A stretch of 64,000 nucleotides of DNA from the NCBI GenBank assembly GCA_965223155.1, contig CBDCVR010000014.1, forward strand, positions 416,001-480,000, read 5' to 3'. The notes below the pieces were generated by a model. The model saw only the letters and a program-made list of their open reading frames with translations, was not told the origin of the DNA and ran no database searches. How positions within the stretch are numbered: position 1 is the stretch's first letter; every line of letters begins with the position of its first letter. This document shows positions 1-64,000 of this stretch, piece after piece. The DNA comes from Candidatus Multivoradales bacterium. Its GTDB lineage: Bacteria; Acidobacteriota; Thermoanaerobaculia; Multivoradales; JAHEKO01. The position numbers were made by a program, and so were the translations under genes.

Positions 1-469
1 CGTACCCACGGTGGGCCCAAACGAGCTACCCCCTGTTCGGTAGGGCGTTGAGCCGTTGCGGGGAGTTCGAAATCGAGGCTATGCCTAGAGGCTCCTCACA
101 TCGGTGGCCCAAGGGCGCAAGACAAGCCTTCGTATTCAGCAGTGGCTGCCGATTTCAATCAGCTAGAGACAGGAACGCGAGGCGACACCTTCCCGAGACC
201 GCTGGTGGTGGCATCAGGCTCGCAATAGGGAACAGCAGAATCGAAGGGACGCCTAGAGATGACAAATAAAGTAACTCGACTGTTGCCTTGCTCTATAGCT
301 CATACTGTAGTTGACAGCCGCCCTCTGGGTGATACCCTAATGCCGCTCCAAGTACAAGTCGAGGTTTGGAGGAAGAAATGAACGCCACCACTACGCTCCG
401 AGAGGCCTGTATCCTGTCGAAAGAGTACGGTACCTAGCCTGTAAGGCCAGGCGGCTTTGAGCCGACTGG

Positions 470-1335
470 CTACCGGGGTTTCCACCAAATCGCATACGCG
501 AAAGCCGGCTCTGGGTCTTCGACCCTGAGGACGGCCGTCCTCTTGCTTTCTTCCGTGGCAAAGCTGTCCTGGATGAGCTTCCGCTCGGCCTCGACCTGGC
601 TTTCAGACTTGCGGTGAAAGACGGCGCAGTCTACGAACCACTGTTCTAGGACTCGATCATAAGGCGAAGCTTGTCAACAGGGTAGTCGACGCCCACCGCC
701 AAGTACTCGTGTGGAAACGGATCGTTCCTGTAGCTGTTGTATTGCTCCCGGGTGAGGGCTACGGAGTCACGAGCTCCGAGCACAAGAGAGAAGTCCAGCG
801 GGGCCTCGCCGTACGCCAGCCCGCCCTGATCGATGGTGATGTCGTAGAGAAGCCGGTTGGAGGAGTCCGCATTGAAGTCTCCTTTTACGTCTATCCCCAG
901 CGTCTTCCTGTGCTTGGGAACGGTCGCAAACCTGGGCACATCCTTGAAGCAGCCCCGCCCGGAAGGGCCACTAATCGTGTGTTCTTGGCGAATCCTTTCA
1001 ACTCGTTCGCCCTTATTCACGACCTTGAATCCAGACCAGCTGCTTATACGTTCTGTTGAGCAGTCGCCGTTAACTCGGTAGCTCACTTCGAGTTCGTGGC
1101 CGACAGCGCCAAACCTCTCGCCCCGCGAGAGCGATTCGTGCGTCTGTTTGTTCGCCTCTCCTTCGCTTCTCTTGGGCTCCCTCCCAACACTGTCGGCTCC
1201 ATTCCTAGCCGCAGCTTGTTTCTTGATCTTCGTGTCGATCTTTGTCTTCTTCTTGGTCTTCTTTTGGGCCTGCCACAACGCAACTGCGATAGTGGCTGCC
1301 GCCGTGATGACTGCTGCAATGATCGCTGGATCCAT
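470..1335 (-). pseudogene. Membrane-anchored hypothetical protein, apparently frameshifted near 646
   Basis: ORF 646-1335 has an N-terminal TM helix and Lys-rich linker and stops at TAG. An adjacent frame continues LEQWFVDCAVFHRKSESQVEAERK...VEDPEPAFAYAIWWKPR* to 470. Composition looks lower in GC than the flanks. Confidence 0.5.
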
Positions 1336-1505
1336 TTCCCACTCCTTGAGTCAGCCTACTCGGCAGTTGACTCGGCCATGAATTCCTCCTCCACGAGAAA
1401 GCGTCGATGACAATTGTAGCCCACGCGTGGCTGCCCTCTAGCCTTCCAATACTTGGCCCGCCCTCCCGGCAGCAGTGGACCATCCCCAGAAGACAGCTGC
1501 ATCCG

Positions 1506-1552
1506 TTGACGGGACCGCCGTCTTTCGTTAGATTTGAACGATGGTTCAAATC
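1506..1552 (+). promoter_or_regulatory. sigma70 promoter with overlapping palindromic TetR operator
   Basis: TTGACG (1506-1511), 17 nt, TAGATT (1529-1534). Perfect inverted repeat GATTTGAAC-N4-GTTCAAATC at 1531-1552 covers the -10 and the ATG. Confidence 0.8.
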
Positions 1553-2191
1553 GCTGCTGAGGCCGGCCTCCGAACCAGTTGCGTGGATGGCCCCCGCGCC
1601 CAGGACCGCCGCCGGGAGATTCTGCGCGCCGCGGCCAGGGTCTTCCGAAGCAGGGGCCTTCACGCCGCCGGCATGCGCGACATCGCGGCCGAAGCCGGCA
1701 TGCACGCCGGCAACCTGTACTACTACTTCCAGAGCAAGGAAGAACTCCTGGCCTATTGCCAGCGCGACGCCCTGGACGGCCTCGCCGAGTTGGTCGCCGA
1801 GGTGCGCGCCTCGGGGGCGCCGCCCGACGAACGGCTCCGAACCCTGATCGCCGGCCATGTCGAGCTTCTGAACGAGCGCACCCCCGGCTCGCTCGCCCAC
1901 CTCGAGGTCGAAGCCCTCTCCGAAGAGTGGCGCTCCGAGCTTCAGGCCCGCCGGGATCGATACGAACGTTCGATCCGAACGCTGGTCCGCGAGGCGATCG
2001 ACAGCGGCGCCTTCCGGCAGGTTGATCCGGCGGCGGCCGCCCTCGCAATCCTGGGCGCGGCCAACTGGACGGTCAAATGGTTCCGCGACTCGGGCTCGAA
2101 GTCGGCGCGCGAGGTGGGCCTGGAGTTCGCGGATCTCCTGGTCGGCGGCCTGGCCTCCGACACAGGAAACCTCGTGGAGGCCAAGCGATGA
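1541..2191 (+). CDS. TetR/AcrR family regulator (KstR2-like C-terminus)
   Basis: HTH motif ILRAAARVFRSRGLHAAGMRDIAAEAGMHAGNLYYYFQSKEELL. Confidence 0.92.
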   Translation: MVQIAAEAGLRTSCVDGPRAQDRRREILRAAARVFRSRGLHAAGMRDIAAEAGMHAGNLYYYFQSKEELLAYCQRDALDGLAELVAEVRASGAPPDERLRTLIAGHVELLNERTPGSLAHLEVEALSEEWRSELQARRDRYERSIRTLVREAIDSGAFRQVDPAAAALAILGAANWTVKWFRDSGSKSAREVGLEFADLLVGGLASDTGNLVEAKR

Positions 2192-2784
2192 GCGCCACCG
2201 GCGGGATCACGAGAACCCTTGACCTCGAGATCAACGGCGAGCGCCGGACGGTCGCCTTTCCCGTCCATCACACTCTGCTGGAAGTGCTGCGCGAAGAGTG
2301 CGCCCTGACCGGCACCAAGCACGGCTGCGAGCTGGGCGAGTGCGGCGCTTGCGCCGTACTGGTGGACGGCAAGCCGGTGCTGTCGTGCCTGGTACTGGCT
2401 GCCGACATGGAGGGAAAGCGAATCGAGACCATCGAAGGCATGGCCGACGGACCCGAGCTGGATCCGCTCCAAGCCGCTCTCGCCGACCTGGGCGCGGCCC
2501 AGTGCGGCTACTGCACGCCCGGTATCTTGCTCACCTCCAAGGCGCTCCTGGCCGAACATCCCCGACCCGACCGGCGCCAGGTCGAGGAGGCCCTGGCCGG
2601 CAACCTGTGCCGCTGCACCGGGTACCACAAGATCGTCGAGGGCGTCTTGGTGGCCGCGGACCCCAAGCTTAGCGCGAGTCTCGAAGACGCCGAGGCCCGG
2701 CCGGAGATCCTCTACGGCGCCGCCGAGCCGGCCGCCGAGCTGCCCGGCGATCCGGGCGCCGACCCGAAGCCCCGGAGACCCTGA
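2188..2784 (+). CDS. hcrC: 2x[2Fe-2S] small subunit, xanthine oxidase family (4-hydroxybenzoyl-CoA reductase gamma-like)
   Basis: GTKHGCELGECGACAVLVDG, QCGYCTPG, GNLCRCTGY. Start at ATG 2188 in an ATGA overlap with the TetR stop. Confidence 0.8.
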   Translation: MSATGGITRTLDLEINGERRTVAFPVHHTLLEVLREECALTGTKHGCELGECGACAVLVDGKPVLSCLVLAADMEGKRIETIEGMADGPELDPLQAALADLGAAQCGYCTPGILLTSKALLAEHPRPDRRQVEEALAGNLCRCTGYHKIVEGVLVAADPKLSASLEDAEARPEILYGAAEPAAELPGDPGADPKPRRP

Positions 2785-2786
2785 CC

Positions 2787-5357
2787 GTGGCCGAGCCGAT
2801 CCAGACGCCGCCGGACGACCTCCCTTCCGAGGAGGCGGCCCGGGACCGCGAGACGCTCCACGTCGGCCGGCCCTTCCGCAGGGTGGACGGTCACGCCAAG
2901 GTCACCGGCCGCACCCAATTCGCCGACGACTTGTCCTTCCCGCGCATGGCCTACATGCGGCTGGTGCGCTCGACCGTGCCCCACGCCCGGATCCGGTCCA
3001 TCGACTTCACCGGCGCCCGCGAGATCGACGGCTTTCTCGGCTGCCTCACCGGCGAGGACACGCCCAACTCGTTCGGCATCCTGCCGGTCTCAGAGGACGA
3101 GCACGCGCTTTGCCAGGGAATCGCGCGCATGGTCGGAGACCCGGTCGCCGCGGTCGCCGCGGCAACCGAGGACGCCGCGATCGAAGCGGCCCTGGCGGTC
3201 GAGGTCGACTACGAAGCGCTGACCACGATCTCCGGCATCGAGGAGGCCCTGGCGACGCCGGAGCCCAGAATTCACGACTACAGCCGGGAGGGCGGCAACG
3301 TCCACAAGCGGGTCTCGCTCGAGTTTGGCCCGATGGCGGAGGCCTTGGACGGCGCCGACCTCGTCCTGGAAGACACGTTCTTCTATGAGGGCAACACCCA
3401 CCTTCCGATGGAGCAGCACGCCGCGGTGGCGGTGCCGGAAGAGGCCGGCCGGATCACACTCTATTCCTCGACCCAGACACCGCACTACGTACACCGCGCG
3501 CTGGCCAAGGTGCTGGCGATTCCGCCCTCCCGCATCCGAGTCGTGGCGTGCCCCAACGGCGGCGGCTTCGGCGGCAAGAGCGATCCCTTCCCCCACGAGA
3601 TGGCGGTGGCGATCATGGCCCTGCGGCTGGGCCGGCCGGTCAAGATCACGCTCACCCGGGAGGAGGTCTTCTACTGCCACCGCGGGCGCCATCCCGTGCT
3701 GATGGCGCTCGAGACCGGATTCGACGAGGACGGGACCATCCGCGGACAGCATCTGCGGACCGCCCTCGACGGCGGCTCCTACGGCAGCTACGGAGTCGCC
3801 TCGACCTACTACACCGGGGCGCTCCAGACGGTCACCTACAAACTGCCCGCCTACCGCTTCGACGGCATCCGCGTCTACACCAACAAGCCGCCGTGCGGGC
3901 CCAAGCGCGGGCACGGCACGCCTCAGCCCCGCTTCGGCTGGGAGGTCCAGCTCGACAAGGCGGCGCACGCCCTCGGCATCGACCCGGCCGAGCTGCGGCT
4001 TCGCAACCTGGAGGATCCAGGCACGATCACGGCCAACTGGCTCGAGCTCGGCACCATCCAACTGGAGCGCTGCATCCGGGCGGTAGTTTCCGGCAGCAAT
4101 TGGTACGAGCGCTACGGCAAGCTGCCCGAGGGACGGGGTCTGGGGCTTGCCTGCGGCGCCTATCTGTGTGGCGCGGGCCTGCCCATCTACTGGAATCACA
4201 TGCCGCAATCCGGCGTCCAGATCCTCCTCGACCGTTCCGGGTCGGTCGCGGTCTACTGCGGCGAGGCCGAGATCGGACAGGGCTCGGATTCGGTGCTGGC
4301 CGCGCTCGTGGCCGAGGTTCTGGGCGTGGAGCTGGGCGATGTCCGGCTGTGCGTGGGCGACACCGGCTTTACACCCGTGGACCTGGGCAGCTACTCCTCG
4401 CGGGTGACTCTGATGATGGGCAATGCCGCGATCGAAGCCGCCGAAAGTCTGCGCGAGCGGCTGGCCCGAGCCGTGGCCGAGGATCTCGACATCCCGGCCG
4501 AGCACCTGACCTTTGCCGGCAACCAGGTGTTCGACAGCGCCGAACCGGAGCGCGGCATCGGCTTCCGGGAGGCCTGCATCCTGGCCGAGGCGCGCTTCGG
4601 CACCCTGTCTTCGGTGGGCTCCTACACGCCGCCACGCTCGCCCGGGCGCTACCGGGGCGCCGGCGTCGGACCCTCCCCGACCTATTCGTACACGGCGGCG
4701 GTCCTCGAAGTCGAGGTGGACCCCGCAACCGGCCTCTACCGGCCCATCCACGTCTGGGTAGCGCACGACATCGGCCGGTCGCTCAACCCGGTGATGGTGC
4801 TGGGCCAGGTCGAGGGCTCGGTCTACATGGCCCTGGGCGAAGCGATGATGGAAGAGCAGGTCTTCCGGCGCCTGCCTCCCAAGCGCTCTGACGCCCTCGT
4901 CCACCGCAATCCGTCACTCCTTGAATACAAGAGCCCGACGTTCGTGGACATGCCTCCGGTCACCAGCTATCTGATCGAAGAACCGGACGCCAAGGGTCCC
5001 TTTGGCGCCAAGGAGGTGGGCCAGGGTCCGCTGTTGCCGATCCTGCCGGCGCTCGCCAACGCCATTTTCGACGCCGTTGGCGTGCGGATCGACCAGGTGC
5101 CGATCCAGCCGCACATGATCCTGCGCGCCCTGGCCTCGAAAGACCGCGGTCAGCCCGCCCGCTTCGGCCCCTCGGGCTTTCCGCTTTGCGACTTCGGGGA
5201 GACGCTAATCGTGCCGACTCCCGCCCAAGGCGGCGATGGCCGGGCCACCAACGACGCCAAGAGCAAGCTCCGCTCTTCAGGCCTGCGTGCCGCCACCGGC
5301 ACCATGAGTGAACGTGACGAGGCGCTGAAACAGCACGGCCCCCTAACTACCGAATAG
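2787..5357 (+). CDS. hcrA: Molybdopterin-binding large subunit (4-hydroxybenzoyl-CoA reductase alpha-like)
   Basis: GGGFGGK, PKRGHGTPQPRF, AEIGQGS, DLGSYSSRVT, GPFGAKEVGQG; gene order C-A-B. Confidence 0.75.
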   Translation: MAEPIQTPPDDLPSEEAARDRETLHVGRPFRRVDGHAKVTGRTQFADDLSFPRMAYMRLVRSTVPHARIRSIDFTGAREIDGFLGCLTGEDTPNSFGILPVSEDEHALCQGIARMVGDPVAAVAAATEDAAIEAALAVEVDYEALTTISGIEEALATPEPRIHDYSREGGNVHKRVSLEFGPMAEALDGADLVLEDTFFYEGNTHLPMEQHAAVAVPEEAGRITLYSSTQTPHYVHRALAKVLAIPPSRIRVVACPNGGGFGGKSDPFPHEMAVAIMALRLGRPVKITLTREEVFYCHRGRHPVLMALETGFDEDGTIRGQHLRTALDGGSYGSYGVASTYYTGALQTVTYKLPAYRFDGIRVYTNKPPCGPKRGHGTPQPRFGWEVQLDKAAHALGIDPAELRLRNLEDPGTITANWLELGTIQLERCIRAVVSGSNWYERYGKLPEGRGLGLACGAYLCGAGLPIYWNHMPQSGVQILLDRSGSVAVYCGEAEIGQGSDSVLAALVAEVLGVELGDVRLCVGDTGFTPVDLGSYSSRVTLMMGNAAIEAAESLRERLARAVAEDLDIPAEHLTFAGNQVFDSAEPERGIGFREACILAEARFGTLSSVGSYTPPRSPGRYRGAGVGPSPTYSYTAAVLEVEVDPATGLYRPIHVWVAHDIGRSLNPVMVLGQVEGSVYMALGEAMMEEQVFRRLPPKRSDALVHRNPSLLEYKSPTFVDMPPVTSYLIEEPDAKGPFGAKEVGQGPLLPILPALANAIFDAVGVRIDQVPIQPHMILRALASKDRGQPARFGPSGFPLCDFGETLIVPTPAQGGDGRATNDAKSKLRSSGLRAATGTMSERDEALKQHGPLTTE

Positions 5358-5381
5358 CTATCGACCGACGGCCAACCGATC

Positions 5382-6371
5382 ATGCTGCGCCTACCCTCCT
5401 TTCGCTATCACCAGCCGGCTTCACTCGACGAAGCGCTCTCTCTCCTGGCGGCTTCGGGACCATCGACACGCGTGGTCGCGGGCGGCACCGATCTCTGGCC
5501 CAACATGAAACGGCGCCACCAGTCGGCCGAGACCGTGATCTCGCTGATGCAGATTCCCGAGCTCGCCGGCATCCAAGTGCGCGACGACGCCTATGTCGTC
5601 GGCGCCACGACTCTGCTCGACGACCTGACCCGATCCGAGCTCGTCCGCCGCGAGCTGCCGGCGCTGGCCGAAGCCGCCGAAGCGGTCTCCTCGCCGCCGC
5701 TCCGCAACATGGCCACCCTAGGCGGCAACCTGTGCGTCGATACGCGCTGCACCTACTACAACCAGACCGAGGAATGGCGGCGCTCGATCGACTACTGCAT
5801 GAAGGAGGCGGGCACCGTCTGCTGGGTGGCTCCCGGCTCCTCGGTGTGCTGGGCGCACTCGGCCTCGGACACCGCCCCAATGCTGGCGGCTCTGGGCGCT
5901 CGGGTGGTCCTGCGCTCGGCCCAAGGCGACCGCACCGTGGCAATCGACGAGCTCTTCCGCAACGATGGCATTCGCTATCTGGCGATCCAGCCGGGAGAGG
6001 TGCTGACCGCAGTCGAGATTTCCCGCTCGAGCGCCGCCAACCACTGCCGCACGGTTTTTCGCAAGCTCCGGCGCCGTGGCTCGATCGACTTCGCGGTGCT
6101 GACCGTGGCGGCCGCGGTCTGGCCCTCGACCGGGTCGGAGGTCGAGCGGGCGCGGCTGGTGCTGGGCTCGGTCGCCTCGCGTCCGCTGAGGGTCCCCGAC
6201 GCGGAAGCGGCGATCCAGGAAGGAGGCCTAGCCGCCGAGTCCATCGAAGCCGCGGCAAAGGCCGCGCGGCGGGCCGCGACTCCGATGGACAACACCGACT
6301 TCAAGACGCAGTGGCGCGGCCTCATGGCCGAGCGCTGGACGCGGGCCGCGCTCGAGGAACTCGCTGAGTAG
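5382..6371 (+). CDS. hcrB: FAD subunit with [4Fe-4S] insertion (4-hydroxybenzoyl-CoA reductase beta-like)
   Basis: AGGTDL, RNMATLGGNLC, and the Cys-rich insert DTRCTYYNQ..WR....C.......C........C characteristic of HcrB-type subunits. Confidence 0.8.
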   Translation: MLRLPSFRYHQPASLDEALSLLAASGPSTRVVAGGTDLWPNMKRRHQSAETVISLMQIPELAGIQVRDDAYVVGATTLLDDLTRSELVRRELPALAEAAEAVSSPPLRNMATLGGNLCVDTRCTYYNQTEEWRRSIDYCMKEAGTVCWVAPGSSVCWAHSASDTAPMLAALGARVVLRSAQGDRTVAIDELFRNDGIRYLAIQPGEVLTAVEISRSSAANHCRTVFRKLRRRGSIDFAVLTVAAAVWPSTGSEVERARLVLGSVASRPLRVPDAEAAIQEGGLAAESIEAAAKAARRAATPMDNTDFKTQWRGLMAERWTRAALEELAE

Positions 6372-6491
6372 GGGCGGTGCCGGATCCCGCGCCCGGCGCC
6401 TTGCCGGTGCGGAGCCCACTTCAGCCCGTCCCGCAACGATGCAGCAACGACCTATTCAGGCTATGATCCCCGCTTCGCGAGGCTCGATCCG

Positions 6492-7556
6492 ATGACCTAT
6501 CCCGAACGCAACGGCAAGAAGGCGCTGATCACTGGCGTGACCGGACAGGACGGGTCCTACCTGGCCGAGTTCCTGCTCGCCAAGGGCTACGACGTCTGGG
6601 GCATCGTGCGCCGGTCCTCATCGCTCAACACCTCGCGCATCGACCACCTCTACGAGGATCCCCAGGCCAGCGACGTGCGGTTCCGGCTGGTGTTCGGTGA
6701 CTTGAATGACGCCTCGTCGCTCAACCAGATCCTGAAGACCGTTCGACCGGACGAGATCTACAACCTGGGCGCCCAATCCCACGTCAAGGTCTCGTTCGAC
6801 ATCCCGGAATACACCGCCGAGGTAACCGGCGTGGGCGTGGTGCGGCTGTTGGAAGGCATGCGCGAGCTGGATCTCAAGGCGCGCTTCTATCAAGCCTCCT
6901 CCTCGGAGATGTTCGGCAAAGTCGCCGAGACGCCCCAGAATGAGACCACGCCGTTTCACCCGCAGAGCCCGTACGCGGCCGCCAAGGTCTTCGCCTACCA
7001 CATCGTGCGGAACTATCGGGAAGCCTACGGCATGTTCGGGGTCAACGGCATACTCTTCAACCACGAGTCGCCCCGACGAGGCGAAACGTTCGTGACCCGG
7101 AAGATCACCCTGGCGGCCGCCAACATCAAGCACGGCAGCCAGGACTGCCTCTACCTGGGCAATCTGGACGCCAAGCGCGATTGGGGCTTCGCCGGCGACT
7201 ACGTCGACGCTATGTGGCGCATGCTCCAGTGCGACGAGCCTCGGGACTTCGTCGTCGCCACCGGCGAGACCCATACCGTACGCGAGTTCTGTGAGAAGGC
7301 CTTCGCCCGCGTCGACCTGCCGCTCAACTGGGAGGGCGAGGGGCTGCACGAGCGCGGTATCGACCCGGAGGGCCGGACCCTTGTGCAGATCGATCCCCGC
7401 TACTTCCGTCCAGCCGAAGTGGACCTGCTGCTCGGCGACGCGAGCCTCGCCCACGAGGTCCTGGAGTGGTCCCCGCAGGTGACCTTCGAGGGACTGGTCA
7501 ACCTGATGGTTGACGCCGATCTTGAGCTGGTCCAGTCAACGGCCGGCAGCGGCTAG
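6492..7556 (+). CDS. gmd: GDP-mannose 4,6-dehydratase
   Basis: [59 protein letters not shown]. Confidence 0.97.
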
Positions 7557-7625
7557 GCCGACTGAAGACGTTCCGCGCCGCGAGAGACCGAGCGCTCGCA
7601 CGGAAGCAGCGGCCGCGTCCGACCG

Positions 7626-8108
7626 CTACTCCCCTGCCCGGAAGATCCAGCCCGGCGCCTTCTCGATGCTCTGGCGCAGGTGCAGGTTCAACTGTGCGGC
7701 GCCGTGTTGCACGTGGCGCAGGTTGTAGAGATGGAGCTCGCCGATGGTCAAGCCTAGCCGGTCGAAGCCGCAGGGTGACGCGGCATGCCGGTCGGTGATG
7801 TCGCCTACGGTGCTGCGACATTTCTCCCGACAATGCGCGAGATAGGCCAGCAACTCGTCCCGGCTGTACATACGCTCGGGCAGCACACCCTCGGGATCCA
7901 GCTCGCCCAGCGTGAAAGGGTGCGGAGGTTCGAAAGCGTCGGGCCTCTCGGACAGATAGCAGTCCAACCAGAAGAGCGTGTGATAGGCCAGGTACCAGAC
8001 CTCTTGGCGCCGCCAAACGTCGTCCGGGAACAGCTCGATAGCGGCCTTCAAGGCATCAATCGCAGCCCCGAACTGGCTCCAGAGAGTTCTGCCCCACTGG
8101 GTGGTCAT
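7626..8108 (-). CDS. DinB family protein
   Basis: WYLAYHTLFWLDCY and YNLRHVQHGAAQL metal-binding His pattern. Confidence 0.8.
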   Translation of the reverse strand: MTTQWGRTLWSQFGAAIDALKAAIELFPDDVWRRQEVWYLAYHTLFWLDCYLSERPDAFEPPHPFTLGELDPEGVLPERMYSRDELLAYLAHCREKCRSTVGDITDRHAASPCGFDRLGLTIGELHLYNLRHVQHGAAQLNLHLRQSIEKAPGWIFRAGE

Positions 8109-8171
8109 CCTATTCGCCGAAACTCCGTTCCATCCGTTGGATGCTGCCGCGATCGGGTGGGCGCGGACAGG

Positions 8172-8846
8172 CTAGCGCGGGCGCCCTGAGACCATGAGCT
8201 CGTCGCGCCCGGCCTCGACCCGCTCGACCAAAATTCCCTCGACCTCGAAGACCAGCTCCGAGGCGATCCCGTCGGTCGAAACTCCCAGCCTCTCCCCCAT
8301 GTCGTCGAGCGGTAGGGAAAGGAAACCGACCTTCATCTCCGGGTCTCCGCCCAGGGCCACCTCCCCGTCGCGGGCCTCGGGCGTGCCGGCAACAGCCACA
8401 TAGAGGTCTCGCCCCCGAAGGAACGGCAGCATGTCGAGCACGCGCTCGACCGCGCGCCGGTCGTCTTCCGGCAGGTCGCTCGCCTCGACCGCCGCCAAAT
8501 CTAGCGTCAGGCCCACTTCCAGAGAATCGGGCTCGACGTCCACGTCCACCGAGCGGGAGATCTCCAGAACCTGGCGGCCCCGCTCGTGCCTGGAAGCGGC
8601 GACGACGAACAGCGCCTCGAGCTCCTCCTCGGTAAGCCGCTGCTCGATCGCCGCCCCGGCGTCGCGCCCGGCCTCCCGTACGCGCTCGTCCAGCTCCTCG
8701 ACCAGCTCGCGGGCGCTCTCGAAATCCACGACCTCGCCGCCGTCGCGACCCGAGCCCCCCGACCCGGACGCGCGCCAGAGCAGAAAGCCCAGCGTAGCCA
8801 CGACTCCGATCAGGAACACGATGACGCAGGCAAGACAGGTCTTCAT
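8172..8846 (-). CDS. Membrane-anchored hypothetical protein
   Basis: N-terminal hydrophobic helix, acidic domain, high-GC codon usage. Confidence 0.7.
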   Translation of the reverse strand: MKTCLACVIVFLIGVVATLGFLLWRASGSGGSGRDGGEVVDFESARELVEELDERVREAGRDAGAAIEQRLTEEELEALFVVAASRHERGRQVLEISRSVDVDVEPDSLEVGLTLDLAAVEASDLPEDDRRAVERVLDMLPFLRGRDLYVAVAGTPEARDGEVALGGDPEMKVGFLSLPLDDMGERLGVSTDGIASELVFEVEGILVERVEAGRDELMVSGRPR

Positions 8847-8863
8847 GGGGCTAGAATCCTACC

Positions 8864-9772
8864 GTGTCCGCCACCACCAACTCGCCCGCACCGGCCTTGC
8901 GCCATCTGGTCGCCTGCGCGGCCTGTCACCGCCAGTACGAAGCCGGCGGTCTGGAGCCGGGAGACAGGTTCCATTGCTCGTGCGGGCACGTGATCGAGGT
9001 CCAAACGCCCAGGCCGCACGAGTCGGCCGTCGTTCGCTGCTCCGCCTGCGGCGGTCCTCGCCTGGAGGGAGCCGCGAGCTGCCGCTTCTGCAATTCGGAC
9101 TTCACGCTGCACGAGCGCGACCTCGACACGATCTGTCCGGGTTGCGCGACCCGCATCAGCCGCCGAGCCCGCTTCTGCCATGCCTGTGCGCTGCCGATCG
9201 ACCCCCACCCAACCGGAGCCGAGCCTTCGGGCCAAGCCTGTCCCGCTTGCGCGGCGGACTCCGAGCTGGTCAGCCGGCCCCTCGGCGGCGAGATTCTGAC
9301 GGTTCTAGAATGTCCGCAGTGCGCCGGCCTCTGGCTGGGAACGGAGTCCTTTCGGCTGCTTGAGGATCGCGCCAAGGAACGAAGTCCTGGCTGGATGCCC
9401 GCTCCGCCGCCCGCCGCCGAATCGGCCGAAGCCACCGGAGGCACCGAAGGCCGTATGTACCGGCCCTGTCCGGCCTGCGGCAAGCTCATGCACCGAAGAA
9501 ACTACGGCAAGCGCAGCGGCACGATCTTGGACGTTTGCGCCGAACACGGCTTGTGGTTCGACGCCGGCGAGCTCGAGCACGTCCTGCGCTGGATTCGGGA
9601 CGGCGGCTTGGCGCGCTCTCAGCAGCGGGACGCCGAGGACGCCGCCCAGGCCGTACGCAAGGCCGCGACCGCCGGCCTGCCGCCGGTCACGCGGCCATCG
9701 GGCTCGGCCCTCGGAGGATTTCTGGAGCTGATCCTGGACTGGATCGCCCGAACCCGCCCCGGCTCGAGTTAG
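8864..9772 (+). CDS. Multi zinc-ribbon protein (zf-TFIIB-like domains)
   Basis: About 10 CxxC/CxC/CxxH knuckles; C..C.GLWL and DVC..HGLWFDAGEL motifs. Confidence 0.8.
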   Translation: MSATTNSPAPALRHLVACAACHRQYEAGGLEPGDRFHCSCGHVIEVQTPRPHESAVVRCSACGGPRLEGAASCRFCNSDFTLHERDLDTICPGCATRISRRARFCHACALPIDPHPTGAEPSGQACPACAADSELVSRPLGGEILTVLECPQCAGLWLGTESFRLLEDRAKERSPGWMPAPPPAAESAEATGGTEGRMYRPCPACGKLMHRRNYGKRSGTILDVCAEHGLWFDAGELEHVLRWIRDGGLARSQQRDAEDAAQAVRKAATAGLPPVTRPSGSALGGFLELILDWIARTRPGSS

Positions 9773-10446
9773 CCTTCCGCAGAAGCCGGGCTCTCCGCGA
9801 CTTCCTCGGCAGGAACCTCGTCAGCGGATTCCTGAGTGGCGCCGCCGTCTGCCGCGGAGCCTTTTTCGTCCTCGATCTCCTCTTCGAGCGGCCTCTGTTT
9901 CTCGGGAGGCAGGGGCGCCAGTACCATGATCATGCGCCTGGACTCGAGCTTGCTCCGGGATTCCACCACGCCCAGGCCCTCGACTTCCCTGGTCAGCTTG
10001 TCCAGGATCTCGGCACCCAGCTCCGGACGCCGGAGCTGCCGGTAGCGGAAGAACACCGTCACCTTGACCTTCTTGCCCTTGCGCAAGAACTGCTTGGCGC
10101 GGTCGGTCTTGCGCTCCATGTCGTGCTTGTCGATGTTGGGCCGGTACTTGACCTCTTTGACCTCGATGGTGTGGGTCTTCTTGCGAGCCTCGCGGGCCTG
10201 CTTCTCACGCTCGTACTTGAGCTTGCCGTAGTCCAGGATCCGGACCACGGGCGGATCGGCATTGGCGCCGACTTCGACGAGATCCAGCCCCGCTTCCTCG
10301 GCCTTGCGCCGAGCCTCTTCGACCGGCACCACGCCGATCTGCGTGCCATCTTGATCGATCAGTCGCACCGGGCTCTTGCGGATGGCATCGTTGACCCGTG
10401 TGCGATCCACGGGTCTGCGCGGTGGTCGATAAAATCTCCTAGGTAT
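9769..10446 (-). CDS. infC: Translation initiation factor IF-3, non-canonical ATA start
   Basis: RVNDAIR..VRLID, LDLVEV...PPVVRILDYGK, VKEVKYRPNIDKHD. In-frame ATA at 10446, 7 nt downstream of AAAGGAG. Confidence 0.93.
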   Translation of the reverse strand: MPRRFYRPPRRPVDRTRVNDAIRKSPVRLIDQDGTQIGVVPVEEARRKAEEAGLDLVEVGANADPPVVRILDYGKLKYEREKQAREARKKTHTIEVKEVKYRPNIDKHDMERKTDRAKQFLRKGKKVKVTVFFRYRQLRRPELGAEILDKLTREVEGLGVVESRSKLESRRMIMVLAPLPPEKQRPLEEEIEDEKGSAADGGATQESADEVPAEEVAESPASAEG

Positions 10447-10789
10447 TTTCGGGCTCCTTTCGGGCGCTCGGACGAACGGACGGGCTCAGGGTGCTCACGG
10501 AACCGGCTTCCTAACCGGACCGGGCACGGGCCCCGGCAGCCGGAGCGCGATGAAAACGGTTGCCGTCCTCGAGACGGCCGCTCACGATCGATAGTCGGCG
10601 ACTAGCTGCATGCGCCAGCTTCGTAGGCTCGAAGCGATCGTGTGGAAGAGTGCGTGGTAATGATGACGCTCGACTTGAAAACTCGCTGGAATGGGCGGCA
10701 AGCCACCGACAAGCTCGGCCTCTTGCACTGCCCGCAACACGGTGACGAAGCGTAGCACAAGAGACCGCTGTGCTAGCCTGCCGCACTTC

Positions 10790-11851
10790 ATGAAGCGTGC
10801 CGCCAGCGCCCTGCCGCCGATCCGCTTCGAGCCCGTCCTCAAGGACTATCTCTGGGGCGGTACCGCTCTGCGCGACCTTTTCGGCCGGGAGCTTCCGAGT
10901 GCGACCGCGGCCGAGAGCTGGGAGGTGTCGGATCACCCCCACGGCCCCACCCCGGTGCGCGAAGGCGAGCTTCAAGGGGCGACCCTGAATGAGCTCATCG
11001 CGGAGCACGGCACCGAGCTCCTGGGCACGCGCTACGTCGACGCGGCCGCGGCCGGGCGCTTCCCGCTCTTGATCAAGATCCTGGACGCGCGCCGCTGGCT
11101 GTCGGTCCAGGTCCATCCCGGAGACGCCTACGCCCGCGAGCGCGAGGGAGATTCCGGCAAGACCGAGATGTGGATCGTGCTCGACGCCGACCCGGAAGCC
11201 GAGATCATCCTGGGTTTTGCGGAAGCGCTCACCGCCGGCGAATTCAACGAAGCCGTCGCCGCCGATCGCCTGGACGAGGTTCTGCAGCGGCTGCCGGCCA
11301 GGGCCGGAGACGCCTTCTTCGTTCGCTCCGGCTTGATCCATGCGATCGGGCCGGGTCTGGTCATCGCCGAGATCCAGCAATCGAGCGACACCACCTACCG
11401 GGTCCACGACTGGGGCCGTCACGACCGGGACGGCCGGCCGCGCGAGCTCCACTTGCAGCAGGCTCGAGACGTGCTGGACTTCTCCGCCATCCGGCCGGCG
11501 GCCGTGTCTCCGGAGCCGCTCGACTTGCCAGGCGGCGAACTCCTGGTGGATTGTCCCGACTTCCGGGTCGAGCGATACCGCCTGGGCGCCTCGCCCGAAG
11601 ACGAGCGGGCGGTGCTTGCCCGCCGCTACGAGGGTCGCTGCGCCGGCGCCACCTTCGAGATCTGGGGAGTGCTGGACGGCTCCGCGACCCTCGAGTGGGA
11701 CGGCGGCCGGCTCGACCTGGAAGCGGTGGACTGGGTGCTGCTACCGGCGACTCTCGGCGCCTTCGCGATTTCGGCCGAAGGTTCGGACACCGAGGATCGC
11801 GACAGCCCCGCAACGCTGGTTCGCGTCCTCAAGCCCGACGAATCGGGCTAG
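10790..11851 (+). CDS. manA: Mannose-6-phosphate isomerase, class I
   Basis: LWGG, AESWEVSDH, FPLLIKILDA...LSVQVHP, KTEMW, IHAIG, EIQQSSDTTYR, RELH. Confidence 0.9.
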   Translation: MKRAASALPPIRFEPVLKDYLWGGTALRDLFGRELPSATAAESWEVSDHPHGPTPVREGELQGATLNELIAEHGTELLGTRYVDAAAAGRFPLLIKILDARRWLSVQVHPGDAYAREREGDSGKTEMWIVLDADPEAEIILGFAEALTAGEFNEAVAADRLDEVLQRLPARAGDAFFVRSGLIHAIGPGLVIAEIQQSSDTTYRVHDWGRHDRDGRPRELHLQQARDVLDFSAIRPAAVSPEPLDLPGGELLVDCPDFRVERYRLGASPEDERAVLARRYEGRCAGATFEIWGVLDGSATLEWDGGRLDLEAVDWVLLPATLGAFAISAEGSDTEDRDSPATLVRVLKPDESG

Positions 11852-11964
11852 GTCGAGCCTTGCCGATTCCCGACAGCTTGGGCTGCTCCCCAACGCAGGG
11901 TGTCGGCGCCTGTCGGTCTCGAGGCTCAGAACCGCTTTGGCTGGCGTGAACCGGAGGACTTCGA

Positions 11965-12873
11965 GTGACCCAGCTGGCCGACGTGATTCTCTACTACCAT
12001 CGCCCTTCCTTCTTCTTGGACCCGGATTGGTCGCCGGTCCCAACCGGCAGGCGTTGCCGCTACACCGGAGACAAGGCGAGGTTCTTCGAGGCAAAAGCCG
12101 TCCTGTTCGACATCCCGACGCTGACGAGCGAGGAGACCGAGCACCTCGCCAAGATTCGGCTGGCCAAGCCCGAGGGACAGATCTGGGTCGCCTTCTCGCA
12201 AGAGAGCGACCAGTGCTTCCCGCTGCTGAACGACCCGGGTTTCATGGCCCTCTTCGACCTGGAGATGTCGTATCGGCAGACTGCCCAAGTCTGGACACCG
12301 TACGTCAACCAAGAGGTCGCGGCGAGAATCTCCTCCGCCCCGGTACTGCCCAAGCGCCATCTGTGTGCGGCCTTCATTTCCAGTCGAGTCAACCTGAGCC
12401 GGCGTCTCGAACTGCTGGAAGGGCTGATGCAGCACCTACCCATTCACTCGTTCGGCAGCCAACTGCAGAACTCCATCTTGGAAGAGGACCAGGGCAACCC
12501 CCAGTACTCGCAGGCCCGCTACCAGACCAAGCTCCGGACCCTCAGACGCTACCGATACACCATCGCCTTCGAAAACAGCTTGAGCGACGACTACGTCACC
12601 GAGAAGTTCTTCCACCCGCTCATGGCCGGCTCGATCCCCGTCTATCTCGGCGCGTCCAACGTAGCCGACTATGCGCCGGGGAAAGACGCCTTCATCAACG
12701 CAGCGAATTTTCCCCATCCCCGGGAACTCGCCGAGTTCCTACTGGAAGCCGAGGACGCCAAGTACCAGGAGTGGCGAAGCCGGCCCTTGGAGCAGTCCTT
12801 TCTCGACCTCGTGTCTCGAACCACCCAGGAGCCGTTCGACGAACTCTGCGATCTGGTGTTCGGCCGAAAGTAA
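11965..12873 (+). CDS. Glycosyltransferase family 10 (alpha-1,3-fucosyltransferase-like)
   Basis: alpha3-FucT motif YRYTIAFENSLSDDYVTEKFFHPLMAGSIPVYLG. Confidence 0.9.
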   Translation: MTQLADVILYYHRPSFFLDPDWSPVPTGRRCRYTGDKARFFEAKAVLFDIPTLTSEETEHLAKIRLAKPEGQIWVAFSQESDQCFPLLNDPGFMALFDLEMSYRQTAQVWTPYVNQEVAARISSAPVLPKRHLCAAFISSRVNLSRRLELLEGLMQHLPIHSFGSQLQNSILEEDQGNPQYSQARYQTKLRTLRRYRYTIAFENSLSDDYVTEKFFHPLMAGSIPVYLGASNVADYAPGKDAFINAANFPHPRELAEFLLEAEDAKYQEWRSRPLEQSFLDLVSRTTQEPFDELCDLVFGRK

Positions 12874-12917
12874 CCGCGTCCGGCTGGCTCGAAGAGCTCG
12901 AGGCGCGCGCGCAAAGC

Positions 12918-14030
12918 CTATCGGCCCGGCCTGTTGCCAGCGGCACCGGCCTCGGCCAGGACTCGCTTGGCCCGGATTTCAACATTACCCGGGTTCGCGG
13001 CTTCGGCCTTCCGCAACCAGGACAGAGCTCGGCTCCAAGCGCCTTCGACCAAGAAGGTAGCGCCGTAGAGACCCCAGGCAAATTCCCCAAATAGCCTCTT
13101 GTCGTACCCCAGGCCGTGAACGGCCAGGCGCGGGACCTCTTCCGCCAGGAGTTGGTCCAGGAAGAATCGAGCCGCCGTCTGCCGGCCTTCCTCGGAGGCC
13201 AGGCGCGCACCCCACCAAAGCAGCAGGGGATCGCAAGGCGCTCGGTCCCAGCCTTCCCGCCAAAGGTCCGCGGCATCCACCAGTCGCGGACCCTCGGCGG
13301 AGAAGTGCAGATCCAGGAGATCCCCGAAGAGCAAGGCGTCCCCAGCCCGAACCGGCCTTGCCCGCAGGGCCTCCAACCCGCGCCGCCAGGCCGTTTCGCC
13401 TTCGGAATAGGCACCCAGTCCGACTCTGGCCTCCCCCAACGCGTGCCAAAGATAGACGCGCTCGGGATCCAGCTCTACGGCCTGGAGCAGCATCGGCAGG
13501 TTGCGCTCGTGCTTGGCCCGCAGGTCCCCTTCGTACCCGAGGTGCTGGATCGCCAGCGGGACGGGACGACAGCCGAGCTCCCCCGCGGCCATAATCCGCT
13601 CGAGGTCCGGAACCACGGTCTCATGAATGGGACTTCGGAACCGAAGGTCGTCTCGATTGCGAAACAGTCGGAACTCGAGATACGGAGTGAGTCGACTGGA
13701 GGCGGAGAATTCCACCAGGCCGGCGATAAGCGCGCGGTCGGCGAGAACCGGAGCCAGCTCACCGCACCGAATCACCCGCTCATCGGCGTCGAGGTAGAGG
13801 ATCCAATCCTCGGCAGCCTCGTCCAAACCCAGGTTCCGCGGCTTGGAGAAGTCATTCCGCCAGGGCTCGTGCACGACCCGGGCCCCGTGCTCCGCCGCGA
13901 CCTCCACGGAGCGGTCCCGCGAACCGGTATCTACGACGACGATCTCGTTGACAAGCTCCGCAACGGAGCGCAGGCACGCGGCAAGGTGCGCCTCCTCATC
14001 GCGAACGATGAGGACGGCGGAGATCCCCAA
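12918..14030 (-). CDS. GT2 glycosyltransferase with C-terminal TPRs (SunS-like catalytic domain)
   Basis: ISAVLIVRDEE, VVDTGSRD, WRNDFSKPRN, WILYLDADE, IHE, IQHLGY, K.ERN, followed by TPR-like helices. Confidence 0.88.
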   Translation of the reverse strand: MGISAVLIVRDEEAHLAACLRSVAELVNEIVVVDTGSRDRSVEVAAEHGARVVHEPWRNDFSKPRNLGLDEAAEDWILYLDADERVIRCGELAPVLADRALIAGLVEFSASSRLTPYLEFRLFRNRDDLRFRSPIHETVVPDLERIMAAGELGCRPVPLAIQHLGYEGDLRAKHERNLPMLLQAVELDPERVYLWHALGEARVGLGAYSEGETAWRRGLEALRARPVRAGDALLFGDLLDLHFSAEGPRLVDAADLWREGWDRAPCDPLLLWWGARLASEEGRQTAARFFLDQLLAEEVPRLAVHGLGYDKRLFGEFAWGLYGATFLVEGAWSRALSWLRKAEAANPGNVEIRAKRVLAEAGAAGNRPGR

Positions 14031-14042
14031 GCGACGGGGACT

Positions 14043-14195
14043 CTAGGTCGTGTTCGGCTGCGCCGAAGCCGGTCGCGCCATCAAGCCCGACATCGTGAAG
14101 GAGGCCACGAGCGGGGCTACGAAACCGGCCCCAATCGCCTTGCGAATGAAACCGCGCCGCGACTCATCAATGGATTCGAGGATCTTCTCTTGCAT
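14043..14195 (-). CDS. Putative RiPP precursor, 50 aa: MQEKILESIDESRRGFIRKAIGAGFVAPLVASFTMSGLMARPASAQPNTT
   Basis: Translated by hand. RBS AAGGAGG 7 nt before the ATG, own promoter, twin-Arg motif SRRGFI, FxxPxV motif. Located downstream of the PqqD and kinase genes, 12 nt upstream of the GT2-TPR gene. Confidence 0.85.
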   Translation of the reverse strand: MQEKILESIDESRRGFIRKAIGAGFVAPLVASFTMSGLMARPASAQPNTT

Positions 14196-14255
14196 CGAAC
14201 TTCCTCCTTCTCCGGCCTGTCAGTCGGCACTCCGGGATATCCCTAGATTGAGCGG

Positions 14256-14285
14256 AGTATCGCAAACCGGTTTCGCGGCTGTCAA
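14256..14285 (-). promoter_or_regulatory. sigma70 promoter for the small peptide, with a palindrome in the spacer
   Basis: TTGACA (14285-14280), 18 nt, TG-c-GATACT (14261-14256). Palindrome AAACCGGTTT at 14264-14273. Confidence 0.7.
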
Positions 14286-14325
14286 TCAGACGGTCACCCG
14301 GACGGAGCTGAGCCTTTCCGTCGGC

Positions 14326-15162
14326 CTAGCCCCGGGAACTATGGCTTCGGGAGGCATTCTCGAGAGAAGCAATCGCCTCGTCGATTCGGCCCAGAGTCAA
14401 CCGCCAGCCACCGCTTGCCCCCAGGAAGCTCGCCGCGGCCAGCAGGCTCTTTCGCGTCTCGCCCCAACGAAAGGAGTTCCTGAGGAGGTTCTCGATCAAG
14501 TGATGGGGCGGCGCGGGCTCCAACGAGCTCTTACCACCGTGATTCGGGGTGATCGATACCAGCCGATCGATCGGAGCTCGCTTGAGCCTCCACTGAGACC
14601 CAATCCTTCGGGGCGGGACACTCCAGACAACCTCGTCGCCGGAGCCCATGCGGGGCTGGCCGGCCAGAATCGCTCCGAGCCCGGGCACGACCTCGTCGCT
14701 TCCCTTCTTGAGTTGCAGACAACGTGGGAACGCAATCACCTCGCCCCCGGAAAAGAGTGCCAGCTCGTCGCCCTCGACCTCATGCCCCGCACTCAGCAAC
14801 GCGGCGGCCAGCGTCGACTTTCCGGCGTGCTTTGCGCCCAAGATCAGCAGGCGGCAGCCCGCCACCGTTGTCGTCACCCCGTGAAAGACGATCCAACCGG
14901 CCAGAGCCAGGCGCTCGATGGCTTGGCAGTAGGCCCGCTGGTAGAGAATGAAGAGTGCATCCCCGGCCGAAGGGGCGGAATCGCAAAGGTCTCCGGCGCG
15001 CAGGATCTCGAACGGGCCGTCGCCTCGCACCTCGAATCGCAGCAGCTTCTTGGGCTCAAGTGGCTGCTCGGCGACGGTTGCGGCATAGGCCAGGAGCGAC
15101 TCGAGCTCGCGGCTGGCGGTCTCGATCTCAACCTGGCAGCCGAGCAGTTGAAACGAAATCAA
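14326..15162 (-). CDS. HPr-kinase-related P-loop kinase (putative peptide kinase)
   Basis: FHG, Walker A GAKHAGKSTL, GDE, FPRCLQLK; overlaps the PqqD stop codon. Confidence 0.75.
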   Translation of the reverse strand: MISFQLLGCQVEIETASRELESLLAYAATVAEQPLEPKKLLRFEVRGDGPFEILRAGDLCDSAPSAGDALFILYQRAYCQAIERLALAGWIVFHGVTTTVAGCRLLILGAKHAGKSTLAAALLSAGHEVEGDELALFSGGEVIAFPRCLQLKKGSDEVVPGLGAILAGQPRMGSGDEVVWSVPPRRIGSQWRLKRAPIDRLVSITPNHGGKSSLEPAPPHHLIENLLRNSFRWGETRKSLLAAASFLGASGGWRLTLGRIDEAIASLENASRSHSSRG

Positions 15163-15458
15163 TCGGTTTCGGCCGGAACTTCGGACTCGACGGCGACCAG
15201 AATACTCTCGTCCATGAGCTGCTGGACTCCCGCACGGACCTCCTCGACCGGCGTCGCGTCCAACTGAAACAGGTCGGCGACGAGCTTAGGCAGGTCCGAG
15301 GTCGCGCGGGTTCCGTCGCACAGTTCGAAGAGGACCGCCGCGGTCTGGTTCAAGTGGTGAACCCGCTGCGTCTCCGGGAAGAAGATCACCAAGCCATCCT
15401 GGGCGTCATGCACCTCGATACCGTCGCAGCGGCGAAGAAACTCGGGGACGGCTGTCAT
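15159..15458 (-). CDS. PqqD family protein / RiPP recognition element (RRE)
   Basis: DGLVIF....VHHLNQTAAVLFELCDG.....L...VA..F.......V...V.QL....IL. Confidence 0.9.
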   Translation of the reverse strand: MTAVPEFLRRCDGIEVHDAQDGLVIFFPETQRVHHLNQTAAVLFELCDGTRATSDLPKLVADLFQLDATPVEEVRAGVQQLMDESILVAVESEVPAETD

Positions 15459-15471
15459 GCGTCTGCCGATC

Positions 15472-16758
15472 CTAGCACCCAGGCAAGGTGGTTCCCGCTC
15501 GGGCGGCAGCCACCACGGCGGCCAGCTTTTCGCTCACGACCGAGCGCTCGTGGTGGGCTCGAACCCAGCGAAGCGCTCGCTCCGCCTGACGCCGAGCCCC
15601 GTCGCCGCCGGCGATCAGCTCACCGGCGGCGCGCGCCAGGTCCTCGCTGGTAGCGCCGACCCGCGCAAACCGCCGGCCCGCCGGTCCGAGCCCAGCCGAG
15701 CCCTCGGGAGTGGTCACCACGGGAACACCCCAGGCGAAGGCCTCGAGAATCTTGACGTGACTCCCGCCGCCTGCTCGGGTGGGCACTACCGTCGCCGAAG
15801 CCCGTCGGTAGAAGGGAGCGAGATCAGCTACCCAGCCATGCGTCGAGACGCCAGGCGTTCGCGCCAACCGCTCGAGAGCTGCGCGCGGGCCCTTCCCCAC
15901 CAGGTCCACTTGGGTTTCCGGATGGTCCGCGCGAACCATCGGCAAGACAGCGTGGACGAGCCGCTCAGCCGCGTCCAGGTTTGGAAGGTAGTGGAAGTTG
16001 CCGAGCAGAAGCAGATTCTTACCACCCGGCGCACCCGGGTTCTGACTGTCGGCCGGTGGTATCGCGACCGCGTTTTCGATGGCTTCGACCGACTCCAGCC
16101 CGTGTCGGCTTGCGAGGCTCAGCGCGTCCCGTTCGCTAGCGGCAAGGACGCGATCGAACCACGGCAGCACCGCCGAGCCGAAATGTAGATAGGCTGCAGC
16201 GTCCGCGTCCAAGGACCCGGCAAGATCGTCTTCCGAGCGGTCTCTCGAGATGGCTGCAAGGCTCCGCAGGGTCGCGACGTCGTCGTCGTCGGCATCCAAG
16301 ATCCACACCGACGGCCCAGAATGCCGCTGCCGATCGGCCGCCGTGAACCCATCCAGCCCGACCAGCATGCCCGCGAGGTACAGCCTCAACACGTAGAGCG
16401 TGTCGAACCGGCGACCCAGCCGCTCGTCAATGGCGGCGCCCAGCTCCGGTGTGGCGCCTCTCGCCAACTCCGGCAGGGCGCCACAGCGTTCCAACAGCTC
16501 ACGGCTCGCCGGCCGCTCGAGCCAGGCGCGCACCGCTTCTCTGCCGGTCATGGGCTCGAACATCTCGACCCGATCGGCATATTCGGACAGCCAAGACGAG
16601 TCGAACCGATCCCGCCCGGGCTCGGCGACCGGGACGATACCGACCGTCAGACGGTGGGAGCGTGCCAGAGCCACCACGGCCAGAGCCGCCCGCATCGCCA
16701 ATCCGTTGCCGGAGAGGGCCGGGGTGATCGGGGTAAGCAGCAGCCCGCGCGGTGCTAT
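15472..16758 (-). CDS. GT4 glycosyltransferase
   Basis: GNFHYLPNLDA, VPTRAGGGSHVKILEAFAWGVPVVTT. The reading frame extends upstream of the track start (LLTPITPALSGNGLAMRA) to an ATA at 16758 preceded by GGAGG. Confidence 0.85.
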   Translation of the reverse strand: MAPRGLLLTPITPALSGNGLAMRAALAVVALARSHRLTVGIVPVAEPGRDRFDSSWLSEYADRVEMFEPMTGREAVRAWLERPASRELLERCGALPELARGATPELGAAIDERLGRRFDTLYVLRLYLAGMLVGLDGFTAADRQRHSGPSVWILDADDDDVATLRSLAAISRDRSEDDLAGSLDADAAAYLHFGSAVLPWFDRVLAASERDALSLASRHGLESVEAIENAVAIPPADSQNPGAPGGKNLLLLGNFHYLPNLDAAERLVHAVLPMVRADHPETQVDLVGKGPRAALERLARTPGVSTHGWVADLAPFYRRASATVVPTRAGGGSHVKILEAFAWGVPVVTTPEGSAGLGPAGRRFARVGATSEDLARAAGELIAGGDGARRQAERALRWVRAHHERSVVSEKLAAVVAAARAGTTLPGC

Positions 16759-16787
16759 TCTTTGCCTCCTCTCCGAGCCCCGGAACC

Positions 16788-17654
16788 GTGGTCAGAATTC
16801 CTCGCCGTGCGCACTTCGTCTTTGGATTGAAGCGATCTCGGTCCCCGTTCCACTTCCTCCATTATGTTGCCATCGAATCCTGCCGGCAGGTGTTGCGACC
16901 GAACGAGATCTTCTTTCATTACCATCACCTGCCCTTCGGCGAGTTCTGGGACCTGGTTCGTCCCCATCTACACTTGCACAGGGTCCCTCTGGTCGATGAG
17001 GTCCTGGAAACAAACTACGACGAGCGGCTGGTGCCACCCGAGTATCGATACGCCCACCACGCAGATTTCGTCCGCTTGGACGCCTTGATCGAGCACGGCG
17101 GGGTTTACGCCGACATCGATACGGTCTTCGTCAACCCGTTCCCTGAGTCTCTATTCGAGGGGTCTTTCGTGATCGGCCGGGAGCGGCCGGTCCCGGACGA
17201 ACGCACCGGTGAGCTCAAGCCGTCGTTGTGCAATGCCCTGCTGATGGCCGAACCGGGCAGCAAGTTCGCGATCGAATGGCGACGCCGCATGGCCGGCGCT
17301 CTCAACGGCACCTGGAACAACCACGCATGCTTCTTGCCGGAGCGGCTGAGTCGCGAAATGCCTGGCGAGTTGGACGTCGAGCCCGAGGAATCCTTCTTCC
17401 CCGTGCCCTGCACGCAGGAGGGCCTCGAGCGCTTGCTCGAGGGCGGCTGGATCGAACTCGACCATAGCTACTCCGTCCATCTGTGGAGCCATGTCTGGTG
17501 GGATGCCGAGCGCCTGGACTTCAGCCCTCGGCACAGCGGAGACTTCACGTACCAGGCCGTGCGTGAAGGCGGCGGCGGGAGTGCGCTCGAGCGCTTGGCG
17601 CACGCCTACCTTCCGGACCTGGAGGTAGACGACCTGGGACCATCCGTCAGATGA
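16788..17654 (+). CDS. DXD-type glycosyltransferase (GT32/Gly_transf_sug-like)
   Basis: IPRRAHFVFGL, AHHADFVRLDALIEHGGVYADIDTV, LCNALLMAEPGS.F, HLW. Confidence 0.85.
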   Translation: MVRIPRRAHFVFGLKRSRSPFHFLHYVAIESCRQVLRPNEIFFHYHHLPFGEFWDLVRPHLHLHRVPLVDEVLETNYDERLVPPEYRYAHHADFVRLDALIEHGGVYADIDTVFVNPFPESLFEGSFVIGRERPVPDERTGELKPSLCNALLMAEPGSKFAIEWRRRMAGALNGTWNNHACFLPERLSREMPGELDVEPEESFFPVPCTQEGLERLLEGGWIELDHSYSVHLWSHVWWDAERLDFSPRHSGDFTYQAVREGGGGSALERLAHAYLPDLEVDDLGPSVR

Positions 17655-18859
17655 CGGACGCCTTCGGGCTCAAGCTCGTGACGACGACGCCCGGGGGAGG
17701 GTACGGCGATGCCGCCCTCGAATACCTTCGCGGCCTGACCGATCTGGGAATTCCGGTCACCTGGCAGGTAGTGCGGGACGGGCATTGGGGGGCCCCGGCG
17801 AGACGAGTCGACTTGCCGTTCGACCTTCGGCGGAACTCCGCCCGGCTCGCATCGCTCTTCGACCGTTCTATTCCCCACGACACCTTCTTGCTTTGTATCC
17901 CTCCGCCGGCCTGGCATCTACGTTGGCTCCAGCAGGAGGAGCACACGACGCCCTTTGCTGGCGCCACCTGGGAGGCGGATCGCCTGCCGGCGAGTTGGCC
18001 GCCAGTGCTCAACCACTTCAGCACCGTCGTCGTACCTTCCGAGTTCAACCGCTCGGTGTTCGTCGCCAGTGGCGTGCGAGTTCCCGTCGAAGTCGTCCCC
18101 TATTGCGCCCGCGAGGTCCAGCCCGTGCCGGGAGGCCCACCCTGGGGCAGGGTCGCGGACGACGACTTCGTCTTCTACACCCTGGGTTCCTGGACCGCCC
18201 GCAAGGCTATCGAGGAAACGATTCGCGCCTACCTCGGAACGTTCACCGGCGACGATAGGGTCGCGCTCATCGTCAAGACGGGGGCCATCGACTGGATCGC
18301 GATCAAAGGCATGACCGTGGAGGAGAGAACCGAAGGGCCACCCCACCTGGGCACGAGTTGGTGGCAGCTCGCCCAGATCGTGGGCGAGTACGAGAATCCG
18401 GCCAAGATTCACCTCGTCGCCGACAGGTTGCCTCTACGAGAAATCGATCGTCTTCATACCCGGGGGGACTGCTTTGTCTCCTTAACACGCGGCGAGGGTT
18501 GGGGCCTAGGACCCTTCGACGCCGGTCTTTTCGGCAATCCGTCGATCGTGACCGGATGGGGTGGGCAGCTCGACTTCCTGGGGAGCGACTACCCGTTTCT
18601 CGTTGACTACGAGCTCGAATCGACGGCCGACTCTCCCGCGAACGGTTACCTCGATCCACCGCGTCAGATCCGCTGGGCGAAGCCGGACGTCGGGCAGGCC
18701 AGCCGGCTCATGCGTCGGGTCTTCGACGAGCGCCGGCAGGCACGGGAGCTGGGCGCCGAGCTCGGCCGGCGGCTCCGGTCCCGCTACCGGCGGCAGACCG
18801 TCTGCCGCCGCTTGGCCGAGGTGATGAATCTCGCCGTCAGACAACCGGAGGCCCGGTGA
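17651..18859 (+). CDS. GT4 glycosyltransferase
   Basis: WEAD, VVVPSEFN, W..RK, DCFVSLTRGEGWGLGPFDA...G.PSIVTGWGG..DF. Confidence 0.88.
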   Translation: MTDAFGLKLVTTTPGGGYGDAALEYLRGLTDLGIPVTWQVVRDGHWGAPARRVDLPFDLRRNSARLASLFDRSIPHDTFLLCIPPPAWHLRWLQQEEHTTPFAGATWEADRLPASWPPVLNHFSTVVVPSEFNRSVFVASGVRVPVEVVPYCAREVQPVPGGPPWGRVADDDFVFYTLGSWTARKAIEETIRAYLGTFTGDDRVALIVKTGAIDWIAIKGMTVEERTEGPPHLGTSWWQLAQIVGEYENPAKIHLVADRLPLREIDRLHTRGDCFVSLTRGEGWGLGPFDAGLFGNPSIVTGWGGQLDFLGSDYPFLVDYELESTADSPANGYLDPPRQIRWAKPDVGQASRLMRRVFDERRQARELGAELGRRLRSRYRRQTVCRRLAEVMNLAVRQPEAR

Positions 18860-19650
18860 AGACCGTTCTGGTCAATTACGCAACGGGCCCGTTCGCCGGA
18901 TATAGGGCGCTGCTGACTCTGACCGGGCAGCGGGCCGGCTGCGACGATTGCTTGGAGTTCGGCCCCCAGGACCTGGACGCGGAGTTTCGTCGCAGGCACC
19001 GCGAGACCCTCGCCGCTCGCCGCGGCGCCGGCTACTTCCTATGGAAGCCCTACATCTTGGTCCGGGCCTTGCAACGCGTGGCACCCGGAGACGTCCTTTT
19101 CTATTGCGACGCCGGGATTCATTGCGTTCGACCGATCCAGCCGCTCCTCGACCTCCTCGAGGGCGGCTCTTCGGACCTCGTCATTCTGGACGGAGGCTTC
19201 CGCGAGTCACAATACACGAAACGGGATGCGTTCCTCCTGATGGGCTGTGACTCGAGCGAATTCGTCGAGACTCCCCAGAGCTTCGCCGGCGCGTTCTTGT
19301 TGCGCAAGACAGAGTGGGCCGAACGGTTTGCGCGCGAGTTTCTCGCCTATGCCTGCGATGACCGAGTCTTGACCGACCGAGCCAATGTGCTGGGAGAAGA
19401 CGACTACCCGGATTTCATCGAACATCGTCACGATCAATCGATTCTGAGCCTGCTGGCCAAGCGGTACGGCATCTCGTTCACCCCCAATCCGTTTCTGGGC
19501 CAGGGCCTAGTCGAAAGAACCGGCCCCCGCATTCTGAACCACACGCGCCAGGCCTACCCGCTCAAGGACGTGGTTCTCTACTTGCTGGCGCGCGGTGCGT
19601 TGCGGATCGAAGACCTCCCGAGCCTCGAGCGAGCGGTCGGCCATGAGTGA
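18856..19650 (+). CDS. Conserved HRHDQS-motif protein, probable GT-A-like glycosyltransferase
   Basis: RGAGYFLWKPYIL, LFYCDAG, YTKRDAF, HRHDQSILSLL; translationally coupled to the upstream GTs. Confidence 0.65.
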   Translation: MKTVLVNYATGPFAGYRALLTLTGQRAGCDDCLEFGPQDLDAEFRRRHRETLAARRGAGYFLWKPYILVRALQRVAPGDVLFYCDAGIHCVRPIQPLLDLLEGGSSDLVILDGGFRESQYTKRDAFLLMGCDSSEFVETPQSFAGAFLLRKTEWAERFAREFLAYACDDRVLTDRANVLGEDDYPDFIEHRHDQSILSLLAKRYGISFTPNPFLGQGLVERTGPRILNHTRQAYPLKDVVLYLLARGALRIEDLPSLERAVGHE

Positions 19651-19743
19651 TCATGGATCGGCAGTCGCCCTGAGAGAACCTTCCGAGCCGCCTTCCGCTG
19701 AGCTCCCGAGCCGGCTGGCCTCGGTCTCCTCCATGCTCTCTCG

Positions 19744-20952
19744 ATGCCCCGCCTCCTGAACCAAGACTCGAACGCCGCGGTCGAGTGGCTGGGGCGCGCC
19801 TGCGGACGGTTCTTGCAGGCGCGCGAAGGGGCGGCGCCACCCCTGGCTCTTGACGTTGGGGTCGACGCCCTGCAACCTCTAGCACCCGCGCACGGCCTCG
19901 AGCCGCTGCTGCATGGCTTGGTCGCGACCGGCGGCATCGCGCGCGAGACCGTTCCGGCCTCGCTCCGGGAGCGCTGGTTGGCGGACTATTGTCGAACGAC
20001 GGTGGCGAACCGGCGCGCGCTCTCGGAGCTGGAGCGCTTGCTGGACAGTTGCCGCCGGCAGTCCGTCGAGATACTCGTATTCAAGGGACTGGCACACGTC
20101 GCGGGGGTCTACCGGGATCCCGGCTTGCGGCCGATGGTGGACGTGGATCTGCTGTGCCGGCCAGCCGCTCTAGCGGCACTCGAACGGGCATTCGTCGAAG
20201 AGGGTTATGAGCCCGTCGACTGGTCGATCCATCACGCGACCTTCGCGACAAAGGCAGGTCTCCTACGGTTTGAGGTCCATCAGAGCCTCTGGGATTTGAT
20301 CGCAGAAGGTGGCCGTTTTCTCGATGAGGTCTGGCGGTCCCAGACGGTGGCCGAGGTGGACGGTTTTCGTTTCTGTGTTCCTTCGGTCGAGGTCAGCGTA
20401 GTCCTAGACACCGCCCATGCCCTGCAGCACGACCTCGGCCAGGGATTGCGGCAAGCCGTGGATCTCGTCGGCTCCCTGGCGACACCGGGCCTTTCGGTCC
20501 CCCGGCTGGACGCGTTGCTCGGCGAGACAGACCTAAAGCCGGAATTCGTCCGAGTCGCGGGTCTCTATCGCCAGTTTCTGGGCGACGGACTCTTCCCAGA
20601 GGCGCTCGCGATACCCGAGCCGCATCTCTCCGATCGAGAATTCGCGCAACAACGTTGGTCCAGCCTGGCCTTGGACTCCGGGGTTCGTTTCCTGGGAGAG
20701 CTCCGCGCCCGGACGGGCCCCGCCGGCAAGCTGAGACACCTGTGGCGTTTGCTGGTTCGGCCCACCGGCCTCGGCGGCATGGGCGGAATGGGCGGCAGGA
20801 AGATCAGGAATCTCGGCCGCTGGCGCCAGCACCTGGCCAACCTCGCGAAACGCGCTTGGCGCAAGAGCCTGGGCCGGTCTCGGAGCCGGAGCGCCCTGGT
20901 AGGCTCCTGGAAGGCCCAGGTCTACCGCCGACGCGGCCACTCTGGCAGATGA
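19744..20952 (+). CDS. Nucleotidyltransferase family protein (NTP_transf_5-like)
   Basis: VFKG.....VY.DPGLRPMVDVDLL, FEVH. Confidence 0.82.
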   Translation: MPRLLNQDSNAAVEWLGRACGRFLQAREGAAPPLALDVGVDALQPLAPAHGLEPLLHGLVATGGIARETVPASLRERWLADYCRTTVANRRALSELERLLDSCRRQSVEILVFKGLAHVAGVYRDPGLRPMVDVDLLCRPAALAALERAFVEEGYEPVDWSIHHATFATKAGLLRFEVHQSLWDLIAEGGRFLDEVWRSQTVAEVDGFRFCVPSVEVSVVLDTAHALQHDLGQGLRQAVDLVGSLATPGLSVPRLDALLGETDLKPEFVRVAGLYRQFLGDGLFPEALAIPEPHLSDREFAQQRWSSLALDSGVRFLGELRARTGPAGKLRHLWRLLVRPTGLGGMGGMGGRKIRNLGRWRQHLANLAKRAWRKSLGRSRSRSALVGSWKAQVYRRRGHSGR

Positions 20953-21174
20953 TTCTGAGAGCCTCTCCGGAAGACCTGGGGGCCGGCGGTGGCGGCCTCC
21001 GGCGCCCATTCAGAGAGCCATCCAATCGGCGGCCGCGGCACGCCGCTCGCCCCCCATGCCAGACCGAATGCGGGGGCCTACTGGGGTTCCCTTTGGACCG
21101 GCACTTCGATATATTCCGCGCCGGCCGCGTTCCGCGGTCACACCCCCAAACATCAAGCAAGCGAGTCACGAACT

Positions 21175-22887
21175 ATGTCGAATGTTGCGACGCAGGACTT
21201 ACGTCCGCTTCTCGTCTCCCCCGATCAGGCCGAAGAGCTGAAATCCGAGGCAATACATCTCAAGTCCTGGGATCTGAACTTTCAGCAGATCTGGGACAGC
21301 GAGCTGCTCCTGAACGGAGCCTTCTCCCCTCTGGCCGGATACCACACCGAGGCCGACTATCGAGGCGTGCTGGACGGCATGCGCACCGCCGACGGAGCGC
21401 TCTGGCCGATGCCGATCACCCTCGACGTCACCGAAGAGTTCGCCGAAGGGCTGACCCAGGGCGAGCGCGTTGCCCTTCGCCACCCCGAAGGCATGGTCCT
21501 GGCGATCCTGACGGTCTCCGACATCTGGCGCCCGGACGCAGACGAGGAAGCCTCCAAGGTCTTCGGCACCACGAACCCGGACCATCCCGGGGTCTTTCAG
21601 CTCAAGCACGAGACCCATCCCGTGTACCTGGGCGGACGGCTCGAAGGCGTCGAGCTGCCTCCGCACCACACCTACCAGCGCCACCGGCACACGCCGGAGC
21701 AACTGCGGGCCGAGTTCGATCGGCTGGGCTGGAAGCGCATCGTGGCTTTCCAGACCCGGAATCCGATGCACCGCGCGCACGTCGAGCTGGTACAGCGCGC
21801 CGCGCTCGAAAACGACGCGAAGATCCTGATCCATCCGGTCGTCGGACGCACCAGCCCGGGCGACGTGGACTACTTTTCACGGGTGCGCTGCTACGAGGCG
21901 GTGGTCGACCAGCTGCCGCCGCAGGTTGCCAAGCTCAGCCTCTTGCCGCTGGCGATGCGCATGGGCGGTCCGCGCGAGGCACTCTGGCACGCCCTCATCC
22001 GGCGCAACTACGGCTGCACGCATTTCATCGTCGGACGCGACCACGCCGGTCCACGGGACCGGGACGGCAACTCGTTCTACGGCCCCTACGACGCCCAGGA
22101 GCTCGTCAAGCAACATGCCGACGAGACCGGCATCGAGCTGGTTCCCTTCCAGGAGGTCGTCTACTGCCAGGAGCGGGGCGAGTACATGGCCCGCTCGGAG
22201 GTCCCCGAGGACGCCACGATTCTGAATCTCTCGGGCACCGAGTTGCGCCGCCGGCTTCGCGAGGGCGCCGACATTCCCTCCTGGTTCTCGTTTCCGGAGG
22301 TCATCACCTCGTTGCGCCGCCGCTATCCGCCGCGCTCGCGCCAGGGCTACACCATCTTCTTTACCGGCCTTTCAGGGTCCGGCAAGTCCACGGTCGCCCA
22401 GATCCTGATCGCCAAGCTGATGGAGATCGACGATCGGCCGGTGACACTCCTGGACGGCGACATCGTGCGCAAGAACTTGTCGAGCGAGCTGGGCTTTTCG
22501 AAAGAGCACCGCGACCTCAACATCCAGCGCATCGGCTTCGTGGCCAGCGAGATCACCAAGAACCGAGGCGCCGCGGTATGCGCTCCAATCGCGCCCTACG
22601 AGAAGACTCGGCGCCAGGTCCGAGACCTGATCGAGCTCCACGGGGGCTTCGTCGAGGTCCACGTCTCGACACCGCTCGAGGTCTGTGAAGATCGCGACCG
22701 CAAGGGTCTGTACGCCAAGGCACGGGCCGGACTGATCAAGGAATTCACCGGCATCGATGACCCATACGAGGAGCCGGACACTCCCGAGGTCGTGATCGAC
22801 ACCTCGCTCCTGACCGCCGAACGCGCGGCTCTCAAGGTCGTCGACTTCCTGCGCCGGGAAGGCTTCCTCGAGCGCTCCCGCTCCTGA
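21175..22887 (+). CDS. sat: Bifunctional sulfate adenylyltransferase / adenylylsulfate kinase
   Basis: AFQTRNPMHRAH, HFIVGRDHAG; APS-kinase domain FFTGLSGSGKST, LDGD.VR, RDRKGLYAKARAG. Confidence 0.96.
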   Translation: MSNVATQDLRPLLVSPDQAEELKSEAIHLKSWDLNFQQIWDSELLLNGAFSPLAGYHTEADYRGVLDGMRTADGALWPMPITLDVTEEFAEGLTQGERVALRHPEGMVLAILTVSDIWRPDADEEASKVFGTTNPDHPGVFQLKHETHPVYLGGRLEGVELPPHHTYQRHRHTPEQLRAEFDRLGWKRIVAFQTRNPMHRAHVELVQRAALENDAKILIHPVVGRTSPGDVDYFSRVRCYEAVVDQLPPQVAKLSLLPLAMRMGGPREALWHALIRRNYGCTHFIVGRDHAGPRDRDGNSFYGPYDAQELVKQHADETGIELVPFQEVVYCQERGEYMARSEVPEDATILNLSGTELRRRLREGADIPSWFSFPEVITSLRRRYPPRSRQGYTIFFTGLSGSGKSTVAQILIAKLMEIDDRPVTLLDGDIVRKNLSSELGFSKEHRDLNIQRIGFVASEITKNRGAAVCAPIAPYEKTRRQVRDLIELHGGFVEVHVSTPLEVCEDRDRKGLYAKARAGLIKEFTGIDDPYEEPDTPEVVIDTSLLTAERAALKVVDFLRREGFLERSRS

Positions 22888-22900
22888 CCCTTCCGACTCG

Positions 22901-23680
22901 ATGTACGAAGAGATCCTCGAGCGGATCGCGGAGTCGCTGGAAGCGGCACGCGAGGTCCTGGAGCAGTTCACGCCGGGCCGGATCGAAGCTCGGCACAAGG
23001 CCGGCGGTGATCCGGTCACTGAAGCCGACCTGGCGGTCAACGCCGTTCTGGAGCGCATCCTGCCCCGCTCCGGCGAGGCCTGGCTGTCCGAGGAAACCAA
23101 GGACGACCCGTCACGCCTCGAAGCCGAGCGCGTCTGGATCGTGGATCCGATCGACGGCACCAAGGAGTTTGTAACCGGGATTCCGGAGTGGTGCGTGTCG
23201 GTCGGCTACGTAGTCGGCGGCGAGGCTGTTGCCGGCGGCATTCTGAGTCCCTCGACCGACCAGTTGATCCTGGGCTCCCTGGAGTCGGGAGTGACCCTCA
23301 ACGGCGAACCGGTCCGGCCCCGGCCGACGAAAGACCTGGCCGACGCCGTGGTCCTCGCCAGCCGCAGCGAAATCCGGCGCGGCGAATGGGAGCAGTACGC
23401 GGAGAGCGCGTTCACCTTGCAGCCGATGGGCTCGGTGGCTTTCAAGATGGCCCTGGTCGCGGCCGGCGAGGTTGACGCCACCTGGACCCTGGTGCCCAAG
23501 AACGAATGGGACGTGGCGGCTTCCACGGCCCTGGTTCACGCCGCCGGCGGCAAGGTCTTCGTGCCGGGTGCCGGAGCGCCCAGCTTCAACCGGGCCGATC
23601 TGAAGTTTCCCGGCCTCGCCGCACTCGGGCCCGGCACCGAAGAGCTCTTCGGGGACGAGTCCTTCACTCTGCGCCGCTAG
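22901..23680 (+). CDS. cysQ: 3'(2'),5'-bisphosphate nucleotidase
   Basis: PVTEAD, LSEE, WIVDPIDGTKEF, ASRS, MGSVAFK, EWDVAA; adjacent to sat/cysC. Confidence 0.88.
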   Translation: MYEEILERIAESLEAAREVLEQFTPGRIEARHKAGGDPVTEADLAVNAVLERILPRSGEAWLSEETKDDPSRLEAERVWIVDPIDGTKEFVTGIPEWCVSVGYVVGGEAVAGGILSPSTDQLILGSLESGVTLNGEPVRPRPTKDLADAVVLASRSEIRRGEWEQYAESAFTLQPMGSVAFKMALVAAGEVDATWTLVPKNEWDVAASTALVHAAGGKVFVPGAGAPSFNRADLKFPGLAALGPGTEELFGDESFTLRR

Positions 23681-23699
23681 CGGCACTCGGTAGACTGCC

Positions 23700-24029
23700 A
23701 TGCAGGTTCGTCTCTTCTACTACCGACCCTCCTGAACCAGCTCGATGAGCGCCCGGGCGGCGCTTGACGGCGCCGGATTGCCCGTGGAGCGCGAACGCTC
23801 CACCAGCCGCGAACCGCTGTCCGATGGCGACGCCGCCAAACTCCTCGGCCAGGTAGAGACGGTTCATCTCTGCCGGGGACGCAAGGTCGAGCGCCTGGAC
23901 GCGGCGGCCGTCGACGTCGACCGCCTCAAGGGACCGACCGGCAAGATCCGGGCGCCGCTTGTCTGGCTCGACGACGTCCTGCTGGTGGGCTACGGCCATG
24001 AGGCCCTCGCCGAGCTCCTGGCCTCCTAG
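23700..24029 (+). CDS. ArsC/Spx-like thioredoxin-fold (seleno)protein with in-frame UGA
   Basis: MQVRLFYYRPS-U-TSSMSARAAL...GPTGKIRAP......LVGY. TGA at 23733-23735 occupies the first Cys position of the redox motif, and a hairpin follows. Confidence 0.75.
23746..23766 (+). other. Bacterial SECIS-like hairpin
   Basis: Stem TGAGCGCC/GGCGCTTG, loop CGGGC starting 19 nt after the UGA with G at loop position 2. Confidence 0.6.
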
Positions 24030-24034
24030 AGGCT

Positions 24035-24784
24035 TCAGCTCAGCTCGAAGTCGACGACCACCGGCAGATGGTCGCTCGCGACCTTGGAAGCCGCCAGCCG
24101 GCATCTGCGGGCGGCGATGCGCTTGAGCGATCCTCGGTAGTAGACACAATCGAGCGGCCCCCGGGGCGAGAACGAGGGATAGGTCTTGATCGCGGTCGAG
24201 GCCCCGTCCGAGGGGCTCTCGGTGGCGCAGGAAAATCCCGAGACGTTGAGGAAGAACGGCCGCAGGAGCGAGCGCCAGTCGTTGAAGTCGCCCGCGACCA
24301 GGCAGGCTTGGTCCGGAGCCAGGGCGGCAAACTCGTCCGAGCTCGCCAGCAGCCCGACTTGCTGACGCCGTTCGCGCGCCGACAGCCCCAGATGCAGATT
24401 GAAGACGTCGAGCCGATGGGGCGAGCCGCGCCGTTTTTCGATCCAGAGGGTCGTGTGCAAACAGCCGCGCCGCTTCTTGCGCCCCACCGTCAGATCGATG
24501 TTCCGGAACTGGTCGATCGGGTACCGGCTCAGGGTCGCGTTGCCGTACCGTCCCCTCCTGAGCGAGACGTTGTAGCCAGCGGCCCGGTAGCCAAATCCCA
24601 GCTCCTGAGCCAACTCCTCGGCCAGATCCAGGCGTCGAGAGCGAGGCACGCCTTGATCGACCTCCTGGAGCAGCACTACGTCGGCGTCATGGTGCTCGAT
24701 CACACCGGCCACTCGCTCGAGCCGGAAGGACCGATCGACACCGATGGCTCGGTGGATGTTGTAGGTGAGGATCCGGAGCTTCAC
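24035..24784 (-). CDS. Endonuclease/exonuclease/phosphatase family protein
   Basis: ILTYNIH, DVVLLQEVD, NLHLGL, AGDFNDW, LD.VY, ASDHLP. Confidence 0.9.
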   Translation of the reverse strand: MKLRILTYNIHRAIGVDRSFRLERVAGVIEHHDADVVLLQEVDQGVPRSRRLDLAEELAQELGFGYRAAGYNVSLRRGRYGNATLSRYPIDQFRNIDLTVGRKKRRGCLHTTLWIEKRRGSPHRLDVFNLHLGLSARERRQQVGLLASSDEFAALAPDQACLVAGDFNDWRSLLRPFFLNVSGFSCATESPSDGASTAIKTYPSFSPRGPLDCVYYRGSLKRIAARRCRLAASKVASDHLPVVVDFELS

Positions 24785-25275
24785 CGCGCTGGATCCGTGG
24801 CCGTAGCTTCGCTGCCGGCGGCGCCGAACGCGGTCTCGATTCTGGCCGCCAGCTCGTCCCGCGCCACCCGAAAGGCTTCGAGACGCTCCTGCCGGTCCCC
24901 CTCGACGGCGGCGGGGTCGGCGATCGACCAGTGCAGCGAGCGCCGGGCGCTTGGAAACACCGGACAGGACTCGCGAGCGCCGTCACAGACGGTCACCACC
25001 GTCTCGATCGCCTCGTCCAGGAACCGCTCGTAGGTCTTGGAGGTCTGCTCCGAGATGTCGGCGCCCAGCTCGCGCAGGACCTCGATGGCTTCAGAACGAA
25101 CACGGGTGGCGAGGGTCCCGGCGCTGGCCACCTCCCGATGCGGATATTTGTGGCGGAACAGCCCTTCAGCCATCTGCGAGCGCGCGCTATTGTGGGTACA
25201 CAGAAACAGGATCTTGCCAGGCGTCAGGGGACCTCGACCTCCGTGGATCTTCCGGCTAGTAGACTTTCCGGCCAT
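24781..25275 (-). CDS. arsC: Arsenate reductase, LMW-PTP fold
   Basis: FLCTHNSARSQMAEG, SAGT, VTVCD...ESCP.FP, HWSIADP; start codon uncertain. Confidence 0.85.
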   Translation of the reverse strand: MAGKSTSRKIHGGRGPLTPGKILFLCTHNSARSQMAEGLFRHKYPHREVASAGTLATRVRSEAIEVLRELGADISEQTSKTYERFLDEAIETVVTVCDGARESCPVFPSARRSLHWSIADPAAVEGDRQERLEAFRVARDELAARIETAFGAAGSEATATDPAR

Positions 25276-25413
25276 GCGCATTCTAGTCGACGGCCCTGGC
25301 GCGCGCCGGCCACGGCTCGGGCCCGCCCCGAGCCGGATCGGGCTCGACTTGATGCCAACCTTCAGAGCCCGCGCCTCGGCGGCGGCCCATGGCCCTCGGG
25401 AGGGGTCGGGCCG

Positions 25414-27699
25414 GTGATCCACGATCTCATCGGCATCGCGGCGGTTGTCGGAACCTTGCTGGCCCTGTGGCTGGTGCTTTCCCGGACCCGATCGCGCCTC
25501 GGCTCATGGGTCGAGGCCGTCTTGATGACGGCGACGGCGGCCGGCTGGATTGCCGTTGCCAGTTTCAACCTGCTGGCTCTGGCCGGCTGGTTCCGGCTTG
25601 GACCCGCCCTGGCCGTGGTTCTCGCGGGAACCGTGATCGCGCTTCGCGGCAAACACCATCTCGTCCCGCGAACGCCGGCCACGGACCGCAAGCTCGGCTC
25701 CAGACTGCCGCTGCCGCTGCCGGTTTTGGTCGCCGCCGTGCCTCTGGGCGTGGTGGTAACCCTGCGCGCGCTCAAGGGCCTGGTCTCGCCCCAGCTGGCC
25801 TGGGACTCGATGACCTACCACCTGCCCAAGATCGCCTTCTGGGTGCAGAGCGGGCGGCTCCGCCTGCCGGACTTCCCCGACGCCTGGACCTACTACCGCT
25901 ATTTTCCGCACGGTGCCGAAGCGATCTTCGCCTGGCCGGTCCTCATGACCCGCAGCGACGCCCTCTTGGGCCCGGCCGGCGTCCTCATCTGGGCTCTGGT
26001 CGTGACCGCCACCGCGGTGTTGGCCTCCGAACTCGCTGGGCTTTCTGGTTCTTCGGAGCCAGGCGAGCCAGCCGAGCAGAGCCAACGGGTCGAGCGGACG
26101 GACCGGGGCAGCGACCTCGGTGCCACCTGGGCCGTGGGCCTTGCGATTGGCGCCCTGCCGGCCCTGCTGGCCTTTGCGACGGCGACCTACTCCGACACCC
26201 TGCTCGGACTCGCGGTGGTCTTGGCGGTCCTCTACACGGTTCGATTTCTACGAGGCGGAAGGACCGCCGACTTCCTGGCGGCCGCCGCCCCGACCGGTCT
26301 CATGCTCGCCATCAAGATCTCCAGCGCTCCCACCGCCGGCTTGTTGCTCGCCTTGCTCGCGGCCGGCTGGATCCGTCATCGCGGAACGACGCTGGCCGCG
26401 GCCGCCGGAATCGTCCTCGCGGCCGGACCCAACCTTGGCTATCTGGAGGCCTGGCTTGCAGCCGGCTCGCCCTTCTACCCGTTCAAGGCCCCGTTGCTGG
26501 ACGGTCTCCCCTACCACGAGGCTCTGCACCGGATGCTCTCCGGCGCCTTCGACATGGGGGACCATGTGCCTCAGTCCGCATTCGAGATCGCCCGCGCGCT
26601 CTTCTGGGGCGCGCCCCCGGGCCCCGGCAACGCTCACCTCAACTTCGGCCTCGGCGGCTTGCTGCTGGCGGCTCTCGCCGTGGGAGGCGCCGTCCGGGGC
26701 CTCCTATGGCACCGATCCCCGGCTGAAGAGCGCGCAGCACCGAGCGCCCGCGGAGCGGTGATCCTGCTCTTCCTGGTCGCGGCCAGCGCGCTCCCGGCGT
26801 TTCTGGGCGAAGGCAGCCTGGGACTGCGAACCTTCTGGATCGACGTCATGGCGCGGGGACTGTTGGCGTTCTTCCTGCCGCTTCTGACGTGCGCGGCGCT
26901 GCTGCCGGCCGGCTGGCGCACCGGCGGTGTGACCCTGAGCCTCCTGGCCAGCGCGGTCCACTACCTGCCCCTTGGCTGGTCGCCGGCAATGACCGGGCCG
27001 GCGCTCGTGGTGGCGGTGGCGACGATCTTGGCCGTGTCTGTCTGGCTCGCACTACGCCGACGGCTCCGGGCCGGGCCATCTCGATTCGGCCCACTCGGTC
27101 TCGCCGCCGGGGTCCTGGCCGCGGGCGCCTTTCTCGCCGGCTGGCTGGTGCTTCGGGACCGCGTTCGGCATTCCATCCTGGCCGAGACCACGGCGGCCTC
27201 CCGGGCCTACGACGCCCATCTCATCGGCAACCACTTCGCTCTGATGGCCCCGGTCTGGCGCGCGCTCGACCGGCCGGAAGGTGGTCGAATCGCCGTGGTC
27301 GTGGCACCGGACAAGGCGGGGCACAATCAGTTCCTCTTTCCGCTCTTCGGAGCCCGCCTCCAGAACGAGCTCGTCTGGGTGCCGGTCACCGCTGCCAAGA
27401 GCGAGTCCAGCCTGGAGCCGGTCGATCGCTACCGCAACGCCCGACCCGATCTCTGGCTGGAGCGCCTTGCCCGTCTTCGAGTCGACGCAATCGTCGGTCT
27501 CTGGCCCGCGACGCCCGAGCGGGACTGGCTGACCCGGCAGCCGGAACGCTACGAGGTGCGAAGGCTCCACGCCTCGGGCGCCCCCTGGGTCGCGTACCCG
27601 CGCACAGCCGCTGGTCCGGGCGACCGACGGCACGGCAGGCCGTCTTCGGACGGCACGACCGCCGCGGCACCCGGCTCAGACGAGACGGCGACGCCGTGA
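25414..27699 (+). CDS. Polytopic membrane protein, GT-C/PMT-like glycosyltransferase
   Basis: Many TM helices, loop motif WDSMTYHLP, FPHGAE, G.PFYPF. GTG start after GGAGG. Confidence 0.6.
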   Translation: MIHDLIGIAAVVGTLLALWLVLSRTRSRLGSWVEAVLMTATAAGWIAVASFNLLALAGWFRLGPALAVVLAGTVIALRGKHHLVPRTPATDRKLGSRLPLPLPVLVAAVPLGVVVTLRALKGLVSPQLAWDSMTYHLPKIAFWVQSGRLRLPDFPDAWTYYRYFPHGAEAIFAWPVLMTRSDALLGPAGVLIWALVVTATAVLASELAGLSGSSEPGEPAEQSQRVERTDRGSDLGATWAVGLAIGALPALLAFATATYSDTLLGLAVVLAVLYTVRFLRGGRTADFLAAAAPTGLMLAIKISSAPTAGLLLALLAAGWIRHRGTTLAAAAGIVLAAGPNLGYLEAWLAAGSPFYPFKAPLLDGLPYHEALHRMLSGAFDMGDHVPQSAFEIARALFWGAPPGPGNAHLNFGLGGLLLAALAVGGAVRGLLWHRSPAEERAAPSARGAVILLFLVAASALPAFLGEGSLGLRTFWIDVMARGLLAFFLPLLTCAALLPAGWRTGGVTLSLLASAVHYLPLGWSPAMTGPALVVAVATILAVSVWLALRRRLRAGPSRFGPLGLAAGVLAAGAFLAGWLVLRDRVRHSILAETTAASRAYDAHLIGNHFALMAPVWRALDRPEGGRIAVVVAPDKAGHNQFLFPLFGARLQNELVWVPVTAAKSESSLEPVDRYRNARPDLWLERLARLRVDAIVGLWPATPERDWLTRQPERYEVRRLHASGAPWVAYPRTAAGPGDRRHGRPSSDGTTAAAPGSDETATP

Positions 27700-28112
27700 C
27701 TCGAAGTCTGCCCATCGTCCTTCTTGCCGAGACCTTCGCCGTGGTTCGGCTGCCGGCGGACGCGCCTACCCCCAACTGGGCCCGCGGTCCCGTGCTCTCG
27801 ATCACGCGAACTCCAGGGGAGCTCTCGATCGTCTGCGAAGAGCGCCACGTACCCGGGGAGGCTCAGGCCGAGCGCGGATGGCGCTGCCTCGGAGTCGCTC
27901 AGACCCTCGACTTCGGCATGGTCGGCGTCCTCAGCCGGCTGACAACGGCCCTTGCCGAGGCCGGGATCAGCCTCTTCGCCCTGTCCACCTTTGACACGGA
28001 CTATCTGCTGGTGCGGCAAGACGACGTCCAGCCAGCGCTCGCGGCCCTGGACCGGGCCGGGTTTCCGCGGGTCGAAGACGGCTCGGCGAATTCCGATCCT
28101 GGCCGACCCTAG
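27696..28112 (+). CDS. ACT-domain protein (ACT_7/CASTOR-like)
   Basis: SITRTPGELSIVC, GWRCL, LDF..VGVLS.L...LAEAGISLFALSTFDTDYLLV. Confidence 0.9.
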   Translation: MTRSLPIVLLAETFAVVRLPADAPTPNWARGPVLSITRTPGELSIVCEERHVPGEAQAERGWRCLGVAQTLDFGMVGVLSRLTTALAEAGISLFALSTFDTDYLLVRQDDVQPALAALDRAGFPRVEDGSANSDPGRP

Positions 28113-28196
28113 CACCGGCGGGCGGTCGAGCTGGTTCCAAACGGGTCCGGACGAGTCCGGCCCGAATGCGCGGCCGGGTTGGTTTGAGTTGGGCCG

Positions 28197-28706
28197 CTAG
28201 GGCCGAGGGGCCTCGGAGTCTTCCTCGTCCTCGACCACGTGGTGCTCGAGCACGTGGTTGCCGATCCACTGGGCCATCACGTGCCTGGGCAGCGGCGCCA
28301 GAGTCACCGGAAGGGTGAGGACCTCTCCGGCCCTGCGCACCGTCAACCGCACCTTGTTCCCGGGCACCAGGGACTTCTTGACCTCTTTGTACATGGCCTC
28401 GTCCCCGGTCTTGGTCGAGACGCCGTTGAACGCCAGGATGACGTCGCCAATGGCGAGTCCAGCCTCTTCGGCGGGGCTATTCGAAACGACTTGGGTGAGT
28501 ACCTGGTCTCCGGACTCGCTGTTCCACTCGATCCCGATCCATCCGCGTCCCGAGAGCTCGGTCTTGAGCTTGTGCACGCACTCCGAAAGATCCGCGGAGC
28601 AGCGCTTCGGCTCTTCAGCTTGTTTCGCGTCATCCTCGCCGAAGGCGGGGAGCCCCAGCGAACCAACGGTCAGGGTTAGGGCCAAGATCAAGGTCAGGTT
28701 TTTCAT
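28197..28706 (-). CDS. Secreted PDZ-domain protein
   Basis: Signal peptide, RGWIGI, V..NSPAEEAGL..GDVILAFNG. Confidence 0.85.
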   Translation of the reverse strand: MKNLTLILALTLTVGSLGLPAFGEDDAKQAEEPKRCSADLSECVHKLKTELSGRGWIGIEWNSESGDQVLTQVVSNSPAEEAGLAIGDVILAFNGVSTKTGDEAMYKEVKKSLVPGNKVRLTVRRAGEVLTLPVTLAPLPRHVMAQWIGNHVLEHHVVEDEEDSEAPRP

Positions 28707-28740
28707 GATGGAACTCCGTCGACTCGTCCTTCGAGTTGCA

Positions 28741-29040
28741 TTACAAGCACGCTCCGTACACGTCGTCGAACGGATCGCATGCCGCGGTGTGGGTCTGGAG
28801 GCCGAGACCCGGAAACGCTGGTCCAATGATGGTCAGCGGATCGTCTCCGGCGGGGCCCGTGCCCGGACCGGGGGCGCCACCCGAAGCACCCGTCCGGGGG
28901 CCTGACACGACTTCTTGATCTGCTGTGGTTGTCGTCAAATGGCTCTCCATCGCTCCTCCGGCTACCGCGCCATTCGGGGCTTGGCAGCCGATCAGGGCCA
29001 GGAGACCGATCGCGATCCATCCATACGAGAAACGGGTCAC
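28741..29040 (-). CDS. Putative small lipoprotein
   Basis: GTG start, lipobox LIGC, low-complexity linker, C-terminus CDPFDDVYGACL. Confidence 0.45.
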   Translation of the reverse strand: MTRFSYGWIAIGLLALIGCQAPNGAVAGGAMESHLTTTTADQEVVSGPRTGASGGAPGPGTGPAGDDPLTIIGPAFPGLGLQTHTAACDPFDDVYGACL

Positions 29041-29056
29041 ATGCGCCACCTGGCCC

Positions 29057-29890
29057 CTATTGTACGTCCTCGCCGGAGGTGGGGTTGCATGCGGCGGCAT
29101 GGACCAGCGTCGCCGCCACGATCCGGTCCATCTCATCGAGCAAGCGGTGGTCGCCGTCTTCGATGAGGTCGAGATGGGTACTTTCCGGCGTGGCCTCCGC
29201 GAAGCGTACGACCTCGCGCCAGGAAACCCGGTCGTCGCGACGTCCCTGGAAGACCTGGGTTGGACCGGAATGCAACGCCACCAGCCTGTCTGTCGGATAC
29301 CGCTCGAGATCGGCGACGAACTCCCAGCCCAGGTCGAAACTGCCGAGCTCGTTGGTCACCGTCAGCGAGCCCCGTTCCCGCCAGGAATCCAATCCCTCCG
29401 CACCCAGTTGCTCGGCCATGACTCGTTCGATACCCAGGGCCGGCGCGATCACGGTCAAGCCGGTGACCGGCAGGCTCGACGTGGCCGCATGCCAGAGGGC
29501 GACCAGGCCGCCGAACGAGGACCCGATAACGTAGACCGGCGTCCGCAACTCGTCAATCCCGGCGCGTGCCCGCTCCACGTCTCGCAGGCTACGCGACAGC
29601 GACAGACCGAGGACGTCGCCTCCGGAGCGTCCGTGCCCCTGAAAATCCAGGGCCACAAAGGAAAGACCGGCGTCCCGAGCGCGCCCGCGGAAGCGGTCCG
29701 CCTTCTCGCCGTCCTGACTCGAACCGAAACCGTGGAGGTAGAGCACGGCCCCGGCCGAGGTCGCCCCGGCCGCCGGCACGGCGACCGAAACCTCGAGCGC
29801 CGCATCGTCCGGCCCCGGGGGACGGCGCTTGGCCGGTATCCGAGACCGTCGCATCGCGGCAGGATAGACCAGCGACACGGAACCGTCCAC
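29057..29890 (-). CDS. Alpha/beta hydrolase (YqiA-like esterase)
   Basis: LYLHGFGS, GSSFGG, G..DD.V, DGDHRL; start uncertain. Confidence 0.85.
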   Translation of the reverse strand: MDGSVSLVYPAAMRRSRIPAKRRPPGPDDAALEVSVAVPAAGATSAGAVLYLHGFGSSQDGEKADRFRGRARDAGLSFVALDFQGHGRSGGDVLGLSLSRSLRDVERARAGIDELRTPVYVIGSSFGGLVALWHAATSSLPVTGLTVIAPALGIERVMAEQLGAEGLDSWRERGSLTVTNELGSFDLGWEFVADLERYPTDRLVALHSGPTQVFQGRRDDRVSWREVVRFAEATPESTHLDLIEDGDHRLLDEMDRIVAATLVHAAACNPTSGEDVQ

Positions 29891-29979
29891 GCACGAGACT
29901 CAGGTCCCGTGACCCACCAAGCGCCGAGGCCCGGACGAGCACCCTGGACGGAACCGAGCGGTGTGGCAGGATTCCGGAG

Positions 29980-30921
29980 ATGCGCGATCGCCTCGAAGCC
30001 CGAATCCCAGCCCGGGTGACCTTTGCCGCCGGCGTGGCGCTCGCTCTAGGCGGCTGCGTGTCACTGGCGCCGGTGGCCGAGATCGCGCCGAAGAACGCCA
30101 CGTTCTTCGAGTTTCGTGGCCAGAGGATCCACTACGTCGAACGGGGAACCGGTCCGCTCGTCATCCTGGTCCACGGTTTCGGCGGGTCGACCGACAGCTG
30201 GCGGCACGTGATGCCGGCACTCGCGGCCGGCCATAGAGTCGTCGCGGTGGACCTCTTCGGCTTCGGCCTGAGCCCGAGACCTCGAGAGCGGCACTGGTAC
30301 TCCAGGACCTCCCAGACCGAGCTTCTGGCCGCAACGATCACCGCCCTCGGCGAGGACTCGGCCCACTTCGTGGGACACTCCTACGGCGGCGGGCTGGTCC
30401 AGACACTGGCCTGGTGGAAACCCGAGGCCGTGCGCTCGTTCATGCTCGTCAACAGCACTGCCGCCTACTACTCCGACGCGCGGCGCCATCCGCTCGCCCG
30501 TCCCCCGTTCTCACTCCTCTACGTTCGCGGCTTCCTCAGGCCCTGGCTGGTGCGCCGTTCGCTAGCGCGCTCGTTTTTCGATGATTCCAGGATCACGCCG
30601 GCCCTGGTCGAGCGCTACTTGGAGCGCCTGCGCATCCGGGGCGCGGCACGCGCCTATGCGGGTCTTACCGCTCCCTCCCCGCCCGACCCGCGCTTTGCCG
30701 GGTTCAAGCTCGAAGCCCTGAGCCAGCCGGCGTTGGTGATTTGGGGAGACGAGGACGACCTGATCTCCGCCGACCACGGCAAGAAAGCGGCCGACCGGCT
30801 ACTCAACGGGCGCTTCGTGACCCTTCCGGATTGCGGCCATATCCCGATGGAAGAAAAGCCGAGCGAACTCGTCCGAGTCATGACACAATTCCTTGCCGGC
30901 CGCGCCCGCCCCGCCCTCTAG
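29980..30921 (+). CDS. Alpha/beta hydrolase, probable lipoprotein
   Basis: Lipobox LGGC, LVHGFGGS, GHSYGG, WGDED, CGH.P.EE.P. Confidence 0.88.
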   Translation: MRDRLEARIPARVTFAAGVALALGGCVSLAPVAEIAPKNATFFEFRGQRIHYVERGTGPLVILVHGFGGSTDSWRHVMPALAAGHRVVAVDLFGFGLSPRPRERHWYSRTSQTELLAATITALGEDSAHFVGHSYGGGLVQTLAWWKPEAVRSFMLVNSTAAYYSDARRHPLARPPFSLLYVRGFLRPWLVRRSLARSFFDDSRITPALVERYLERLRIRGAARAYAGLTAPSPPDPRFAGFKLEALSQPALVIWGDEDDLISADHGKKAADRLLNGRFVTLPDCGHIPMEEKPSELVRVMTQFLAGRARPAL

Positions 30922-30941
30922 TCCGTTCCCAAGCAAGCACC

Positions 30942-32165
30942 ATGTCCCAGATGTTTACCGGCGGAATTCCGCACGCCAGCTCGAATGCCGTCGAGCTCGA
31001 GTTCGCGGACCTCGGCCTCGACGACGCGCTTCTGGCCGTCCTCGAGGACATCAACTTCTTCCATCCGACGCCGATTCAGGCGGAGGCCATCCCGCTGGCG
31101 CTCGAAGGCCGGGATCTTTTCGGCCTGGCCGAAACCGGCTCGGGCAAGACCGCGGCGTTCTGCCTGCCGATGCTCCAGAGGCTCGCCGGAGGCGAGCCCA
31201 GCACTGGCTTGATCCTCTGCCCGACACGGGAGATCGCGCTTCAGACCAAGTCGTTTCTCGAGGCGGTCTCGCCGGCGATGAGCCTCAAGTCGGCGTGCCT
31301 CATCGGCGGCGTGCCGATGGACCCTCAGATCCAAAGTCTCAAAGCCGGAGCGCACATCATCGTGGCAACGCCCGGGCGTCTCCTGGATCACGTCGGCCGA
31401 CGCACGCTGTCCTTGAACAAGGTCCGCGAGGTCGTCCTGGACGAGGGCGACCACATGCTGGATCTCGGCTTCCTGCCGCAGATCCTGCGCGTCCTCGAGC
31501 TGGTGCCCGAGGACCGTCACACGATGATGTTCTCAGCCACCATGCCGTCCCCGATCGAGCGCATCGCCAAGCGCTTCATGCGCGAGACCGTGCGCGTCGA
31601 TCACCGGCCGTCGGGCCGCACCGCCCAGGGCATCGAGCACCGCCTGTACCTGGTGCAGCCCGAGGACATGCGCGCCTGTCTGGTGTCGCTCGTAGAGGAC
31701 CATCCGGGCAGCACGGTGGTCTTCCTTCGTCGGAAGATCGACGCGGAATGGGCGTATCGCCAGCTCGCCGCCGAAGACCAGAAGGTCGCTCGCATGCACT
31801 CGGACCGGAGTCAGCGGCAGCGTGTGGCCGCTCTCGACGGCCTGCGTAGCGGCAAGTACCGGATTCTCCTGGCCACCAACATCGCCGCGCGCGGCATCGA
31901 CATCCCGGCGATCGAGCACATCATCAACTACGGCACGCCGGACAACGTCGAAGAGTACGTTCACCGGGCCGGCCGGACCGCCCGCGGCGAGGCCAGCGGC
32001 ACCGCATCCACCATCGCGACATGGAAGGACAAGCAGGAGATCGCGATGATCGAAAGGGCCATCGCCAAGACGCTCAAGCGCTGCGCCGCGCCGGGGGTCG
32101 AGCCCTACCGCGAGCGCAAGACCACCAGTCGCGGGCGCAAGATCCGGCGCCGGCGCCTCCTCTGA
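30942..32165 (+). CDS. DEAD/DEAH-box RNA helicase (DEGD variant)
   Basis: PTPIQ, AETGSGKT, PTRE, TPGR, DEGD, SAT, ARGID, HRAGRTAR. Confidence 0.93.
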   Translation: MSQMFTGGIPHASSNAVELEFADLGLDDALLAVLEDINFFHPTPIQAEAIPLALEGRDLFGLAETGSGKTAAFCLPMLQRLAGGEPSTGLILCPTREIALQTKSFLEAVSPAMSLKSACLIGGVPMDPQIQSLKAGAHIIVATPGRLLDHVGRRTLSLNKVREVVLDEGDHMLDLGFLPQILRVLELVPEDRHTMMFSATMPSPIERIAKRFMRETVRVDHRPSGRTAQGIEHRLYLVQPEDMRACLVSLVEDHPGSTVVFLRRKIDAEWAYRQLAAEDQKVARMHSDRSQRQRVAALDGLRSGKYRILLATNIAARGIDIPAIEHIINYGTPDNVEEYVHRAGRTARGEASGTASTIATWKDKQEIAMIERAIAKTLKRCAAPGVEPYRERKTTSRGRKIRRRRLL

Positions 32166-32277
32166 TCCCGCCGCCCAATCCGACGCGACCTCTCGGTCGC
32201 CTGGCTCCGCTGCTCTGCTGTTTCTGACAGCCCGATCCATTCGATCTTCACCCGCCGGCGCCAAGCTATACTCGCCG

Positions 32278-32363
32278 GGTCGCGCGGGGCGCGTCGAGAC
32301 GCATCGACGCTGAGAGGTACCCGTCGAACCTGATCCGGCTCGTACCGGCGGAGGGACCGCGAC
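32278..32363 (+). ncRNA. TPP riboswitch
   Basis: GGGG...GCTGAGA..TACCCG..GAACCTGATCCGG.TC.TACCGGCGGAGGGA, closed by GTCGCG/CGCGAC. TATACT -10 at 32267. Lies upstream of thiC. Confidence 0.93.
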
Positions 32364-32395
32364 ACCGCCGGCGAGCGCAAAGCGTGGAGACCGGC

Positions 32396-34213
32396 ATGAC
32401 CCGACAAGAGAACCAGCCCGAGGAGCTCAACTCCTCCCTGCCCCTCCACGGGGCGGCCAATCCGTCGACGCACCAGGCAGGGACCTCCCCGGCATCGTTC
32501 GCCCGCGCGGCCGACATCGGCGGCCCCTTGGCGTTCGCCTCGCCCGACACTCCGGGCATGCCACCGCCGTCCGAGGCGACAGCTTGGGACTTCCTGCCCA
32601 CCGGCTGGACGATCGAGCCCGCCGGCGACGGCTGCCAGGGGCACAACCGCGGAGGCGGTGCCATCCGGGCCGTACCGCCCGCCGGATTCGTACCGGTTAC
32701 TCAGCTCGAGCACGCTCGTCTGGGAACCGTGACCCCGGAGATGCGCCGGGTCGCGGAGCACGAGCCCCACCTGACCGCCGAACAGGTGCGCGACGAGATC
32801 GCCGCCGGCCGCATGGTCCTTCCGGCCAACAAGCAGCACCTGGGCTTTCATCTCGACCCGATGGCCATCGGGCGCGCCAGCCGCACCAAGATCAACGCCA
32901 ATATGGGCGCTTCGCCGGTCTCCTCAGGCACCGTCGAAGAGATCGAGAAGCTCCGCTGGGCCGAGCGCTGGGGCGCGGACACGGTCATGGACCTATCCAC
33001 CGGCGGCGATCTAGACGCATGCCGCGAGGCCATCGTCCGGCACGCCACGGTCCCGATCGGGACGGTACCGATCTATTCCATGATCGTCGGGCGCAAGCTA
33101 GAAGAGCTCAGCGCCGAGATCATCCTCGAGGTCCTCGAGCATCAGGCTCGCCAGGGCGTCGACTACTTCACGGTGCACGCCGGCGTCCTGCGCGACCACC
33201 TGCTGCTGGTACGGGACCGCCTCATCGGCATTGTTTCGCGCGGAGGCTCGCTACTGGCCAAGTGGATGCTCGTCCATGGCCGGGAGAATCCCATGTACGA
33301 GGCCTGGGACGAGATCTGCCAGGTCCTCCGCCGGCACGACGTGACGTTTTCTATCGGCGACGGGCTCCGGCCCGGCGGTCTGGCCGACGCCACCGACGCG
33401 GCCCAGCTCGCCGAGCTCTCGGTCCTGGGGGAACTCACCGAGCGCGCCTGGAGCCACGGCGTCCAGGTCATGATTGAGGGTCCGGGCCACGTGCCCTTCG
33501 ACCAGATCGAATACAACATGAAGCTCGAGCGGCGGCTCTGTCACGGGGCGCCGTTCTACGTTCTGGGACCGCTGGTCACCGACGTCTTCCCCGGCTACGA
33601 CCACATCACCTCGGCGATCGGTGCGACGGCCGCTGCCTATCACGGCGCCTCGATGCTCTGCTACGTCACCCCCAAGGAGCACCTGGGACTGCCCAAGAAG
33701 GACGACGTCAAGCAGGGCTGCGTCGCCTACAAGATCGCTGCCCACGCCGCCGACGTGGCCCTGGGGATCCCCGGCTCCCGGGACTGGGACGACGAGCTCA
33801 CCAAGGCGCGGGCGGCGCTCAATTGGGAGCGCCACTTCGAGCTGGCCTTCGACGCCGACACGGCCCGCGCCTTCCACGACGAGGACCTGGCAGTGGACAC
33901 CGACTTCTGCGCCATGTGCGGTCACGACTGGTGCAGCGTTCGGATCTCGAAGGAGATCCGCGAGTTCGCTTCCGGCAAGGACGCCGACTTCGCCTGGGAG
34001 GAAGCCCGCGAGAGTGCGCCGCTGACCGACGAGCAGCGTGAAATTCTGGAGAAGCGCGGTGTGCTTTCACCGGCGGAGATTCACGCCCTGGCCGCCAAGA
34101 CCGAGCGCACCATGGCGGCCGACGAAGGCAAGGCCGGCTGTCACAGCGATCTCACCGACGCCCCGGCCGCGCGGGCGATGCAGGACGAACGCCTGGTCCA
34201 CATCGGCGGCTGA
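32396..34213 (+). CDS. thiC: Phosphomethylpyrimidine synthase
   Basis: [61 protein letters not shown]. Confidence 0.97.
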
Positions 34214-34223
34214 CCGTTGGGAC

Positions 34224-34260
34224 AAAAAAAAGACGCGCCGCCGGAGCCCGGCGGCGCGTC
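34224..34260 (-). terminator. Rho-independent terminator of the TonB-receptor gene, between convergent genes
   Basis: 13-bp perfect stem GACGCGCCGCCGG, 3-nt loop, U8 tail on the minus strand. Confidence 0.88.
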
Positions 34261-34299
34261 GAAATCCGTCCGTCACGCGGGTGGCGACGGCGGCCCCTC

Positions 34300-37200
34300 C
34301 TACCAGAGAAAGCGGGCGCCGATCTGGAACTTGCGCGGCTCGCCGGCGCCGCTGCGCACCGTGCCGTCGAAGTTGAAGATCAGCGAGGTGGTCTCCGGAA
34401 CTAGGAAGTTCTCCTCGTCCAGAAGGTTGAACACCTCGAAGATCGGCTGCACGGTCGTGTTCCCAATCTCGAAGTCCTTGGACACACGCACGTCGATGGT
34501 CGAGAACTCGTTGTCCTTCTCACCCTGGTTGCGAGTGAAGACATCGCCGTTGAGGGTGCAACCGCCAACGCAGCGACTGCTGGGCGGGAAACCCGCGACC
34601 GACGAGCCATCCGGATTGATGTCGGCCGGCTGCGCGTCCAGGAAGGTCGCGCGCACGTTGACGTCGATCGGACCGGCCCACAGCAACCAGGCGTTGATGC
34701 GGTTGCGCTGATGGCGGTCGGAAAGACCGAACTCCGGACCCAGGTTGGTGACGTTGGCGTAGCGGATCGTAAAGGGATCCCGCTCGTTGTCGTCATCCGA
34801 CTTGTCCTCGGAATTCGTGTAGTAGGCCTGGAAGGCTAGCCTCTCGGTCATGCGCTTGTTGATGCCAACGGTCAGGCCCCAGTAGCGGCTACGAGCGGTG
34901 GACTCGACCGTGTTGAGCGCGCCGATGCCGTTGCCTCCCGGTAGGACGCCGCTCCAGGGACCCGGTCCGCCGGCGGTGGCAGTGGGACCCAGGAGGCCGT
35001 CATTGCGGTTGACCCAACGGGTGATGTGATCCGTCTTGGCGTAGTTGGCCTTGAGCAGGAGCGCGTACGAGGGTGCGATCTCCTTTTCCCAGGACAGAGC
35101 CGTGGACCAGGTGCGCGGCGTCTCGAAATCCTCGCTGAAGACGAAGACATCGGGATTGAAGGGATCGCCGATGGCGTCCGCCGGCAGCAGGTTGGGCCAG
35201 GCCGGCGGCGTCACGCCGAAGTCGTTGAAAAAGCTGGCGCGAAAGATGGTCTGACCAACCGAGCCGTTGGTGGACCGAGCCGAAGCCAGAGCCAAGGCCG
35301 GGATGCGGGCGTGGTAGATGCCCGAGTTAAAACGCACCACCTGGTTCGATGCGCCCTTCGGGGTCCAGGCCATGGCGAACCGCGGCTGGATTTGATTCTC
35401 GTCGTCCGGAATCGTCCCGTCCGAGGGAAAGGTCTGCGGTCCCGCCGGGGTATCGATCGTGCGGCCGATAAGCGGCGCGTAGAAGACCTCGCTCGGCGGC
35501 GTGATCGGTTCGGCGTTGTCCAGCATCTCCCAGCGCAGACCGTAGTCAACCGTCAGATTCGCGGTCGGCTTCCAGGTGTCCTGGATGAAAAGAGCGGTCT
35601 CGATCTGGTCGATATTCTGGGTGCCGGCCTCCTCGACGGTGCGCCCGCCGACTCCCGCCTGCTGCAGGAACAGCAGGAGCGGTCCGGAGAACGACTCGCC
35701 GTTGGGACAGGATCCGGTCGTGGTCGTGCCGCCGCCCGAGCAGCGGCCCCAGCCCGGACCGAAGTTGACGTAGTTCCGGAAACCGTCGAACGAATCGAAG
35801 ATGTACCGACCGTTGGCGAAGCCGATGAAGGTCTGCGACGAAACGACGTCGTTGTACTCGATGCCGGCCTTGATCGAATGGTTGCCCTTCAGGATCGAGA
35901 CGTTGTCGTTGAGCTGCACCCGCTCGTCGTCGTAGACCACCGGCAGGAAGAAGGGCATGCCGACCCGGTAGCCACCAACGAAATCGAAGGCGGTGTCCGG
36001 AAAGGGACGGTTTTGTCCTGGAATCTGCGGACCGTCGTACGGGCGCGGACGCCATTCCTTGGCGTACTGGGCGCGAAGCTCGTTGAGCAGCGTGTCCGAG
36101 ACCGTGCTGATGAACGAACCGGTGTAGCCATGAGCGTAGTCGGTTTCGATGCCATTGGCACTGACACCCCACGACGGCACGTCGAAGGTGCCGTTGACCT
36201 GCTCGGAGAAGTGATAGGCCCAGCGCAAGGTCAATAGGTTGTTGTCCGAGGCCTGATAGTCGAGCTTCGCCAGATACGCGTCGCCGTCGTCCGTGCGAAC
36301 GATGGGGGCGCTTTCGTTGGGTAGCCCGACACTATTCAGGAAGGCCACCACGTCCGGAGCGATGCGGCCCGGATCGGTCTGCTTGGTCTCATCCTTGTCC
36401 TGAACGTCGGCGGCCAGAAAGAAGAATGCCTTGTCGCTCCGCACGGGCCCGCCCAGGGTGAACCCGACCTGGGTCCGCTCGAAATCGAATTTGTCGGTGC
36501 CGCCCGAACGCAGTTGGGGATCGTCCGACAGGCTGTCGTCCTGAAAGAAAAAATGAGCGCTGCCCTTGAGGTCGTTGGTGCCGGACTTGGTCACCACGCT
36601 GACGAAGCCGCCCGAGGAACGGCCGAACTCGGCCGGCGCACCGTCAGGTACGACCAGAACCTCCTTGACGGCGTCCTGGTTGAAGGTAAAGGCAGGACGC
36701 TGGCCGCCGCGCTGCTCGCCGAAAAAGGGATTGTTGAAATCGGCGCCGTCGATCATCACGTTGTTGTTGATGCCCTTCTGTCCGTTGATCGAAAGCTCGT
36801 CGCCGTCGGGTCCCTGAACCACCGTCACACCCGGCGTCAGCTTTGAGAACTCTAGAAAGTTGCGGCCATTGTTGGGCAGGCCCTCAACCGCCATGTCGTC
36901 GATGCGGATCAAGCTGGAGCTGCGAGTAGTTTCGATCAGGGGTGCGTCAGCGGTGACCACGATCTCTTCCCTCGTCTCCGAGACCGCCATCGTGATGCTC
37001 AGATTGACCGTCTGCCCCAAAGCCAGGGTGACACCTTCCTGTACGACCGTACCTAGGCCTTCCAGCTCGACCGTCACCCGGTAGGGTCCCAGAGGCAGGA
37101 GCTGACCCCGAAACCGGCCATTGCCGTCGGTCACCGAGATCTTGGTGAAGTTGGTGTCGGTATTGAGGAGCGTCACGGTGGCGCCGGGCACGACGCCGCC

Positions 37201-37323
37201 GTCGGCATCCCGCACGGTGCCCTCGATGACACCCGTTGTAGCTTGCGATTGCGCCCAAGCAACGGGCGCGACCAGGGCGAGAGCGAACACAAAGACACTG
37301 ACGACGCGGACGAAACGCGGCAT
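34300..37323 (-). CDS. TonB-dependent receptor, Oar-like, with carboxypeptidase-regulatory N-domain
   Basis: Signal peptide, G.V.D..G..VPGATVT, LP.NGRNF, IDGAD, AEFGRSSGG...VVTKSGTN, C-terminal PR.FQIG.RF.W. The true start is ATG 37323, not 39204. Confidence 0.92.
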   Translation of the reverse strand: MPRFVRVVSVFVFALALVAPVAWAQSQATTGVIEGTVRDADGGVVPGATVTLLNTDTNFTKISVTDGNGRFRGQLLPLGPYRVTVELEGLGTVVQEGVTLALGQTVNLSITMAVSETREEIVVTADAPLIETTRSSSLIRIDDMAVEGLPNNGRNFLEFSKLTPGVTVVQGPDGDELSINGQKGINNNVMIDGADFNNPFFGEQRGGQRPAFTFNQDAVKEVLVVPDGAPAEFGRSSGGFVSVVTKSGTNDLKGSAHFFFQDDSLSDDPQLRSGGTDKFDFERTQVGFTLGGPVRSDKAFFFLAADVQDKDETKQTDPGRIAPDVVAFLNSVGLPNESAPIVRTDDGDAYLAKLDYQASDNNLLTLRWAYHFSEQVNGTFDVPSWGVSANGIETDYAHGYTGSFISTVSDTLLNELRAQYAKEWRPRPYDGPQIPGQNRPFPDTAFDFVGGYRVGMPFFLPVVYDDERVQLNDNVSILKGNHSIKAGIEYNDVVSSQTFIGFANGRYIFDSFDGFRNYVNFGPGWGRCSGGGTTTTGSCPNGESFSGPLLLFLQQAGVGGRTVEEAGTQNIDQIETALFIQDTWKPTANLTVDYGLRWEMLDNAEPITPPSEVFYAPLIGRTIDTPAGPQTFPSDGTIPDDENQIQPRFAMAWTPKGASNQVVRFNSGIYHARIPALALASARSTNGSVGQTIFRASFFNDFGVTPPAWPNLLPADAIGDPFNPDVFVFSEDFETPRTWSTALSWEKEIAPSYALLLKANYAKTDHITRWVNRNDGLLGPTATAGGPGPWSGVLPGGNGIGALNTVESTARSRYWGLTVGINKRMTERLAFQAYYTNSEDKSDDDNERDPFTIRYANVTNLGPEFGLSDRHQRNRINAWLLWAGPIDVNVRATFLDAQPADINPDGSSVAGFPPSSRCVGGCTLNGDVFTRNQGEKDNEFSTIDVRVSKDFEIGNTTVQPIFEVFNLLDEENFLVPETTSLIFNFDGTVRSGAGEPRKFQIGARFLW

Positions 37324-37551
37324 ACGGGGCACCTCCGACGGTCTAGTTGAGTGGATGGTTGGCTCCACGGTAAACAAACGTTGTGCCCGGCATCCTAGCG
37401 CTCCCCCCCTTGCGGTTGCAACCGGCCTCGAGGGCGCTTGCTCGCGGCGGACCGGTGCCCTTGCGTGCGCTATCCTTCCTCGCCCCGGCGCCGCGCCGGC
37501 GTCGTTCCGGCGTCGCGTTGGCGTCGTCCGAGCCTTGGCCGGAACAACTCG

Positions 37552-38433
37552 ATGAGCGTACGAATCGCAGTCCTGGCGGATGTCCACGGCAACCTGCCCG
37601 CTCTCGACGCGGTCGTCGCCGACATCGAGCGGGCCGCGCCCGATGAGGTGCTCGTGGGCGGCGACCTGGTCGGCCGCGGGCCTCAGGGAGGCGCGGTGAT
37701 CGAGCGCATCCGGGAACGCTCCTGGCCCTCCGTCCTGGGCAATCACGAGGAGTACCTGACCAGCTTCCGGCGGCGCGAAGTGCCCGACGAATGGCTGGAG
37801 AGCCAGGACTGGGACGCCTCGCGCTGGATGGCGAACGAGCTCAACGAGGCTCAGGCCGCCTACATCGCCGCGCTGCCCTTCTCGCTGCGGTCTCAGATCG
37901 CTACGGACACGCTCCTGGTCCACGGCAGCCCCGCCTCCAACCAGGACGGGCTGGGCCCGTGGAGTCGCGACCGCAAGCTCGACAAGGCTCTGTCTCTGGC
38001 CGAGACACGGCTTCTGCTCTGCGCCCATACCCATCGGTCGATGCTCCGGCGAACCAGTTCCGGGACCGTGGTCAACGTCGGCTCGGTGGGGCTGCCCTTC
38101 AACCGCGACCCGCGGGCTCAGTACGTTCTCCTGACCGGCACGCCAGGCCACTGGGAGATCGAGTTCCGGACCATCGAATACGAGCTCGACGCCACTTTGC
38201 GCGCCTACCGCGAGACCGGCTTCGACGCCACCGGCGGCGTGACTTCGAATCTGCTGCGTCTGGAGCTGATTCACGCGGCCCCGTTCCTGGTGCCGTTTCA
38301 GAAATGGGCCGAGATCCTGGACGCCGAGCACACCCCGGAGCGCGTCGAGGAATTCCTCACCTTCTACGATCCCCTGGAACCGATGCGAGACTTCTTCCTG
38401 CGCCTGGGATCGCTGCTGTCGGCGCGCCGCTGA
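37552..38433 (+). CDS. Metallophosphoesterase
   Basis: ADVHGNL, GGDLVGRGP, GNHE, HGSP, AHTH, NVGSVG. Confidence 0.9.
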   Translation: MSVRIAVLADVHGNLPALDAVVADIERAAPDEVLVGGDLVGRGPQGGAVIERIRERSWPSVLGNHEEYLTSFRRREVPDEWLESQDWDASRWMANELNEAQAAYIAALPFSLRSQIATDTLLVHGSPASNQDGLGPWSRDRKLDKALSLAETRLLLCAHTHRSMLRRTSSGTVVNVGSVGLPFNRDPRAQYVLLTGTPGHWEIEFRTIEYELDATLRAYRETGFDATGGVTSNLLRLELIHAAPFLVPFQKWAEILDAEHTPERVEEFLTFYDPLEPMRDFFLRLGSLLSARR

Positions 38434-38436
38434 GAC

Positions 38437-38476
38437 CCAAACCCGGCCAAACCCGGCCAAACCCGGTCGAACCCGG
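38437..38476. repeat. 10-bp tandem repeat (CCAAACCCGG)x3 plus one degenerate copy
   Basis: Seen directly, just upstream of a TAGACT -10. Confidence 0.8.
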
Positions 38477-38532
38477 CTGGTAGACTGGCCGGTGTCGGCG
38501 GGCCGGGCGGGCCCCGGCGGCGGTCTTCTGCG

Positions 38533-39342
38533 ATGTACAACGAGTTCTACGGCTTCCGGGAAGCCCCTTTCAACATCACCCCGGATCCGAACTTCCTGTT
38601 CTTCAGCAATCGGCATCTGGAGGCCTACAACCACCTGCTCTTCGGCATCCAGGAGCGCAAGGGATTCATCCAGATCACCGGCGAGGTGGGCGCGGGCAAG
38701 ACGACCCTGTGCCGGGCGCTGCTGGAGCGGCTTGGCGACGAATACAAGACCGCGCTGATCCTGAACCCCATTCTGACCGGCGAACAGCTGCTCTGGCTCA
38801 TCCTGGCCGAGTTCGGCGTGACCGGGATCCCGGACGATCGCACTGAGAACCTCCAACGCTTGAACGAGTACCTGCTGGAACAGGTTCCGCTCGGCAACGA
38901 CGTGGTGCTCATCATCGACGAAGCCCAGGACTTGTCTGTGGATCTCTTGGAAGAGGTCCGGCTGCTGTCGAATCTCGAAACAGACCAGCGCAAGCTCCTT
39001 CAGATCGTGCTCATGGGCCAGCCCGAGCTGCGCACGGTCCTGGACGACCCCTCGCTGCGCCAACTGCGGCAGCGCATCCAGGTCCGTTATCACCTGACGC
39101 CTCTGTCGCTCGACGAGACCGACCGCTACATCCAGCACCGGCTGCACGTCGCCGGGGCCAACTCCCGGCCGGTGTTCCAACGTCGAGCCGTGCGCCAGAT
39201 CCATCGCTACTCCAAGGGCATCCCGCGGCTGGTGAACGCGGTCTGCGACAAGACGCTCCTATGCGGCTACGTGCTGGGCGTCGATGAGCTCACTTCCCGG
39301 CACGTACGCCGGGCAGTGCGCGAGCTGGAGGGCCGCCATTGA
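38533..39342 (+). CDS. ExeA/GspA-type AAA ATPase
   Basis: MYNEFYGFREAPFNITPDP, TGEVGAGKTT, IIDEAQ, LLSNLET, GQPEL, GIPRLVN. Confidence 0.92.
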   Translation: MYNEFYGFREAPFNITPDPNFLFFSNRHLEAYNHLLFGIQERKGFIQITGEVGAGKTTLCRALLERLGDEYKTALILNPILTGEQLLWLILAEFGVTGIPDDRTENLQRLNEYLLEQVPLGNDVVLIIDEAQDLSVDLLEEVRLLSNLETDQRKLLQIVLMGQPELRTVLDDPSLRQLRQRIQVRYHLTPLSLDETDRYIQHRLHVAGANSRPVFQRRAVRQIHRYSKGIPRLVNAVCDKTLLCGYVLGVDELTSRHVRRAVRELEGRH

Positions 39343-40154
39343 GCCTGGTCAACGAAGCGCTCAAGAAGGCACGCCTCGAGGCCGCGCGCCAGGACGTCAA
39401 GGATCGCGGCGTTCCCTACCCGCGCCTGGACCGGAGCCCGAGCGGGCCGGGTACGCGCCTCGGGCTCGCCGCCGGCTTGATCGTGGCGCTGGCCCTGGCC
39501 GGCCTGGTCGGTTACGGGCTCTACCGGCTGGGGCTCGCGGCCGGCGGCGGCGAGGCCCCGCAAACCGCGACGGCGGAGGGAACCTCGGCACCAGCTGAGT
39601 CGATCGCCGAACCAGTCTCGGCAGAAGCGGCCGAGGCGATCGAGCCGGCGACTCGAACGACACCACACAGCGACAACACCGGCGAGGGCGCCGAGAGCCC
39701 TGCCCAGACAAGGGCCGAGGCGGGCGGCACTCGCAGGGCGCCCCAACCCTCCGCAACCCCAACCAGCGCCCTGAGCTCTCTCGCGCCTGACCCGGCCCGG
39801 CTCGCGGCTGCGACCGGCTCGGAGGAAGACCGGCCCGCGAGGGCGCCGTCACCCTCGGTCGCGGCACCGGTGACAGCGCCGACGGCGACCGTGTCCAGGA
39901 CGGGCGACGGGCGAGAGAGACAGAACCCGGCGCCTGCCGAGAGCGGAGCGACGGCCACCCTCGCCGGCGTCGGCACGGTCACCCTGGGAGGGATCGCCTG
40001 GTCGGGCGATCGCCCGTTTGCCCTGGTCAACGGCAAAGTGGTAGCGCCCGGCGACGCGATCGCCGGCTTCGAGGACTCAGAGGTCGAGGTCATCGATCCC
40101 GACCGGGTTACGCTGACCGTTGCCGGCCGCCGGATCGTCCTCGCTCTCGAATAG
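39339..40154 (+). CDS. ExeB/GspB-like membrane-anchored protein
   Basis: MSLVNEALKKA, TM helix, Pro/Ala linker, L.GI.WS...ALVNG..V..GD. Confidence 0.8.
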   Translation: MSLVNEALKKARLEAARQDVKDRGVPYPRLDRSPSGPGTRLGLAAGLIVALALAGLVGYGLYRLGLAAGGGEAPQTATAEGTSAPAESIAEPVSAEAAEAIEPATRTTPHSDNTGEGAESPAQTRAEAGGTRRAPQPSATPTSALSSLAPDPARLAAATGSEEDRPARAPSPSVAAPVTAPTATVSRTGDGRERQNPAPAESGATATLAGVGTVTLGGIAWSGDRPFALVNGKVVAPGDAIAGFEDSEVEVIDPDRVTLTVAGRRIVLALE

Positions 40155-40178
40155 CGGCGGAATCCGCTGGCGCTCCGG

Positions 40179-41252
40179 CTAGCTCGACGCCTCGCGCACG
40201 ATGCGCCAGAGGCCGCCTTCGAGGTGTAGGTCCAGCACCTTGTCCACGGTGTCCGAGTAGCTGTCGGACCGATAGGTCTGGAGAAAGCTGACCCGAACCC
40301 GGTCCCCACCCCGATTGGGAACATCCTGCCAGGATAGGCGGGTCACTGCCACTCGAATGGTCGAGGGCGCGGTCAGGCGTTGGGCCCGCAGCCGTTGCCA
40401 GGCCGCGAGCGACTCCCCGCTCTCCGGGACGAAGGCTGAAGAGTAGTGCCCGAGATAGGCGTCCACGTCCTGCGCCGACCAGGCCGCGGCCCAGGAGCGC
40501 ACGAAGCCCTCGACGTCCAAGCGCACGGACGATCCGGCCAGAGGCTCGCCGGCCTCTTCAGCCGGCGCCGGCACCGCGACGGCTCGCGCTCCAACGCGGT
40601 CCGTCGGCGCGCCCATGCCGGGAGCACCCGCCGGCGAACCACCGGCAATCCGGCTCGGCACCGGCATTGACGCGATCGCCGCGCTCCCGGAAGGATCGAG
40701 CGCCGGGCTGGCGACCTGCTGGGCCTCGGCGGGCGCCGGTGCCGATCCGGCCTCCTCGTTGCCGGCCGATCGGAGCCAAAGGGCCGCCAGCACCGCCGCG
40801 CCCAGCACTGCCCCCACTACCAGCCCTTTGCGAACGGCGCCGCCTCTGGCGCGCGAAGCCACGACGCCGGTCGGAGCATCAGCACCGGCGTTGACGTCAA
40901 AAACCACGGTTCCTTCGGGAAGCTGATTCAGGATCAGCCAGCGAATCAGGCGCCGGCTCTCGCGATCGAGCTCGGTGAACTCGACCCCCATCCCGGCCGG
41001 CCGATCCTGACCGTCGTTCCGCTCCCGGGACCAGACCACCCAGCCCTTGCCGCGCACGAGCTGCGCGCCGTCCTGAAGACCGAACTCGAACGACACTGGA
41101 GTCCCGGGAGGCTGGGGATCGTCCGAGCGAATGAACATCCCGGTCATCGAAAGGTTCGCGGAATACTCGGTCGCGAACCCGTCGAAGTCGGGGAACCTCA
41201 GCACGATCTTCCTGTGCAGCGCGATGCGGCGCGATTCGACCGGTTTCCCCAT
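40179..41252 (-). CDS. TIGR02266/PilZ-like domain, TM helix and C-terminal NTF2-like domain
   Basis: YSANLS.TGMFI, G.VVW, GMGVEF; W..AWS.QD...Y...YS..F, F.Q.Y.S..YSD...K.L.......WRI..E. Confidence 0.8.
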   Translation of the reverse strand: MGKPVESRRIALHRKIVLRFPDFDGFATEYSANLSMTGMFIRSDDPQPPGTPVSFEFGLQDGAQLVRGKGWVVWSRERNDGQDRPAGMGVEFTELDRESRRLIRWLILNQLPEGTVVFDVNAGADAPTGVVASRARGGAVRKGLVVGAVLGAAVLAALWLRSAGNEEAGSAPAPAEAQQVASPALDPSGSAAIASMPVPSRIAGGSPAGAPGMGAPTDRVGARAVAVPAPAEEAGEPLAGSSVRLDVEGFVRSWAAAWSAQDVDAYLGHYSSAFVPESGESLAAWQRLRAQRLTAPSTIRVAVTRLSWQDVPNRGGDRVRVSFLQTYRSDSYSDTVDKVLDLHLEGGLWRIVREASS

Positions 41253-41404
41253 GATTCTGCCTCAAAAAAATCCTAGCACGGCGTCTTTGACCCGGCCGGC
41301 CGCCGGCACCGCTGGAGAGCCGCTCCGGCTCCGGCCGGGCTACGCGCTGGCCCCCGGTCAGGCTCCACCCTGGCTCCAGCTTTACTCCGATATCATCGGC
41401 GGCC

Positions 41405-42232
41405 ATGCCCGGCCCCCGGCGCCAGAAGAAACGACGTGGCAACAAGCCCGGCCTGGCCTCGAAGGCGGATCGCTTCGACCTGTACCAGCGGGCGGTACAG
41501 TCACCTGAGGCCGACGTGGAGTTCTTCGTCGAGCGCTTTCGCGGCCTGCGCGGCAGGGAGCCCATGAGCCTGCGCGAGGACTTCTGCGGCACCGCTCTTC
41601 TGGCCACGACCTGGCTCGCCGGCGACCCGGAGCGCACGGCCCTGGCGGTCGATCTGGACCGCGAACCGCTGGACTGGGGTCTCGAGCACAACGCCTCCGA
41701 CGAGTCGCTACGCGCCCGCCTGGAAATTCGTTGCGCCGACGTCTTGGAGGTGGACGCGCCCCGGGTCGATCTGGCTTGCGCCATGAACTTCAGCTACTGC
41801 ACGTTCAAGACGCGCGACCAGCTCCGGCGGTACTTTTCCACCGTCCATGCCGGCCTCACCGATGACGGCGTCTTCGTGTGCGAGCTCTATGGCGGCACCG
41901 AAGCCGTTACCGAGTTCGAGGAGGAACGGGACGTCGACGACTTCGTCTTCGTCTGGGAGCAGGAGTCTTTCAACCCCATCGACCACCGCACCGTTTGCCA
42001 TATTCACTTCGCGTTCCGTGACGGCTCGACCCTGGAGAAAGCGTTCACGTACGATTGGCGCCTATGGTCCATCCCCGAGGTGCTCGAGTTACTCATCGAG
42101 GCCGGCTTCGAAACCGCGAACGTGTACTGGGAGGAGACGGATGAAGACGGCGACGGCACTGGGCACCACCACCTGGCCACGGTCGAAGAGAATCAGGAAG
42201 GCTGGCTTGTCTACGTTGTGGCGGGCCGGTAA
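41405..42232 (+). CDS. Class I SAM-dependent methyltransferase
   Basis: LYQ.AVQSP, LREDFCGT, AVDLD, A.NFSY, AF.YDWRLWS. Confidence 0.82.
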   Translation: MPGPRRQKKRRGNKPGLASKADRFDLYQRAVQSPEADVEFFVERFRGLRGREPMSLREDFCGTALLATTWLAGDPERTALAVDLDREPLDWGLEHNASDESLRARLEIRCADVLEVDAPRVDLACAMNFSYCTFKTRDQLRRYFSTVHAGLTDDGVFVCELYGGTEAVTEFEEERDVDDFVFVWEQESFNPIDHRTVCHIHFAFRDGSTLEKAFTYDWRLWSIPEVLELLIEAGFETANVYWEETDEDGDGTGHHHLATVEENQEGWLVYVVAGR

Positions 42233-42247
42233 CCAAGGAGTCCGCCG

Positions 42248-43339
42248 ATGAGCGTGGAGGCGCTTTTCGAAGCACTCGAGGGCACTCGGGCCGGACAGCT
42301 CGTGGCCGGCAACCCCTGGGTCCGGGCTCTGGCCGTCCTGATGCTGGCGGCGATTCTGGCCAAGCTCGTCGATTTCGTCATCACCCGCGGCATCATGGCC
42401 TGGACACGGCGCACCAAGACCGAGCTTGACGACCGTCTGATCGCCGCCCTCCACCGCCCGGTCTTTTGGACCGTGGTGTTGATGGGAATTCGCTACGCCA
42501 CAGCGTCACTGGCACCGGAAGGAATCTGGGCCGTCTCGGTCCGGCCCATCCTGATCACGATCGCCATCGTGCTCTGGGCCTCCTTCACGATCCGGGCGGT
42601 CACCCTGCTGCTCGAAGCCGCTAGCGCGTGGGAGGACCGAGCAGCCTACGTCGAGCCCCGGACCCTGGCCCTCTTCCAGAACAGCGCTCGGGTCATCCTG
42701 TTCGCGGCCGCGATTTACCTGATGCTCCTGGCCTGGGGTATCGACGTCAAAGGCTGGCTGGCCACGGCCGGAGTGCTGGGCATCGTGCTGGGCCTGGCGG
42801 CCCAGGACTCCCTGGCGAATCTCTTCGCCGGCATCTCGATTCTCGCCGACGCGCCGTACGAGATCGGAGACTTCGTGGTCTTGGACAGCGGCGAGCGTGG
42901 CCGGGTGGAGAAAGTCGGATTGCGCAGCACCCGGCTGCTGACCCGGGACGACATCGAGGTCACCGTCCCCAACTCGGTGATCGCCCAGGCCAAGATCATC
43001 AACGAGAGCGGCGGGCCGTGGGAGAAGGAGCGCATCCGCGTCAAGGTCGAGACCGCCTACGGAGTGAACGTCCCCGACATTCGCTCGACTCTCCTCGAGA
43101 TCGCGCGCGAGAACGACTACCTCGCGGAGGAGCCCGAACCCCGCGTGCGCCTTCGCGGACTCGGGACCTCGGCCCTGGAGTTCGAGCTCCTGGGCTGGAT
43201 CGACGAACCGGTGCTGCGCGGCCGCGCCCTGGACTCGCTCTACGAAGAGGTCTACGACCGCTTCCGAAGCGACGGCATCGAGATCCCCCATCCGAAACAG
43301 GACGTCTACCTGCGCCCCGTCAAGGGCCAGGAGAGCTAG
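42248..43339 (+). CDS. mscS: Small-conductance mechanosensitive channel
   Basis: GLAAQDSLANLFAG, P..IGD, G.V..VGLRST, VPNS, GIEIP. Confidence 0.9.
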   Translation: MSVEALFEALEGTRAGQLVAGNPWVRALAVLMLAAILAKLVDFVITRGIMAWTRRTKTELDDRLIAALHRPVFWTVVLMGIRYATASLAPEGIWAVSVRPILITIAIVLWASFTIRAVTLLLEAASAWEDRAAYVEPRTLALFQNSARVILFAAAIYLMLLAWGIDVKGWLATAGVLGIVLGLAAQDSLANLFAGISILADAPYEIGDFVVLDSGERGRVEKVGLRSTRLLTRDDIEVTVPNSVIAQAKIINESGGPWEKERIRVKVETAYGVNVPDIRSTLLEIARENDYLAEEPEPRVRLRGLGTSALEFELLGWIDEPVLRGRALDSLYEEVYDRFRSDGIEIPHPKQDVYLRPVKGQES

Positions 43340-43436
43340 GAACCTAGTCGAGGATGCGGGCAGCCTGGCACCCGCATCCCGACGGCCCGGGCCGCCAGCC
43401 CGAGTGCGTCGCCACAATCGCCAGCGCGAGGGCTGG

Positions 43437-44129
43437 CTAAGCGCCCACCTTGATCAGCTCGACGTCGAACACCAGGACCGCGTTGGGACCGATCTGAGGA
43501 GCCCGGCCCCGGTCGCCGTACGCCAGCTCGCCGGGGATCCAGAGGCGCCACTTGGCACCTTCCTTCATGAGCTGGAGGGCTTCCACCCAGCCTGGAATGA
43601 CCCCGGTCACCGGGAAGGTCACCGGCTCACCGCGCTCGTACGAGCTGTCGAAGACGTTCCCGTTCAGAAGCGATCCCTGGTAGTGAACCGTCACATGGTC
43701 CGCCTCGGTCGGGCTGGCGCCAGTGCCGGCGGTCAGCACTTGGTACTGCAAGCCGGACTCCGTGACCACCACCCCATCCAGCTTGGCGTTGGCCTCGAGC
43801 GCGGTCGCGCCCTCTGCCAGGTTGCGCCGGCCCAGCTCGGCCAGCATGGCCTCGGCTCGGGCCTTGACCTGGGCATCGAGCTCGCGCAGAGCCGCCGAAA
43901 CCTCTTCTTGCGTCAGCAGACTGGCCTCTCCGGCCAGCGCATCGCGGACGCCCTGAGCCAGGAGCTCGACGTTGACGGCCACCTGCTGCGCCGCCAGGCG
44001 CTGGCCCAGATTGAGACCGATCCCGTAGCTCGCGCGGTCGGCCATGGACTCGGGCTTTTCGGCCTGGGCGGCGAGCTCGCCGCCGGCCAGAAGGACAAGG
44101 GAAGCAATTGCGATAGGGATGATTTTCAT
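43437..44129 (-). CDS. FKBP-type peptidyl-prolyl isomerase
   Basis: SYGIG, ESGLQY, VHYQG.L.NG.VFDSS..RG, VIPGW.E.L, LAYG, LVFDVEL. Confidence 0.95.
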   Translation of the reverse strand: MKIIPIAIASLVLLAGGELAAQAEKPESMADRASYGIGLNLGQRLAAQQVAVNVELLAQGVRDALAGEASLLTQEEVSAALRELDAQVKARAEAMLAELGRRNLAEGATALEANAKLDGVVVTESGLQYQVLTAGTGASPTEADHVTVHYQGSLLNGNVFDSSYERGEPVTFPVTGVIPGWVEALQLMKEGAKWRLWIPGELAYGDRGRAPQIGPNAVLVFDVELIKVGA

Positions 44130-44192
44130 GGGTTTCTCCATAGGGAATCGTGGCAAGCGGACCCGGAGGAACCGCTCAGAGGCATTTGTGAG

Positions 44193-46730
44193 TCAGCGTG
44201 GCACGTAGCCGCGCAGCGCCCGGACCTCGTGTCCGGGGCGATCGACGGCAACCGTAACGGTTCGGAACTCCTCGCCCTCGGTCTGGGCGGGCTGATAGGC
44301 CAGGAAGTACTTGGATCGCATGTCCTGTTGCACCGAGGTGTAGACGGCATCCAGCTCGGAGACGTCGTCCACAAGAAAGGCCCTGCCCCCGGTCTCCTCG
44401 GCCAGGCGCACGAGTTCGGCCTTGCCGCGGCGGGTCATGCCCTGACGCAGACCGAGAGTGTAGACGGTGACGCCGCTGCGCAGAGCGTACTCCCGGACCT
44501 CCTCGAAAGTAGTCCGGCTGCGGCGATCCTCACCGTCGGAGAGGAGCAACAGCGCTCGCTGCCCCTTGAGGCCGCGAAACGCGTAGAGTGAAAACAGGAG
44601 GCTGTCGTAGAGCGCGGTGCCGCTGCCGGCGCGCAGCCCGGCGAGGGCGCCGGTCAAGACGGTGACGTCGTTGGTGAAGGCGGCCGCCATCCGCGGCTTC
44701 TCGTCGAAGGTGACAACCGCCGCCCGATCCTGGGACCGCACCGTCTGCTTCAAGAACCGCACCGCCGCTTCCTTGACCGGAGCCAGCCGTTCGGCCATCG
44801 AAGCCGACGTGTCGATCATCAGGCCGACATGGATGGGCAGATTCTCCAGCTCTTCGAAGCGCACCAGATCCTGCCGGACGCCGTCCTCCAGCACCTGGAA
44901 CGCCGACTCGGCAAGGTCTCGAACCGGCCGGCCGTTGTCGTCCAGGACGGTGGCGAAGACCTCGACCAGGCGCACGTCGACCTGCTCGAAGAAGCCGCCA
45001 TTCACGACCGAGACGGCCTCGGTCGAGTTGCCGTCCTCCAAGAACGCCTCAGCCCGGATGACCGTCAGGCTCTCGGAGGCCAGCTCGACCTCGACCGTAA
45101 ACGGCTCCTGGTACAAGGTGGTTACCCGCCGATCGTCGATGAAGAACTCGACGCGGTCCAGGCCCGCGTCGGCCGGAACTTCGACCGCGGCTCGGACCCG
45201 CACTCGCTCGGAGTGCTCCGATCCCGGCCGCGGCTCAACCAGTCGCAGCACGAAGGCATAGTCTCCGGCATTGACTAGGAGCTCATCGGTGGCGATCTCG
45301 CGTCCCTCAGCGTCATAGGCGATCGCCCGCACCGCCAAGGTATCCAAGTCTCCCAAGGCCAGGTCCACGCTGAAGGGCGGCCGGGTCTTGGTCAAGATCA
45401 CCCGATCTTCGAGCAAGAACGTCACCTTGTCGGGCTCGGTTCCTTCGATCTGGGCCGAGAACCGAGCATAGCCCCGCTGCAGGTCCTTGCCCTCGCCGGT
45501 GAGGCGCAGGCTCGTGCCGGCAGCAGCGGCGGGCTCCGGCCCGTCCGTCGCGACCTCCTCCGCGGCCGGCTCCGCGGGCCGGCCGCGGAGGGCCGGCACT
45601 TCGATTTCCCGCTCCTCGCGGTGGACGCCGCCGCCCACGATGTCTTGGAGCTTGACCACGAGACGGTAGTTCCCGGGCCGGAGCCAGCGCTCGAAGACCA
45701 CCGGCAGAGCCCCCTCGGAGCCGATCGTGGGCTCGGCCACGTCGAACACCATCTTGAAGGACTCGAACAGCTCCTCGCCGCGGAGCACTTCGCCTGTGAG
45801 GGCAAAGTTGTAGCTCGTTCGATCGCCCAGGTTCTGAACCTGGGCGCGCTCGGCCGGCACCGCCAGAAGTCCCCGAACCACCGTCCGCTGCTGGTGGCGT
45901 CCCGGGTACTCGAGCGACAGCTCCGCCTCGAGGGCGGGAGCCGCGGGGTCGGCTTCGGTCGAAAACGCGTGAAAGCTCGTCAGCCACTCCGGATCGGCGT
46001 TCTGGGGCCGCCGCGTACTGGCCAGGATCTCCGAATCGCCACGCTGGCGGTAGATCTCCAAGGTGTTGGTGATCATGGCAATGAGCTCGCTCGTTTCGGT
46101 GCAACGTCGTTCCAGGTATTCGGGGAAGGTCGCCACGGACGGACTCCCGGCGCCAAGAGCCGTTGCCCGCCACTGCTGGTAATCGCGGGGATTCACCATC
46201 AGGACCTCGTAGCCGTCGGCGGGCCGCCACAGCCGGAAGGGACCGGTATCGAACTTCTGGAAGAAGACAAGCACCGTCCGGCTCTTGGTGTGCGCGCTGT
46301 AGTTGTAGATCCAGAACTCGAGCGGCCACAGGATGCGGCCGCAGCTGGTCTCGATGACCGAGCTGGGCTCGCCATTGAGGGCATAGACGCGCTTGCGATC
46401 GTCCGAAGCCCATTGGTAGCGCTCCCGCGCCTCCTCCAGCCGCGCCAGAAAGGCTCCCCGAAACGGATTGTCGGGGGTTGTCGGATCGGGATCTCGAGCC
46501 TCCCAGAACTCCCGGATGAAGGCATCGCGTTGATAGTCCTTCTCCAGCTCGAGAAAGGCCTTGCGTTCCTTCTTCGAGATCAGGTAGTCGACGTCTTCGA
46601 GCCACTGCTGGTACTTCTCCGGCAGATCCCGGACCTTGACGGCGTAGACGGCGCCGGCGCCCAAGACCACACCGAGGACGGTCACCAGCACCGTTCCTGC
46701 CACGAGTTGCCGACGGATCGAGCGGAACAT
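44193..46730 (-). CDS. Secreted GWxTD-like domain + Ig-like + VWA domain protein
   Basis: WLEDVDYLIS..E...F, FW..RDPDP.T..N, DR...Y...G.P; VWA DTSASM, TALYD, LSDGED. Confidence 0.85.
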   Translation of the reverse strand: MFRSIRRQLVAGTVLVTVLGVVLGAGAVYAVKVRDLPEKYQQWLEDVDYLISKKERKAFLELEKDYQRDAFIREFWEARDPDPTTPDNPFRGAFLARLEEARERYQWASDDRKRVYALNGEPSSVIETSCGRILWPLEFWIYNYSAHTKSRTVLVFFQKFDTGPFRLWRPADGYEVLMVNPRDYQQWRATALGAGSPSVATFPEYLERRCTETSELIAMITNTLEIYRQRGDSEILASTRRPQNADPEWLTSFHAFSTEADPAAPALEAELSLEYPGRHQQRTVVRGLLAVPAERAQVQNLGDRTSYNFALTGEVLRGEELFESFKMVFDVAEPTIGSEGALPVVFERWLRPGNYRLVVKLQDIVGGGVHREEREIEVPALRGRPAEPAAEEVATDGPEPAAAAGTSLRLTGEGKDLQRGYARFSAQIEGTEPDKVTFLLEDRVILTKTRPPFSVDLALGDLDTLAVRAIAYDAEGREIATDELLVNAGDYAFVLRLVEPRPGSEHSERVRVRAAVEVPADAGLDRVEFFIDDRRVTTLYQEPFTVEVELASESLTVIRAEAFLEDGNSTEAVSVVNGGFFEQVDVRLVEVFATVLDDNGRPVRDLAESAFQVLEDGVRQDLVRFEELENLPIHVGLMIDTSASMAERLAPVKEAAVRFLKQTVRSQDRAAVVTFDEKPRMAAAFTNDVTVLTGALAGLRAGSGTALYDSLLFSLYAFRGLKGQRALLLLSDGEDRRSRTTFEEVREYALRSGVTVYTLGLRQGMTRRGKAELVRLAEETGGRAFLVDDVSELDAVYTSVQQDMRSKYFLAYQPAQTEGEEFRTVTVAVDRPGHEVRALRGYVPR

Positions 46731-46884
46731 TGCGCTTCCCATCTTGCCATTTTCGTGCCACGGCACCAATGAGAAGCCCGCGCCGTCCCAGGCCGGCCAG
46801 GCCCGGCCCGATCGGGACCGCGGCCGCTCTCGGCCCCGTCTCGGCCCCGTCTCAGACGCCCCGGAGGACTGCTAGACTGCCGGC

Positions 46885-48525
46885 GTGCTCAAGCTCAGAA
46901 TCGACTCCGCCGACGGCGAGAGCTTCGAACACCTGGTCTCGGGCGACGAGTTGACGGTCGGCCGAAGCTCCACCGCCGACCTGTCCCTACCGGACCGCTT
47001 CTTATCGCGCCTGCACGCGCGTTTCGCGCACCGGGGCGACGCCTGGGAGGTCGAGGATCTGGGTTCGCGCAACGGCACTTTCCTCAATGGCGAGAGGCTG
47101 ACGAGGGCGGCCGCGGTCTCGGTCGGAGACGAGATCCGGGTCTCGGGCTGCGCCCTGCGGGTCCTGCCCGAGGCCGGAGACAGCCGGGTGGACACCTCCA
47201 CCGAATGGGGCGCGTCGATCTTCATGTCCGCCTCCGATCTGCTGGCCAACGACTCGGCCGTGGTCTCGGAGGACTCGCCCGACGCGTTGCTGGAGCGGGC
47301 CTCCCGGCTCCGGCTCCTCAACGAGGTCCACCAGGCTCTCAGCACGCCAATCTCTCAAGACGACCTGTTGCAGCTCATCCTGTCCAGCGCCTTCGACCAG
47401 ATCAAACCCGAGGAGGGAGCGATCTTCTTGAAGCACGAGGACGGCACCTACGAGCGTGCCGCCAGCCGCACCGGCGAAGAGGACACCCGCGAGCATCTGT
47501 ACTCGGAAACCTTGCTGCGCGAGGTCGGCGACAAGGGCCTGGCGGCACTGGTCTTGGACGCAGGCACCGATGAGCGCTTTCGCGACGCGCAGAGCATTCT
47601 GACCTCGGGCGTGCGCAGCCTGGTGGCCGCCCCCCTCATCGACCAGGAGGGCTCCCTGGGCCTTATCGCCCTGAGCTCGAGCCTCCATCGCAAGCAGTTC
47701 ACCGAAGACGACATGGCGCTGTTGACCTCGCTGGCCTCGGTGGCGGCGATGCGCATTCGCAATCTGGCGCTTGCCGTCCAGGCGGCCGAGCGCAAGCAGC
47801 TTGCCCAGGAGCTGGAACTGGCCCGCAAGATCCAAGTCGGACTGCTGCCGAGCGAGCTGCCCCAGGTCGAGGGCTACGAGCTGGTCGGCCGCAACCTTCC
47901 ATCGCGCGGAGTCTCCGGCGACTTCTTCGAGATCGTCGACCGGGGCGGTGACTGCTTCGTCTTGGTGGCCGACGTCTCGGGCAAGGGCATCGCCGCGTCC
48001 CTCCTCACTGCCTCCCTCGAAGCGCTGGCCGCCGGTCTCATCGAGGATGGCCGGGCGCCCGATGAAGTCTGTGGGTTTGTTTCGTCCAAGCTGTTTCAGC
48101 GGACGCCGCCGGCCAAGTACGCCACGGCTTGGCTAGGAGCCCTGGATCCGGCCAGCGGCGAGCTTCGCTACGTCAACGCCGGCCACAACCCGGCTCTCTT
48201 GGTACGGGCATCGGGCGAGATCGAGGAGCTCGGCTCCAACGGCTTCCCGGTGGGACTGGTCGAGACCGCCGAGTACTCCACGGCCTCGGCCAACCTCGAT
48301 CCTGGTGACCGGTTGGTCGTCTACACCGACGGCATCACCGAAGCCACCGAACGCGAGGACGCCGACGAGGAGTTCGGCACCGAACGCCTGGCCGAAGCCT
48401 GCCGGCAGAACCTGGAAGCGGCAGTCGAAGACCTTGCCGACACCATAGAAGCCACGCTCGAGGAGTTCACCGGCGGCAAGCCCGCCGAGGACGATCGGAC
48501 CCTGGTGATCGTCCACCGCTCGTGA
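46885..48525 (+). CDS. FHA-GAF-SpoIIE (PP2C) phosphatase
   Basis: GRS...D...SR.HA, DLGS.NGT; GDFF, ADVSGKG, NAGHNP, YTDG..E, DD.T. Confidence 0.93.
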   Translation: MLKLRIDSADGESFEHLVSGDELTVGRSSTADLSLPDRFLSRLHARFAHRGDAWEVEDLGSRNGTFLNGERLTRAAAVSVGDEIRVSGCALRVLPEAGDSRVDTSTEWGASIFMSASDLLANDSAVVSEDSPDALLERASRLRLLNEVHQALSTPISQDDLLQLILSSAFDQIKPEEGAIFLKHEDGTYERAASRTGEEDTREHLYSETLLREVGDKGLAALVLDAGTDERFRDAQSILTSGVRSLVAAPLIDQEGSLGLIALSSSLHRKQFTEDDMALLTSLASVAAMRIRNLALAVQAAERKQLAQELELARKIQVGLLPSELPQVEGYELVGRNLPSRGVSGDFFEIVDRGGDCFVLVADVSGKGIAASLLTASLEALAAGLIEDGRAPDEVCGFVSSKLFQRTPPAKYATAWLGALDPASGELRYVNAGHNPALLVRASGEIEELGSNGFPVGLVETAEYSTASANLDPGDRLVVYTDGITEATEREDADEEFGTERLAEACRQNLEAAVEDLADTIEATLEEFTGGKPAEDDRTLVIVHRS

Positions 48526-48873
48526 CGGCCGAACCCAGCAAGACCCGGCGTGGCGCCACCGAAGTCGCCTCCTGCTTGACTTGGCTGGATCCGCGCTCGC
48601 TGGCCATCTTCCGCGTCGCCCTGAGCTCGGCGGGCGCTCTTGCGAAACGTCCTGAGATCGGTTGCCGGACAGCCGGTTGGGCGTGCTAGAATCCTCAAGT
48701 ACTGCAAGGCCGAAAGGGCAACGCAGGACCTCGTACGGAATACGAAATCGGGTCGGTCGACGTCGCCCTAGGAATCGAACGCCGTTTGATCTAGGATGGG
48801 TCACCGAGCCACAACCTGGAGGGATCTTCTCGTAGAGAGAGGGACTTCCGAGACGAAGACGGAAGGAGTTTGA

Positions 48874-49167
48874 ATGAACAAAACGGAAATGGCGGAAAAG
48901 CTCGCGAAGAAGTGCGACATCTCGCAGTCGAAGGCTCTCGAGTGCGTCAACGCGATCTTCGACACCAAGCCCGGTCAGGGCATCATCGCGGTCGAGCTGG
49001 ACGCCGGCCGCAAGGTCCAGATCGCCGGCTTCGGCGGCTTCGCCACCAAGCGCCGCGCTGCGCGTAAGGGCCGCAACCCGGCCACTGGCGAGACCATCAC
49101 GATCCCCGCGAAGAAGTACGCGACGTTCAAGGCCGCCAAGGGCCTGAAGGACCGCGTCTCCGAGTAG
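48874..49167 (+). CDS. hup: DNA-binding protein HU
   Basis: MNKTE, V.I.GFG.F, AARKGRNPATGE.I.IPA, FKA.K.LKD; RBS AAGGAG. Confidence 0.95.
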   Translation: MNKTEMAEKLAKKCDISQSKALECVNAIFDTKPGQGIIAVELDAGRKVQIAGFGGFATKRRAARKGRNPATGETITIPAKKYATFKAAKGLKDRVSE

Positions 49168-49192
49168 GCCGCCGTTCCTCACTGTTTTCGTC

Positions 49193-49227
49193 AAGCCCCG
49201 GACCGCTGTGCGGCCGGGGCTTTCTTT
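49193..49227 (+). terminator. Rho-independent terminator after hup
   Basis: AAGCCCCGG...CCGGGGCTT followed by TCTTT. Confidence 0.8.
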
Positions 49228-49255
49228 CTGCCTACGACTCCGGCGGGCTAGCTCC

Positions 49256-49756
49256 GTGCCGTTCCCCTACTACGCCAAACTGAGCAAAAAACAGCAGGCG
49301 ATCTACCGAGCCAGTGCCGCGATCGAAAGCGTCGATGTTCCGCGCCCGCAGGAGCTGGCTGCCGCGGTCGGCGCGATCGCCGACTCCCTGGCACGCGAGA
49401 ACCGCAGGGATCTAACCCTGGCCGTGCGGGAGCTTTGCGATCGGCTCACTCATCAGCTCGAAGTCTCCGGGGTGACGGTCAGTGTCCTGAGCGCCCGGCC
49501 TAGCGACGACTGGGGCGAGCTTCAGGGCCTTTACGAGCTGGCCGAAGACGGCGAGCCGGCGCGCATCACGGTTTGGATGCGTACCGCGCAGCGCAAGCAG
49601 CCCGTGGCCTTCCGCACCTTCCTGCGCACCCTGCTCCACGAACTCCTGCACCATCTGGACTACGAGCTTCTGGAGTTGAAAGACAGCCTGCACACCGAAG
49701 GCTTCTTCAAGCGGGAGTCCAGCCTGTTTCAGTGCCTGGTCGCAGACTCCGGCTAG
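49256..49756 (+). CDS. Conserved hypothetical protein with HExxH zincin motif
   Basis: TLLHELLHHLD, SLHT.GF; GTG start. Confidence 0.7.
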   Translation: MPFPYYAKLSKKQQAIYRASAAIESVDVPRPQELAAAVGAIADSLARENRRDLTLAVRELCDRLTHQLEVSGVTVSVLSARPSDDWGELQGLYELAEDGEPARITVWMRTAQRKQPVAFRTFLRTLLHELLHHLDYELLELKDSLHTEGFFKRESSLFQCLVADSG

Positions 49757-49938
49757 CCGGCGTTCGAGTCACAAGGCCGCGAGTCCTCGGACACTCGAGG
49801 CCCGCGACCGGCGTGCGATCCAGGTATCCCTGTCGTCCCGGTGAGACGCTCCACCGCGCGGAGCGACAGGGATCGGACACTTGCGGCCCCTTGGCCGAAG
49901 GTCGCCGAAGACTCCAAGCTATTGAAAAACGCTGGGGG

Positions 49939-50376
49939 CTAGGCGCTCAGCCGGGCGATCAGACGGCGTGCCGAACGCGCCGGAATCGAGACCTCGACGT
50001 TGACGTCGGGCTCGCGCACCTCGACCCGCAACTGTCCGCCTTCCTTCGAGATCCGTACGAAGTCTCCCCGATCCTCGACTTCGATCAGGGTCGCGTCCGG
50101 ACAATCCTCGAGAGCGGCGAGCATCCCGACCAACGCCGGCCCCCACTCATCCAGCTTCAGGTGCACCTCGTCGAGAGCGAGATCAGTGGTCGCCAGGGCG
50201 GCATCTACGACCGCCATCGGAACCGGCACCGCAAAGCTGGGGCCGTGAGCGGCGTCCACGCTCACGGTCATGATGCCGCCGTAGGCATAGACCGTACCGA
50301 TGAGGAGGCCCCAGCCCAGAACACTGAGGCCGAAAGCGACCGCGAGCACGATCAGGACTTTCTTGAAGGTCGTCAT
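49939..50376 (-). CDS. Membrane-anchored hypothetical protein
   Basis: RBS AGGAGG, N-terminal TM helix; resembles the adjacent ORF. Confidence 0.75.
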   Translation of the reverse strand: MTTFKKVLIVLAVAFGLSVLGWGLLIGTVYAYGGIMTVSVDAAHGPSFAVPVPMAVVDAALATTDLALDEVHLKLDEWGPALVGMLAALEDCPDATLIEVEDRGDFVRISKEGGQLRVEVREPDVNVEVSIPARSARRLIARLSA

Positions 50377-50416
50377 GAGTTCCTCCTGAATCTCTCGGGA
50401 TCTTGACTAGGAGGCG

Positions 50417-51001
50417 CTAGCGGGAGCGAGATTCGGCGATGTCGTCGACCCAGACCCGGACCTTCTCGTCGCCGTCGCGGATCGAAACCAGCTCTCCACC
50501 GCCCTGCGCCACCAACGCTTGCACGGCCTTGTCCAGATCGATCTCGTCACCGGCGAGCAAAGCGTCCACCACCGGCACCGGGATGCGAACATCGACTTGC
50601 TCGTCGCCGAAATCGTCCCGAACCTCGAAGAACACCGTGCCACTCTCTTTCCACACCCGAACCCTCTCCTCGTCCTCTTCGACGGTTACGAAAGTCATGT
50701 CCTCGGCATCACGCACCTCGGCCCACAGCTCCCGGAGGTTCTGGAGGCTCATGGACACGCCGCCGTCGTGATCCCAATGGACGTGCCCCCGGCGCACGTG
50801 GTCAGCGCGAAAGCGGTGAATCGGCAAGAGCGGCACCGCCTTCTCGACGAGGGCAATGGGCAGGTTGACGGTCACCTTGGTGCCGCCGTCGGCTTCGTCC
50901 ACGGTGACGTGCAGCCACAGATCGCTGGCTGCGCGCGCCGACCCAGCGAGCGCCGCGCAGGCGATGAAAGCGCTTAGATATCGACTTGTCTTGGATTGCA
51001 T
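50417..51001 (-). CDS. Secreted hypothetical protein with internal V.V.LP..LV repeats
   Basis: RBS GGAGG, signal peptide ending ARA, two similar halves. Confidence 0.75.
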   Translation of the reverse strand: MQSKTSRYLSAFIACAALAGSARAASDLWLHVTVDEADGGTKVTVNLPIALVEKAVPLLPIHRFRADHVRRGHVHWDHDGGVSMSLQNLRELWAEVRDAEDMTFVTVEEDEERVRVWKESGTVFFEVRDDFGDEQVDVRIPVPVVDALLAGDEIDLDKAVQALVAQGGGELVSIRDGDEKVRVWVDDIAESRSR

Positions 51002-51072
51002 CTTCGGTCCTCCACAGTCCGTCCTACCCCTTACGACGGGACCGGGGGTCGAAAGGTCCCGAGTGCGCCAGT

Positions 51073-51214
51073 TCACCGGGATGCAAACCGCAAGACTTTT
51101 CTTGTCGCGCACGTGACGCGACCTCTGCCCCGCCCTGCTACGGGATCACCGGGATGCAAACCGCAAGACTTTTCTTGTCGCAGTGACGCGACCTCTGCCC
51201 CGCCCTGCTACGGG
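51073..51214. repeat. ~70-bp near-perfect tandem duplication
   Basis: Copies at 51073-51144 and 51146-51214 differ only by small indels (GCGCACGTG vs GCAGTG). Confidence 0.92.
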
Positions 51215-51702
51215 CCGTCCAGCTCGTCCTCCAGGTTTGTCGAGAGACGATTGCGACGGAGCTTGTCGAGCTCGATCGACCCCGAGTTGTCGAACGACAT
51301 CTTGCGGGTACCGTAGGAACGCTCGAGAAAGAGCTTGCTCTTGATGCGGTAGGCCAGAGAGGACTGGTCCCTCGCCGTCAGAAGCTGCGACACCAGGGCA
51401 ACGTTGTTGACATGCAGAGCGACTTCCTGGGTCGCCGTGCCCAGGCGCGGGATCTCCATCGGCTCGGAGCTCAGCGCTTTGCCGATCTTGACGCCGTTCA
51501 GGTAGAGGCGAAATACGCCGCCGCCAATCTGCAAGGGCTCGGGATTCTCGTTCGAAAGCCGGATGGTAAAGGTCCCGGAGGTCTCGAACACCGTAAGATC
51601 GTCGAATTCGATGTCCACCAGCGCGACCTCCGGCGGCACGATTCCAAGAGTCGCGCAACCGGAGAGGCCGAGAAGGAGAACGGGCAAGAGTAGTTTCTTC
51701 AT
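51208..51702 (-). CDS. LEA type 2 / WHy-domain lipoprotein
   Basis: Lipobox LSGC, PP.V, L.N.N..PL, LYLNG..IG. Confidence 0.85.
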   Translation of the reverse strand: MKKLLLPVLLLGLSGCATLGIVPPEVALVDIEFDDLTVFETSGTFTIRLSNENPEPLQIGGGVFRLYLNGVKIGKALSSEPMEIPRLGTATQEVALHVNNVALVSQLLTARDQSSLAYRIKSKLFLERSYGTRKMSFDNSGSIELDKLRRNRLSTNLEDELDGP

Positions 51703-51845
51703 GCGCCCATTCTCTCCTGCTTTGGCGCGGAGGGGAAAGACCTTCCGGATATACTGCGCCGGCCGGTGGCGAGAGTCGCCCCCGCAAGCGGCGATCCGAA
51801 CCTCTTAGCGCACGCCGACCCAGCTTCCACCCGGAATCCCCAGCT

Positions 51846-53756
51846 TTGAGCGTCGAGCACGGTTTCACCGACCCAGCGCTGAGCGTCGCCCTGGCGATGG
51901 CCGTGGGCATGCTGGCTCAAGCCCTGGCCCGCCATCTGCGGATTCCCGGCATCGTTCTGATGCTCGCCGCCGGGGTCCTCCTCGGCCCGGACTTGATCGG
52001 ATGGATTCAGCCCGAGAGCCTTGGCAGCGCCCTCCAGACTCTGGTCGGCTTCGCGGTGGCGGTGATCCTCTTCGAGGGCGGCATCAACCTGAACCTCAAC
52101 CGGCTGCGCCACGAGGCCCGTAGCATCCGCCAGCTGGTCACGATCGGTGCCGTGGTCACCGCGATCGGCGGAGCCATCGCCGCCCGCCTCATTCTCGCTT
52201 GGGACTGGCCCCAGTCGATCTTGTTCGGCACGCTGGTGATCGTCACCGGACCGACGGTGGTCACACCACTTCTGCGCCGGCTCCGCCTGAAGCACAACGT
52301 GGCCACCGTGCTCGAAGCCGAGGGAGTCCTGATCGACGCCATCGGTGCCCTTATCGCGGTCGTCACCCTCGAAGTCATTCTGGCGCCTTCAGCCAGTCAG
52401 GTCGCCGCCGGAGCGCAGAGTCTCTTCGTTCGCTTCGGATCCGGAATCGTCCTCGGTTTGGTCGGGGGCGGGCTGATCGTTCTCCTGTTGCGCTCGGAAC
52501 GGCTGATTCCGGAGGGCTTGGACAACGTCGTTGTCCTGTCCCTGGTGCTGGCGCTCTTTCAAGGCAGCAATCATGTCTTCGCGGAGAGCGGCCTGGTGAG
52601 TGTCACCATCGCCGGCCTGGTGGTGGGCAACGTCAAGACCCGCCTCCTGGCCGAGCTCAAGGAGTTCAAGGAGCAGCTCACCGTACTCTTGATCGGCATG
52701 CTTTTCGTGCTGCTCGCGGCCGACGTGCGGGTCGACGAGGTGCGCTCCCTGGGCTGGCCCGGCGTCTGGACCGTGGTGGTGTTGATGCTGGTCGTCCGGC
52801 CGCTCAACATCGTGGCCGGCACCTTCCGTTCCGACCTCAACTGGAGGGAGCGGACCTTCCTGTCTTGGCTCGCGCCGCGCGGCATCGTGGCCGCCGCGGT
52901 GGCCTCGCTCTTCGCCCACGAGCTCGAGACCGCGGGCATCCCGGGCGGCTCCGAGCTGCGCGCCCTAGTGTTTCTGGTCATCGCCGCCACGGTCCTGGTC
53001 CAGGGGCTGACCGGCGGCTTCGTCGCGCAGGCGCTCGGACTTCGCCGTCCCAACAACTTCGGATTCCTGTTTCTGGGCGCCAACCCGCTGAGTCTCGCTC
53101 TGGCTCAGGCCTTCCGGGATTTCGGCAAGGAAGTCGTGTTCATCGACTCGAACCCGGACGCCTGCCGGTCGGCGGAAGAGGCGGGCTACCGGGTGCTCTT
53201 CGGCAGCGCCCTGTCCGAATCGGTGCTGATCCGCGCCGAGATCGAATCCCGGGCCGGGGTCCTGGCGGTCACCAACAACGACGAGGTCAACCTGCTCTTC
53301 GTGACGAAGGCCCGGAACGAGTACAAGGTCCCGAGAGCCTGGATGGCGCTTCGCAGCGGCCATCGGCGGGTCACCCCGGACATGGTCGGGCACGCGGGAT
53401 CGCGGGTGCTCTTCGCCAGCCCCCGCAACCTGGACCTGTGGACGGTCCGGGTCGAGCGCGGCATCGGCTCGCTCGAGTGCTGGACGCGCCGGCGCGGCGA
53501 GGACCGCAAAGCGATCGAGGAGATCGGGAACCCTCCGGATCCGGACAGCGTGCTCATCCCGCTAGCCGTCGTCCGGGGCACTTGGGTGCATCCGTTCGAC
53601 GACGAGCTGAGCTTCAAGAAGCGAGACCGGCTCTACGTCATCGTCAACAACGAGCGGCGCAACGAGGCCGAAGCCTGGTTATCGCAGATGGGCTGGCGCC
53701 CGCTCGAGGACGACGAGTCGCCGCGGGCCGAGGAGCCCGTGCCGGCGCCCGCCTGA
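51846..53756 (+). CDS. CPA1 cation:proton antiporter (NhaP-type) with TrkA_N domain
   Basis: ILFEGG, VTGPTV, LEAEGVLID, WLAPRGIVAA, RCK domain. Confidence 0.9.
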   Translation: MSVEHGFTDPALSVALAMAVGMLAQALARHLRIPGIVLMLAAGVLLGPDLIGWIQPESLGSALQTLVGFAVAVILFEGGINLNLNRLRHEARSIRQLVTIGAVVTAIGGAIAARLILAWDWPQSILFGTLVIVTGPTVVTPLLRRLRLKHNVATVLEAEGVLIDAIGALIAVVTLEVILAPSASQVAAGAQSLFVRFGSGIVLGLVGGGLIVLLLRSERLIPEGLDNVVVLSLVLALFQGSNHVFAESGLVSVTIAGLVVGNVKTRLLAELKEFKEQLTVLLIGMLFVLLAADVRVDEVRSLGWPGVWTVVVLMLVVRPLNIVAGTFRSDLNWRERTFLSWLAPRGIVAAAVASLFAHELETAGIPGGSELRALVFLVIAATVLVQGLTGGFVAQALGLRRPNNFGFLFLGANPLSLALAQAFRDFGKEVVFIDSNPDACRSAEEAGYRVLFGSALSESVLIRAEIESRAGVLAVTNNDEVNLLFVTKARNEYKVPRAWMALRSGHRRVTPDMVGHAGSRVLFASPRNLDLWTVRVERGIGSLECWTRRRGEDRKAIEEIGNPPDPDSVLIPLAVVRGTWVHPFDDELSFKKRDRLYVIVNNERRNEAEAWLSQMGWRPLEDDESPRAEEPVPAPA

Positions 53757-53772
53757 GCAGGCCCTGAGCAGT

Positions 53773-54642
53773 TTAGGACCCGTCCGGGGCCGTCGAAATC
53801 GCGGGTACCTGGCCCGGATCCCCGAGCACCAGCGCCGGGTCGACGCGGGCGCCGTGCCAGCGGACGCCAAAATGAAGATGCGGCCCGGTCGCCCGTCCGG
53901 TGGCACCGACGCTGCCGATCCGTTGCGCCCGGGCCACGGCCTGTCCCTCCTCGACCGTAATCTCGCTCAGGTGAAAGTACATCGAGATCATACGGTCTCC
54001 GTGATCGATGAAGACGCTCTTGCCCGAGAAGAAGAGATCATCGGCCAGCACCACCCTGCCCGCGCCCGCGCTCAGAACTGCCGTTCCCGCGGTGGCCGCG
54101 AAATCGGCTCCGGAGTGCGGGCTTCGCGGCTGGTCGTTGAAGAATCGGCGGGCGCCGAAGCGGCCGCCTTCGGACAGTTCCTCGAGCGGCGGCGCCAGCG
54201 GCAAGTACGCAACCTCCCCGGCACGGCCGGACCAAAGGCGTCCGACCCGGCTCTGGTCACTCCGGACGCGCGTCAGATCCTCGGCGCTGAGCGACACCTT
54301 GGAGTCGTCCTTGAGCGTGATGTACTGGACATCGTAGGGGTAGCCGGTGACGTCGACCACGGCCGTTTCGCGCTTGCCGCCCCGGAGCCGGAACACCGGC
54401 AAAGCGCCCTGGCGCTGAAGCAGGTCGATGGGAAACCAGCAGGCTCCCTGACGCGGCTTCCAGGTGGAATCGCCGCGGCCACAGGCGCTGATGCCGTCAC
54501 CCGGCCAGCGCACGACTCCACCGGGCCGGCTGGCGAGGCGCGGAGCCTCCCCGGCCGCGACCCCCTCGGAAACGGCTCCGGCCACGAGCAGGAAGCCGGT
54601 GAGGAATCGACAAGCCGCGCCGGCGCGCCGGGATCGAAGCAT
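53773..54642 (-). CDS. M23 family metallopeptidase
   Basis: HSGAD, IDHG, YFHL, TGRATGPHLHF. Confidence 0.9.
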   Translation of the reverse strand: MLRSRRAGAACRFLTGFLLVAGAVSEGVAAGEAPRLASRPGGVVRWPGDGISACGRGDSTWKPRQGACWFPIDLLQRQGALPVFRLRGGKRETAVVDVTGYPYDVQYITLKDDSKVSLSAEDLTRVRSDQSRVGRLWSGRAGEVAYLPLAPPLEELSEGGRFGARRFFNDQPRSPHSGADFAATAGTAVLSAGAGRVVLADDLFFSGKSVFIDHGDRMISMYFHLSEITVEEGQAVARAQRIGSVGATGRATGPHLHFGVRWHGARVDPALVLGDPGQVPAISTAPDGS

Positions 54643-54708
54643 GGCTAGCAGCCCGTGGTAGGAGTCCAGGCGGTCGCGCGACAAGGTCTTGCGGTGGGCG
54701 TGCATGGG

Positions 54709-56460
54709 CTAGTTCGGAACCGGCACGAACGGCATCTCGAGGACGCCGCGCGGCCGCGCGGTTTCCAGCACGACCCCGGCCAAGCGCCTGAGCTCGGCCA
54801 GGCTGGGCGAGGACGCCGCGCCTCTCGCCGGCGTGCCCAGGCGGGAGAACTGCTCGAAAAGCATCTCCCAACTGGACTTCGGATGGGGAAACTGCCGGAG
54901 TTGAAGTTTCGCGTCTTCGTCCAGGCCGAGCTCGTCCCGTACCGCGGCATAGGCCTCGGGGAAGCCGCCCAGGGCGTCCACAAGGCCCAGCTCGAGCGCC
55001 CGCTCGCCGCTCCAGATCCTGCCGCGGGCGACCCGATCTACGTGGTCCGGATCCAGTTCCCGTCCCGCCGCGACCTTGCCCACGAAGTCGGCGTAGATGC
55101 GGTCGAGCGACGCTCGCATCCGCTGCCAGCCGCGCTCGTCGAACTCGCTCATGCTGCTCCACATCTCGGCATTCTCGCTGGTGGCGACCGAGTCCGAGCT
55201 GAACCCAGCCTTGGCCAGCATGTCGCGCACCACCATCTTGCCGCCGTAGACGCCGATCGAGCCCGTGATCGTGCCGGGTTGGGCGATGATCTGATCGGCG
55301 TTCATGGCGATGAAGTATCCGCCCGAGCCGCCTACGTCTCCGATCGACACCACCACCGGCTTGCCCGCGTCTCGAGCCCGGACCGTCTCCCGCCAGATGG
55401 TGTCCGAGGCCACGTAGGAACCACCGGGGCTGTTGACTCGAAACAGGATGGCATCGACCGCGTCGTCCTCGACCGCGTCGCGGAAAGCCTCCGCCACGGT
55501 ATCGGCGCCCAGGTAGGTGGTATCCGCGAACGGATCGTAGCCACCCTTCCCACGGACGATGCCGCCGACGCCGTAGATCAGCGCCACGGTGGTGCGGCCC
55601 GGCAGTCCACCCAAGCCGCTGCCATAGGAGTCCAGCTCGCGGAATACGACGCGTTCACCCAACTCCTCCTCGAGCCGGTCGTAGACCTCGTCTCGGTAGG
55701 CCAGGCGGTCGACCAGGCCGGCCGCCACCGCCTCCTGGCCGAAATAGGGGCCGCCATCGAACAAGGCGCGGACTTTGGTCTCCTCCAAGTCCCGGGACGC
55801 GCTGATCGCCGAGACCATCTGGCCGAACTGTTCCTCGGCCAGTTCGCTCAGAGCCTCCTCGTGCCACTCGGTGAACTCGCGCTCGGTGTAGGTGTTCATC
55901 GCGTTCTTGTATTCGTGGCGGCCTTCGATCTGGGGCTCGAGCCCAAGGAGCTCGAAGGTCCCGGCCAGAAATGGCACCTCGTAGTGCAGCCCGGTCAGCC
56001 CAACGTCGCCCGACGGCTGGAGGTTGATCTCGGGAAAGATGCTGGCCAGGTAGTAGCCGCCGTTGCTGGGCCCGAACTCCCCGAAGGTCTCCGAGTAGGC
56101 CACCATCGTCTTGCCGCTGTCGCGGAACTCGGCCAACGCCTCGCGCAGCTCCTGGAGGGTCGCCAAGCCACCCGGGGACGCGCCGGTCTTGGCAACGAGT
56201 CCGATCACACGGTCGTCGCCGGCCGCGCGGCGGATGGCCGAGACGGCTTCCCGGAGCCGCAAGATCCGATCGCCCAGTGGCAGCGCCAGACCGTGAACCT
56301 GGAGATCCTCGGGAAAGCCCGCGGTCAGGTCGAGCTCCAACACGGTGCTCGAGGCAACCACGGGAGCGGCGGCGCCGCCGCGCCACAGCAGCACGCCGCC
56401 CAGGGCGGCCAAGACCACCGCCACCAGCGCCAAAATCAAGAGAACTGTTCTCACTCTCAT
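54709..56460 (-). CDS. sppA: Signal peptide peptidase SppA, long form
   Basis: YYLAS, YKNA, RVNSPGGS, GSGGY, TITGSIGV, GRIWSG..A..LGLVD.LGG. Confidence 0.92.
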   Translation of the reverse strand: MRVRTVLLILALVAVVLAALGGVLLWRGGAAAPVVASSTVLELDLTAGFPEDLQVHGLALPLGDRILRLREAVSAIRRAAGDDRVIGLVAKTGASPGGLATLQELREALAEFRDSGKTMVAYSETFGEFGPSNGGYYLASIFPEINLQPSGDVGLTGLHYEVPFLAGTFELLGLEPQIEGRHEYKNAMNTYTEREFTEWHEEALSELAEEQFGQMVSAISASRDLEETKVRALFDGGPYFGQEAVAAGLVDRLAYRDEVYDRLEEELGERVVFRELDSYGSGLGGLPGRTTVALIYGVGGIVRGKGGYDPFADTTYLGADTVAEAFRDAVEDDAVDAILFRVNSPGGSYVASDTIWRETVRARDAGKPVVVSIGDVGGSGGYFIAMNADQIIAQPGTITGSIGVYGGKMVVRDMLAKAGFSSDSVATSENAEMWSSMSEFDERGWQRMRASLDRIYADFVGKVAAGRELDPDHVDRVARGRIWSGERALELGLVDALGGFPEAYAAVRDELGLDEDAKLQLRQFPHPKSSWEMLFEQFSRLGTPARGAASSPSLAELRRLAGVVLETARPRGVLEMPFVPVPN

Positions 56461-56634
56461 CCAACCTGCTCCTAGGTCAAGATCCCGAAATTCCTCCGCG
56501 CCCGATCGGCGCCCGATCAGCGCCGGGTGCACCTCATGGTACGTTGAGTTCGGTTCGAGGTTAAAGTCCCTGACTGCCGAGCCAGGCCGGAGCAGCCGGC
56601 CGCCACCCTCGAAAAGGCAGCAACGGACAGAAGC

Positions 56635-57018
56635 ATGTTCCGCGTCGGCGCCGTCAGAGAAGCGATCCTGGACGTGGCCGGTCTGTCTCCTAGGCGCTTC
56701 TGGCAACCCCAGCCGGATGGCGACGGAACGGATGCGGCAGCACCGGTTTCTGGCAAGGAGGCTCACGAGATCGTCGCCCGGGCTCGTCGCCGCGCCTTGG
56801 CCGCGGTGGGAATCGACTGGCTCTCGATCCTCGTGTTGGTGGTGGTGCGCGGCCGCACGGGGCCCGTCCTGCCTCTGGGGGCCGGCGAAGAAACGGTTAT
56901 CGCACTCGCCCTGCTGGCGATCGCCACCCATTCCGGCTTCAGGCTGGGCCAGCACGAGACCTACCGAGCCGCCGCACACGCTCTCGACGAGCTGGATCAA
57001 CGGACCGATTCGTCCTAG
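56635..57018 (+). CDS. Hypothetical membrane protein
   Basis: Two hydrophobic segments in a 127-aa ORF occupying the intergenic space. Confidence 0.55.
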   Translation: MFRVGAVREAILDVAGLSPRRFWQPQPDGDGTDAAAPVSGKEAHEIVARARRRALAAVGIDWLSILVLVVVRGRTGPVLPLGAGEETVIALALLAIATHSGFRLGQHETYRAAAHALDELDQRTDSS

Positions 57019-57046
57019 GGGCTTGTTGAAGGCCGAGGCGAGGTCT

Positions 57047-57880
57047 CATCCGCGGCTGGGGCGAGTGCGCGGCGGTCAAGCTCGGCCAGCAGCTCGCGGA
57101 GCTTCGCCTCCAGAACCGAGCGGTGTTCGGGTCCCAATCGTAGGACCAGCTTCTGCACCGGCGCCAGGGCCTCGAGCTCGGAGTCCGCGAACCGGTAGCC
57201 CCGAACGGCCGGCTCCCAAGACGATCGGCCAGCCGGGATCAGGCGTCGCCAGGATCACCGCGGCCGCTTGGCGCAGGGTCGCCTCGAACTTGCGCTCGGG
57301 GGTACCCGAGGTCACGATAGGCGCGCTCGGTGAGCGGCCGCAACTCCTCCAGAATCGTGGCCAGCCCGGCGGCGTCGAGACTCGCCAGAACCCGGCTCAG
57401 GCCTTCGAACCTCGCGTAGCTGGTCGCGCCCAAGGTTACCGAACCGGCACCGCCGTCGGGCGCAAAGGTCGTTCCGGGCGAGACAAAGCCCGCCTGTGAG
57501 CGCGGGATCTCGCCGCGCGCGACCGCATCCACGGCTGCCACTCCCCGGCGCACAAGTTCGTCGTGGGCCAGCCAGCGGGCCCACTCCGGATGGCGTGAGA
57601 GGCCCGCAGCCAGCGCCCTCAGAAACGCATCGCTGGCGTCCAGCTCCGGCAGGGGTCCGGGCGAGGAAAGGGGCGCGGCCGTGGACGACACCTCACTCGC
57701 CTCCGGCTCTTGCGCCGCCGCCGGAGCCCCGGCGCTGGGTGCTTCGATGGCTCGCGAACGCTGCCAGAGCCAGCCGGCCCCGGCGGCCACCAGCAGAAGC
57801 GCCAGCGCCGCCGCCGGCCAAACCGGCATTCCCTGTCCGCGACGCGGCCCTTCGGTGGGCTGGTTTCGATAGGTGTCCAT
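57047..57880 (-). pseudogene. DUF3014-family protein with two frameshifts
   Basis: LP.LD.SD, SYARF, AY.DLGYP | ERKFEATL.QA...ILATP | YRFADSELEAL..VQKLVLRLGP, in three successive frames. Shifts at ~57300 and ~57216; 3' end approximate. Confidence 0.75.
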
Positions 57881-57990
57881 AGCGGTTCCTCTTGGCGTTT
57901 CGGTGAGGCTGGTTCGAGCGTTGCGCCGCCGCCGCGGTCGGACGATCCGAACAGTCCGGCCCGCCCGGGAGGCGCTGCTACACTCCCCGC

Positions 57991-58986
57991 GTGCAAAAAG
58001 CTCGCCTTGGCCGCACCGGCGTCGAGGTGTCGACCATCGGGCTCGGAACCTGGGCCTACGGCGGATCGCGAAGCGTCAAAGGCCACGCCGTGGGCTGGTC
58101 GGGACACGATGACGGGGCCGCGCGCGAGGCAGTCGTCGCGGCCTTCGAATCAGGCATCGACCATTTCGACACCGCCGACGTGTACGGCGACGGCCAGGCC
58201 GAGGCCTTGCTGGGAACGGTCTGGGACCGCATCCCGCGGGACACCGTCTTTCTGGCCAGCAAGGTGGGTTGGGATCCGGCCGGCCAACCTCACTTCTTTC
58301 ATCCGGAGACCATCCGGACCCGGCTGGAGCGCTCGCTCCGGTTGCTCGACACCGACCGCATCGACCTCTTTTACCTCCACCACTGTGACTTTGGTCCCGA
58401 GGATCGGCATCTAGAACCGGCGCTGGCGACCCTGCAGAAGCTGCGCGACCAGGGCAAGTTCCGCTTCCTGGGGCTGTCGGACTGGAGCTCGGCCAAGGTT
58501 CGGCGCCTGGCCGACAGGGTGGACCCCGACGTCGTCCAGATCTTCCGAACCGTGGTCGATGACGGGTACCGAACGAGCGGACTGGCGGATTGGGTTCACC
58601 GCCGGGACCGGGGCGCCGTCTTCTTCTCGCCGCTCAAACACGGCGTCCTGCTGGGCAAGTATCTCGAGCCGATGAGCTTTCCGGCTGGCGACATCCGCAA
58701 CAACCTGCCGGAGCTTCAGGACGGCGCGACCCTGCGCCGCCTCGCCGGCTGCCGCGCCGCCGTCGAGCGCCGCTTCCCGGATCATCCGCAGCCCGTGCTC
58801 CAGGCCTTGACTGGCGCGCTTCTTGCCGACGCGCCATCGGCGTCGGTCCTGGTCGGCCAGCGCAACCCCGAGCAGGCCCACGCCGCCGGCAGCCTGGGGA
58901 GGCCCTTGGACGAGGACGAGGCCAAGTGGGTCCGGAGTCTCTACTCGGAGGCGCTGGGCTCTTCTTCGGCCGCGGCGGACCCCTGA
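57991..58986 (+). CDS. Aldo/keto reductase
   Basis: LG.TG..VS.IGLG.W, FDTADVYGDG, ASKVG, SL..L.TD.IDL..LH. Confidence 0.92.
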   Translation: MQKARLGRTGVEVSTIGLGTWAYGGSRSVKGHAVGWSGHDDGAAREAVVAAFESGIDHFDTADVYGDGQAEALLGTVWDRIPRDTVFLASKVGWDPAGQPHFFHPETIRTRLERSLRLLDTDRIDLFYLHHCDFGPEDRHLEPALATLQKLRDQGKFRFLGLSDWSSAKVRRLADRVDPDVVQIFRTVVDDGYRTSGLADWVHRRDRGAVFFSPLKHGVLLGKYLEPMSFPAGDIRNNLPELQDGATLRRLAGCRAAVERRFPDHPQPVLQALTGALLADAPSASVLVGQRNPEQAHAAGSLGRPLDEDEAKWVRSLYSEALGSSSAAADP

Positions 58987-59918
58987 GCCTCCTCGATCTC
59001 AAGGTACCAGCTCGGTAGATCGAGTCCGGCCGACAGTCGCCAGGCACTCAGAAACAGGTCCGCGGTCAGCCGGATCGAAGCCTCGATCCGTTCCCTGGCA
59101 AACGCCAAGACCGGGGCCGGGAGGTCTTCCTGGCCCTCCTCGAGTGCCAGGGCCGGCTCGAGCTCGTAGACCCGGGGCACGAGAGCATGGCTCTCCGCGA
59201 ACGCCTCTTCGATCGCCCGGCGAGGCTTGGCATGGGCGCGGACCGTCACGGCCGCCACCTCGGGCACTTCGCCCAGACGGTACAGGTGGGTCGCCAGGGC
59301 GTCGGCGTGCTGGTGAATGCCGGTATGGGGCGAGGAACCGTCGGGCAGAGTGCGTCCGTTGTAGTGCACCGTAGTGTGCAACGGTTGGCACAGGTCCGCG
59401 GAGTAGTGGGCCAGGACGCCGGCCAAGTAGAGCACCCGCTGCCGGGCCCAGGCATCCTCGGGATCCAAACGGTGCTGCGCGAACGCCGCCGCCAGCTTTT
59501 GCATGCCCTCGAGGACCGAATACGGCAACGTACCCGCCTGGATCGTGGTCAGCTCCAGCCGCGCCAGCAGCAGCAGGTACTCGCTCCGGCGTTCAGGCCA
59601 GGTGGCGCCGCGCAAGAGCTCCGAATCGAGGTAGTGCGCTGGGGTCTCAGCGTCGCGCAACTGCGGCAGGTCGCGCAACCGGTAGTAATCGGGATCGATC
59701 GCCGAGCGGCCGACCTCGCGCAAACCCGATCGGAAAAACTCCGGCACCTCTTCGGGCAGTGCCGAGACCGCGGACGCGGCGATCTTGGCGTGCGCGCCGG
59801 CGTTCCAGGCCGACAGCGGACCGGCCGCGGCCAAGACCAGCGCGGCGGTGACGGCTACGCTCATGCGGGCGGCTCGCGGCCGAAGGGCCGGCCTCCGGGC
59901 TAGTCGGTCTCTCCTCAC
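58941..59918 (-). CDS. S1/P1 nuclease / zinc-dependent phospholipase C-like protein
   Basis: Signal peptide then mature W...H, PD, HYLD, HY.AD..QPLH.T, H; start at 59918 or 59864. Confidence 0.75.
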   Translation of the reverse strand: MRRDRLARRPALRPRAARMSVAVTAALVLAAAGPLSAWNAGAHAKIAASAVSALPEEVPEFFRSGLREVGRSAIDPDYYRLRDLPQLRDAETPAHYLDSELLRGATWPERRSEYLLLLARLELTTIQAGTLPYSVLEGMQKLAAAFAQHRLDPEDAWARQRVLYLAGVLAHYSADLCQPLHTTVHYNGRTLPDGSSPHTGIHQHADALATHLYRLGEVPEVAAVTVRAHAKPRRAIEEAFAESHALVPRVYELEPALALEEGQEDLPAPVLAFARERIEASIRLTADLFLSAWRLSAGLDLPSWYLEIEEAQGSAAAEEEPSASE

Positions 59919-60259
59919 TTGGAGTTCGGATCCGACTCCGGCACCGTCATCGGCACCGGAAACTGCATCAGGTTCGCTTCGCCCTTCTCAGCCTTGCGGA
60001 TCCTCGCGGTGCCGCGCTTTTCGACTTCTTCGATGCGCAGGATCGAGTGCATCGGCAGGTACAGGCGGCGCACTCCCTGGAACTCCGTCTTGAGCCGCTC
60101 TTCGGAAGGGTCCACCACGATCTCGGTGCGCTCGCCGAAGAGCAGTCCGTCCACCTCGACGAATCCGAGCATTCCGCCCTGGCCGACGCCCTCGGAATAG
60201 ATCTCATAGACCTGGCCTTGCTGCAAGAACGTGATCCGGTAGACGTGGCCGTCGGACAT
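59915..60259 (-). CDS. DUF1820 family protein
   Basis: YRITF..QG.VYEIY, GF.EV, VVDPSEERLK.EF.GV...Y.PMHS..RI.EV. Confidence 0.88.
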   Translation of the reverse strand: MSDGHVYRITFLQQGQVYEIYSEGVGQGGMLGFVEVDGLLFGERTEIVVDPSEERLKTEFQGVRRLYLPMHSILRIEEVEKRGTARIRKAEKGEANLMQFPVPMTVPESDPNSK

Positions 60260-60383
60260 CGGAAAAACCCTAGCACAGCGATCCCGGCCATCGATTCTCC
60301 GAGGCCCTGTGCGGATCAGGTCCCGATCCGGACGGATCGGGACCTGATCAGGCCCGAATCCGAATCAGGCCCGAATGGACAAA

Positions 60384-60941
60384 TCAGGACGGCGAGCTAC
60401 GGTTGCCGATGTCGAGAGCAATCTTCCACGATCCGTCGGCCTGCCGCTTCCAGACCGTGACGTAGCGGCCGGAAATGTCGGCGCCGCCGACCCGTGTACG
60501 GTATTCGCCGTAGGTCACGGCCAGATCGCCGCTCTCGGCGACATCGGCGCCCAACGGGGCCCAGTCAAACCGAAATTCCGGGTCCGCGAACGCCGGACCG
60601 AATAGCTCCTCGATCGACCTCCGGCCTCGTGTCACCGGGCCGTCTGCCGGCAGCACCGCGCCGTCCTCCGCGAAAGCCTCGACCCAAGCCGCCAGCCCCT
60701 GGACCCCCACGCGCTCGGAAAGCTGCCGGTCCCGGGCCAGAACCTCGGCCTCGAGATCGGCGGTCAGGTCGGAAACCAACACGCCGCCGCTTTCGGACCC
60801 GGACTCGATCCCGGCGCCCTCATCCCGTCCACAGCCGCCCGTGGCAAGCACGGCAAGCAGCATCGCACAGGCGTAGACGCCCCCTCCAAGAGGCCAAAAT
60901 CGAGATCGACTGAAGCCGGGACGCGACACGAGCCGGCGCAT
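60384..60941 (-). CDS. SnoaL/DUF4440 (YybH-like) lipoprotein
   Basis: Lipobox-like GGC, FA.D, SGDLA...G.Y, G.Y.TVWKRQ.DG.WKI..D; start uncertain. Confidence 0.8.
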   Translation of the reverse strand: MRRLVSRPGFSRSRFWPLGGGVYACAMLLAVLATGGCGRDEGAGIESGSESGGVLVSDLTADLEAEVLARDRQLSERVGVQGLAAWVEAFAEDGAVLPADGPVTRGRRSIEELFGPAFADPEFRFDWAPLGADVAESGDLAVTYGEYRTRVGGADISGRYVTVWKRQADGSWKIALDIGNRSSPS

Positions 60942-60967
60942 GGTACCACCGCCAAAACCTCGCCATG

Positions 60968-60995
60968 TGAAACTTCGCCTCGTCCTTTGCCGTCT
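60968..60995 (+). promoter_or_regulatory. ECF sigma (SigW-like) promoter
   Basis: TGAAAC-N17-CGTCT immediately upstream of the RBS of the DUF4097 gene. Confidence 0.6.
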
Positions 60996-61003
60996 TAGGA
61001 GTC

Positions 61004-61789
61004 ATGAGAACGACACGAGCTTTCCCCATCCTGGCGCTGCTGGCGCTGACCGTCACCGCTCCGTCTTGGGCCGCCACGGCAACCGACGTTTTCGAGCGCG
61101 AGTACGACTTCCGGCCCGGCGGCTCGATCCAGGTCGGCACCACCAACGGCAACATCGAGATCACCACTTGGGACCGCTCGGTCGTGGCTGTGCGCGCGGT
61201 CAAGAAGGCGCGGGCGACCGGCGAACGGATTGCCGAGGACCTGCTGGAAAGGACCCAGATCGAGATCGAGGCCGGTCCGGACCGCATCGAGATCACCACC
61301 CGGCTGCCCCGCCGGGAAGGCCTCGGCTGGCTATTTCGCGGCCCCGGATCGGCATCGGTACGGTACGAGCTGCGGGTTCCGCGTGAGGTCTCCCTCGACT
61401 TGACCACGGTCAACGGCAAGATCCGCGCCCACGGCGCCCATGGAACGCTTGAGGCCCGCACCACCAACGGATCGATCGACGTCGTGGACGCGGCCGGAAG
61501 CGCCCGGGCGCGCACTACCAACGGAGCCATCGACGTCGAGCTCAAGGAAGTCGATGAGAACGCGGATCTTCGCTTCGCGTCGACCAACGGCGGCATCCGG
61601 GTGACCTTGCCAGAGACGATCGCAGCCTCGGTCGAAGCGAGCACGACTAACGGCTCGATCACCACGGATTTTCCGATTCGCGTCCAGGGCCGGCTCAACC
61701 GGCGCCGGCTCAACGGAGAGATCAACGGCGGCGGCGGACGGCTCGAGCTGCGAACGACCAACGGACCGATCGAGATCCTCGAGTTCTGA
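61004..61789 (+). CDS. DUF4097 beta-strand repeat protein
   Basis: Signal peptide, repeated TTNG.I motifs. Confidence 0.9.
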   Translation: MRTTRAFPILALLALTVTAPSWAATATDVFEREYDFRPGGSIQVGTTNGNIEITTWDRSVVAVRAVKKARATGERIAEDLLERTQIEIEAGPDRIEITTRLPRREGLGWLFRGPGSASVRYELRVPREVSLDLTTVNGKIRAHGAHGTLEARTTNGSIDVVDAAGSARARTTNGAIDVELKEVDENADLRFASTNGGIRVTLPETIAASVEASTTNGSITTDFPIRVQGRLNRRRLNGEINGGGGRLELRTTNGPIEILEF

Positions 61790-61826
61790 CGGACCGCAGG
61801 GGCGCCTCCCCGCCGGGTGCCCGGCG

Positions 61827-61862
61827 CGATCCGAGGGTCGATCTGAGGGTCGATCCGAGGCT
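61827..61862. repeat. 12-bp tandem repeat CGATC(C/T)GAGGGT, about 3 copies
   Basis: Seen directly in the intergenic region. Confidence 0.7.
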
Positions 61863-62029
61863 CCGCGACCCCCGGCACCACGACCCGAGCAAGCTCGGCC
61901 GGCGACGGCGGCGGGTAGTCGGGACCGCGACCCTGCGACCGATGCCGGGGCCCCTCGAGGCCCTTCCGCAACTTCCTCCGTAATTGGCCGCCCCTGGACG
62001 CTGGGTTATGCTGCGAGGCGAGCATCCTC

Positions 62030-63910
62030 ATGCCGCAATCCCAGACCCAGCCGGCGTCCGAGTCCACTCTCGCCAGCCAGATTTTTCTGGCCCAGAGCCG
62101 CGTTCTGGAGCAGGTGGCGAGCGGCGAGGAGCTGGACAGCGTCCTCGACGGCTTCTGCGAGCACCTGGAGCCGCTTTTTGCGGGCTCGATGGCTTGCATC
62201 ACCTCGATCGTCCCGAGTACCCAGGCTCTCAAGGTCCTGGCGGCGCCATCCCTGCCGGAAGCGTTTCGCTCGTGCATTGAGGGCTTGGTCGTGGGGCTGG
62301 CGCCCGGGACCTGCCCGGCGGCCGCCTACGGCAACGAGACCGTCTTCTCCGAGGACATTGCTCAGGACGGACTCTGGGAGGGACTTCGCCAGGAAGCCCT
62401 CGGAGCCGGCCTGGGAGCCTGCTGGTCGGTGCCGGTTCGCGGCGTGCGTTGGGCGGAGCAGGCCGGCCAGCGCGACGAGGTCATCGTGCTCGGCACCGTG
62501 GGCCTCTATTTCCCCGAGCCACGCAAGCCCACCTCGACCGAAAGCAACGCGCTCGAGATGGCAGCGGCGCTGGTCGGGCTGACCATCAACGCCGCACGCA
62601 CCCAAGAGCGCATCGGCAAGACGCAGTTCTTCGACTCGGTCACCGAGCTGCCCAACCGGCGGGTGTTCGGCCGCCAGCTCAAGCAGGCGCTCGAGACCAT
62701 GAGTCCCAGGGACGACAAGCTCGCGATTCTGCTAGTGGATATCGACCATTTCAAGGAAGTCAACGACACGTTCGGCTACGCGGTCGGGGATTTTCTCCTG
62801 CAGAGCGTCGCTCAGCGGCTGGTCGGCCAGCGCCGGCCCGAGGATCTCCTGGCCCGATTCGGCGACGACGAGTTCGCGTTCCTGATCGGCGAGGTCGGTT
62901 CCAGCGAGGACGTCAAGGCGGTGGCCAAGGAGGTTCTGTCAACGGTCTCCGCGCCCTATGACTTCGGTGGCCAGCAGCTCGCCATCTCGGCGAGCATCGG
63001 CGGCAGCATCTATCCATGGGACGGCGAGGACGCCCAGACCTTGTTGCGGAATTCCGAAAACGCCCTCCTGACCGCCAAGCGCCAGGGCCGCGGCCACTAC
63101 CGGCTGTACGCCCCGACCATGGGCGGCTACGCCTTCGAAAAGCTGCAGCTCAAGATGGCTCTGGGTTATGCGCTCGAGAACGAGGAAATGCGGGTCCGCT
63201 ATCAACCCAAGGTCTCGAGCCAGGGGCACGAGATCACGGGCGCCGAAGCGCTGGTCTACTGGGAGCATCCCGGCATGGGAATCGTCAGCCCGGCCAAGTT
63301 CATCCCAATCGCCGAAGAAACGGGACTCATCATCGCCCTCGGCGAGTGGGTGTTACGCACTGCCTGCCGGCAGGCCCAACAATGGCGGGCTCAGAGCGAT
63401 CTCTCGATCGCGGTCAACATCTCCGCCATCCAATTCCGGGAAGCGGGCTTCGTCGACAGCGTCGCCAACATCCTCAAGGAGACCGGTATCAAGCCTTCTG
63501 CGGTGGAGCTCGAGATTACCGAGACCGTGGCTATGAACGAGGTCGAAAAGACCCTGGAACGAATGCACGAGTTGCACGATCTGGGCGTGCACATCGCCAT
63601 CGACGACTTCGGCACCGGCTACTCGTCGCTGGCCTACTTGAAGCGCTTCCCCATCCACACCTTGAAGATCGACAAGTCGTTCGTGCTCAAGACCCCGCAG
63701 GATCAAGACGACAAGGCCATCGTCAAGGCGGTCATCGCGCTGGCTCATTACCTGGGCCTCAAGGTGGTCGCCGAGGGCGTCGAGACCGCCGAGCAGGCCA
63801 GTTATCTGCGCGAAGAAGGCTGCGAGATCTTGCAGGGTTTCCACTTTTCGAAGCCGATCTCACCGGCCGACTTCGAATCCTTGCTACGCCTCGGCTTCGC
63901 GGCGGCCTAG
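62030..63910 (+). CDS. GAF-GGDEF-EAL c-di-GMP metabolism protein
   Basis: GAF domain; D..T.LPNR, DIDHFK.VND..G, GDDEF; EAL, ELEITE, DDFGTGYSS, KIDKSF, AEGVE, QG. Confidence 0.93.
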   Translation: MPQSQTQPASESTLASQIFLAQSRVLEQVASGEELDSVLDGFCEHLEPLFAGSMACITSIVPSTQALKVLAAPSLPEAFRSCIEGLVVGLAPGTCPAAAYGNETVFSEDIAQDGLWEGLRQEALGAGLGACWSVPVRGVRWAEQAGQRDEVIVLGTVGLYFPEPRKPTSTESNALEMAAALVGLTINAARTQERIGKTQFFDSVTELPNRRVFGRQLKQALETMSPRDDKLAILLVDIDHFKEVNDTFGYAVGDFLLQSVAQRLVGQRRPEDLLARFGDDEFAFLIGEVGSSEDVKAVAKEVLSTVSAPYDFGGQQLAISASIGGSIYPWDGEDAQTLLRNSENALLTAKRQGRGHYRLYAPTMGGYAFEKLQLKMALGYALENEEMRVRYQPKVSSQGHEITGAEALVYWEHPGMGIVSPAKFIPIAEETGLIIALGEWVLRTACRQAQQWRAQSDLSIAVNISAIQFREAGFVDSVANILKETGIKPSAVELEITETVAMNEVEKTLERMHELHDLGVHIAIDDFGTGYSSLAYLKRFPIHTLKIDKSFVLKTPQDQDDKAIVKAVIALAHYLGLKVVAEGVETAEQASYLREEGCEILQGFHFSKPISPADFESLLRLGFAAA

Positions 63911-64000
63911 GCATCGACCCCAGAGGAACTCGGATCGCGCCGGCACCTGGAAACAAAAGTCAATCCGGGGGGCCCGCTCCGGTGCTATCGTCCGGCCGGC

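Follow-up and report, generated by a model that had tools for sequence, protein, structure and literature searches.

A conserved gene cluster whose tiny peptide resembles an export signal and most likely receives a phosphate and a sugar chain

The 64-kb stretch of DNA analysed here (the window) contains a conserved gene cluster which most likely decorates a very small peptide, similar to an export signal, with a phosphate and a sugar chain. The core of the cluster recurs in the same gene order in 47 other loci, which shows that the arrangement is not due to chance; it may be noted that loci L040-L082 were retrieved by a peptide-derived pattern and hence form a biased sample. The 50-aa open reading frame in the cluster is a real, conserved gene, its functional link to the neighbouring enzymes is very probable, and it is likely that its product is their substrate. 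With somewhat less assurance, we consider that this is probably an RRE-dependent, RiPP-like pathway in which a phosphate and a variable oligosaccharide are added in the cytoplasm to a small ribosomal peptide. Among known systems, the LPP family of Bacillota comes closest (PMC13381572). The system had earlier been called undescribed; this stands for the present relative but not for the wider group, as the related cyclase-less LPP family was published in 2026 (PMC13381572).

Gene content of the cluster

All the twelve genes listed in the earlier note are confirmed, with their positions and strands (Table 1).

Table 1. Features of the cluster in the window
Feature	Position	Strand	Evidence and remarks
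GT10 fucosyltransferase-family protein	11965-12873	+	Glyco_transf_10 88.8 bits, Glyco_tran_10_N 47.2 bits; convergent; accessory
GT2-TPR	12918-14030	-	Glycos_transf_2 63.4 bits; best NCBIfam SunS 51.8 bits
Precursor peptide gene, 50 aa	14043-14195	-	Translation MQEKILESIDESRRGFIRKAIGAGFVAPLVASFTMSGLMARPASAQPNTT
Sigma-70-like promoter match	14256-14285	-	TTGACA, 18 nt, GATACT, with TG
HprK/PEPCK-fold P-loop kinase, 278 aa	14326-15162	-	Hpr_kinase_C 22 bits, TIGR04352 37.4 bits; both sub-cut-off
Stand-alone PqqD-family RiPP recognition element (RRE), 99 aa	15159-15458	-	PF05402 33.6 bits
GT4-type glycosyltransferase (GT4a)	15472-16701	-	Glyco_trans_1_4 75.5 bits
GT32-like (DXD sugar-binding region) glycosyltransferase	16752-17654	+	Gly_transf_sug PF04488 34.3 bits; accessory
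Divergent GT4-like protein (GT4b), 402 aa	17651-18859	+	Sub-threshold GT4 matches; accessory
HRHDQS protein, 264 aa, possibly GT-A-like	18856-19650	+	No Pfam match
NTP_transf_5 (PF14907) nucleotidyltransferase-fold protein	19744-20952	+	121.7 bits
sat/cysC (PAPS synthesis)	20989-22887	+	888 bits
CysQ/inositol-monophosphatase-like protein	22901-23680	+	

The precursor gene has a ribosome-binding site (GGAGAAGGAGG) just upstream, and the start of the GT2-TPR gene lies 12 nt past its stop codon. The promoter match is located in the kinase-peptide spacer, about 60 nt 5′ of the peptide start, and agrees with the consensus at 10 of 12 positions, being a consensus match only; 5.2 kb of sequence held two sites, where shuffles predict 0.3. 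The family match of sat/cysC begins only at residue 63, which puts the probable true start near 21175. As had been claimed, no lasso cyclase, B2 protease, YcaO or peptidase-ABC transporter was found by Pfam among the called genes of the whole window, where the sole radical SAM protein is ThiC (32384-34213). Pfam scans of the window and the related loci also gave no Wzx, Wzy, priming transferase, ABC exporter or protease, no S24/S26 peptidase, and no ABC transporter in or beside the cluster, and the scans of the window gave no Wza or outer-membrane export protein. A membrane segment, taken as a 19-residue Kyte-Doolittle mean of at least 1.6, is present in none of the cluster proteins.

Conservation of gene order

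The recurrence of a similar small ORF in homologous loci had been set as a test beforehand, and such an ORF was indeed found beside PqqD, kinase and GT2-TPR genes. Among 39 genome loci, it occupies the same place beside all 4 close kinase relatives (a Pseudomonadota MAG, an Ilumatobacteraceae MAG, a Mesorhizobium MAG and a Devosia MAG) and the peptide family was found only in these 4 of the 39; more distant kinase relatives are also found near PF14907 genes (L006, L009, L015, L016 and L021). In loci of other phyla the ORF lies between the HprK-like kinase or PqqD and the GT2-TPR. The carrier records belong to Pseudomonadota, Actinomycetota and Acidobacteriota, with G+C from 0.53 to 0.71.

On the downstream side, GT2-TPR directly follows the peptide in 29 of the 30 loci having at least 700 nt of room, and PF14907 comes next after GT2-TPR in 11 of 13 loci with room (it was not seen beside GT2-TPR in L040 and L080). 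On the upstream side, the kinase directly precedes the peptide in 21 of 28 loci (22 if L040 is counted), and in 5 of the 28 the peptide directly follows PqqD. Since L080 has a kinase elsewhere in the locus and none was seen in the short loci L056, L071, L073 and L082, the kinase step may not be universal. All 15 related loci of at least 8 kb contain both the RRE and the kinase, and 13 of these 15 contain GT4a, a frequent neighbour of PqqD and the kinase that is directly upstream in 11 of 18 loci. Tandem precursor copies were found in 8 of the 47 loci.

The remaining transferases differ from locus to locus: in the 15 long loci we found Anp1 in 6, Mannosyl_trans3 in 6 and GT32 in 4, and FkbM and GT10 also occur. 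Homologs of the GT32-like protein are present in L001, L002, L040 and L075, those of GT4b in L001 (two), L040, L071 and L075, and another GT10 copy in L078, while the HRHDQS protein has no counterpart in the 47 related loci and is confined to the window among the loci compared. Four of the proteins which the earlier note counted in the system (GT10, GT32, the second GT4 and the HRHDQS protein) are all present but as variable accessories. The same note expected a possibly sulfated glycan; sat/cysC and cysQ have no counterparts in any of the 47 loci and the window cluster yielded no sulfotransferase, which places sulfation outside the conserved system. Judged from sequence, the adjacent sat/cysC and CysQ-like phosphatase genes are candidate members at most.

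The precursor peptide family

A profile search with the peptide returned 172 small proteins, of which none is annotated, none has a Pfam family and none is covered by an NCBIfam model. The common architecture is a leader with a Tat-like RR/KR, a lasso-type [F/Y]xxP and an AxA site, followed by a short variable tail. The window peptide, encoded by the only copy of the gene in its genome, carries SRRGFIRK, F25-x-x-P28-L-V and an ASA|Q site, and its tail QPNTT contains Asn-Thr-Thr; it has no Cys and no GG site.

Motifs were counted over the 120 listed members of the family. [F/Y] stands three residues ahead of the invariant Pro in 111 (F 105, Y 6), and an Asn is present in the tail of 117, with Ser/Thr at +2 in 109 of these 117. 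N-x-S/T as such is found in 111 of the 120, whereas 1000 shuffles of the tails gave 37 on average and 52 at most, and N-P-S/T is absent from the 127 N-x-S/T present, though Pro makes up 7% of tail residues. The sequon is retained in 50 of 52 leader clusters (80% identity), the family having 101 distinct cores, and the AxA-like site ahead of the Asn is kept in 115 of 117; the consensus around the Asn is A-Q-S-N-x-S/T. Nine listed members lack the sequon, and the tail of the same-phylum carrier G009 has no Asn at all. The C-terminal Thr had been put forward as the acceptor, which does not hold in general: no more than 60 of the 120 listed members end in Ser or Thr, and what is conserved is the internal Asn with its Ser/Thr at +2.

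Short forms predominate: 114 of the 120 listed members have at most 85 aa, and 23 end exactly at the sequon. In others the same leader is followed by a Peptidase_S74 autoprocessing domain (L063, 33.6 bits; L068, 37.1 bits; L057, 18.2 bits and below the cut-off), by domains of about 200 aa (L064, L067 and L071) or by sorting tails (L073, L074 and L080), a few members ending in IPTL-CTERM or exosortase-type tails. The long C-terminal domains show that the module serves proteins too and not just short peptides.

The leader as an export signal

A twin-arginine signal has an RR motif, a moderately hydrophobic stretch and an AxA site. The hydrophobic stretch of the peptide is moderate (maximum KD19 1.59), with RR in 72 and KR in 48 of the 120 listed members, and TatC is present in the window genome (225 bits) and in all 5 other carriers tested. 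The window peptide scores 10.3 bits against the TAT signal model TIGR01409 (cut-off 16.7), which matches 19 of the 120 at E of at most 1, and the family profile also matches an unrelated 412-aa protein of G248 at its signal. The Tat export proposed earlier would agree with the Tat-like leader and the lack of exporter genes, but the models stay below their cut-offs and KR replaces RR in a large part of the family.

Predicted functions of the core enzymes

The structure model of the kinase (pLDDT 96.8) matches PEPCK and HprK/P in Foldseek, and all of 64 relatives retain G114, D132 and R147. Its family has 1490 representatives, in which five fusions were found: with GT4 (two, P0168 and P0150), Mannosyl_trans3, GT2 and a methyltransferase. 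The best PDB profile match of PqqD is the lasso RRE TfuB1 (E 0.0028), and the peptide motif [F/Y]xxP resembles [Y/W]xxPx[LVIFA], the motif bound by lasso and LPP RREs (PMC13381572). A complex prediction for PqqD and the peptide scored 0.48 against 0.00 for the best of 3 controls, with contacts agreeing by at least 92% between runs and partner pLDDT of at least 65. Of 157 solved complexes, 116 reach the mark it passed, as do 2 of 215 mismatched pairs, but at scores of 0.60 or less only 18 of the 157 do so, along with both passing mismatches; as custom alignments were used for the PqqD-peptide run, these calibration counts hold only roughly. The pass may also reflect likeness to RRE-leader complexes already solved. 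Binding of the peptide by PqqD, for which the earlier note had proposed such a prediction, therefore receives weak support from the model.

The pairing of kinase and nucleotidyltransferase had been likened to pseudomycoidin, and this comparison is borne out, the PF14907 pair being known from LPP as well: LppN and PbaN are listed under PF14907, the same Pfam family as the NTP_transf_5 protein. In pseudomycoidin, the tailoring module consists of the kinase PsmK and PsmN (Zyubko et al., Chem Sci 2019, PMC6993621), and without PsmN the phosphorylated Ser is reported not to gain the +162 and +324 Da.

The SunS type assigned earlier to GT2-TPR is upheld by its fold. The six best PDB folds for the model (pLDDT 92.9) are all SunS or ThuS (E 3e-17 to 1e-15, TMq 0.62-0.64) and the next has an E value of 2e-8, whereas by sequence the best PDB match is GmaR (2.4e-18) and SunS follows at 6e-13. 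GmaR is a protein glycosyltransferase with flagellin as its substrate. From the model, we predict a SunS/ThuS/GmaR-like GT2 with a C-terminal TPR domain that acts as a peptide glycosyltransferase. For GT4b, sub-threshold GT4 families were obtained in Pfam with no cut-off reached, GT4 look-alikes in the Atlas at 0.99 serve as a lead only, and B736L in PDB has an E value of 0.014. The HRHDQS protein has no Pfam match even at E 5; its nearest named Atlas clusters, again a lead only, are GT34-, DUF1647- and TOD1-like.

Proposed pathway and alternatives

What the analysis shows is the families of the genes, the kinase and GT2-TPR folds, and a peptide conserved in its motifs and gene order; from these we infer every chemical step of the pathway, as well as the order of the steps, the acceptor residue and the export route. 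The stand-alone PqqD would bind the leader motif [F/Y]xxP-V-V of the 50-aa precursor and present the tail to the enzymes. The SunS/ThuS-like GT2-TPR would glycosylate this tail at or beside the near-invariant Asn-x-Ser/Thr, the HprK-fold kinase would phosphorylate a neighbouring Ser or Thr, and the PF14907 protein would add a hexose to that phosphate, as suggested by the need for PsmN in pseudomycoidin. The soluble GT4, the GT32-like protein, GT10 and other transferases, in a set that varies by locus, would then extend the glycan. That a glycan or phosphoglycan sits at or near Asn-x-Ser/Thr is somewhat favoured. Given a Tat-like leader that ends in an AxA site, and a cluster lacking its own exporter and protease genes, the finished glycopeptide would be exported with Tat as the tentative candidate route, and then probably be cut by signal peptidase I; in the window organism this would release the glycan on a stub of about 5 residues (QPNTT).

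A further reading, which we consider unlikely, joins these features: the sequon would be a true N-glycosylation site, served in the cytoplasm by the RRE-guided, SunS-like GT2-TPR and then by soluble Golgi-type transferases, with exit through Tat. GT32, GT62 Anp1, GT71 and GT10 are families best known from the eukaryotic Golgi. The window genome, with a completeness of 98.66%, gave no match to STT3/PglB (PF02516) or GT41 (PF13844). If true, Asn-linked glycans would here be made by a third bacterial route, independent of PglB-type oligosaccharyltransferases and GT41 NGTs, and the product would be the first RiPP-like one with a Tat-type leader doubling as an RRE docking site.

It is quite unlikely that a polysaccharide (e.g. 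mannan-like) is the real product and the small hydrophobic peptide takes the place of the lipid carrier. The peptide would then be a primer, held on the inner side of the membrane, that soluble transferases elongate into the chain; once translocated, it may remain anchored in the membrane and not be set free. The mature stub in the window is indeed tiny compared to the 5-6 transferases encoded, the transferase set varies as in surface-glycan loci, lipid-carrier genes are missing from the window and the related loci, and the IPTL-CTERM or exosortase-type tails of a few members also fit. Yet the near-constant AxA-like site fits cleavage, tandem and diverging precursor copies are typical of peptide products, and the hydrophobic stretch is only moderate. 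The members carrying Peptidase_S74, 200-aa domains or sorting tails after the same leader, together with GmaR as best sequence match of GT2-TPR, suggest instead that the leader and Asn-x-Ser/Thr are an N-terminal tag by which secreted or surface proteins are selected for glycosylation in the cytoplasm, with the 50-aa forms as minimal or decoy versions. We regard this as very unlikely, given the predominance of short members, those that end exactly at the sequon and a window genome with the 50-aa form only.

There is also a slight chance that the product is an LPP-like phosphopeptide made by PqqD, kinase and PF14907 alone, next to an independent polysaccharide locus that owns the glycosyltransferases, a situation also suspected for the LPP clusters of Bacilli. 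LPP clusters sit in glycosyltransferase-rich capsule loci, phosphorylation alone was shown for LPP, and the LPP core AQSNWK, phosphorylated at Ser3, is close to the AQSN consensus found here (PMC13381572). Against this, a protein with a peptide-glycosyltransferase fold follows the peptide directly in all but one of the 30 loci, four of the five kinase fusions involve glycosyltransferases and the other a methyltransferase, GT2-TPR and a GT32-like gene are retained even in the minimal locus L002, and polysaccharide export and polymerase genes are absent nearby. Finally, an ordinary exopolysaccharide or LPS locus with an incidental small ORF would explain the many glycosyltransferases and the GDP-mannose dehydratase and mannose-6-phosphate-isomerase-like gene within 6 kb. 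But the ORF is conserved as a protein across phyla and over a wide G+C range, the RRE and kinase accompany it in every long locus, and Wzx, Wzy, Wza, a priming transferase and membrane proteins are lacking. This explanation is extremely improbable, being largely refuted by the 172-member peptide family and its synteny.

Comparison with known systems

The linear polyphosphorylated peptides (LPP; LppA/K/B/S/D/N) of Bacillota (Popov et al., Nat Commun 2026, PMC13381572) are the nearest relatives. The two systems share the stand-alone RRE, the HprK-like kinase and the PF14907 nucleotidyltransferase without a lasso cyclase, a leader with an aromatic-x-x-Pro motif, precursors of 35-200 aa with conserved N-terminus and variable C-terminus in one to several copies per cluster, and a patchy distribution in a glycosyltransferase-rich setting. 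The LPP core opens with AQSN and a phosphorylated Ser, against A-Q-S-N-x-S/T as the consensus here. However, the SipW-like archaeal-type signal peptidase I and the MsbA-like ABC exporter of LPP are found neither here nor in the related loci, and of the LPP leader YxxPxVLxHQxIxFETxxS only the aromatic-x-x-P-x-V part is present, with Phe for Tyr and in a Tat-like context. The SunS-like GT2-TPR and GT4 as core genes, and the near-invariant Asn with Ser/Thr at +2, set the present system apart. LppN showed no detectable activity in the heterologous host, and LPP is described as restricted to Bacillota (PMC13381572), whereas the present carriers belong to three other phyla.

In the paeninodin/pseudomycoidin lasso peptides there is likewise a stand-alone RRE and an HprK-like kinase that phosphorylates a Ser of the precursor, after which the phosphate acquires one or two hexoses with the help of an uncharacterised nucleotidyltransferase-family protein that is essential for this step. 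The present cluster differs in having no macrolactam synthetase, B2 protease or ABC exporter and an acceptor that is not generally C-terminal.

Glycocins (SunS, ThuS and GccA-type) resemble it in a GT2 domain followed by a helical TPR-like domain, in a gene adjoining that of a small precursor, but GT2-TPR reaches only 51.8 bits against the cut-off of 350 of the SunS equivalog TIGR04195. Glycocin precursors have a Cys-rich helical hairpin and a double-glycine leader and are exported by a SunT-type exporter. The precursor here has neither the Cys hairpin nor the double-Gly leader, and no SunT-type peptidase-ABC (C39) exporter or thiol-disulfide oxidoreductase accompanies it. To our knowledge, glycocin clusters contain no RRE, kinase or PF14907, all three of which are present here.

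The HPr-rel-A system (TIGR04352 kinase A, TIGR04353 PqqD family chaperone) also has a PqqD-family protein adjoining an HprK-related kinase, but its cut-offs are far from reached (37.4 vs 200 bits for the kinase, 17.1 vs 35 bits for PqqD). From lipid-carrier polysaccharide loci (Wzx/Wzy or ABC) the cluster differs in that Pfam finds no priming transferase, flippase, exporter or polymerase in it, and from the PglB/STT3 oligosaccharyltransferase and cytoplasmic NGT (GT41) routes in that their enzymes were not found in the nearly complete window genome.

Gene content and conserved gene order

We read the cluster at 11965-23680 as an RRE/kinase/PF14907 peptide-tailoring module, in which the RiPP recognition element (RRE) is a stand-alone PqqD protein, joined to a glycocin-type transferase; it has a sharply defined precursor family and acceptor motif, neither of which has been reported so far. 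Pfam and NCBIfam scans bore out the gene list of the earlier note, all twelve genes and the named families being present in the window (see table), whose source genome measures 4.0 Mb in 15 contigs with about 67% G+C. The small ORF, which encodes the predicted 50-aa precursor between the HprK-like kinase and GT2-TPR genes, has a strong ribosome-binding site in front; a promoter-like match, to the consensus only, lies about 60 nt upstream in the 130-nt spacer that follows the kinase. Among the called genes of the whole 64-kb window, Pfam searches turned up neither a lasso cyclase, B2 protease, YcaO or peptidase-ABC exporter nor a flippase, polymerase or priming transferase, and ThiC is the sole radical SAM protein. 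No membrane segment was found in any cluster protein by a simple hydropathy scan.

Coordinates and strands of features in the window and in related loci (L numbers)
Sequence	Feature	Position	Strand	Remark
Window	GDP-mannose 4,6-dehydratase and type I phosphomannose-isomerase-like gene	6492-7556, 10691-11851
Window	GT10 gene			convergent with GT2-TPR
Window	GT2 with TPR repeats (GT2-TPR)	12918-14030	-	starts 12 nt past the stop of the 50-codon ORF
Window	50-codon ORF (peptide)	14043-14195	-
Window	P-loop protein (kinase)	14326-15162	-	HprK matches below threshold
Window	PqqD-family protein	15159-15458	-	PF05402, 33.6 bits
Window	GT4	15472-16701	-
Window	GT32-like protein		+	divergent from the minus-strand genes
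Window	402-aa divergent GT4-like protein (second GT4)		+	Pfam matches all sub-threshold; GT4 look-alikes in Atlas at 0.99
Window	264-aa protein (HRHDQS)		+	without family
Window	NTP_transf_5 protein		+	PF14907, 121.7 bits
Window	sat/cysC, then CysQ-like phosphatase		+
Window	Exo_endo_phos and low-molecular-weight phosphatase	24035-25422	-
Window	1634-aa open frame	34300-39204	-
L001	PhoX	2425-3939		among glycosyltransferases
L040	dual-specificity phosphatase	1987-2760
L050	second gene set	5869-10574
L057	Peptidase_S74 member	826-1302		18.2 bits (below cut-off)
L063	Peptidase_S74 member	1818-2261		33.6 bits
L063	type I phosphodiesterase	5096-6757		beside PF14907
L068	Peptidase_S74 member	417-884		37.1 bits
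L073	peptide with hydrophobic segment and basic tail	746-1057
L074	peptide with hydrophobic segment and basic tail	227-538
L080	peptide with hydrophobic segment and basic tail	4397-4726

A scan with the kinase profile, using one genome per species, gave 39 loci, the four closest of which belong to Pseudomonadota, Ilumatobacteraceae, Mesorhizobium and Devosia MAGs. All four share one order, in which PqqD (displaced in L003) precedes the kinase, the small ORF and GT2-TPR, with PF14907 coming after wherever the DNA extends that far. The peptide family is absent from the remaining 35 kinase loci (L005-L039), which carry more distant kinases. A profile built from five peptides matched 172 small proteins (E <=0.01) among 5.8 billion, all unnamed and none with a Pfam family, and no NCBIfam model covers the family. 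Scanning metagenomes with a peptide-derived pattern added 43 loci (L040-L082) for a total of 47 related loci; as these 43 were picked via the peptide, they gauge its surroundings and not the frequency of the enzymes without it. Where 700 nt or more of sequence remain, which is so in 30 loci, the gene next downstream of the peptide is GT2-TPR in 29; in L069, the exception, the peptide sits upstream of the operon. The kinase takes the place directly before the peptide in 21 of 28 loci (22 when L040 is included, its kinase being hidden by the ORF boundaries used), PqqD does so in 5 (L056, L071, L073, L080 and L082), and in one (L081) no gene was recognised there. PF14907 adjoins GT2-TPR in 11 of 13 loci with room and is missing in L040 and L080. 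The 15 loci of at least 8 kb contain PqqD (15), kinase (15), GT2-TPR (14), GT4 (13) and PF14907 (11), along with the variable genes Anp1 (6), Mannosyl_trans3 (6) and GT32 (4) and the rarer second GT4 (3), FkbM methyltransferase (2) and GT10 (1). Two to four tandem peptide genes are seen in 8 of the 47 loci.

The HRHDQS protein, the mannose-6-phosphate-isomerase-like gene and the GDP-mannose dehydratase have no counterpart in the 47 related loci. Anp1 (GT62) and Mannosyl_trans3 (GT71) occur in L003, L004, L043, L059, L078 and L080, sometimes with GT32 and the FkbM methyltransferase, and the Mesorhizobium and Devosia MAGs are among these six. Families of the Anp1, Mannosyl_trans3 and GT32 type assemble the mannan outer chain of N-glycans in the yeast Golgi. 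The contig of L050 also holds a second, different set 3 kb from the first, in which a PqqD and an unassigned protein of 337 aa are accompanied by a GT2 and a PF14907 protein. Also, phosphatase or phosphodiesterase genes repeatedly adjoin the clusters (window, L001, L040 and L063; see table) and could have a bearing on phosphate-linked sugars.

Precursor family and putative acceptor motif

Motif counts refer to the best 120 of the 172 family members. Their N-terminal 40 residues or so are conserved and precede a variable tail, with 101 distinct cores. The leader has an acidic stretch, RR (72 of 120) or KR (48 of 120), and a moderately hydrophobic stretch containing an anchor P-V-V-x-S/T-F whose Pro and second Phe are invariant, and an AxA-like site stands immediately before the tail in 115 of 117. 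Three residues before the anchor Pro there is Phe in 105 and Tyr in 6 of the 120. The resulting aromatic-x-x-Pro-x-Val stretch resembles the [Y/W]xxPx[L/V/I/F/A] motif bound by the stand-alone RREs of lasso peptides and of the linear polyphosphorylated peptides (LPPs) of Bacillota (PMC13381572); strong conservation of a 'signal peptide' core would follow from this likeness.

The conserved tail positions are an Asn, found 8-24 residues past the anchor in 117 of 120 tails (14-16 residues in 86), and a hydroxyl at +2, where Ser (56) and Thr (53) are equally common and together account for 109 of the 117, while the residue between them is highly variable (Q, S, M, L, T, I and others). The sequon N-x-S/T, x not being Pro, is present in 111 of 120 tails as against a mean of 37 and a maximum of 52 in 1000 tail shuffles, a comparison that is not a probability since the peptides share kinship. 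Pro makes up 7% of tail residues, yet none of the 127 N-x-S/T occurrences is N-P-S/T. When the leaders are clustered, 50 of 52 clusters keep the sequon at 80% identity, as do 11 of 12 at 70%. Across the family the consensus reads R-P-A-[AS]-A-Q-S-N-x-[ST], and ASAQPNTT closes the peptide of the window; 23 of the 120 peptides end exactly at the sequon. Eight of the 9 members lacking the sequon retain the Asn, and the tail of G009, a carrier from the phylum survey, is without any Asn. P0102 and P0122 are poly-Thr members with the same leader. In place of a single Asn-x-Ser/Thr, the L080 tail has four tandem GGSNQ repeats, from which Ser-Asn is possible as a repeated acceptor unit.

Some members are longer. 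A Peptidase_S74 (endosialidase chaperone) self-cleaving domain starting with S-D-x-R-L-K follows straight after the tail in L057, L063 and L068 and also in L058, L060 and L066, and self-cleavage would leave a short peptide resembling the 50-60 aa forms. Others (L073, L074, L080, P0115, P0119) have a hydrophobic segment and basic tail preceded by VPTLSE-like motifs; one member matches the IPTL-CTERM sorting-tail model (E 4.9e-5) and two match midcut-by-XrtH, so that these exosortase-type tails hint at surface attachment by sorting. Still others carry a post-tail domain of about 200 aa without family.

Enzymes and proposed pathway

The best solved relatives of GT2-TPR by sequence are GmaR (2.4e-18) and SunS (6e-13). 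When its model, built from 22 sequences (pLDDT 92.9), is compared with the PDB, the first six places all go to SunS and ThuS (E 3e-17 to 1e-15, TMq 0.62-0.64; 291 columns at 3.0 A with 7msp), the next fold being TarS (E 2e-8, TMq 0.38). Two groups match the kinase model (64 sequences, pLDDT 96.8), namely PEP carboxykinases at E about 1e-6 with TMq about 0.5, and the catalytic domains of HprK/P at E about 1e-5 with TMt about 0.5. A kinase profile run against PDB sequences gave P-loop-level matches only. Residues G114, D132 and R147 are invariant, and the kinase family has 1490 representatives at E <=0.001 and 77 at 1e-30, with five fusions (two to GT4, and one each to Mannosyl_trans3, GT2/GT7C and a methyltransferase). 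The PF14907 protein of the window has no match to PDB sequences at E <=1; LppN and PbaN belong to the same Pfam family (PMC13381572, supplement file 1). A profile search with PqqD ranked the lasso RRE TfuB1 (E 0.0028) first among solved relatives and PqqD itself next. The predicted complex of PqqD with the peptide scored 0.48 (best of 3 controls, 0.00) with runs agreeing in at least 92% of contacts and a partner pLDDT of at least 65. Of 157 solved complexes 116 attain this mark, as do 2 of 215 mismatched pairs; scores of 0.60 or less include only 18 of the 157 along with both mismatches that passed. The prediction weakly supports binding, and it shows likeness at most, since custom alignments were used and RRE-leader complexes have already been solved.

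These parts fit leader-guided peptide modification, of which we infer every chemical step. PqqD would bind the leader, the SunS-like GT2-TPR would glycosylate the tail and the kinase would phosphorylate a nearby Ser or Thr; the PF14907 protein would then put a hexose on that phosphate and variable soluble transferases would lengthen the chain. For comparison, in pseudomycoidin PsmK phosphorylates the C-terminal Ser and additions of +162 and +324 Da on that Ser need PsmN (PMC6993621). Neither STT3 nor GT41 enzymes are found in the window genome, which is 98.66% complete, and therefore the sequon would be read either by GT2-TPR or by the kinase. In the short loci L056 and L071-L074, PqqD, peptide and GT2-TPR are present and no kinase is seen nearby, which would make glycosylation by GT2-TPR the primary step.

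This comparative evidence lends good support to the core reading of the earlier note, namely a leader-guided glycopeptide pathway that is so far uncharacterised; two of the note's details found no support. It had named the C-terminal Thr as the acceptor, and only 60 of the 120 peptides end in Ser or Thr, so we reject this as the general site. Ser at -1, equivalent to the phosphorylation site of LPPs, fares no better as a general acceptor, being present before the Asn in only 61 of 117 with Pro in the window peptide. The second detail was a possibly sulfated product. Sat/cysC and cysQ have no counterpart in any of the 47 related loci and no sulfotransferase family matches the unassigned proteins of the window even at E 5, so we reject sulfation as part of the system for now; in L080 a Sulfotransfer_3 match is barely over its cut-off (27.4 vs 27).

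Export

Neither an exporter nor a protease is encoded in the cluster. In its layout the leader resembles a twin-arginine signal peptide, AxA site included. Sec would hardly accept a peptide already glycosylated in the cytoplasm, which makes Tat the natural candidate. TatC is present in the window genome and in all 5 other carriers, but it is common anyway (11 of 14 control genomes); Tat models score below their cut-offs and 48 of 120 members have KR. Export via Tat is plausible though somewhat doubtful.

Relation to known systems

The closest described system is the LPP family (Popov et al. 2026, PMC13381572). Its clusters, located in glycosyltransferase-rich capsule loci and, according to the authors, restricted to Bacillota, combine a stand-alone RRE and an HprK-like kinase with a PF14907 protein, and they also encode a SipW-like signal peptidase and an MsbA-like exporter. 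LPP precursors have a conserved N-terminus and the kinase polyphosphorylates Ser3 of a core beginning with AQSNWK; no activity was seen for LppN in the heterologous host and the final product is not known (PMC13381572). The window system shares with it the RRE/kinase/PF14907 triad, the aromatic-x-x-Pro motif and the AQSN stretch. It differs in lacking the peptidase and exporter, in its Tat-like leader, in having the SunS-like GT2-TPR and GT4 as extra core genes and in occurring in other phyla. A lasso system would have a cyclase and B2 protease, which are both absent, and a glycocin cluster would have a precursor with a Cys hairpin and a SunT exporter, which are missing here. Also it does not belong to the NCBIfam HPr-rel-A models (37.4 vs 200 bits and 17.1 vs 35 bits). 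Full-text literature searches, covering papers open without subscription, returned no description of a comparable system.

If the reading is right, there is a widespread ribosomal glycopeptide family outside Bacillota with at least 172 precursors, found in Alpha- and Gammaproteobacteria, Actinomycetota and Acidobacteriota records. It would join the lasso/LPP pair of kinase and PF14907, glycocin-type peptide glycosyltransferases and general protein export, so far studied apart, and would provide enzymes that lack a known product even in LPPs, the PF14907 family in particular, with a concrete substrate whose acceptor motif is short and sharply defined. The motif raises the question of whether Asn or the adjacent Ser/Thr is modified in a cytoplasm without a known N-glycosylation enzyme. 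Leader-guided, soluble and modular glycosylation of a 5-residue tag would be of practical interest for glyco-engineering.

Distribution and genomic setting

The peptide profile matched 3 of 301 genomes sampled from the phylum of the window. In one of these, G248, the match is a 412-aa protein that is unrelated, has a Tat-type signal and shows no synteny, so the tally is two carriers among the 301. No carrier was found in the searched genomes of the window's own genus, family and order; the system is rare and patchy in distribution. Third-position G+C is 0.77-0.80 in the genes at 12918-20952, whereas most genes on the flanks have 0.82-0.87. L002 has a phage-type integrase as a neighbour. The lower G+C, the two carriers and this integrase are consistent with horizontal transfer.

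The GDP-mannose 4,6-dehydratase and phosphomannose-isomerase-like genes lie within 6 kb upstream of GT10, separated from it by infC and unrelated genes, and could be GDP-sugar suppliers. Within the last 1000 residues of the 1634-aa open frame there are CarboxypepD_reg, Plug and outer-membrane barrel domains; this TonB-dependent receptor-like gene is probably shorter than the frame, as the N-terminal part overlaps plus-strand genes at 37438-39342.

Follow-up and report, generated by a model that had tools for sequence, protein, structure and literature searches.

A conserved 50-residue peptide with a Tat-type signal and an N-x-S/T tail, encoded beside PqqD, HprK-like kinase and glycosyltransferase genes, as a possible precursor of an exported glycopeptide

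Why would a bacterium keep a gene whose product is nearly all twin-arginine (Tat) type signal and ends five residues beyond it? The gene lies in the window, i.e. the whole 64,000-nucleotide stretch of DNA analysed here, and the earlier note on it had proposed that the signal doubles as a handle for a RiPP recognition element (RRE) and that the tail may carry a glycan. We found that the 50-residue ORF is a real, conserved gene, and the reading we favour, with slightly better than even confidence, is that it encodes a RiPP-like precursor of an exported glycopeptide or phosphoglycopeptide, the Tat-type signal doubling as RRE handle.

The peptide gene and its relatives

The gene and the signals ahead of it are the following.
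14043 to 14195, minus strand: 50-aa precursor ORF, with an acidic N-region, SRRGFIRK, an uncharged stretch containing F25xxP28 and SFTMSGLMA, then RPASA and the tail QPNTT
14209 to 14200, minus strand: Shine-Dalgarno stretch AAGGAGGAAG, read from the sequence, with its GGAGG core 7 nt ahead of the ATG
14256 to 14285, minus strand: promoter-like site TTGACA-18-GATACT with TG, within the 130 nt that separate the peptide gene from the kinase gene

The translation of 14043 to 14195 is MQEKILESIDESRRGFIRKAIGAGFVAPLVASFTMSGLMARPASAQPNTT. Its twin-arginine segment, S12-R13-R14-G-F16-I-R-K19, is followed by an uncharged stretch of 21 residues (A20 to A40) that includes the putative RRE-handle motif F25-V-A-P28-L-V30, and then by R41-P42-A43-S44-A45 and Q46-P-N48-T-T50-stop; the peptide has no Cys and the five-residue tail has no acidic residue. 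All the motifs listed in the earlier note are in the peptide, the tail QPNTT-stop included, and the 50-aa ORF itself is present, although the span of 14043 to 14209 given for it was too long, since 14209 takes in the Shine-Dalgarno stretch. The promoter-like site, a consensus match only, occurred once compared to a mean of 0.1 in 50 shuffles. No RNA structure was detected in the 130-nt gap upstream of the peptide gene (z = 0.42), and the Rfam scan of the window returned only a TPP riboswitch located elsewhere in it.

Six homologues of the window peptide were found, 56-58 aa long and 63-65% identical to it, and a further five orthologues were read from the DNA of other genomes and metagenomes, giving 11 orthologues of 54-79 aa from Acidobacteriota MAGs, Gammaproteobacteria MAGs and metagenomes. 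Over a block of 35 codons, synonymous differences outnumbered non-synonymous ones in 10/10 pairs (window versus L006, for example: 7 codons identical, 19 synonymous, 9 non-synonymous). The 12 close relatives, the window peptide among them, are all 50-79 aa long, and the stop codons, confirmed in DNA for the window peptide and the 5 relatives readable there, stand at the same place wherever orthologue DNA was read.

The ORF could be imagined to have arisen by chance, or to be what truncation left of a longer Tat-exported protein, because spurious ORFs are frequent in high-GC DNA and 36 of 137 family proteins reach 130 aa or more (52 of the 137 are below 70 aa). Against this stand the 11 short orthologues (6 by search, 5 from DNA) with their co-located stops, the synonymous excess, the strong ribosome-binding site and the gene order kept in 6/6 loci, and we consider the probability of this explanation to be practically nil. 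The remnant reading in particular was rejected because the close relatives are all short, with stops read in DNA; the earlier note had named lack of conservation, or homologs that are N-termini of long proteins, as what would undo its proposal, and conserved, short relatives were found instead. The family extends well beyond the orthologues: 358 relatives, mostly 50-110 aa in length, were retrieved when 1.84 billion proteins were searched with a profile. Neither Pfam nor NCBIfam has a curated family of its own for the peptide and 149 relatives, and no second copy was found in the same genome (next best match, E 0.26).

Neighbouring genes and their enzymes

The genes surrounding the peptide gene in the window are listed below.
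10691 to 11851, plus strand: mannose-6-phosphate isomerase, accessory, window only
11965 to 12873, plus strand: GT10 fucosyltransferase, accessory, window only
12918 to 14030, minus strand: GT2 + TPR glycosyltransferase, starting 12 nt past the peptide stop codon (PF00535, 3.2e-17)
14326 to 15162, minus strand: HprK-like P-loop kinase, its start codon overlapping the PqqD stop by 4 nt
15159 to 15458, minus strand: PqqD-family protein (RiPP recognition element; PF05402, 4.9e-8, above cut-off)
15472 to 16701, minus strand: GT4-type glycosyltransferase, GT4a (PF13692, 6.7e-21), kept in 4 close loci besides the window
16752 to 17654, plus strand: divergent DXD-motif glycosyltransferase (PF04488, 4.1e-8), 54-56% identical in L005, L006, L007 and L015
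17651 to 18859, plus strand: GT4-like protein, GT4b, no Pfam match in the window copy, 41-46% identity in 4 loci
18856 to 19650, plus strand: 264-aa protein of no Pfam family, window only, no blastp match in other loci
19744 to 20952, plus strand: NTP_transf_5 nucleotidyltransferase (PF14907, 5.1e-35), in all 5 close loci
20989 to 22887, plus strand: ATP sulfurylase/APS kinase, accessory, window only
22901 to 23680, plus strand: CysQ-like phosphatase, accessory, window only

The order PqqD, HprK-like kinase, peptide, GT2+TPR is kept in all six loci with flanks, which come from two phyla; these gene-context counts cover 6 loci, the family itself being far larger (about 150 further proteins). 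With a PqqD/RRE gene two genes upstream of the peptide in 6/6 loci, the contextual part of the idea that the signal is an RRE handle held, and the arrangement expected of an RRE precursor, a small gene clustered with a PqqD-like protein and modifying enzymes, was likewise found in 6/6. GT4a, the DXD transferase, GT4b and NTP_transf_5 are present in all 5 close loci; the GT4b homologues of L006 and L007 match PF00534 weakly, and in L005 NTP_transf_5 is fused to GT4b. The adjacent HprK-like kinase and NTP_transf_5 had gone unmentioned in the earlier note. The 264-aa protein is possibly GT-A-like, and the window cluster holds five to six glycosyltransferases together with GDP-fucose and PAPS supply genes. 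GT4a is similar to PEP-CTERM-system glycosyltransferases; a PEP-CTERM link was ruled out for the window copy, as the genome has no exosortase. Among the conserved-module genes scanned with Pfam (window, L005, L006, L007 and L015) no protease or transporter family was matched, nor was an ABC exporter with a peptidase domain; an ABC_tran match on the L006 kinase homologue is a sub-threshold P-loop match (E 0.0061, 17.6 bits against a cut-off of 25).

The association was also observed in reverse, starting from the glycosyltransferase. Among 401 Acidobacteriota genomes, orthologue-level GT2+TPR proteins occurred solely in G000 (7e-180) and G009 (9.8e-165), the next best reaching 6.2e-56; the peptide adjoins the enzyme in both of these genomes and is absent at all 13 next-best loci.

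The kinase matched TIGR04352 (1.4e-9) and PF07475 (1.3e-4), both below cut-off, and its motifs G..GK[ST]TL and GDE are invariant in 6 homologues. Its structure model (pLDDT 92.2) has a fold that matches PEPCK and HprK/P. The sequence search against solved structures gave nothing useful (RsgA at E 0.012), and no lasso-peptide kinase structure was among the matches listed in the fold search. The nearest solved relatives of GT2+TPR are GmaR (2.4e-18), SunS (6.2e-13) and the ThuS-type chain 7msk (2.2e-10), enzymes of a group that works in the cytoplasm and glycosylates proteins or peptides on Ser/Thr or Cys. Since the window enzyme is thus nearest to O- and S-glycosyltransferases (GmaR, SunS), a Thr/Ser hydroxyl of the tail would be at least as likely a target as the Asn.

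In order to investigate the pairing of PqqD with the peptide, the structure of the complex was predicted. The score was 0.52, compared to 0.02 for the best of 3 controls, which lends weak support to binding: the mark is reached by 58/80 solved complexes and 2/110 mismatched pairs, and scores of 0.60 or under that pass it comprise 7/80 solved complexes plus both of those mismatches. Runs agreed in at least 90% of contacts, with a partner pLDDT of at least 68. The PqqD alignment used had 6 rows only, and the PqqD homologue search returned the query alone. RRE-leader complexes have already been solved structurally, and the predicted pass may reflect mere likeness to them.

Signal, handle and tail

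A Tat signal carries near its N-terminus the motif Z-R-R-x-hydrophobic-hydrophobic, commonly S/T-R-R-x-F-L-K. Such a motif is present in the window peptide (residues 12 to 19) and family-wide, and the moderately hydrophobic, uncharged region with A-x-A after it is present too, as A20 to A40 and A43-S-A45. Among 65 short members the second Arg (R14), Pro28 and Phe33 are invariant; position 13 is R in 54 and K in 11, F16 is found in 47, a hydrophobic residue (L/I/V/M) at 17 in 65 and R/K at 18 in 58, while Ala stands at -3 in 55 and at -1 in 59, with Pro frequent at -4. The homolog alignment proposed in the earlier note thus bore out RR, [FY]xxPx[VIL], A-x-A and the terminal N-x-T/S as family-wide features; the basic residue it had seen before A-S-A is there in the window peptide (R41), but precedes A-x-A in just 13/65 short members.

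The curated Tat models gave a different picture, as neither TIGR01409 nor PF10518 matched the window peptide at E <= 0.1, so that by this measure it fails as a Tat signal; at the same threshold TIGR01409 matched 24/150 family members and PF10518 9/150. Longer family members carry DUF11, CARDB, CHRD or PPC domains, domains found mainly in proteins that are secreted or displayed at the cell surface. TatC is encoded in the window genome (1.4e-66), and no STT3 oligosaccharyltransferase was found in this genome, which is 98.66% complete. To judge from these gene contents, cytoplasmic glycosyltransferases, TatC and the missing STT3 would be compatible with a peptide that is modified in the cytoplasm and then exported by Tat.

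The tail is conserved as well. Asn48 is found in 62/65 short members and Ser/Thr at +2 in 56/65, in agreement with the N-T-T sequon of the earlier note, and the position is kept, the first N-x-S/T lying 12-18 residues past the invariant 'SF' in 78/137 family proteins. A sequon occurs within 40 residues in 93/137 family proteins, compared to 46.5 +/- 5.0 over 500 shuffles, none of which exceeded 64. The 360 Asn of 150 tails include 157 in N-x-[ST], where 63 were expected, and Pro occupies x twice against 13 expected; some family members have repeated PNQT or GNMT units. The C-terminus is Thr-Thr in the window peptide and N-M-S or N-Q-S-P in 4/11 close relatives. The Asn is not indispensable, since the G009 orthologue, which ends in ...GAQVPHGS and has no Asn in this end, retains the four-gene core.

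The interpretation in the earlier note is thereby supported in part, and the observations are consistent with the following route. The N-terminal 45 residues would act as a twin-arginine type signal peptide, in which the conserved [FY]xxPx[VIL]..SF.M.GL would be the handle for the PqqD-family RRE, and the tail Q-x-N-x-[ST] would be modified in the cytoplasm by the cluster enzymes, the candidate set being the HprK-like kinase, the GmaR/SunS-like GT2+TPR, NTP_transf_5 and three further glycosyltransferases. The bulky product would then leave via Tat and be cleaved after A-x-A by signal peptidase I, so that in the window a glycan-bearing QPNTT of five residues would be released. The dedicated protease and transporter missing from the cluster would be replaced by signal peptidase and the general Tat machinery. 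In a bolder version, which we hold to be rather unlikely, the system would be a new ribosomal natural-product class whose Tat signal is the RRE leader: GT2+TPR would glycosylate the sequon Asn, the kinase and nucleotidyltransferase would phosphoglycosylate the neighbouring Thr/Ser, Tat would export a peptide-primed oligosaccharide, and PqqD would proofread like a Tat chaperone, retaining the signal until the glycan is complete. We know of no GT2 enzyme that glycosylates Asn, and GT2+TPR, if it did so, would be the first GT2-type protein N-glycosyltransferase.

Export could also proceed through Sec or YidC, with the sequon N-glycosylated outside the cytoplasm. A Pro-depleted N-x-S/T is a hallmark of oligosaccharyltransferase sites and no curated Tat model is reached by the window peptide; nevertheless, the genome has no STT3-family enzyme, the RR (54/65) or KR (the rest) lies within an S-R-R-x-F-L-K-like motif, and the neighbouring transferases match GT2, GT4 and DXD-type families, typically soluble and cytoplasmic. 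This makes such a route very improbable.

The carrier or anchor idea of the earlier note corresponds to a peptide that is not cleaved but stays in the inner membrane, N-in/C-out, with the glycan on its tail, priming or carrying a polysaccharide of the surface or the periplasm. The 21-residue uncharged stretch, flanked on its N-terminal side by RRxFxRK, and its very high conservation, as expected of a functional membrane segment, would suit this, as would the polysaccharide-like content of the locus (the five to six glycosyltransferases and the GDP-fucose and PAPS supply) and the likeness of GT4a to PEP-CTERM-system enzymes. In G614, moreover, a PqqD domain is fused ahead of a similar RR stretch, an architecture that suits a membrane anchor more than a Tat signal at the N-terminus. 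On the other hand, the Ala residues at -3 and -1 and the frequent Pro at -4 point to signal peptidase cleavage, D/E at position 36 in 17/65 short members cuts the hydrophobic span to about 16 residues, and the conserved module showed neither a polymerase or flippase nor any Wzx/Wzy-type gene; we consider an uncleaved anchor unlikely.

Conservation of the uncharged region is much higher than in ordinary signal peptides, SFTMSGLMA being unchanged across two phyla; the region may serve some other purpose or itself be what is modified. The same precursor would then be modified within SF[ST]M[SD]GL, for instance by phosphorylation of Ser36 by the HprK-like kinase, with the tail as recognition element or spacer. 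This is the most conserved stretch of the peptide; S32 is S/T in 64/65 short members, and position 36 is S/T in 36 and D/E in 17, with D or E at this position in many family members, the pattern of a phospho-site with acidic replacement. Modification there would, however, leave no lasting product if the leader is removed and lost, the sequon statistics and the repeated PNQT units favour the tail, and the HPr-kinase homologues known from RiPP clusters target a C-terminal Ser, so that we hold this explanation to be quite improbable.

A similarly low probability was given to the peptide being no substrate at all, but a small subunit, membrane-bound or adaptor-like, with a tethering or regulatory role for the GT2+TPR/kinase complex, for example through binding of its tail by the TPR. 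Short peptide tails are known ligands of TPR domains, and the linkage to the GT2+TPR gene is tight (12 nt), but such a role leaves unexplained the PqqD/RRE partner, the sequon enrichment with its Pro depletion at x and its repeats in longer members, and the presence of the same N-terminal module on varied C-terminal domains.

Relation to known systems, distribution and significance

The core of a lasso peptide consists of a ring of 7-9 residues, closed on Asp/Glu, and the tail that follows it. The small precursor, PqqD-family RRE, HPr-kinase homologue and NTP_transf-type nucleotidyltransferase of the window recall the tailoring sets of paeninodin and pseudomycoidin, lasso peptides that are phosphorylated or phosphoglycosylated, whereas the Tat-like leader, the GT2+TPR and the three further glycosyltransferases in the core of the module set it apart. 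A lasso precursor was rejected, as QPNTT is too short for the lasso fold and has no acidic residue, and neither the Asn-synthetase-like cyclase nor the transglutaminase-like B2 protease, nor an ABC exporter, was among the Pfam-scanned conserved genes of the window, L005, L006, L007 and L015. In lasso clusters HPr-kinase homologues phosphorylate the hydroxyl of the precursor's C-terminal Ser and an NTP_transf-type nucleotidyltransferase puts one or two hexoses on the phosphate (review PMC8498205).

The window enzyme shares its GT2 domain and TPR-type helical repeats with the glycocin enzymes (sublancin/SunS, thurandacin/ThuS) and with GmaR. In glycocins the core is a helix-loop-helix with Cys, and the ABC exporter has a peptidase domain. 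The window peptide, unlike these, has no Cys, double-glycine leader or helix-loop-helix core, and its cluster has an RRE and a kinase in place of a C39-peptidase ABC exporter and thiol-disulfide oxidoreductase; against the SunS model TIGR04195 the enzyme scored 5.8e-14 and 51.8 bits, with a cut-off of 350, so it is related to this group and not a member. MNIO (DUF692) enzymes modify Cys of bufferin-type precursors. These DUF2282 precursors, which bear Sec signals and have DUF2063-type RREs as partners, resemble the window peptide in having a general export signal instead of or besides a classical leader, and an RRE partner (PMC12710340). The window signal differs in being twin-arginine and the enzymes in being a kinase and glycosyltransferases; neither DUF692 nor DUF2063 was found among the neighbours scanned.

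Of the curated models, TIGR02811 ('formate dehydrogenase region TAT target', model length 66) matches the most family members (52/150, best 1.7e-6), all weakly and below cut-off, and it too describes a small protein with little beyond a Tat signal; the SF.M.GL stretch and N-x-S/T tail are, by contrast, particular to the window family. Membership was rejected for the window peptide (E 0.066, 13.6 bits against 48.45), whose neighbours are glycosyltransferases and include no formate dehydrogenase. The HPr-rel-A system (TIGR04352 HprK_rel_A, TIGR04353 PqqD_rel_X and NTP_transf_5) brings together the same three kinds of protein, with scores in the window too low for membership (kinase 37.4 bits against 200, PqqD 17.1 against 35). 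About five further HprK-like/PqqD/NTP_transf_5 loci are present in the window genome, and to our knowledge no substrate peptide has been described for this system. Enzymes of the NGT/HMW1C type are cytoplasmic N-glycosyltransferases that recognise N-x-S/T, a rule that the Pro-depleted sequon of the window family would suit; unlike in those systems, no GT41-type enzyme was found among the neighbours scanned and the window candidate is a GT2.

The peptide system is rare among species representatives, as few profile matches were obtained across the sampled genome sets. In 401 genomes of the window's phylum 12 matched the peptide profile at E <= 1e-3, of which G000 and G009 are convincing, the other 10 having E values of 3.4e-5 to 9.7e-4 and open frames of 54-979 aa; 401 genomes around G401 gave 3 matches (the centre itself, the G009 genome and G614), and 401 Pseudomonadota gave 1, the centre itself. 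Of the 7 loci from a metagenome scan two, L015 and L016, belong to the family; the others (L017-L021), long proteins with ordinary RR signals, were dropped. No natural Tat-signal RiPP leader, nor this gene set, was found in the literature, as judged largely from abstracts and leaving aside the supplementary RRE-cluster lists (Figs S6-S7 of the RRE-Finder paper).

The gene thus probably specifies the precursor of a small peptide that carries sugar and is exported, of a type that has not been described before. RiPP precursors normally have their leader removed by a dedicated protease and are exported by a dedicated transporter. If our reading is true, both tasks would be handed to the general Tat and signal peptidase machinery, a new layout for peptide natural products, and the system would be a natural example of Tat carrying cargo glycosylated in the cytoplasm. 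PqqD/HprK-like/NTP_transf_5 systems are common in environmental bacteria, and the peptide is a candidate substrate for one branch of these orphan systems. Two questions become testable with it, whether GT2+TPR glycosylates Asn and whether an RRE proofreads a Tat signal, and the 45-residue tag with its three-residue sequon, already found on varied domains, might be used to steer the glycosylation and export of other cargo.

The peptide gene and its conservation

The peptide gene lies on the minus strand in the order GT4a - PqqD - kinase - peptide - GT2+TPR, PqqD being the RiPP recognition element (RRE) protein, with further genes on the divergent plus strand. The earlier note had given the peptide as 14043-14209, a span that corresponds to the ORF plus its ribosome-binding site, and all the features it listed are present in the sequence.

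Features of the peptide locus in the window
6492-7556, plus: GDP-mannose 4,6-dehydratase, flanking the module in this genome only
10691-12873, plus: mannose-6-phosphate isomerase and GT10 fucosyltransferase, this genome only
12918..14030, minus: GT2+TPR glycosyltransferase, 12-nt gap after the peptide gene
14043..14195, minus: peptide ORF, 50 codons, MQEKILESIDESRRGFIRKAIGAGFVAPLVASFTMSGLMARPASAQPNTT
Upstream of the peptide ORF, minus: ribosome-binding site AAGGAGGAAG, core GGAGG 7 nt 5' of ATG
14285..14256: promoter-like site TTGACA-18-GATACT, a consensus match only, in the 130-nt gap between kinase and peptide
14326..15162, minus: HprK-like kinase, start overlapping the PqqD stop by 4 nt
15159..15458, minus: PqqD, above the Pfam cut-off
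15472..16701, minus: GT4a
16752..17654, plus, divergent: DXD glycosyltransferase
17651..18859, plus, divergent: GT4b
18856..19650, plus, divergent: 264-aa protein without Pfam family
19744..20952, plus, divergent: NTP_transf_5
20989-23680, plus: ATP sulfurylase/APS kinase and CysQ-like phosphatase, this genome only

The gap upstream of the peptide gene holds one promoter-like site, compared with a mean of 0.1 in shuffles, and its RNA fold is nothing unusual (z = 0.42).

A word-indexed search returned six homologues of 56-58 aa with 63-65% identity, and pattern scans added three genomes from other lineages (L005, an Acidobacteriota MAG; L006, a Halieaceae MAG; L007, an uncultured gammaproteobacterium) and two metagenome contigs (L015 and L016) that carry the gene. 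Five other metagenome matches (L017-L021) were discarded as long proteins with ordinary RR signals. The five orthologues read from DNA measure 54, 54, 69, 55 and ~71-79 aa, and past the A-x-A site their tails read QAPNQSP, QPNMS, QSNSSITPPPP..., QSNQSP and QSNTSTPPPP.... In a 35-codon ungapped block, synonymously differing codons outnumbered non-synonymously differing ones in 10 of 10 pairs, and the nine residues of SFTMSGLMA are invariant with variable third codon positions. Taken together, the homologues, the synonymous excess and this invariant stretch indicate, at the level of sequence comparison, that the gene is translated and under purifying selection. The orthologue and codon evidence also rules out a remnant of a longer gene, and the observation of a small Tat-signal-like peptide was confirmed by its sequence features, its homologues and the codon differences.

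A short-peptide family with a Tat-like leader and a sequon

A profile built from 10 sequences was run against 1.84 billion representative proteins and gave 358 matches at E <= 1e-3, 14 of them at E <= 1e-10; the family counts rest on the best 150 of the 358. The third-best match, P0010 (2136 aa), was left out of all counts: its 20 matched stretches cover profile positions 4-22 only, probably a repeat or low-complexity artefact. Of the remaining 156 proteins (P0001-P0157 without P0010), the 137 that match a simple leader pattern were used for length and position counts; 52 are shorter than 70 aa and 36 have at least 130 aa.

The common plan starts with an acidic N-region ending in (V/I)-D-x-S, followed by R-R-x-F-(L/I/V)-(R/K)-K, then G-x-A-F-x-x-P-(V/L/I)-x-x-S-F-(S/T)-M-x-G-L, A-x-A and, about three residues on, an N-x-S/T sequon. 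In the alignment of the 65 members of at most 70 aa (A4, numbered as the window copy), R14, P28 and F33 occur in 65/65, position 13 is R in 54 and K in 11, F16 is found in 47/65, F or Y at position 25 in 58/65, Ala at -3 in 55/65 and at -1 in 59/65, Gln at +1 in 35/65, Asn48 in 62/65 and Ser or Thr at position 50 in 56/65. The putative h-region is conserved far more than a signal-peptide role requires, and since position 36 switches between S/T and D/E across the family, this conserved stretch may itself be modified.

The sequon is enriched in the tails. It lies at most 40 residues past 'SF' in 93/137 proteins, against 46.5 +/- 5.0 (maximum 64) in 500 shuffles, and the first one falls 12-18 residues past 'SF' in 78/137. 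In the 150 tails, 157 of 360 Asn carry Ser or Thr at +2 where 63 are expected; between the two stand Q in 44 cases and M in 19, and Pro in 2 compared with 13 expected. In some members (e.g., P0102, P0106, P0073, P0075, P0144), PNQT, GNMT or NTT units recur, with as many as seven copies. Longer members continue the same N-terminal module with DUF11, CARDB, CHRD, PPC or pentapeptide domains, and two (P0082, P0110) end in a PEP-CTERM-like anchor motif, a hydrophobic stretch with a basic tail.

No curated family in Pfam or NCBIfam covers the 150 proteins compared, whose sole recurrent matches are weak ones to Tat-signal models (TIGR02811, 52/150; TIGR01409, 24/150; PF10518, 9/150), none of which the window peptide reached. 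All sampled cluster members are nameless or labelled 'hypothetical protein'.

The gene module and its enzymes

By blastp of all ORFs, all four close loci with sufficient flanking sequence (L005, L006, L007 and L015) share the window's arrangement, in which GT4b and DXD are encoded on the strand opposite to GT4a - PqqD - kinase - peptide - GT2+TPR; gene context covers six loci in all. In L006, L007 and L015 the gene immediately after GT2+TPR is NTP_transf_5; in L005, NTP_transf_5 and GT4b form a fusion. In the L007 MAG the kinase and GT2+TPR are each split in two overlapping ORFs (9067-9913, 10221-11346), which could be frameshifts or assembly errors. The distant orthologue in genome G009 (L034, G009:C142, 9709-9894 minus) keeps only PqqD - kinase - peptide - GT2+TPR, and its peptide ends in ...GAQVPHGS, without Asn; a radical SAM/DUF3463 gene (7038-8261) lies downstream.

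In the reverse test, a GT2 match at E <= 1e-20 was present in 114/401 genomes of the window's phylum and an orthologue-level GT2+TPR in 2/401 only, the window genome (7e-180) and G009 (9.8e-165), the next best being 6.2e-56. Both genes adjoin a peptide gene, and the 13 next-best loci have no PqqD, kinase or peptide match within ~1.5-kb flanks. Peptide profile scans of genome sets showed the module to be rare in species-representative genomes. Among the module genes scanned, no Pfam match to a protease or transporter was obtained.

At L042 (G614:C108, 2807-3475 minus and 1924-2997 minus), one protein joins a PqqD domain to a stretch resembling the RR leader (VSRRDVIRK...LPVV..SF) and then a Cys-rich tail, with an HprK-like gene next to it; this is a fused version of the same PqqD/RR-leader/HprK-like logic, and the fusion fits a membrane anchor. 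About five further HprK-like/PqqD/NTP_transf_5 loci of the window genome (C14:350715-356559, C13:850926-853769, C15:886431-889306, C14:968127-970715, C13:966900-969218) have no peptide paralogue; one joins NTP_transf_5 and kinase in a single 775-aa frame, and two PqqD frames share a C-terminal extension ...FTDM..LL.LDP.... The 264-aa protein has no counterpart in the other loci, and an Atlas feature search, taken as a lead only, placed it near unnamed clusters, with GT-A-like transferases further off. The window also contains a TPP riboswitch (RF00059, 32275-32374, plus, 63.9 bits) directly upstream of ThiC (32384-34213), and a 922-aa ORF (24931-27699, plus) with coding-like GC3 and no Pfam match at E <= 1e-5.

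The closest solved relatives of GT2+TPR are GmaR (2.4e-18), SunS (6.2e-13) and a ThuS-type chain (2.2e-10), and its 51.8 bits against the SunS equivalog are far under the cut-off of 350. In the kinase, the P-loop G..GK[ST]TL and the GDE motif are invariant in six homologues, and the fold of its model (pLDDT 92.2) matches PEP carboxykinases and HprK/P. The window genome (98.66% complete) encodes TatC, and neither an STT3 oligosaccharyltransferase nor an exosortase was found in it.

The PqqD-peptide complex, predicted from alignments of 6 and 65 rows, respectively, scored 0.52 compared with 0.02 for the best of three controls, a verdict of 'weak support'; the mark was reached by 58/80 solved complexes and 2/110 mismatched pairs, and among those that reached it, scores <= 0.60 belong to only 7 of the 80 solved complexes and to both mismatches. 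At least 90% of contacts agree between runs, with a partner pLDDT of at least 68. Solved structures exist for RRE-leader complexes from related families, so the pass may reflect likeness to these only.

A proposed route to an exported glycopeptide

The most likely scheme has four steps. The N-terminal 45 residues would serve at once as Tat-type signal and RRE handle, by which PqqD would keep hold of the precursor during modification; still in the cytoplasm, the kinase, GT2+TPR, NTP_transf_5 and further glycosyltransferases would equip the Q-x-N-x-[ST] tail with a glycan or phosphoglycan; the product would leave through Tat, a route able to pass bulky folded cargo; and signal peptidase I would cleave after A-x-A, giving a five-residue glycopeptide in the periplasm. 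Neither a dedicated protease or exporter among the module genes scanned nor a periplasmic oligosaccharyltransferase in the genome was found, which fits this scheme. As for the modified residue, Asn is the most conserved residue of the tail, and the rarity of Pro at x matches the classic rule for N-glycosylation; hydroxyl or thiol groups are the targets of the nearest GT2+TPR relatives and in the kinase precedent, and the G009 variant has no Asn.

In its putative mode of action the system comes closest to the tailoring of lasso peptides by phosphorylation or phosphoglycosylation, joined to a glycosyltransferase of the glycocin/GmaR type. According to a review (PMC8498205), HPr-kinase homologues in lasso clusters act on the precursor by phosphorylating its C-terminal Ser, a nucleotidyltransferase adds one or two hexoses onto that Ser phosphate in pseudomycoidin, and a PqqD-type B1 protein is encoded in those clusters too. 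A general export signal on the precursor recalls the Sec-signal DUF2282 precursors (PMC12710340). Membership in the lasso, glycocin, HPr-rel-A or TIGR02811 families was rejected after their defining features were checked and found lacking. The literature searched describes neither a natural RiPP leader that is a Tat signal nor this set of genes.

Flanking genes vary among loci, and the window's extra GDP-mannose dehydratase, mannose-6-phosphate isomerase, GT10, ATP sulfurylase/APS kinase and CysQ-like genes hint that the glycan of this organism would be fucosylated and possibly sulfated. The earlier note's interpretation, a leader doubling as RRE handle and export signal on a possible glycan carrier, was supported in part. 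The peptides are real and form a conserved, hitherto unannotated precursor family within a distinctive biosynthetic module, rated as candidate precursors among the RRE-dependent modified peptides.
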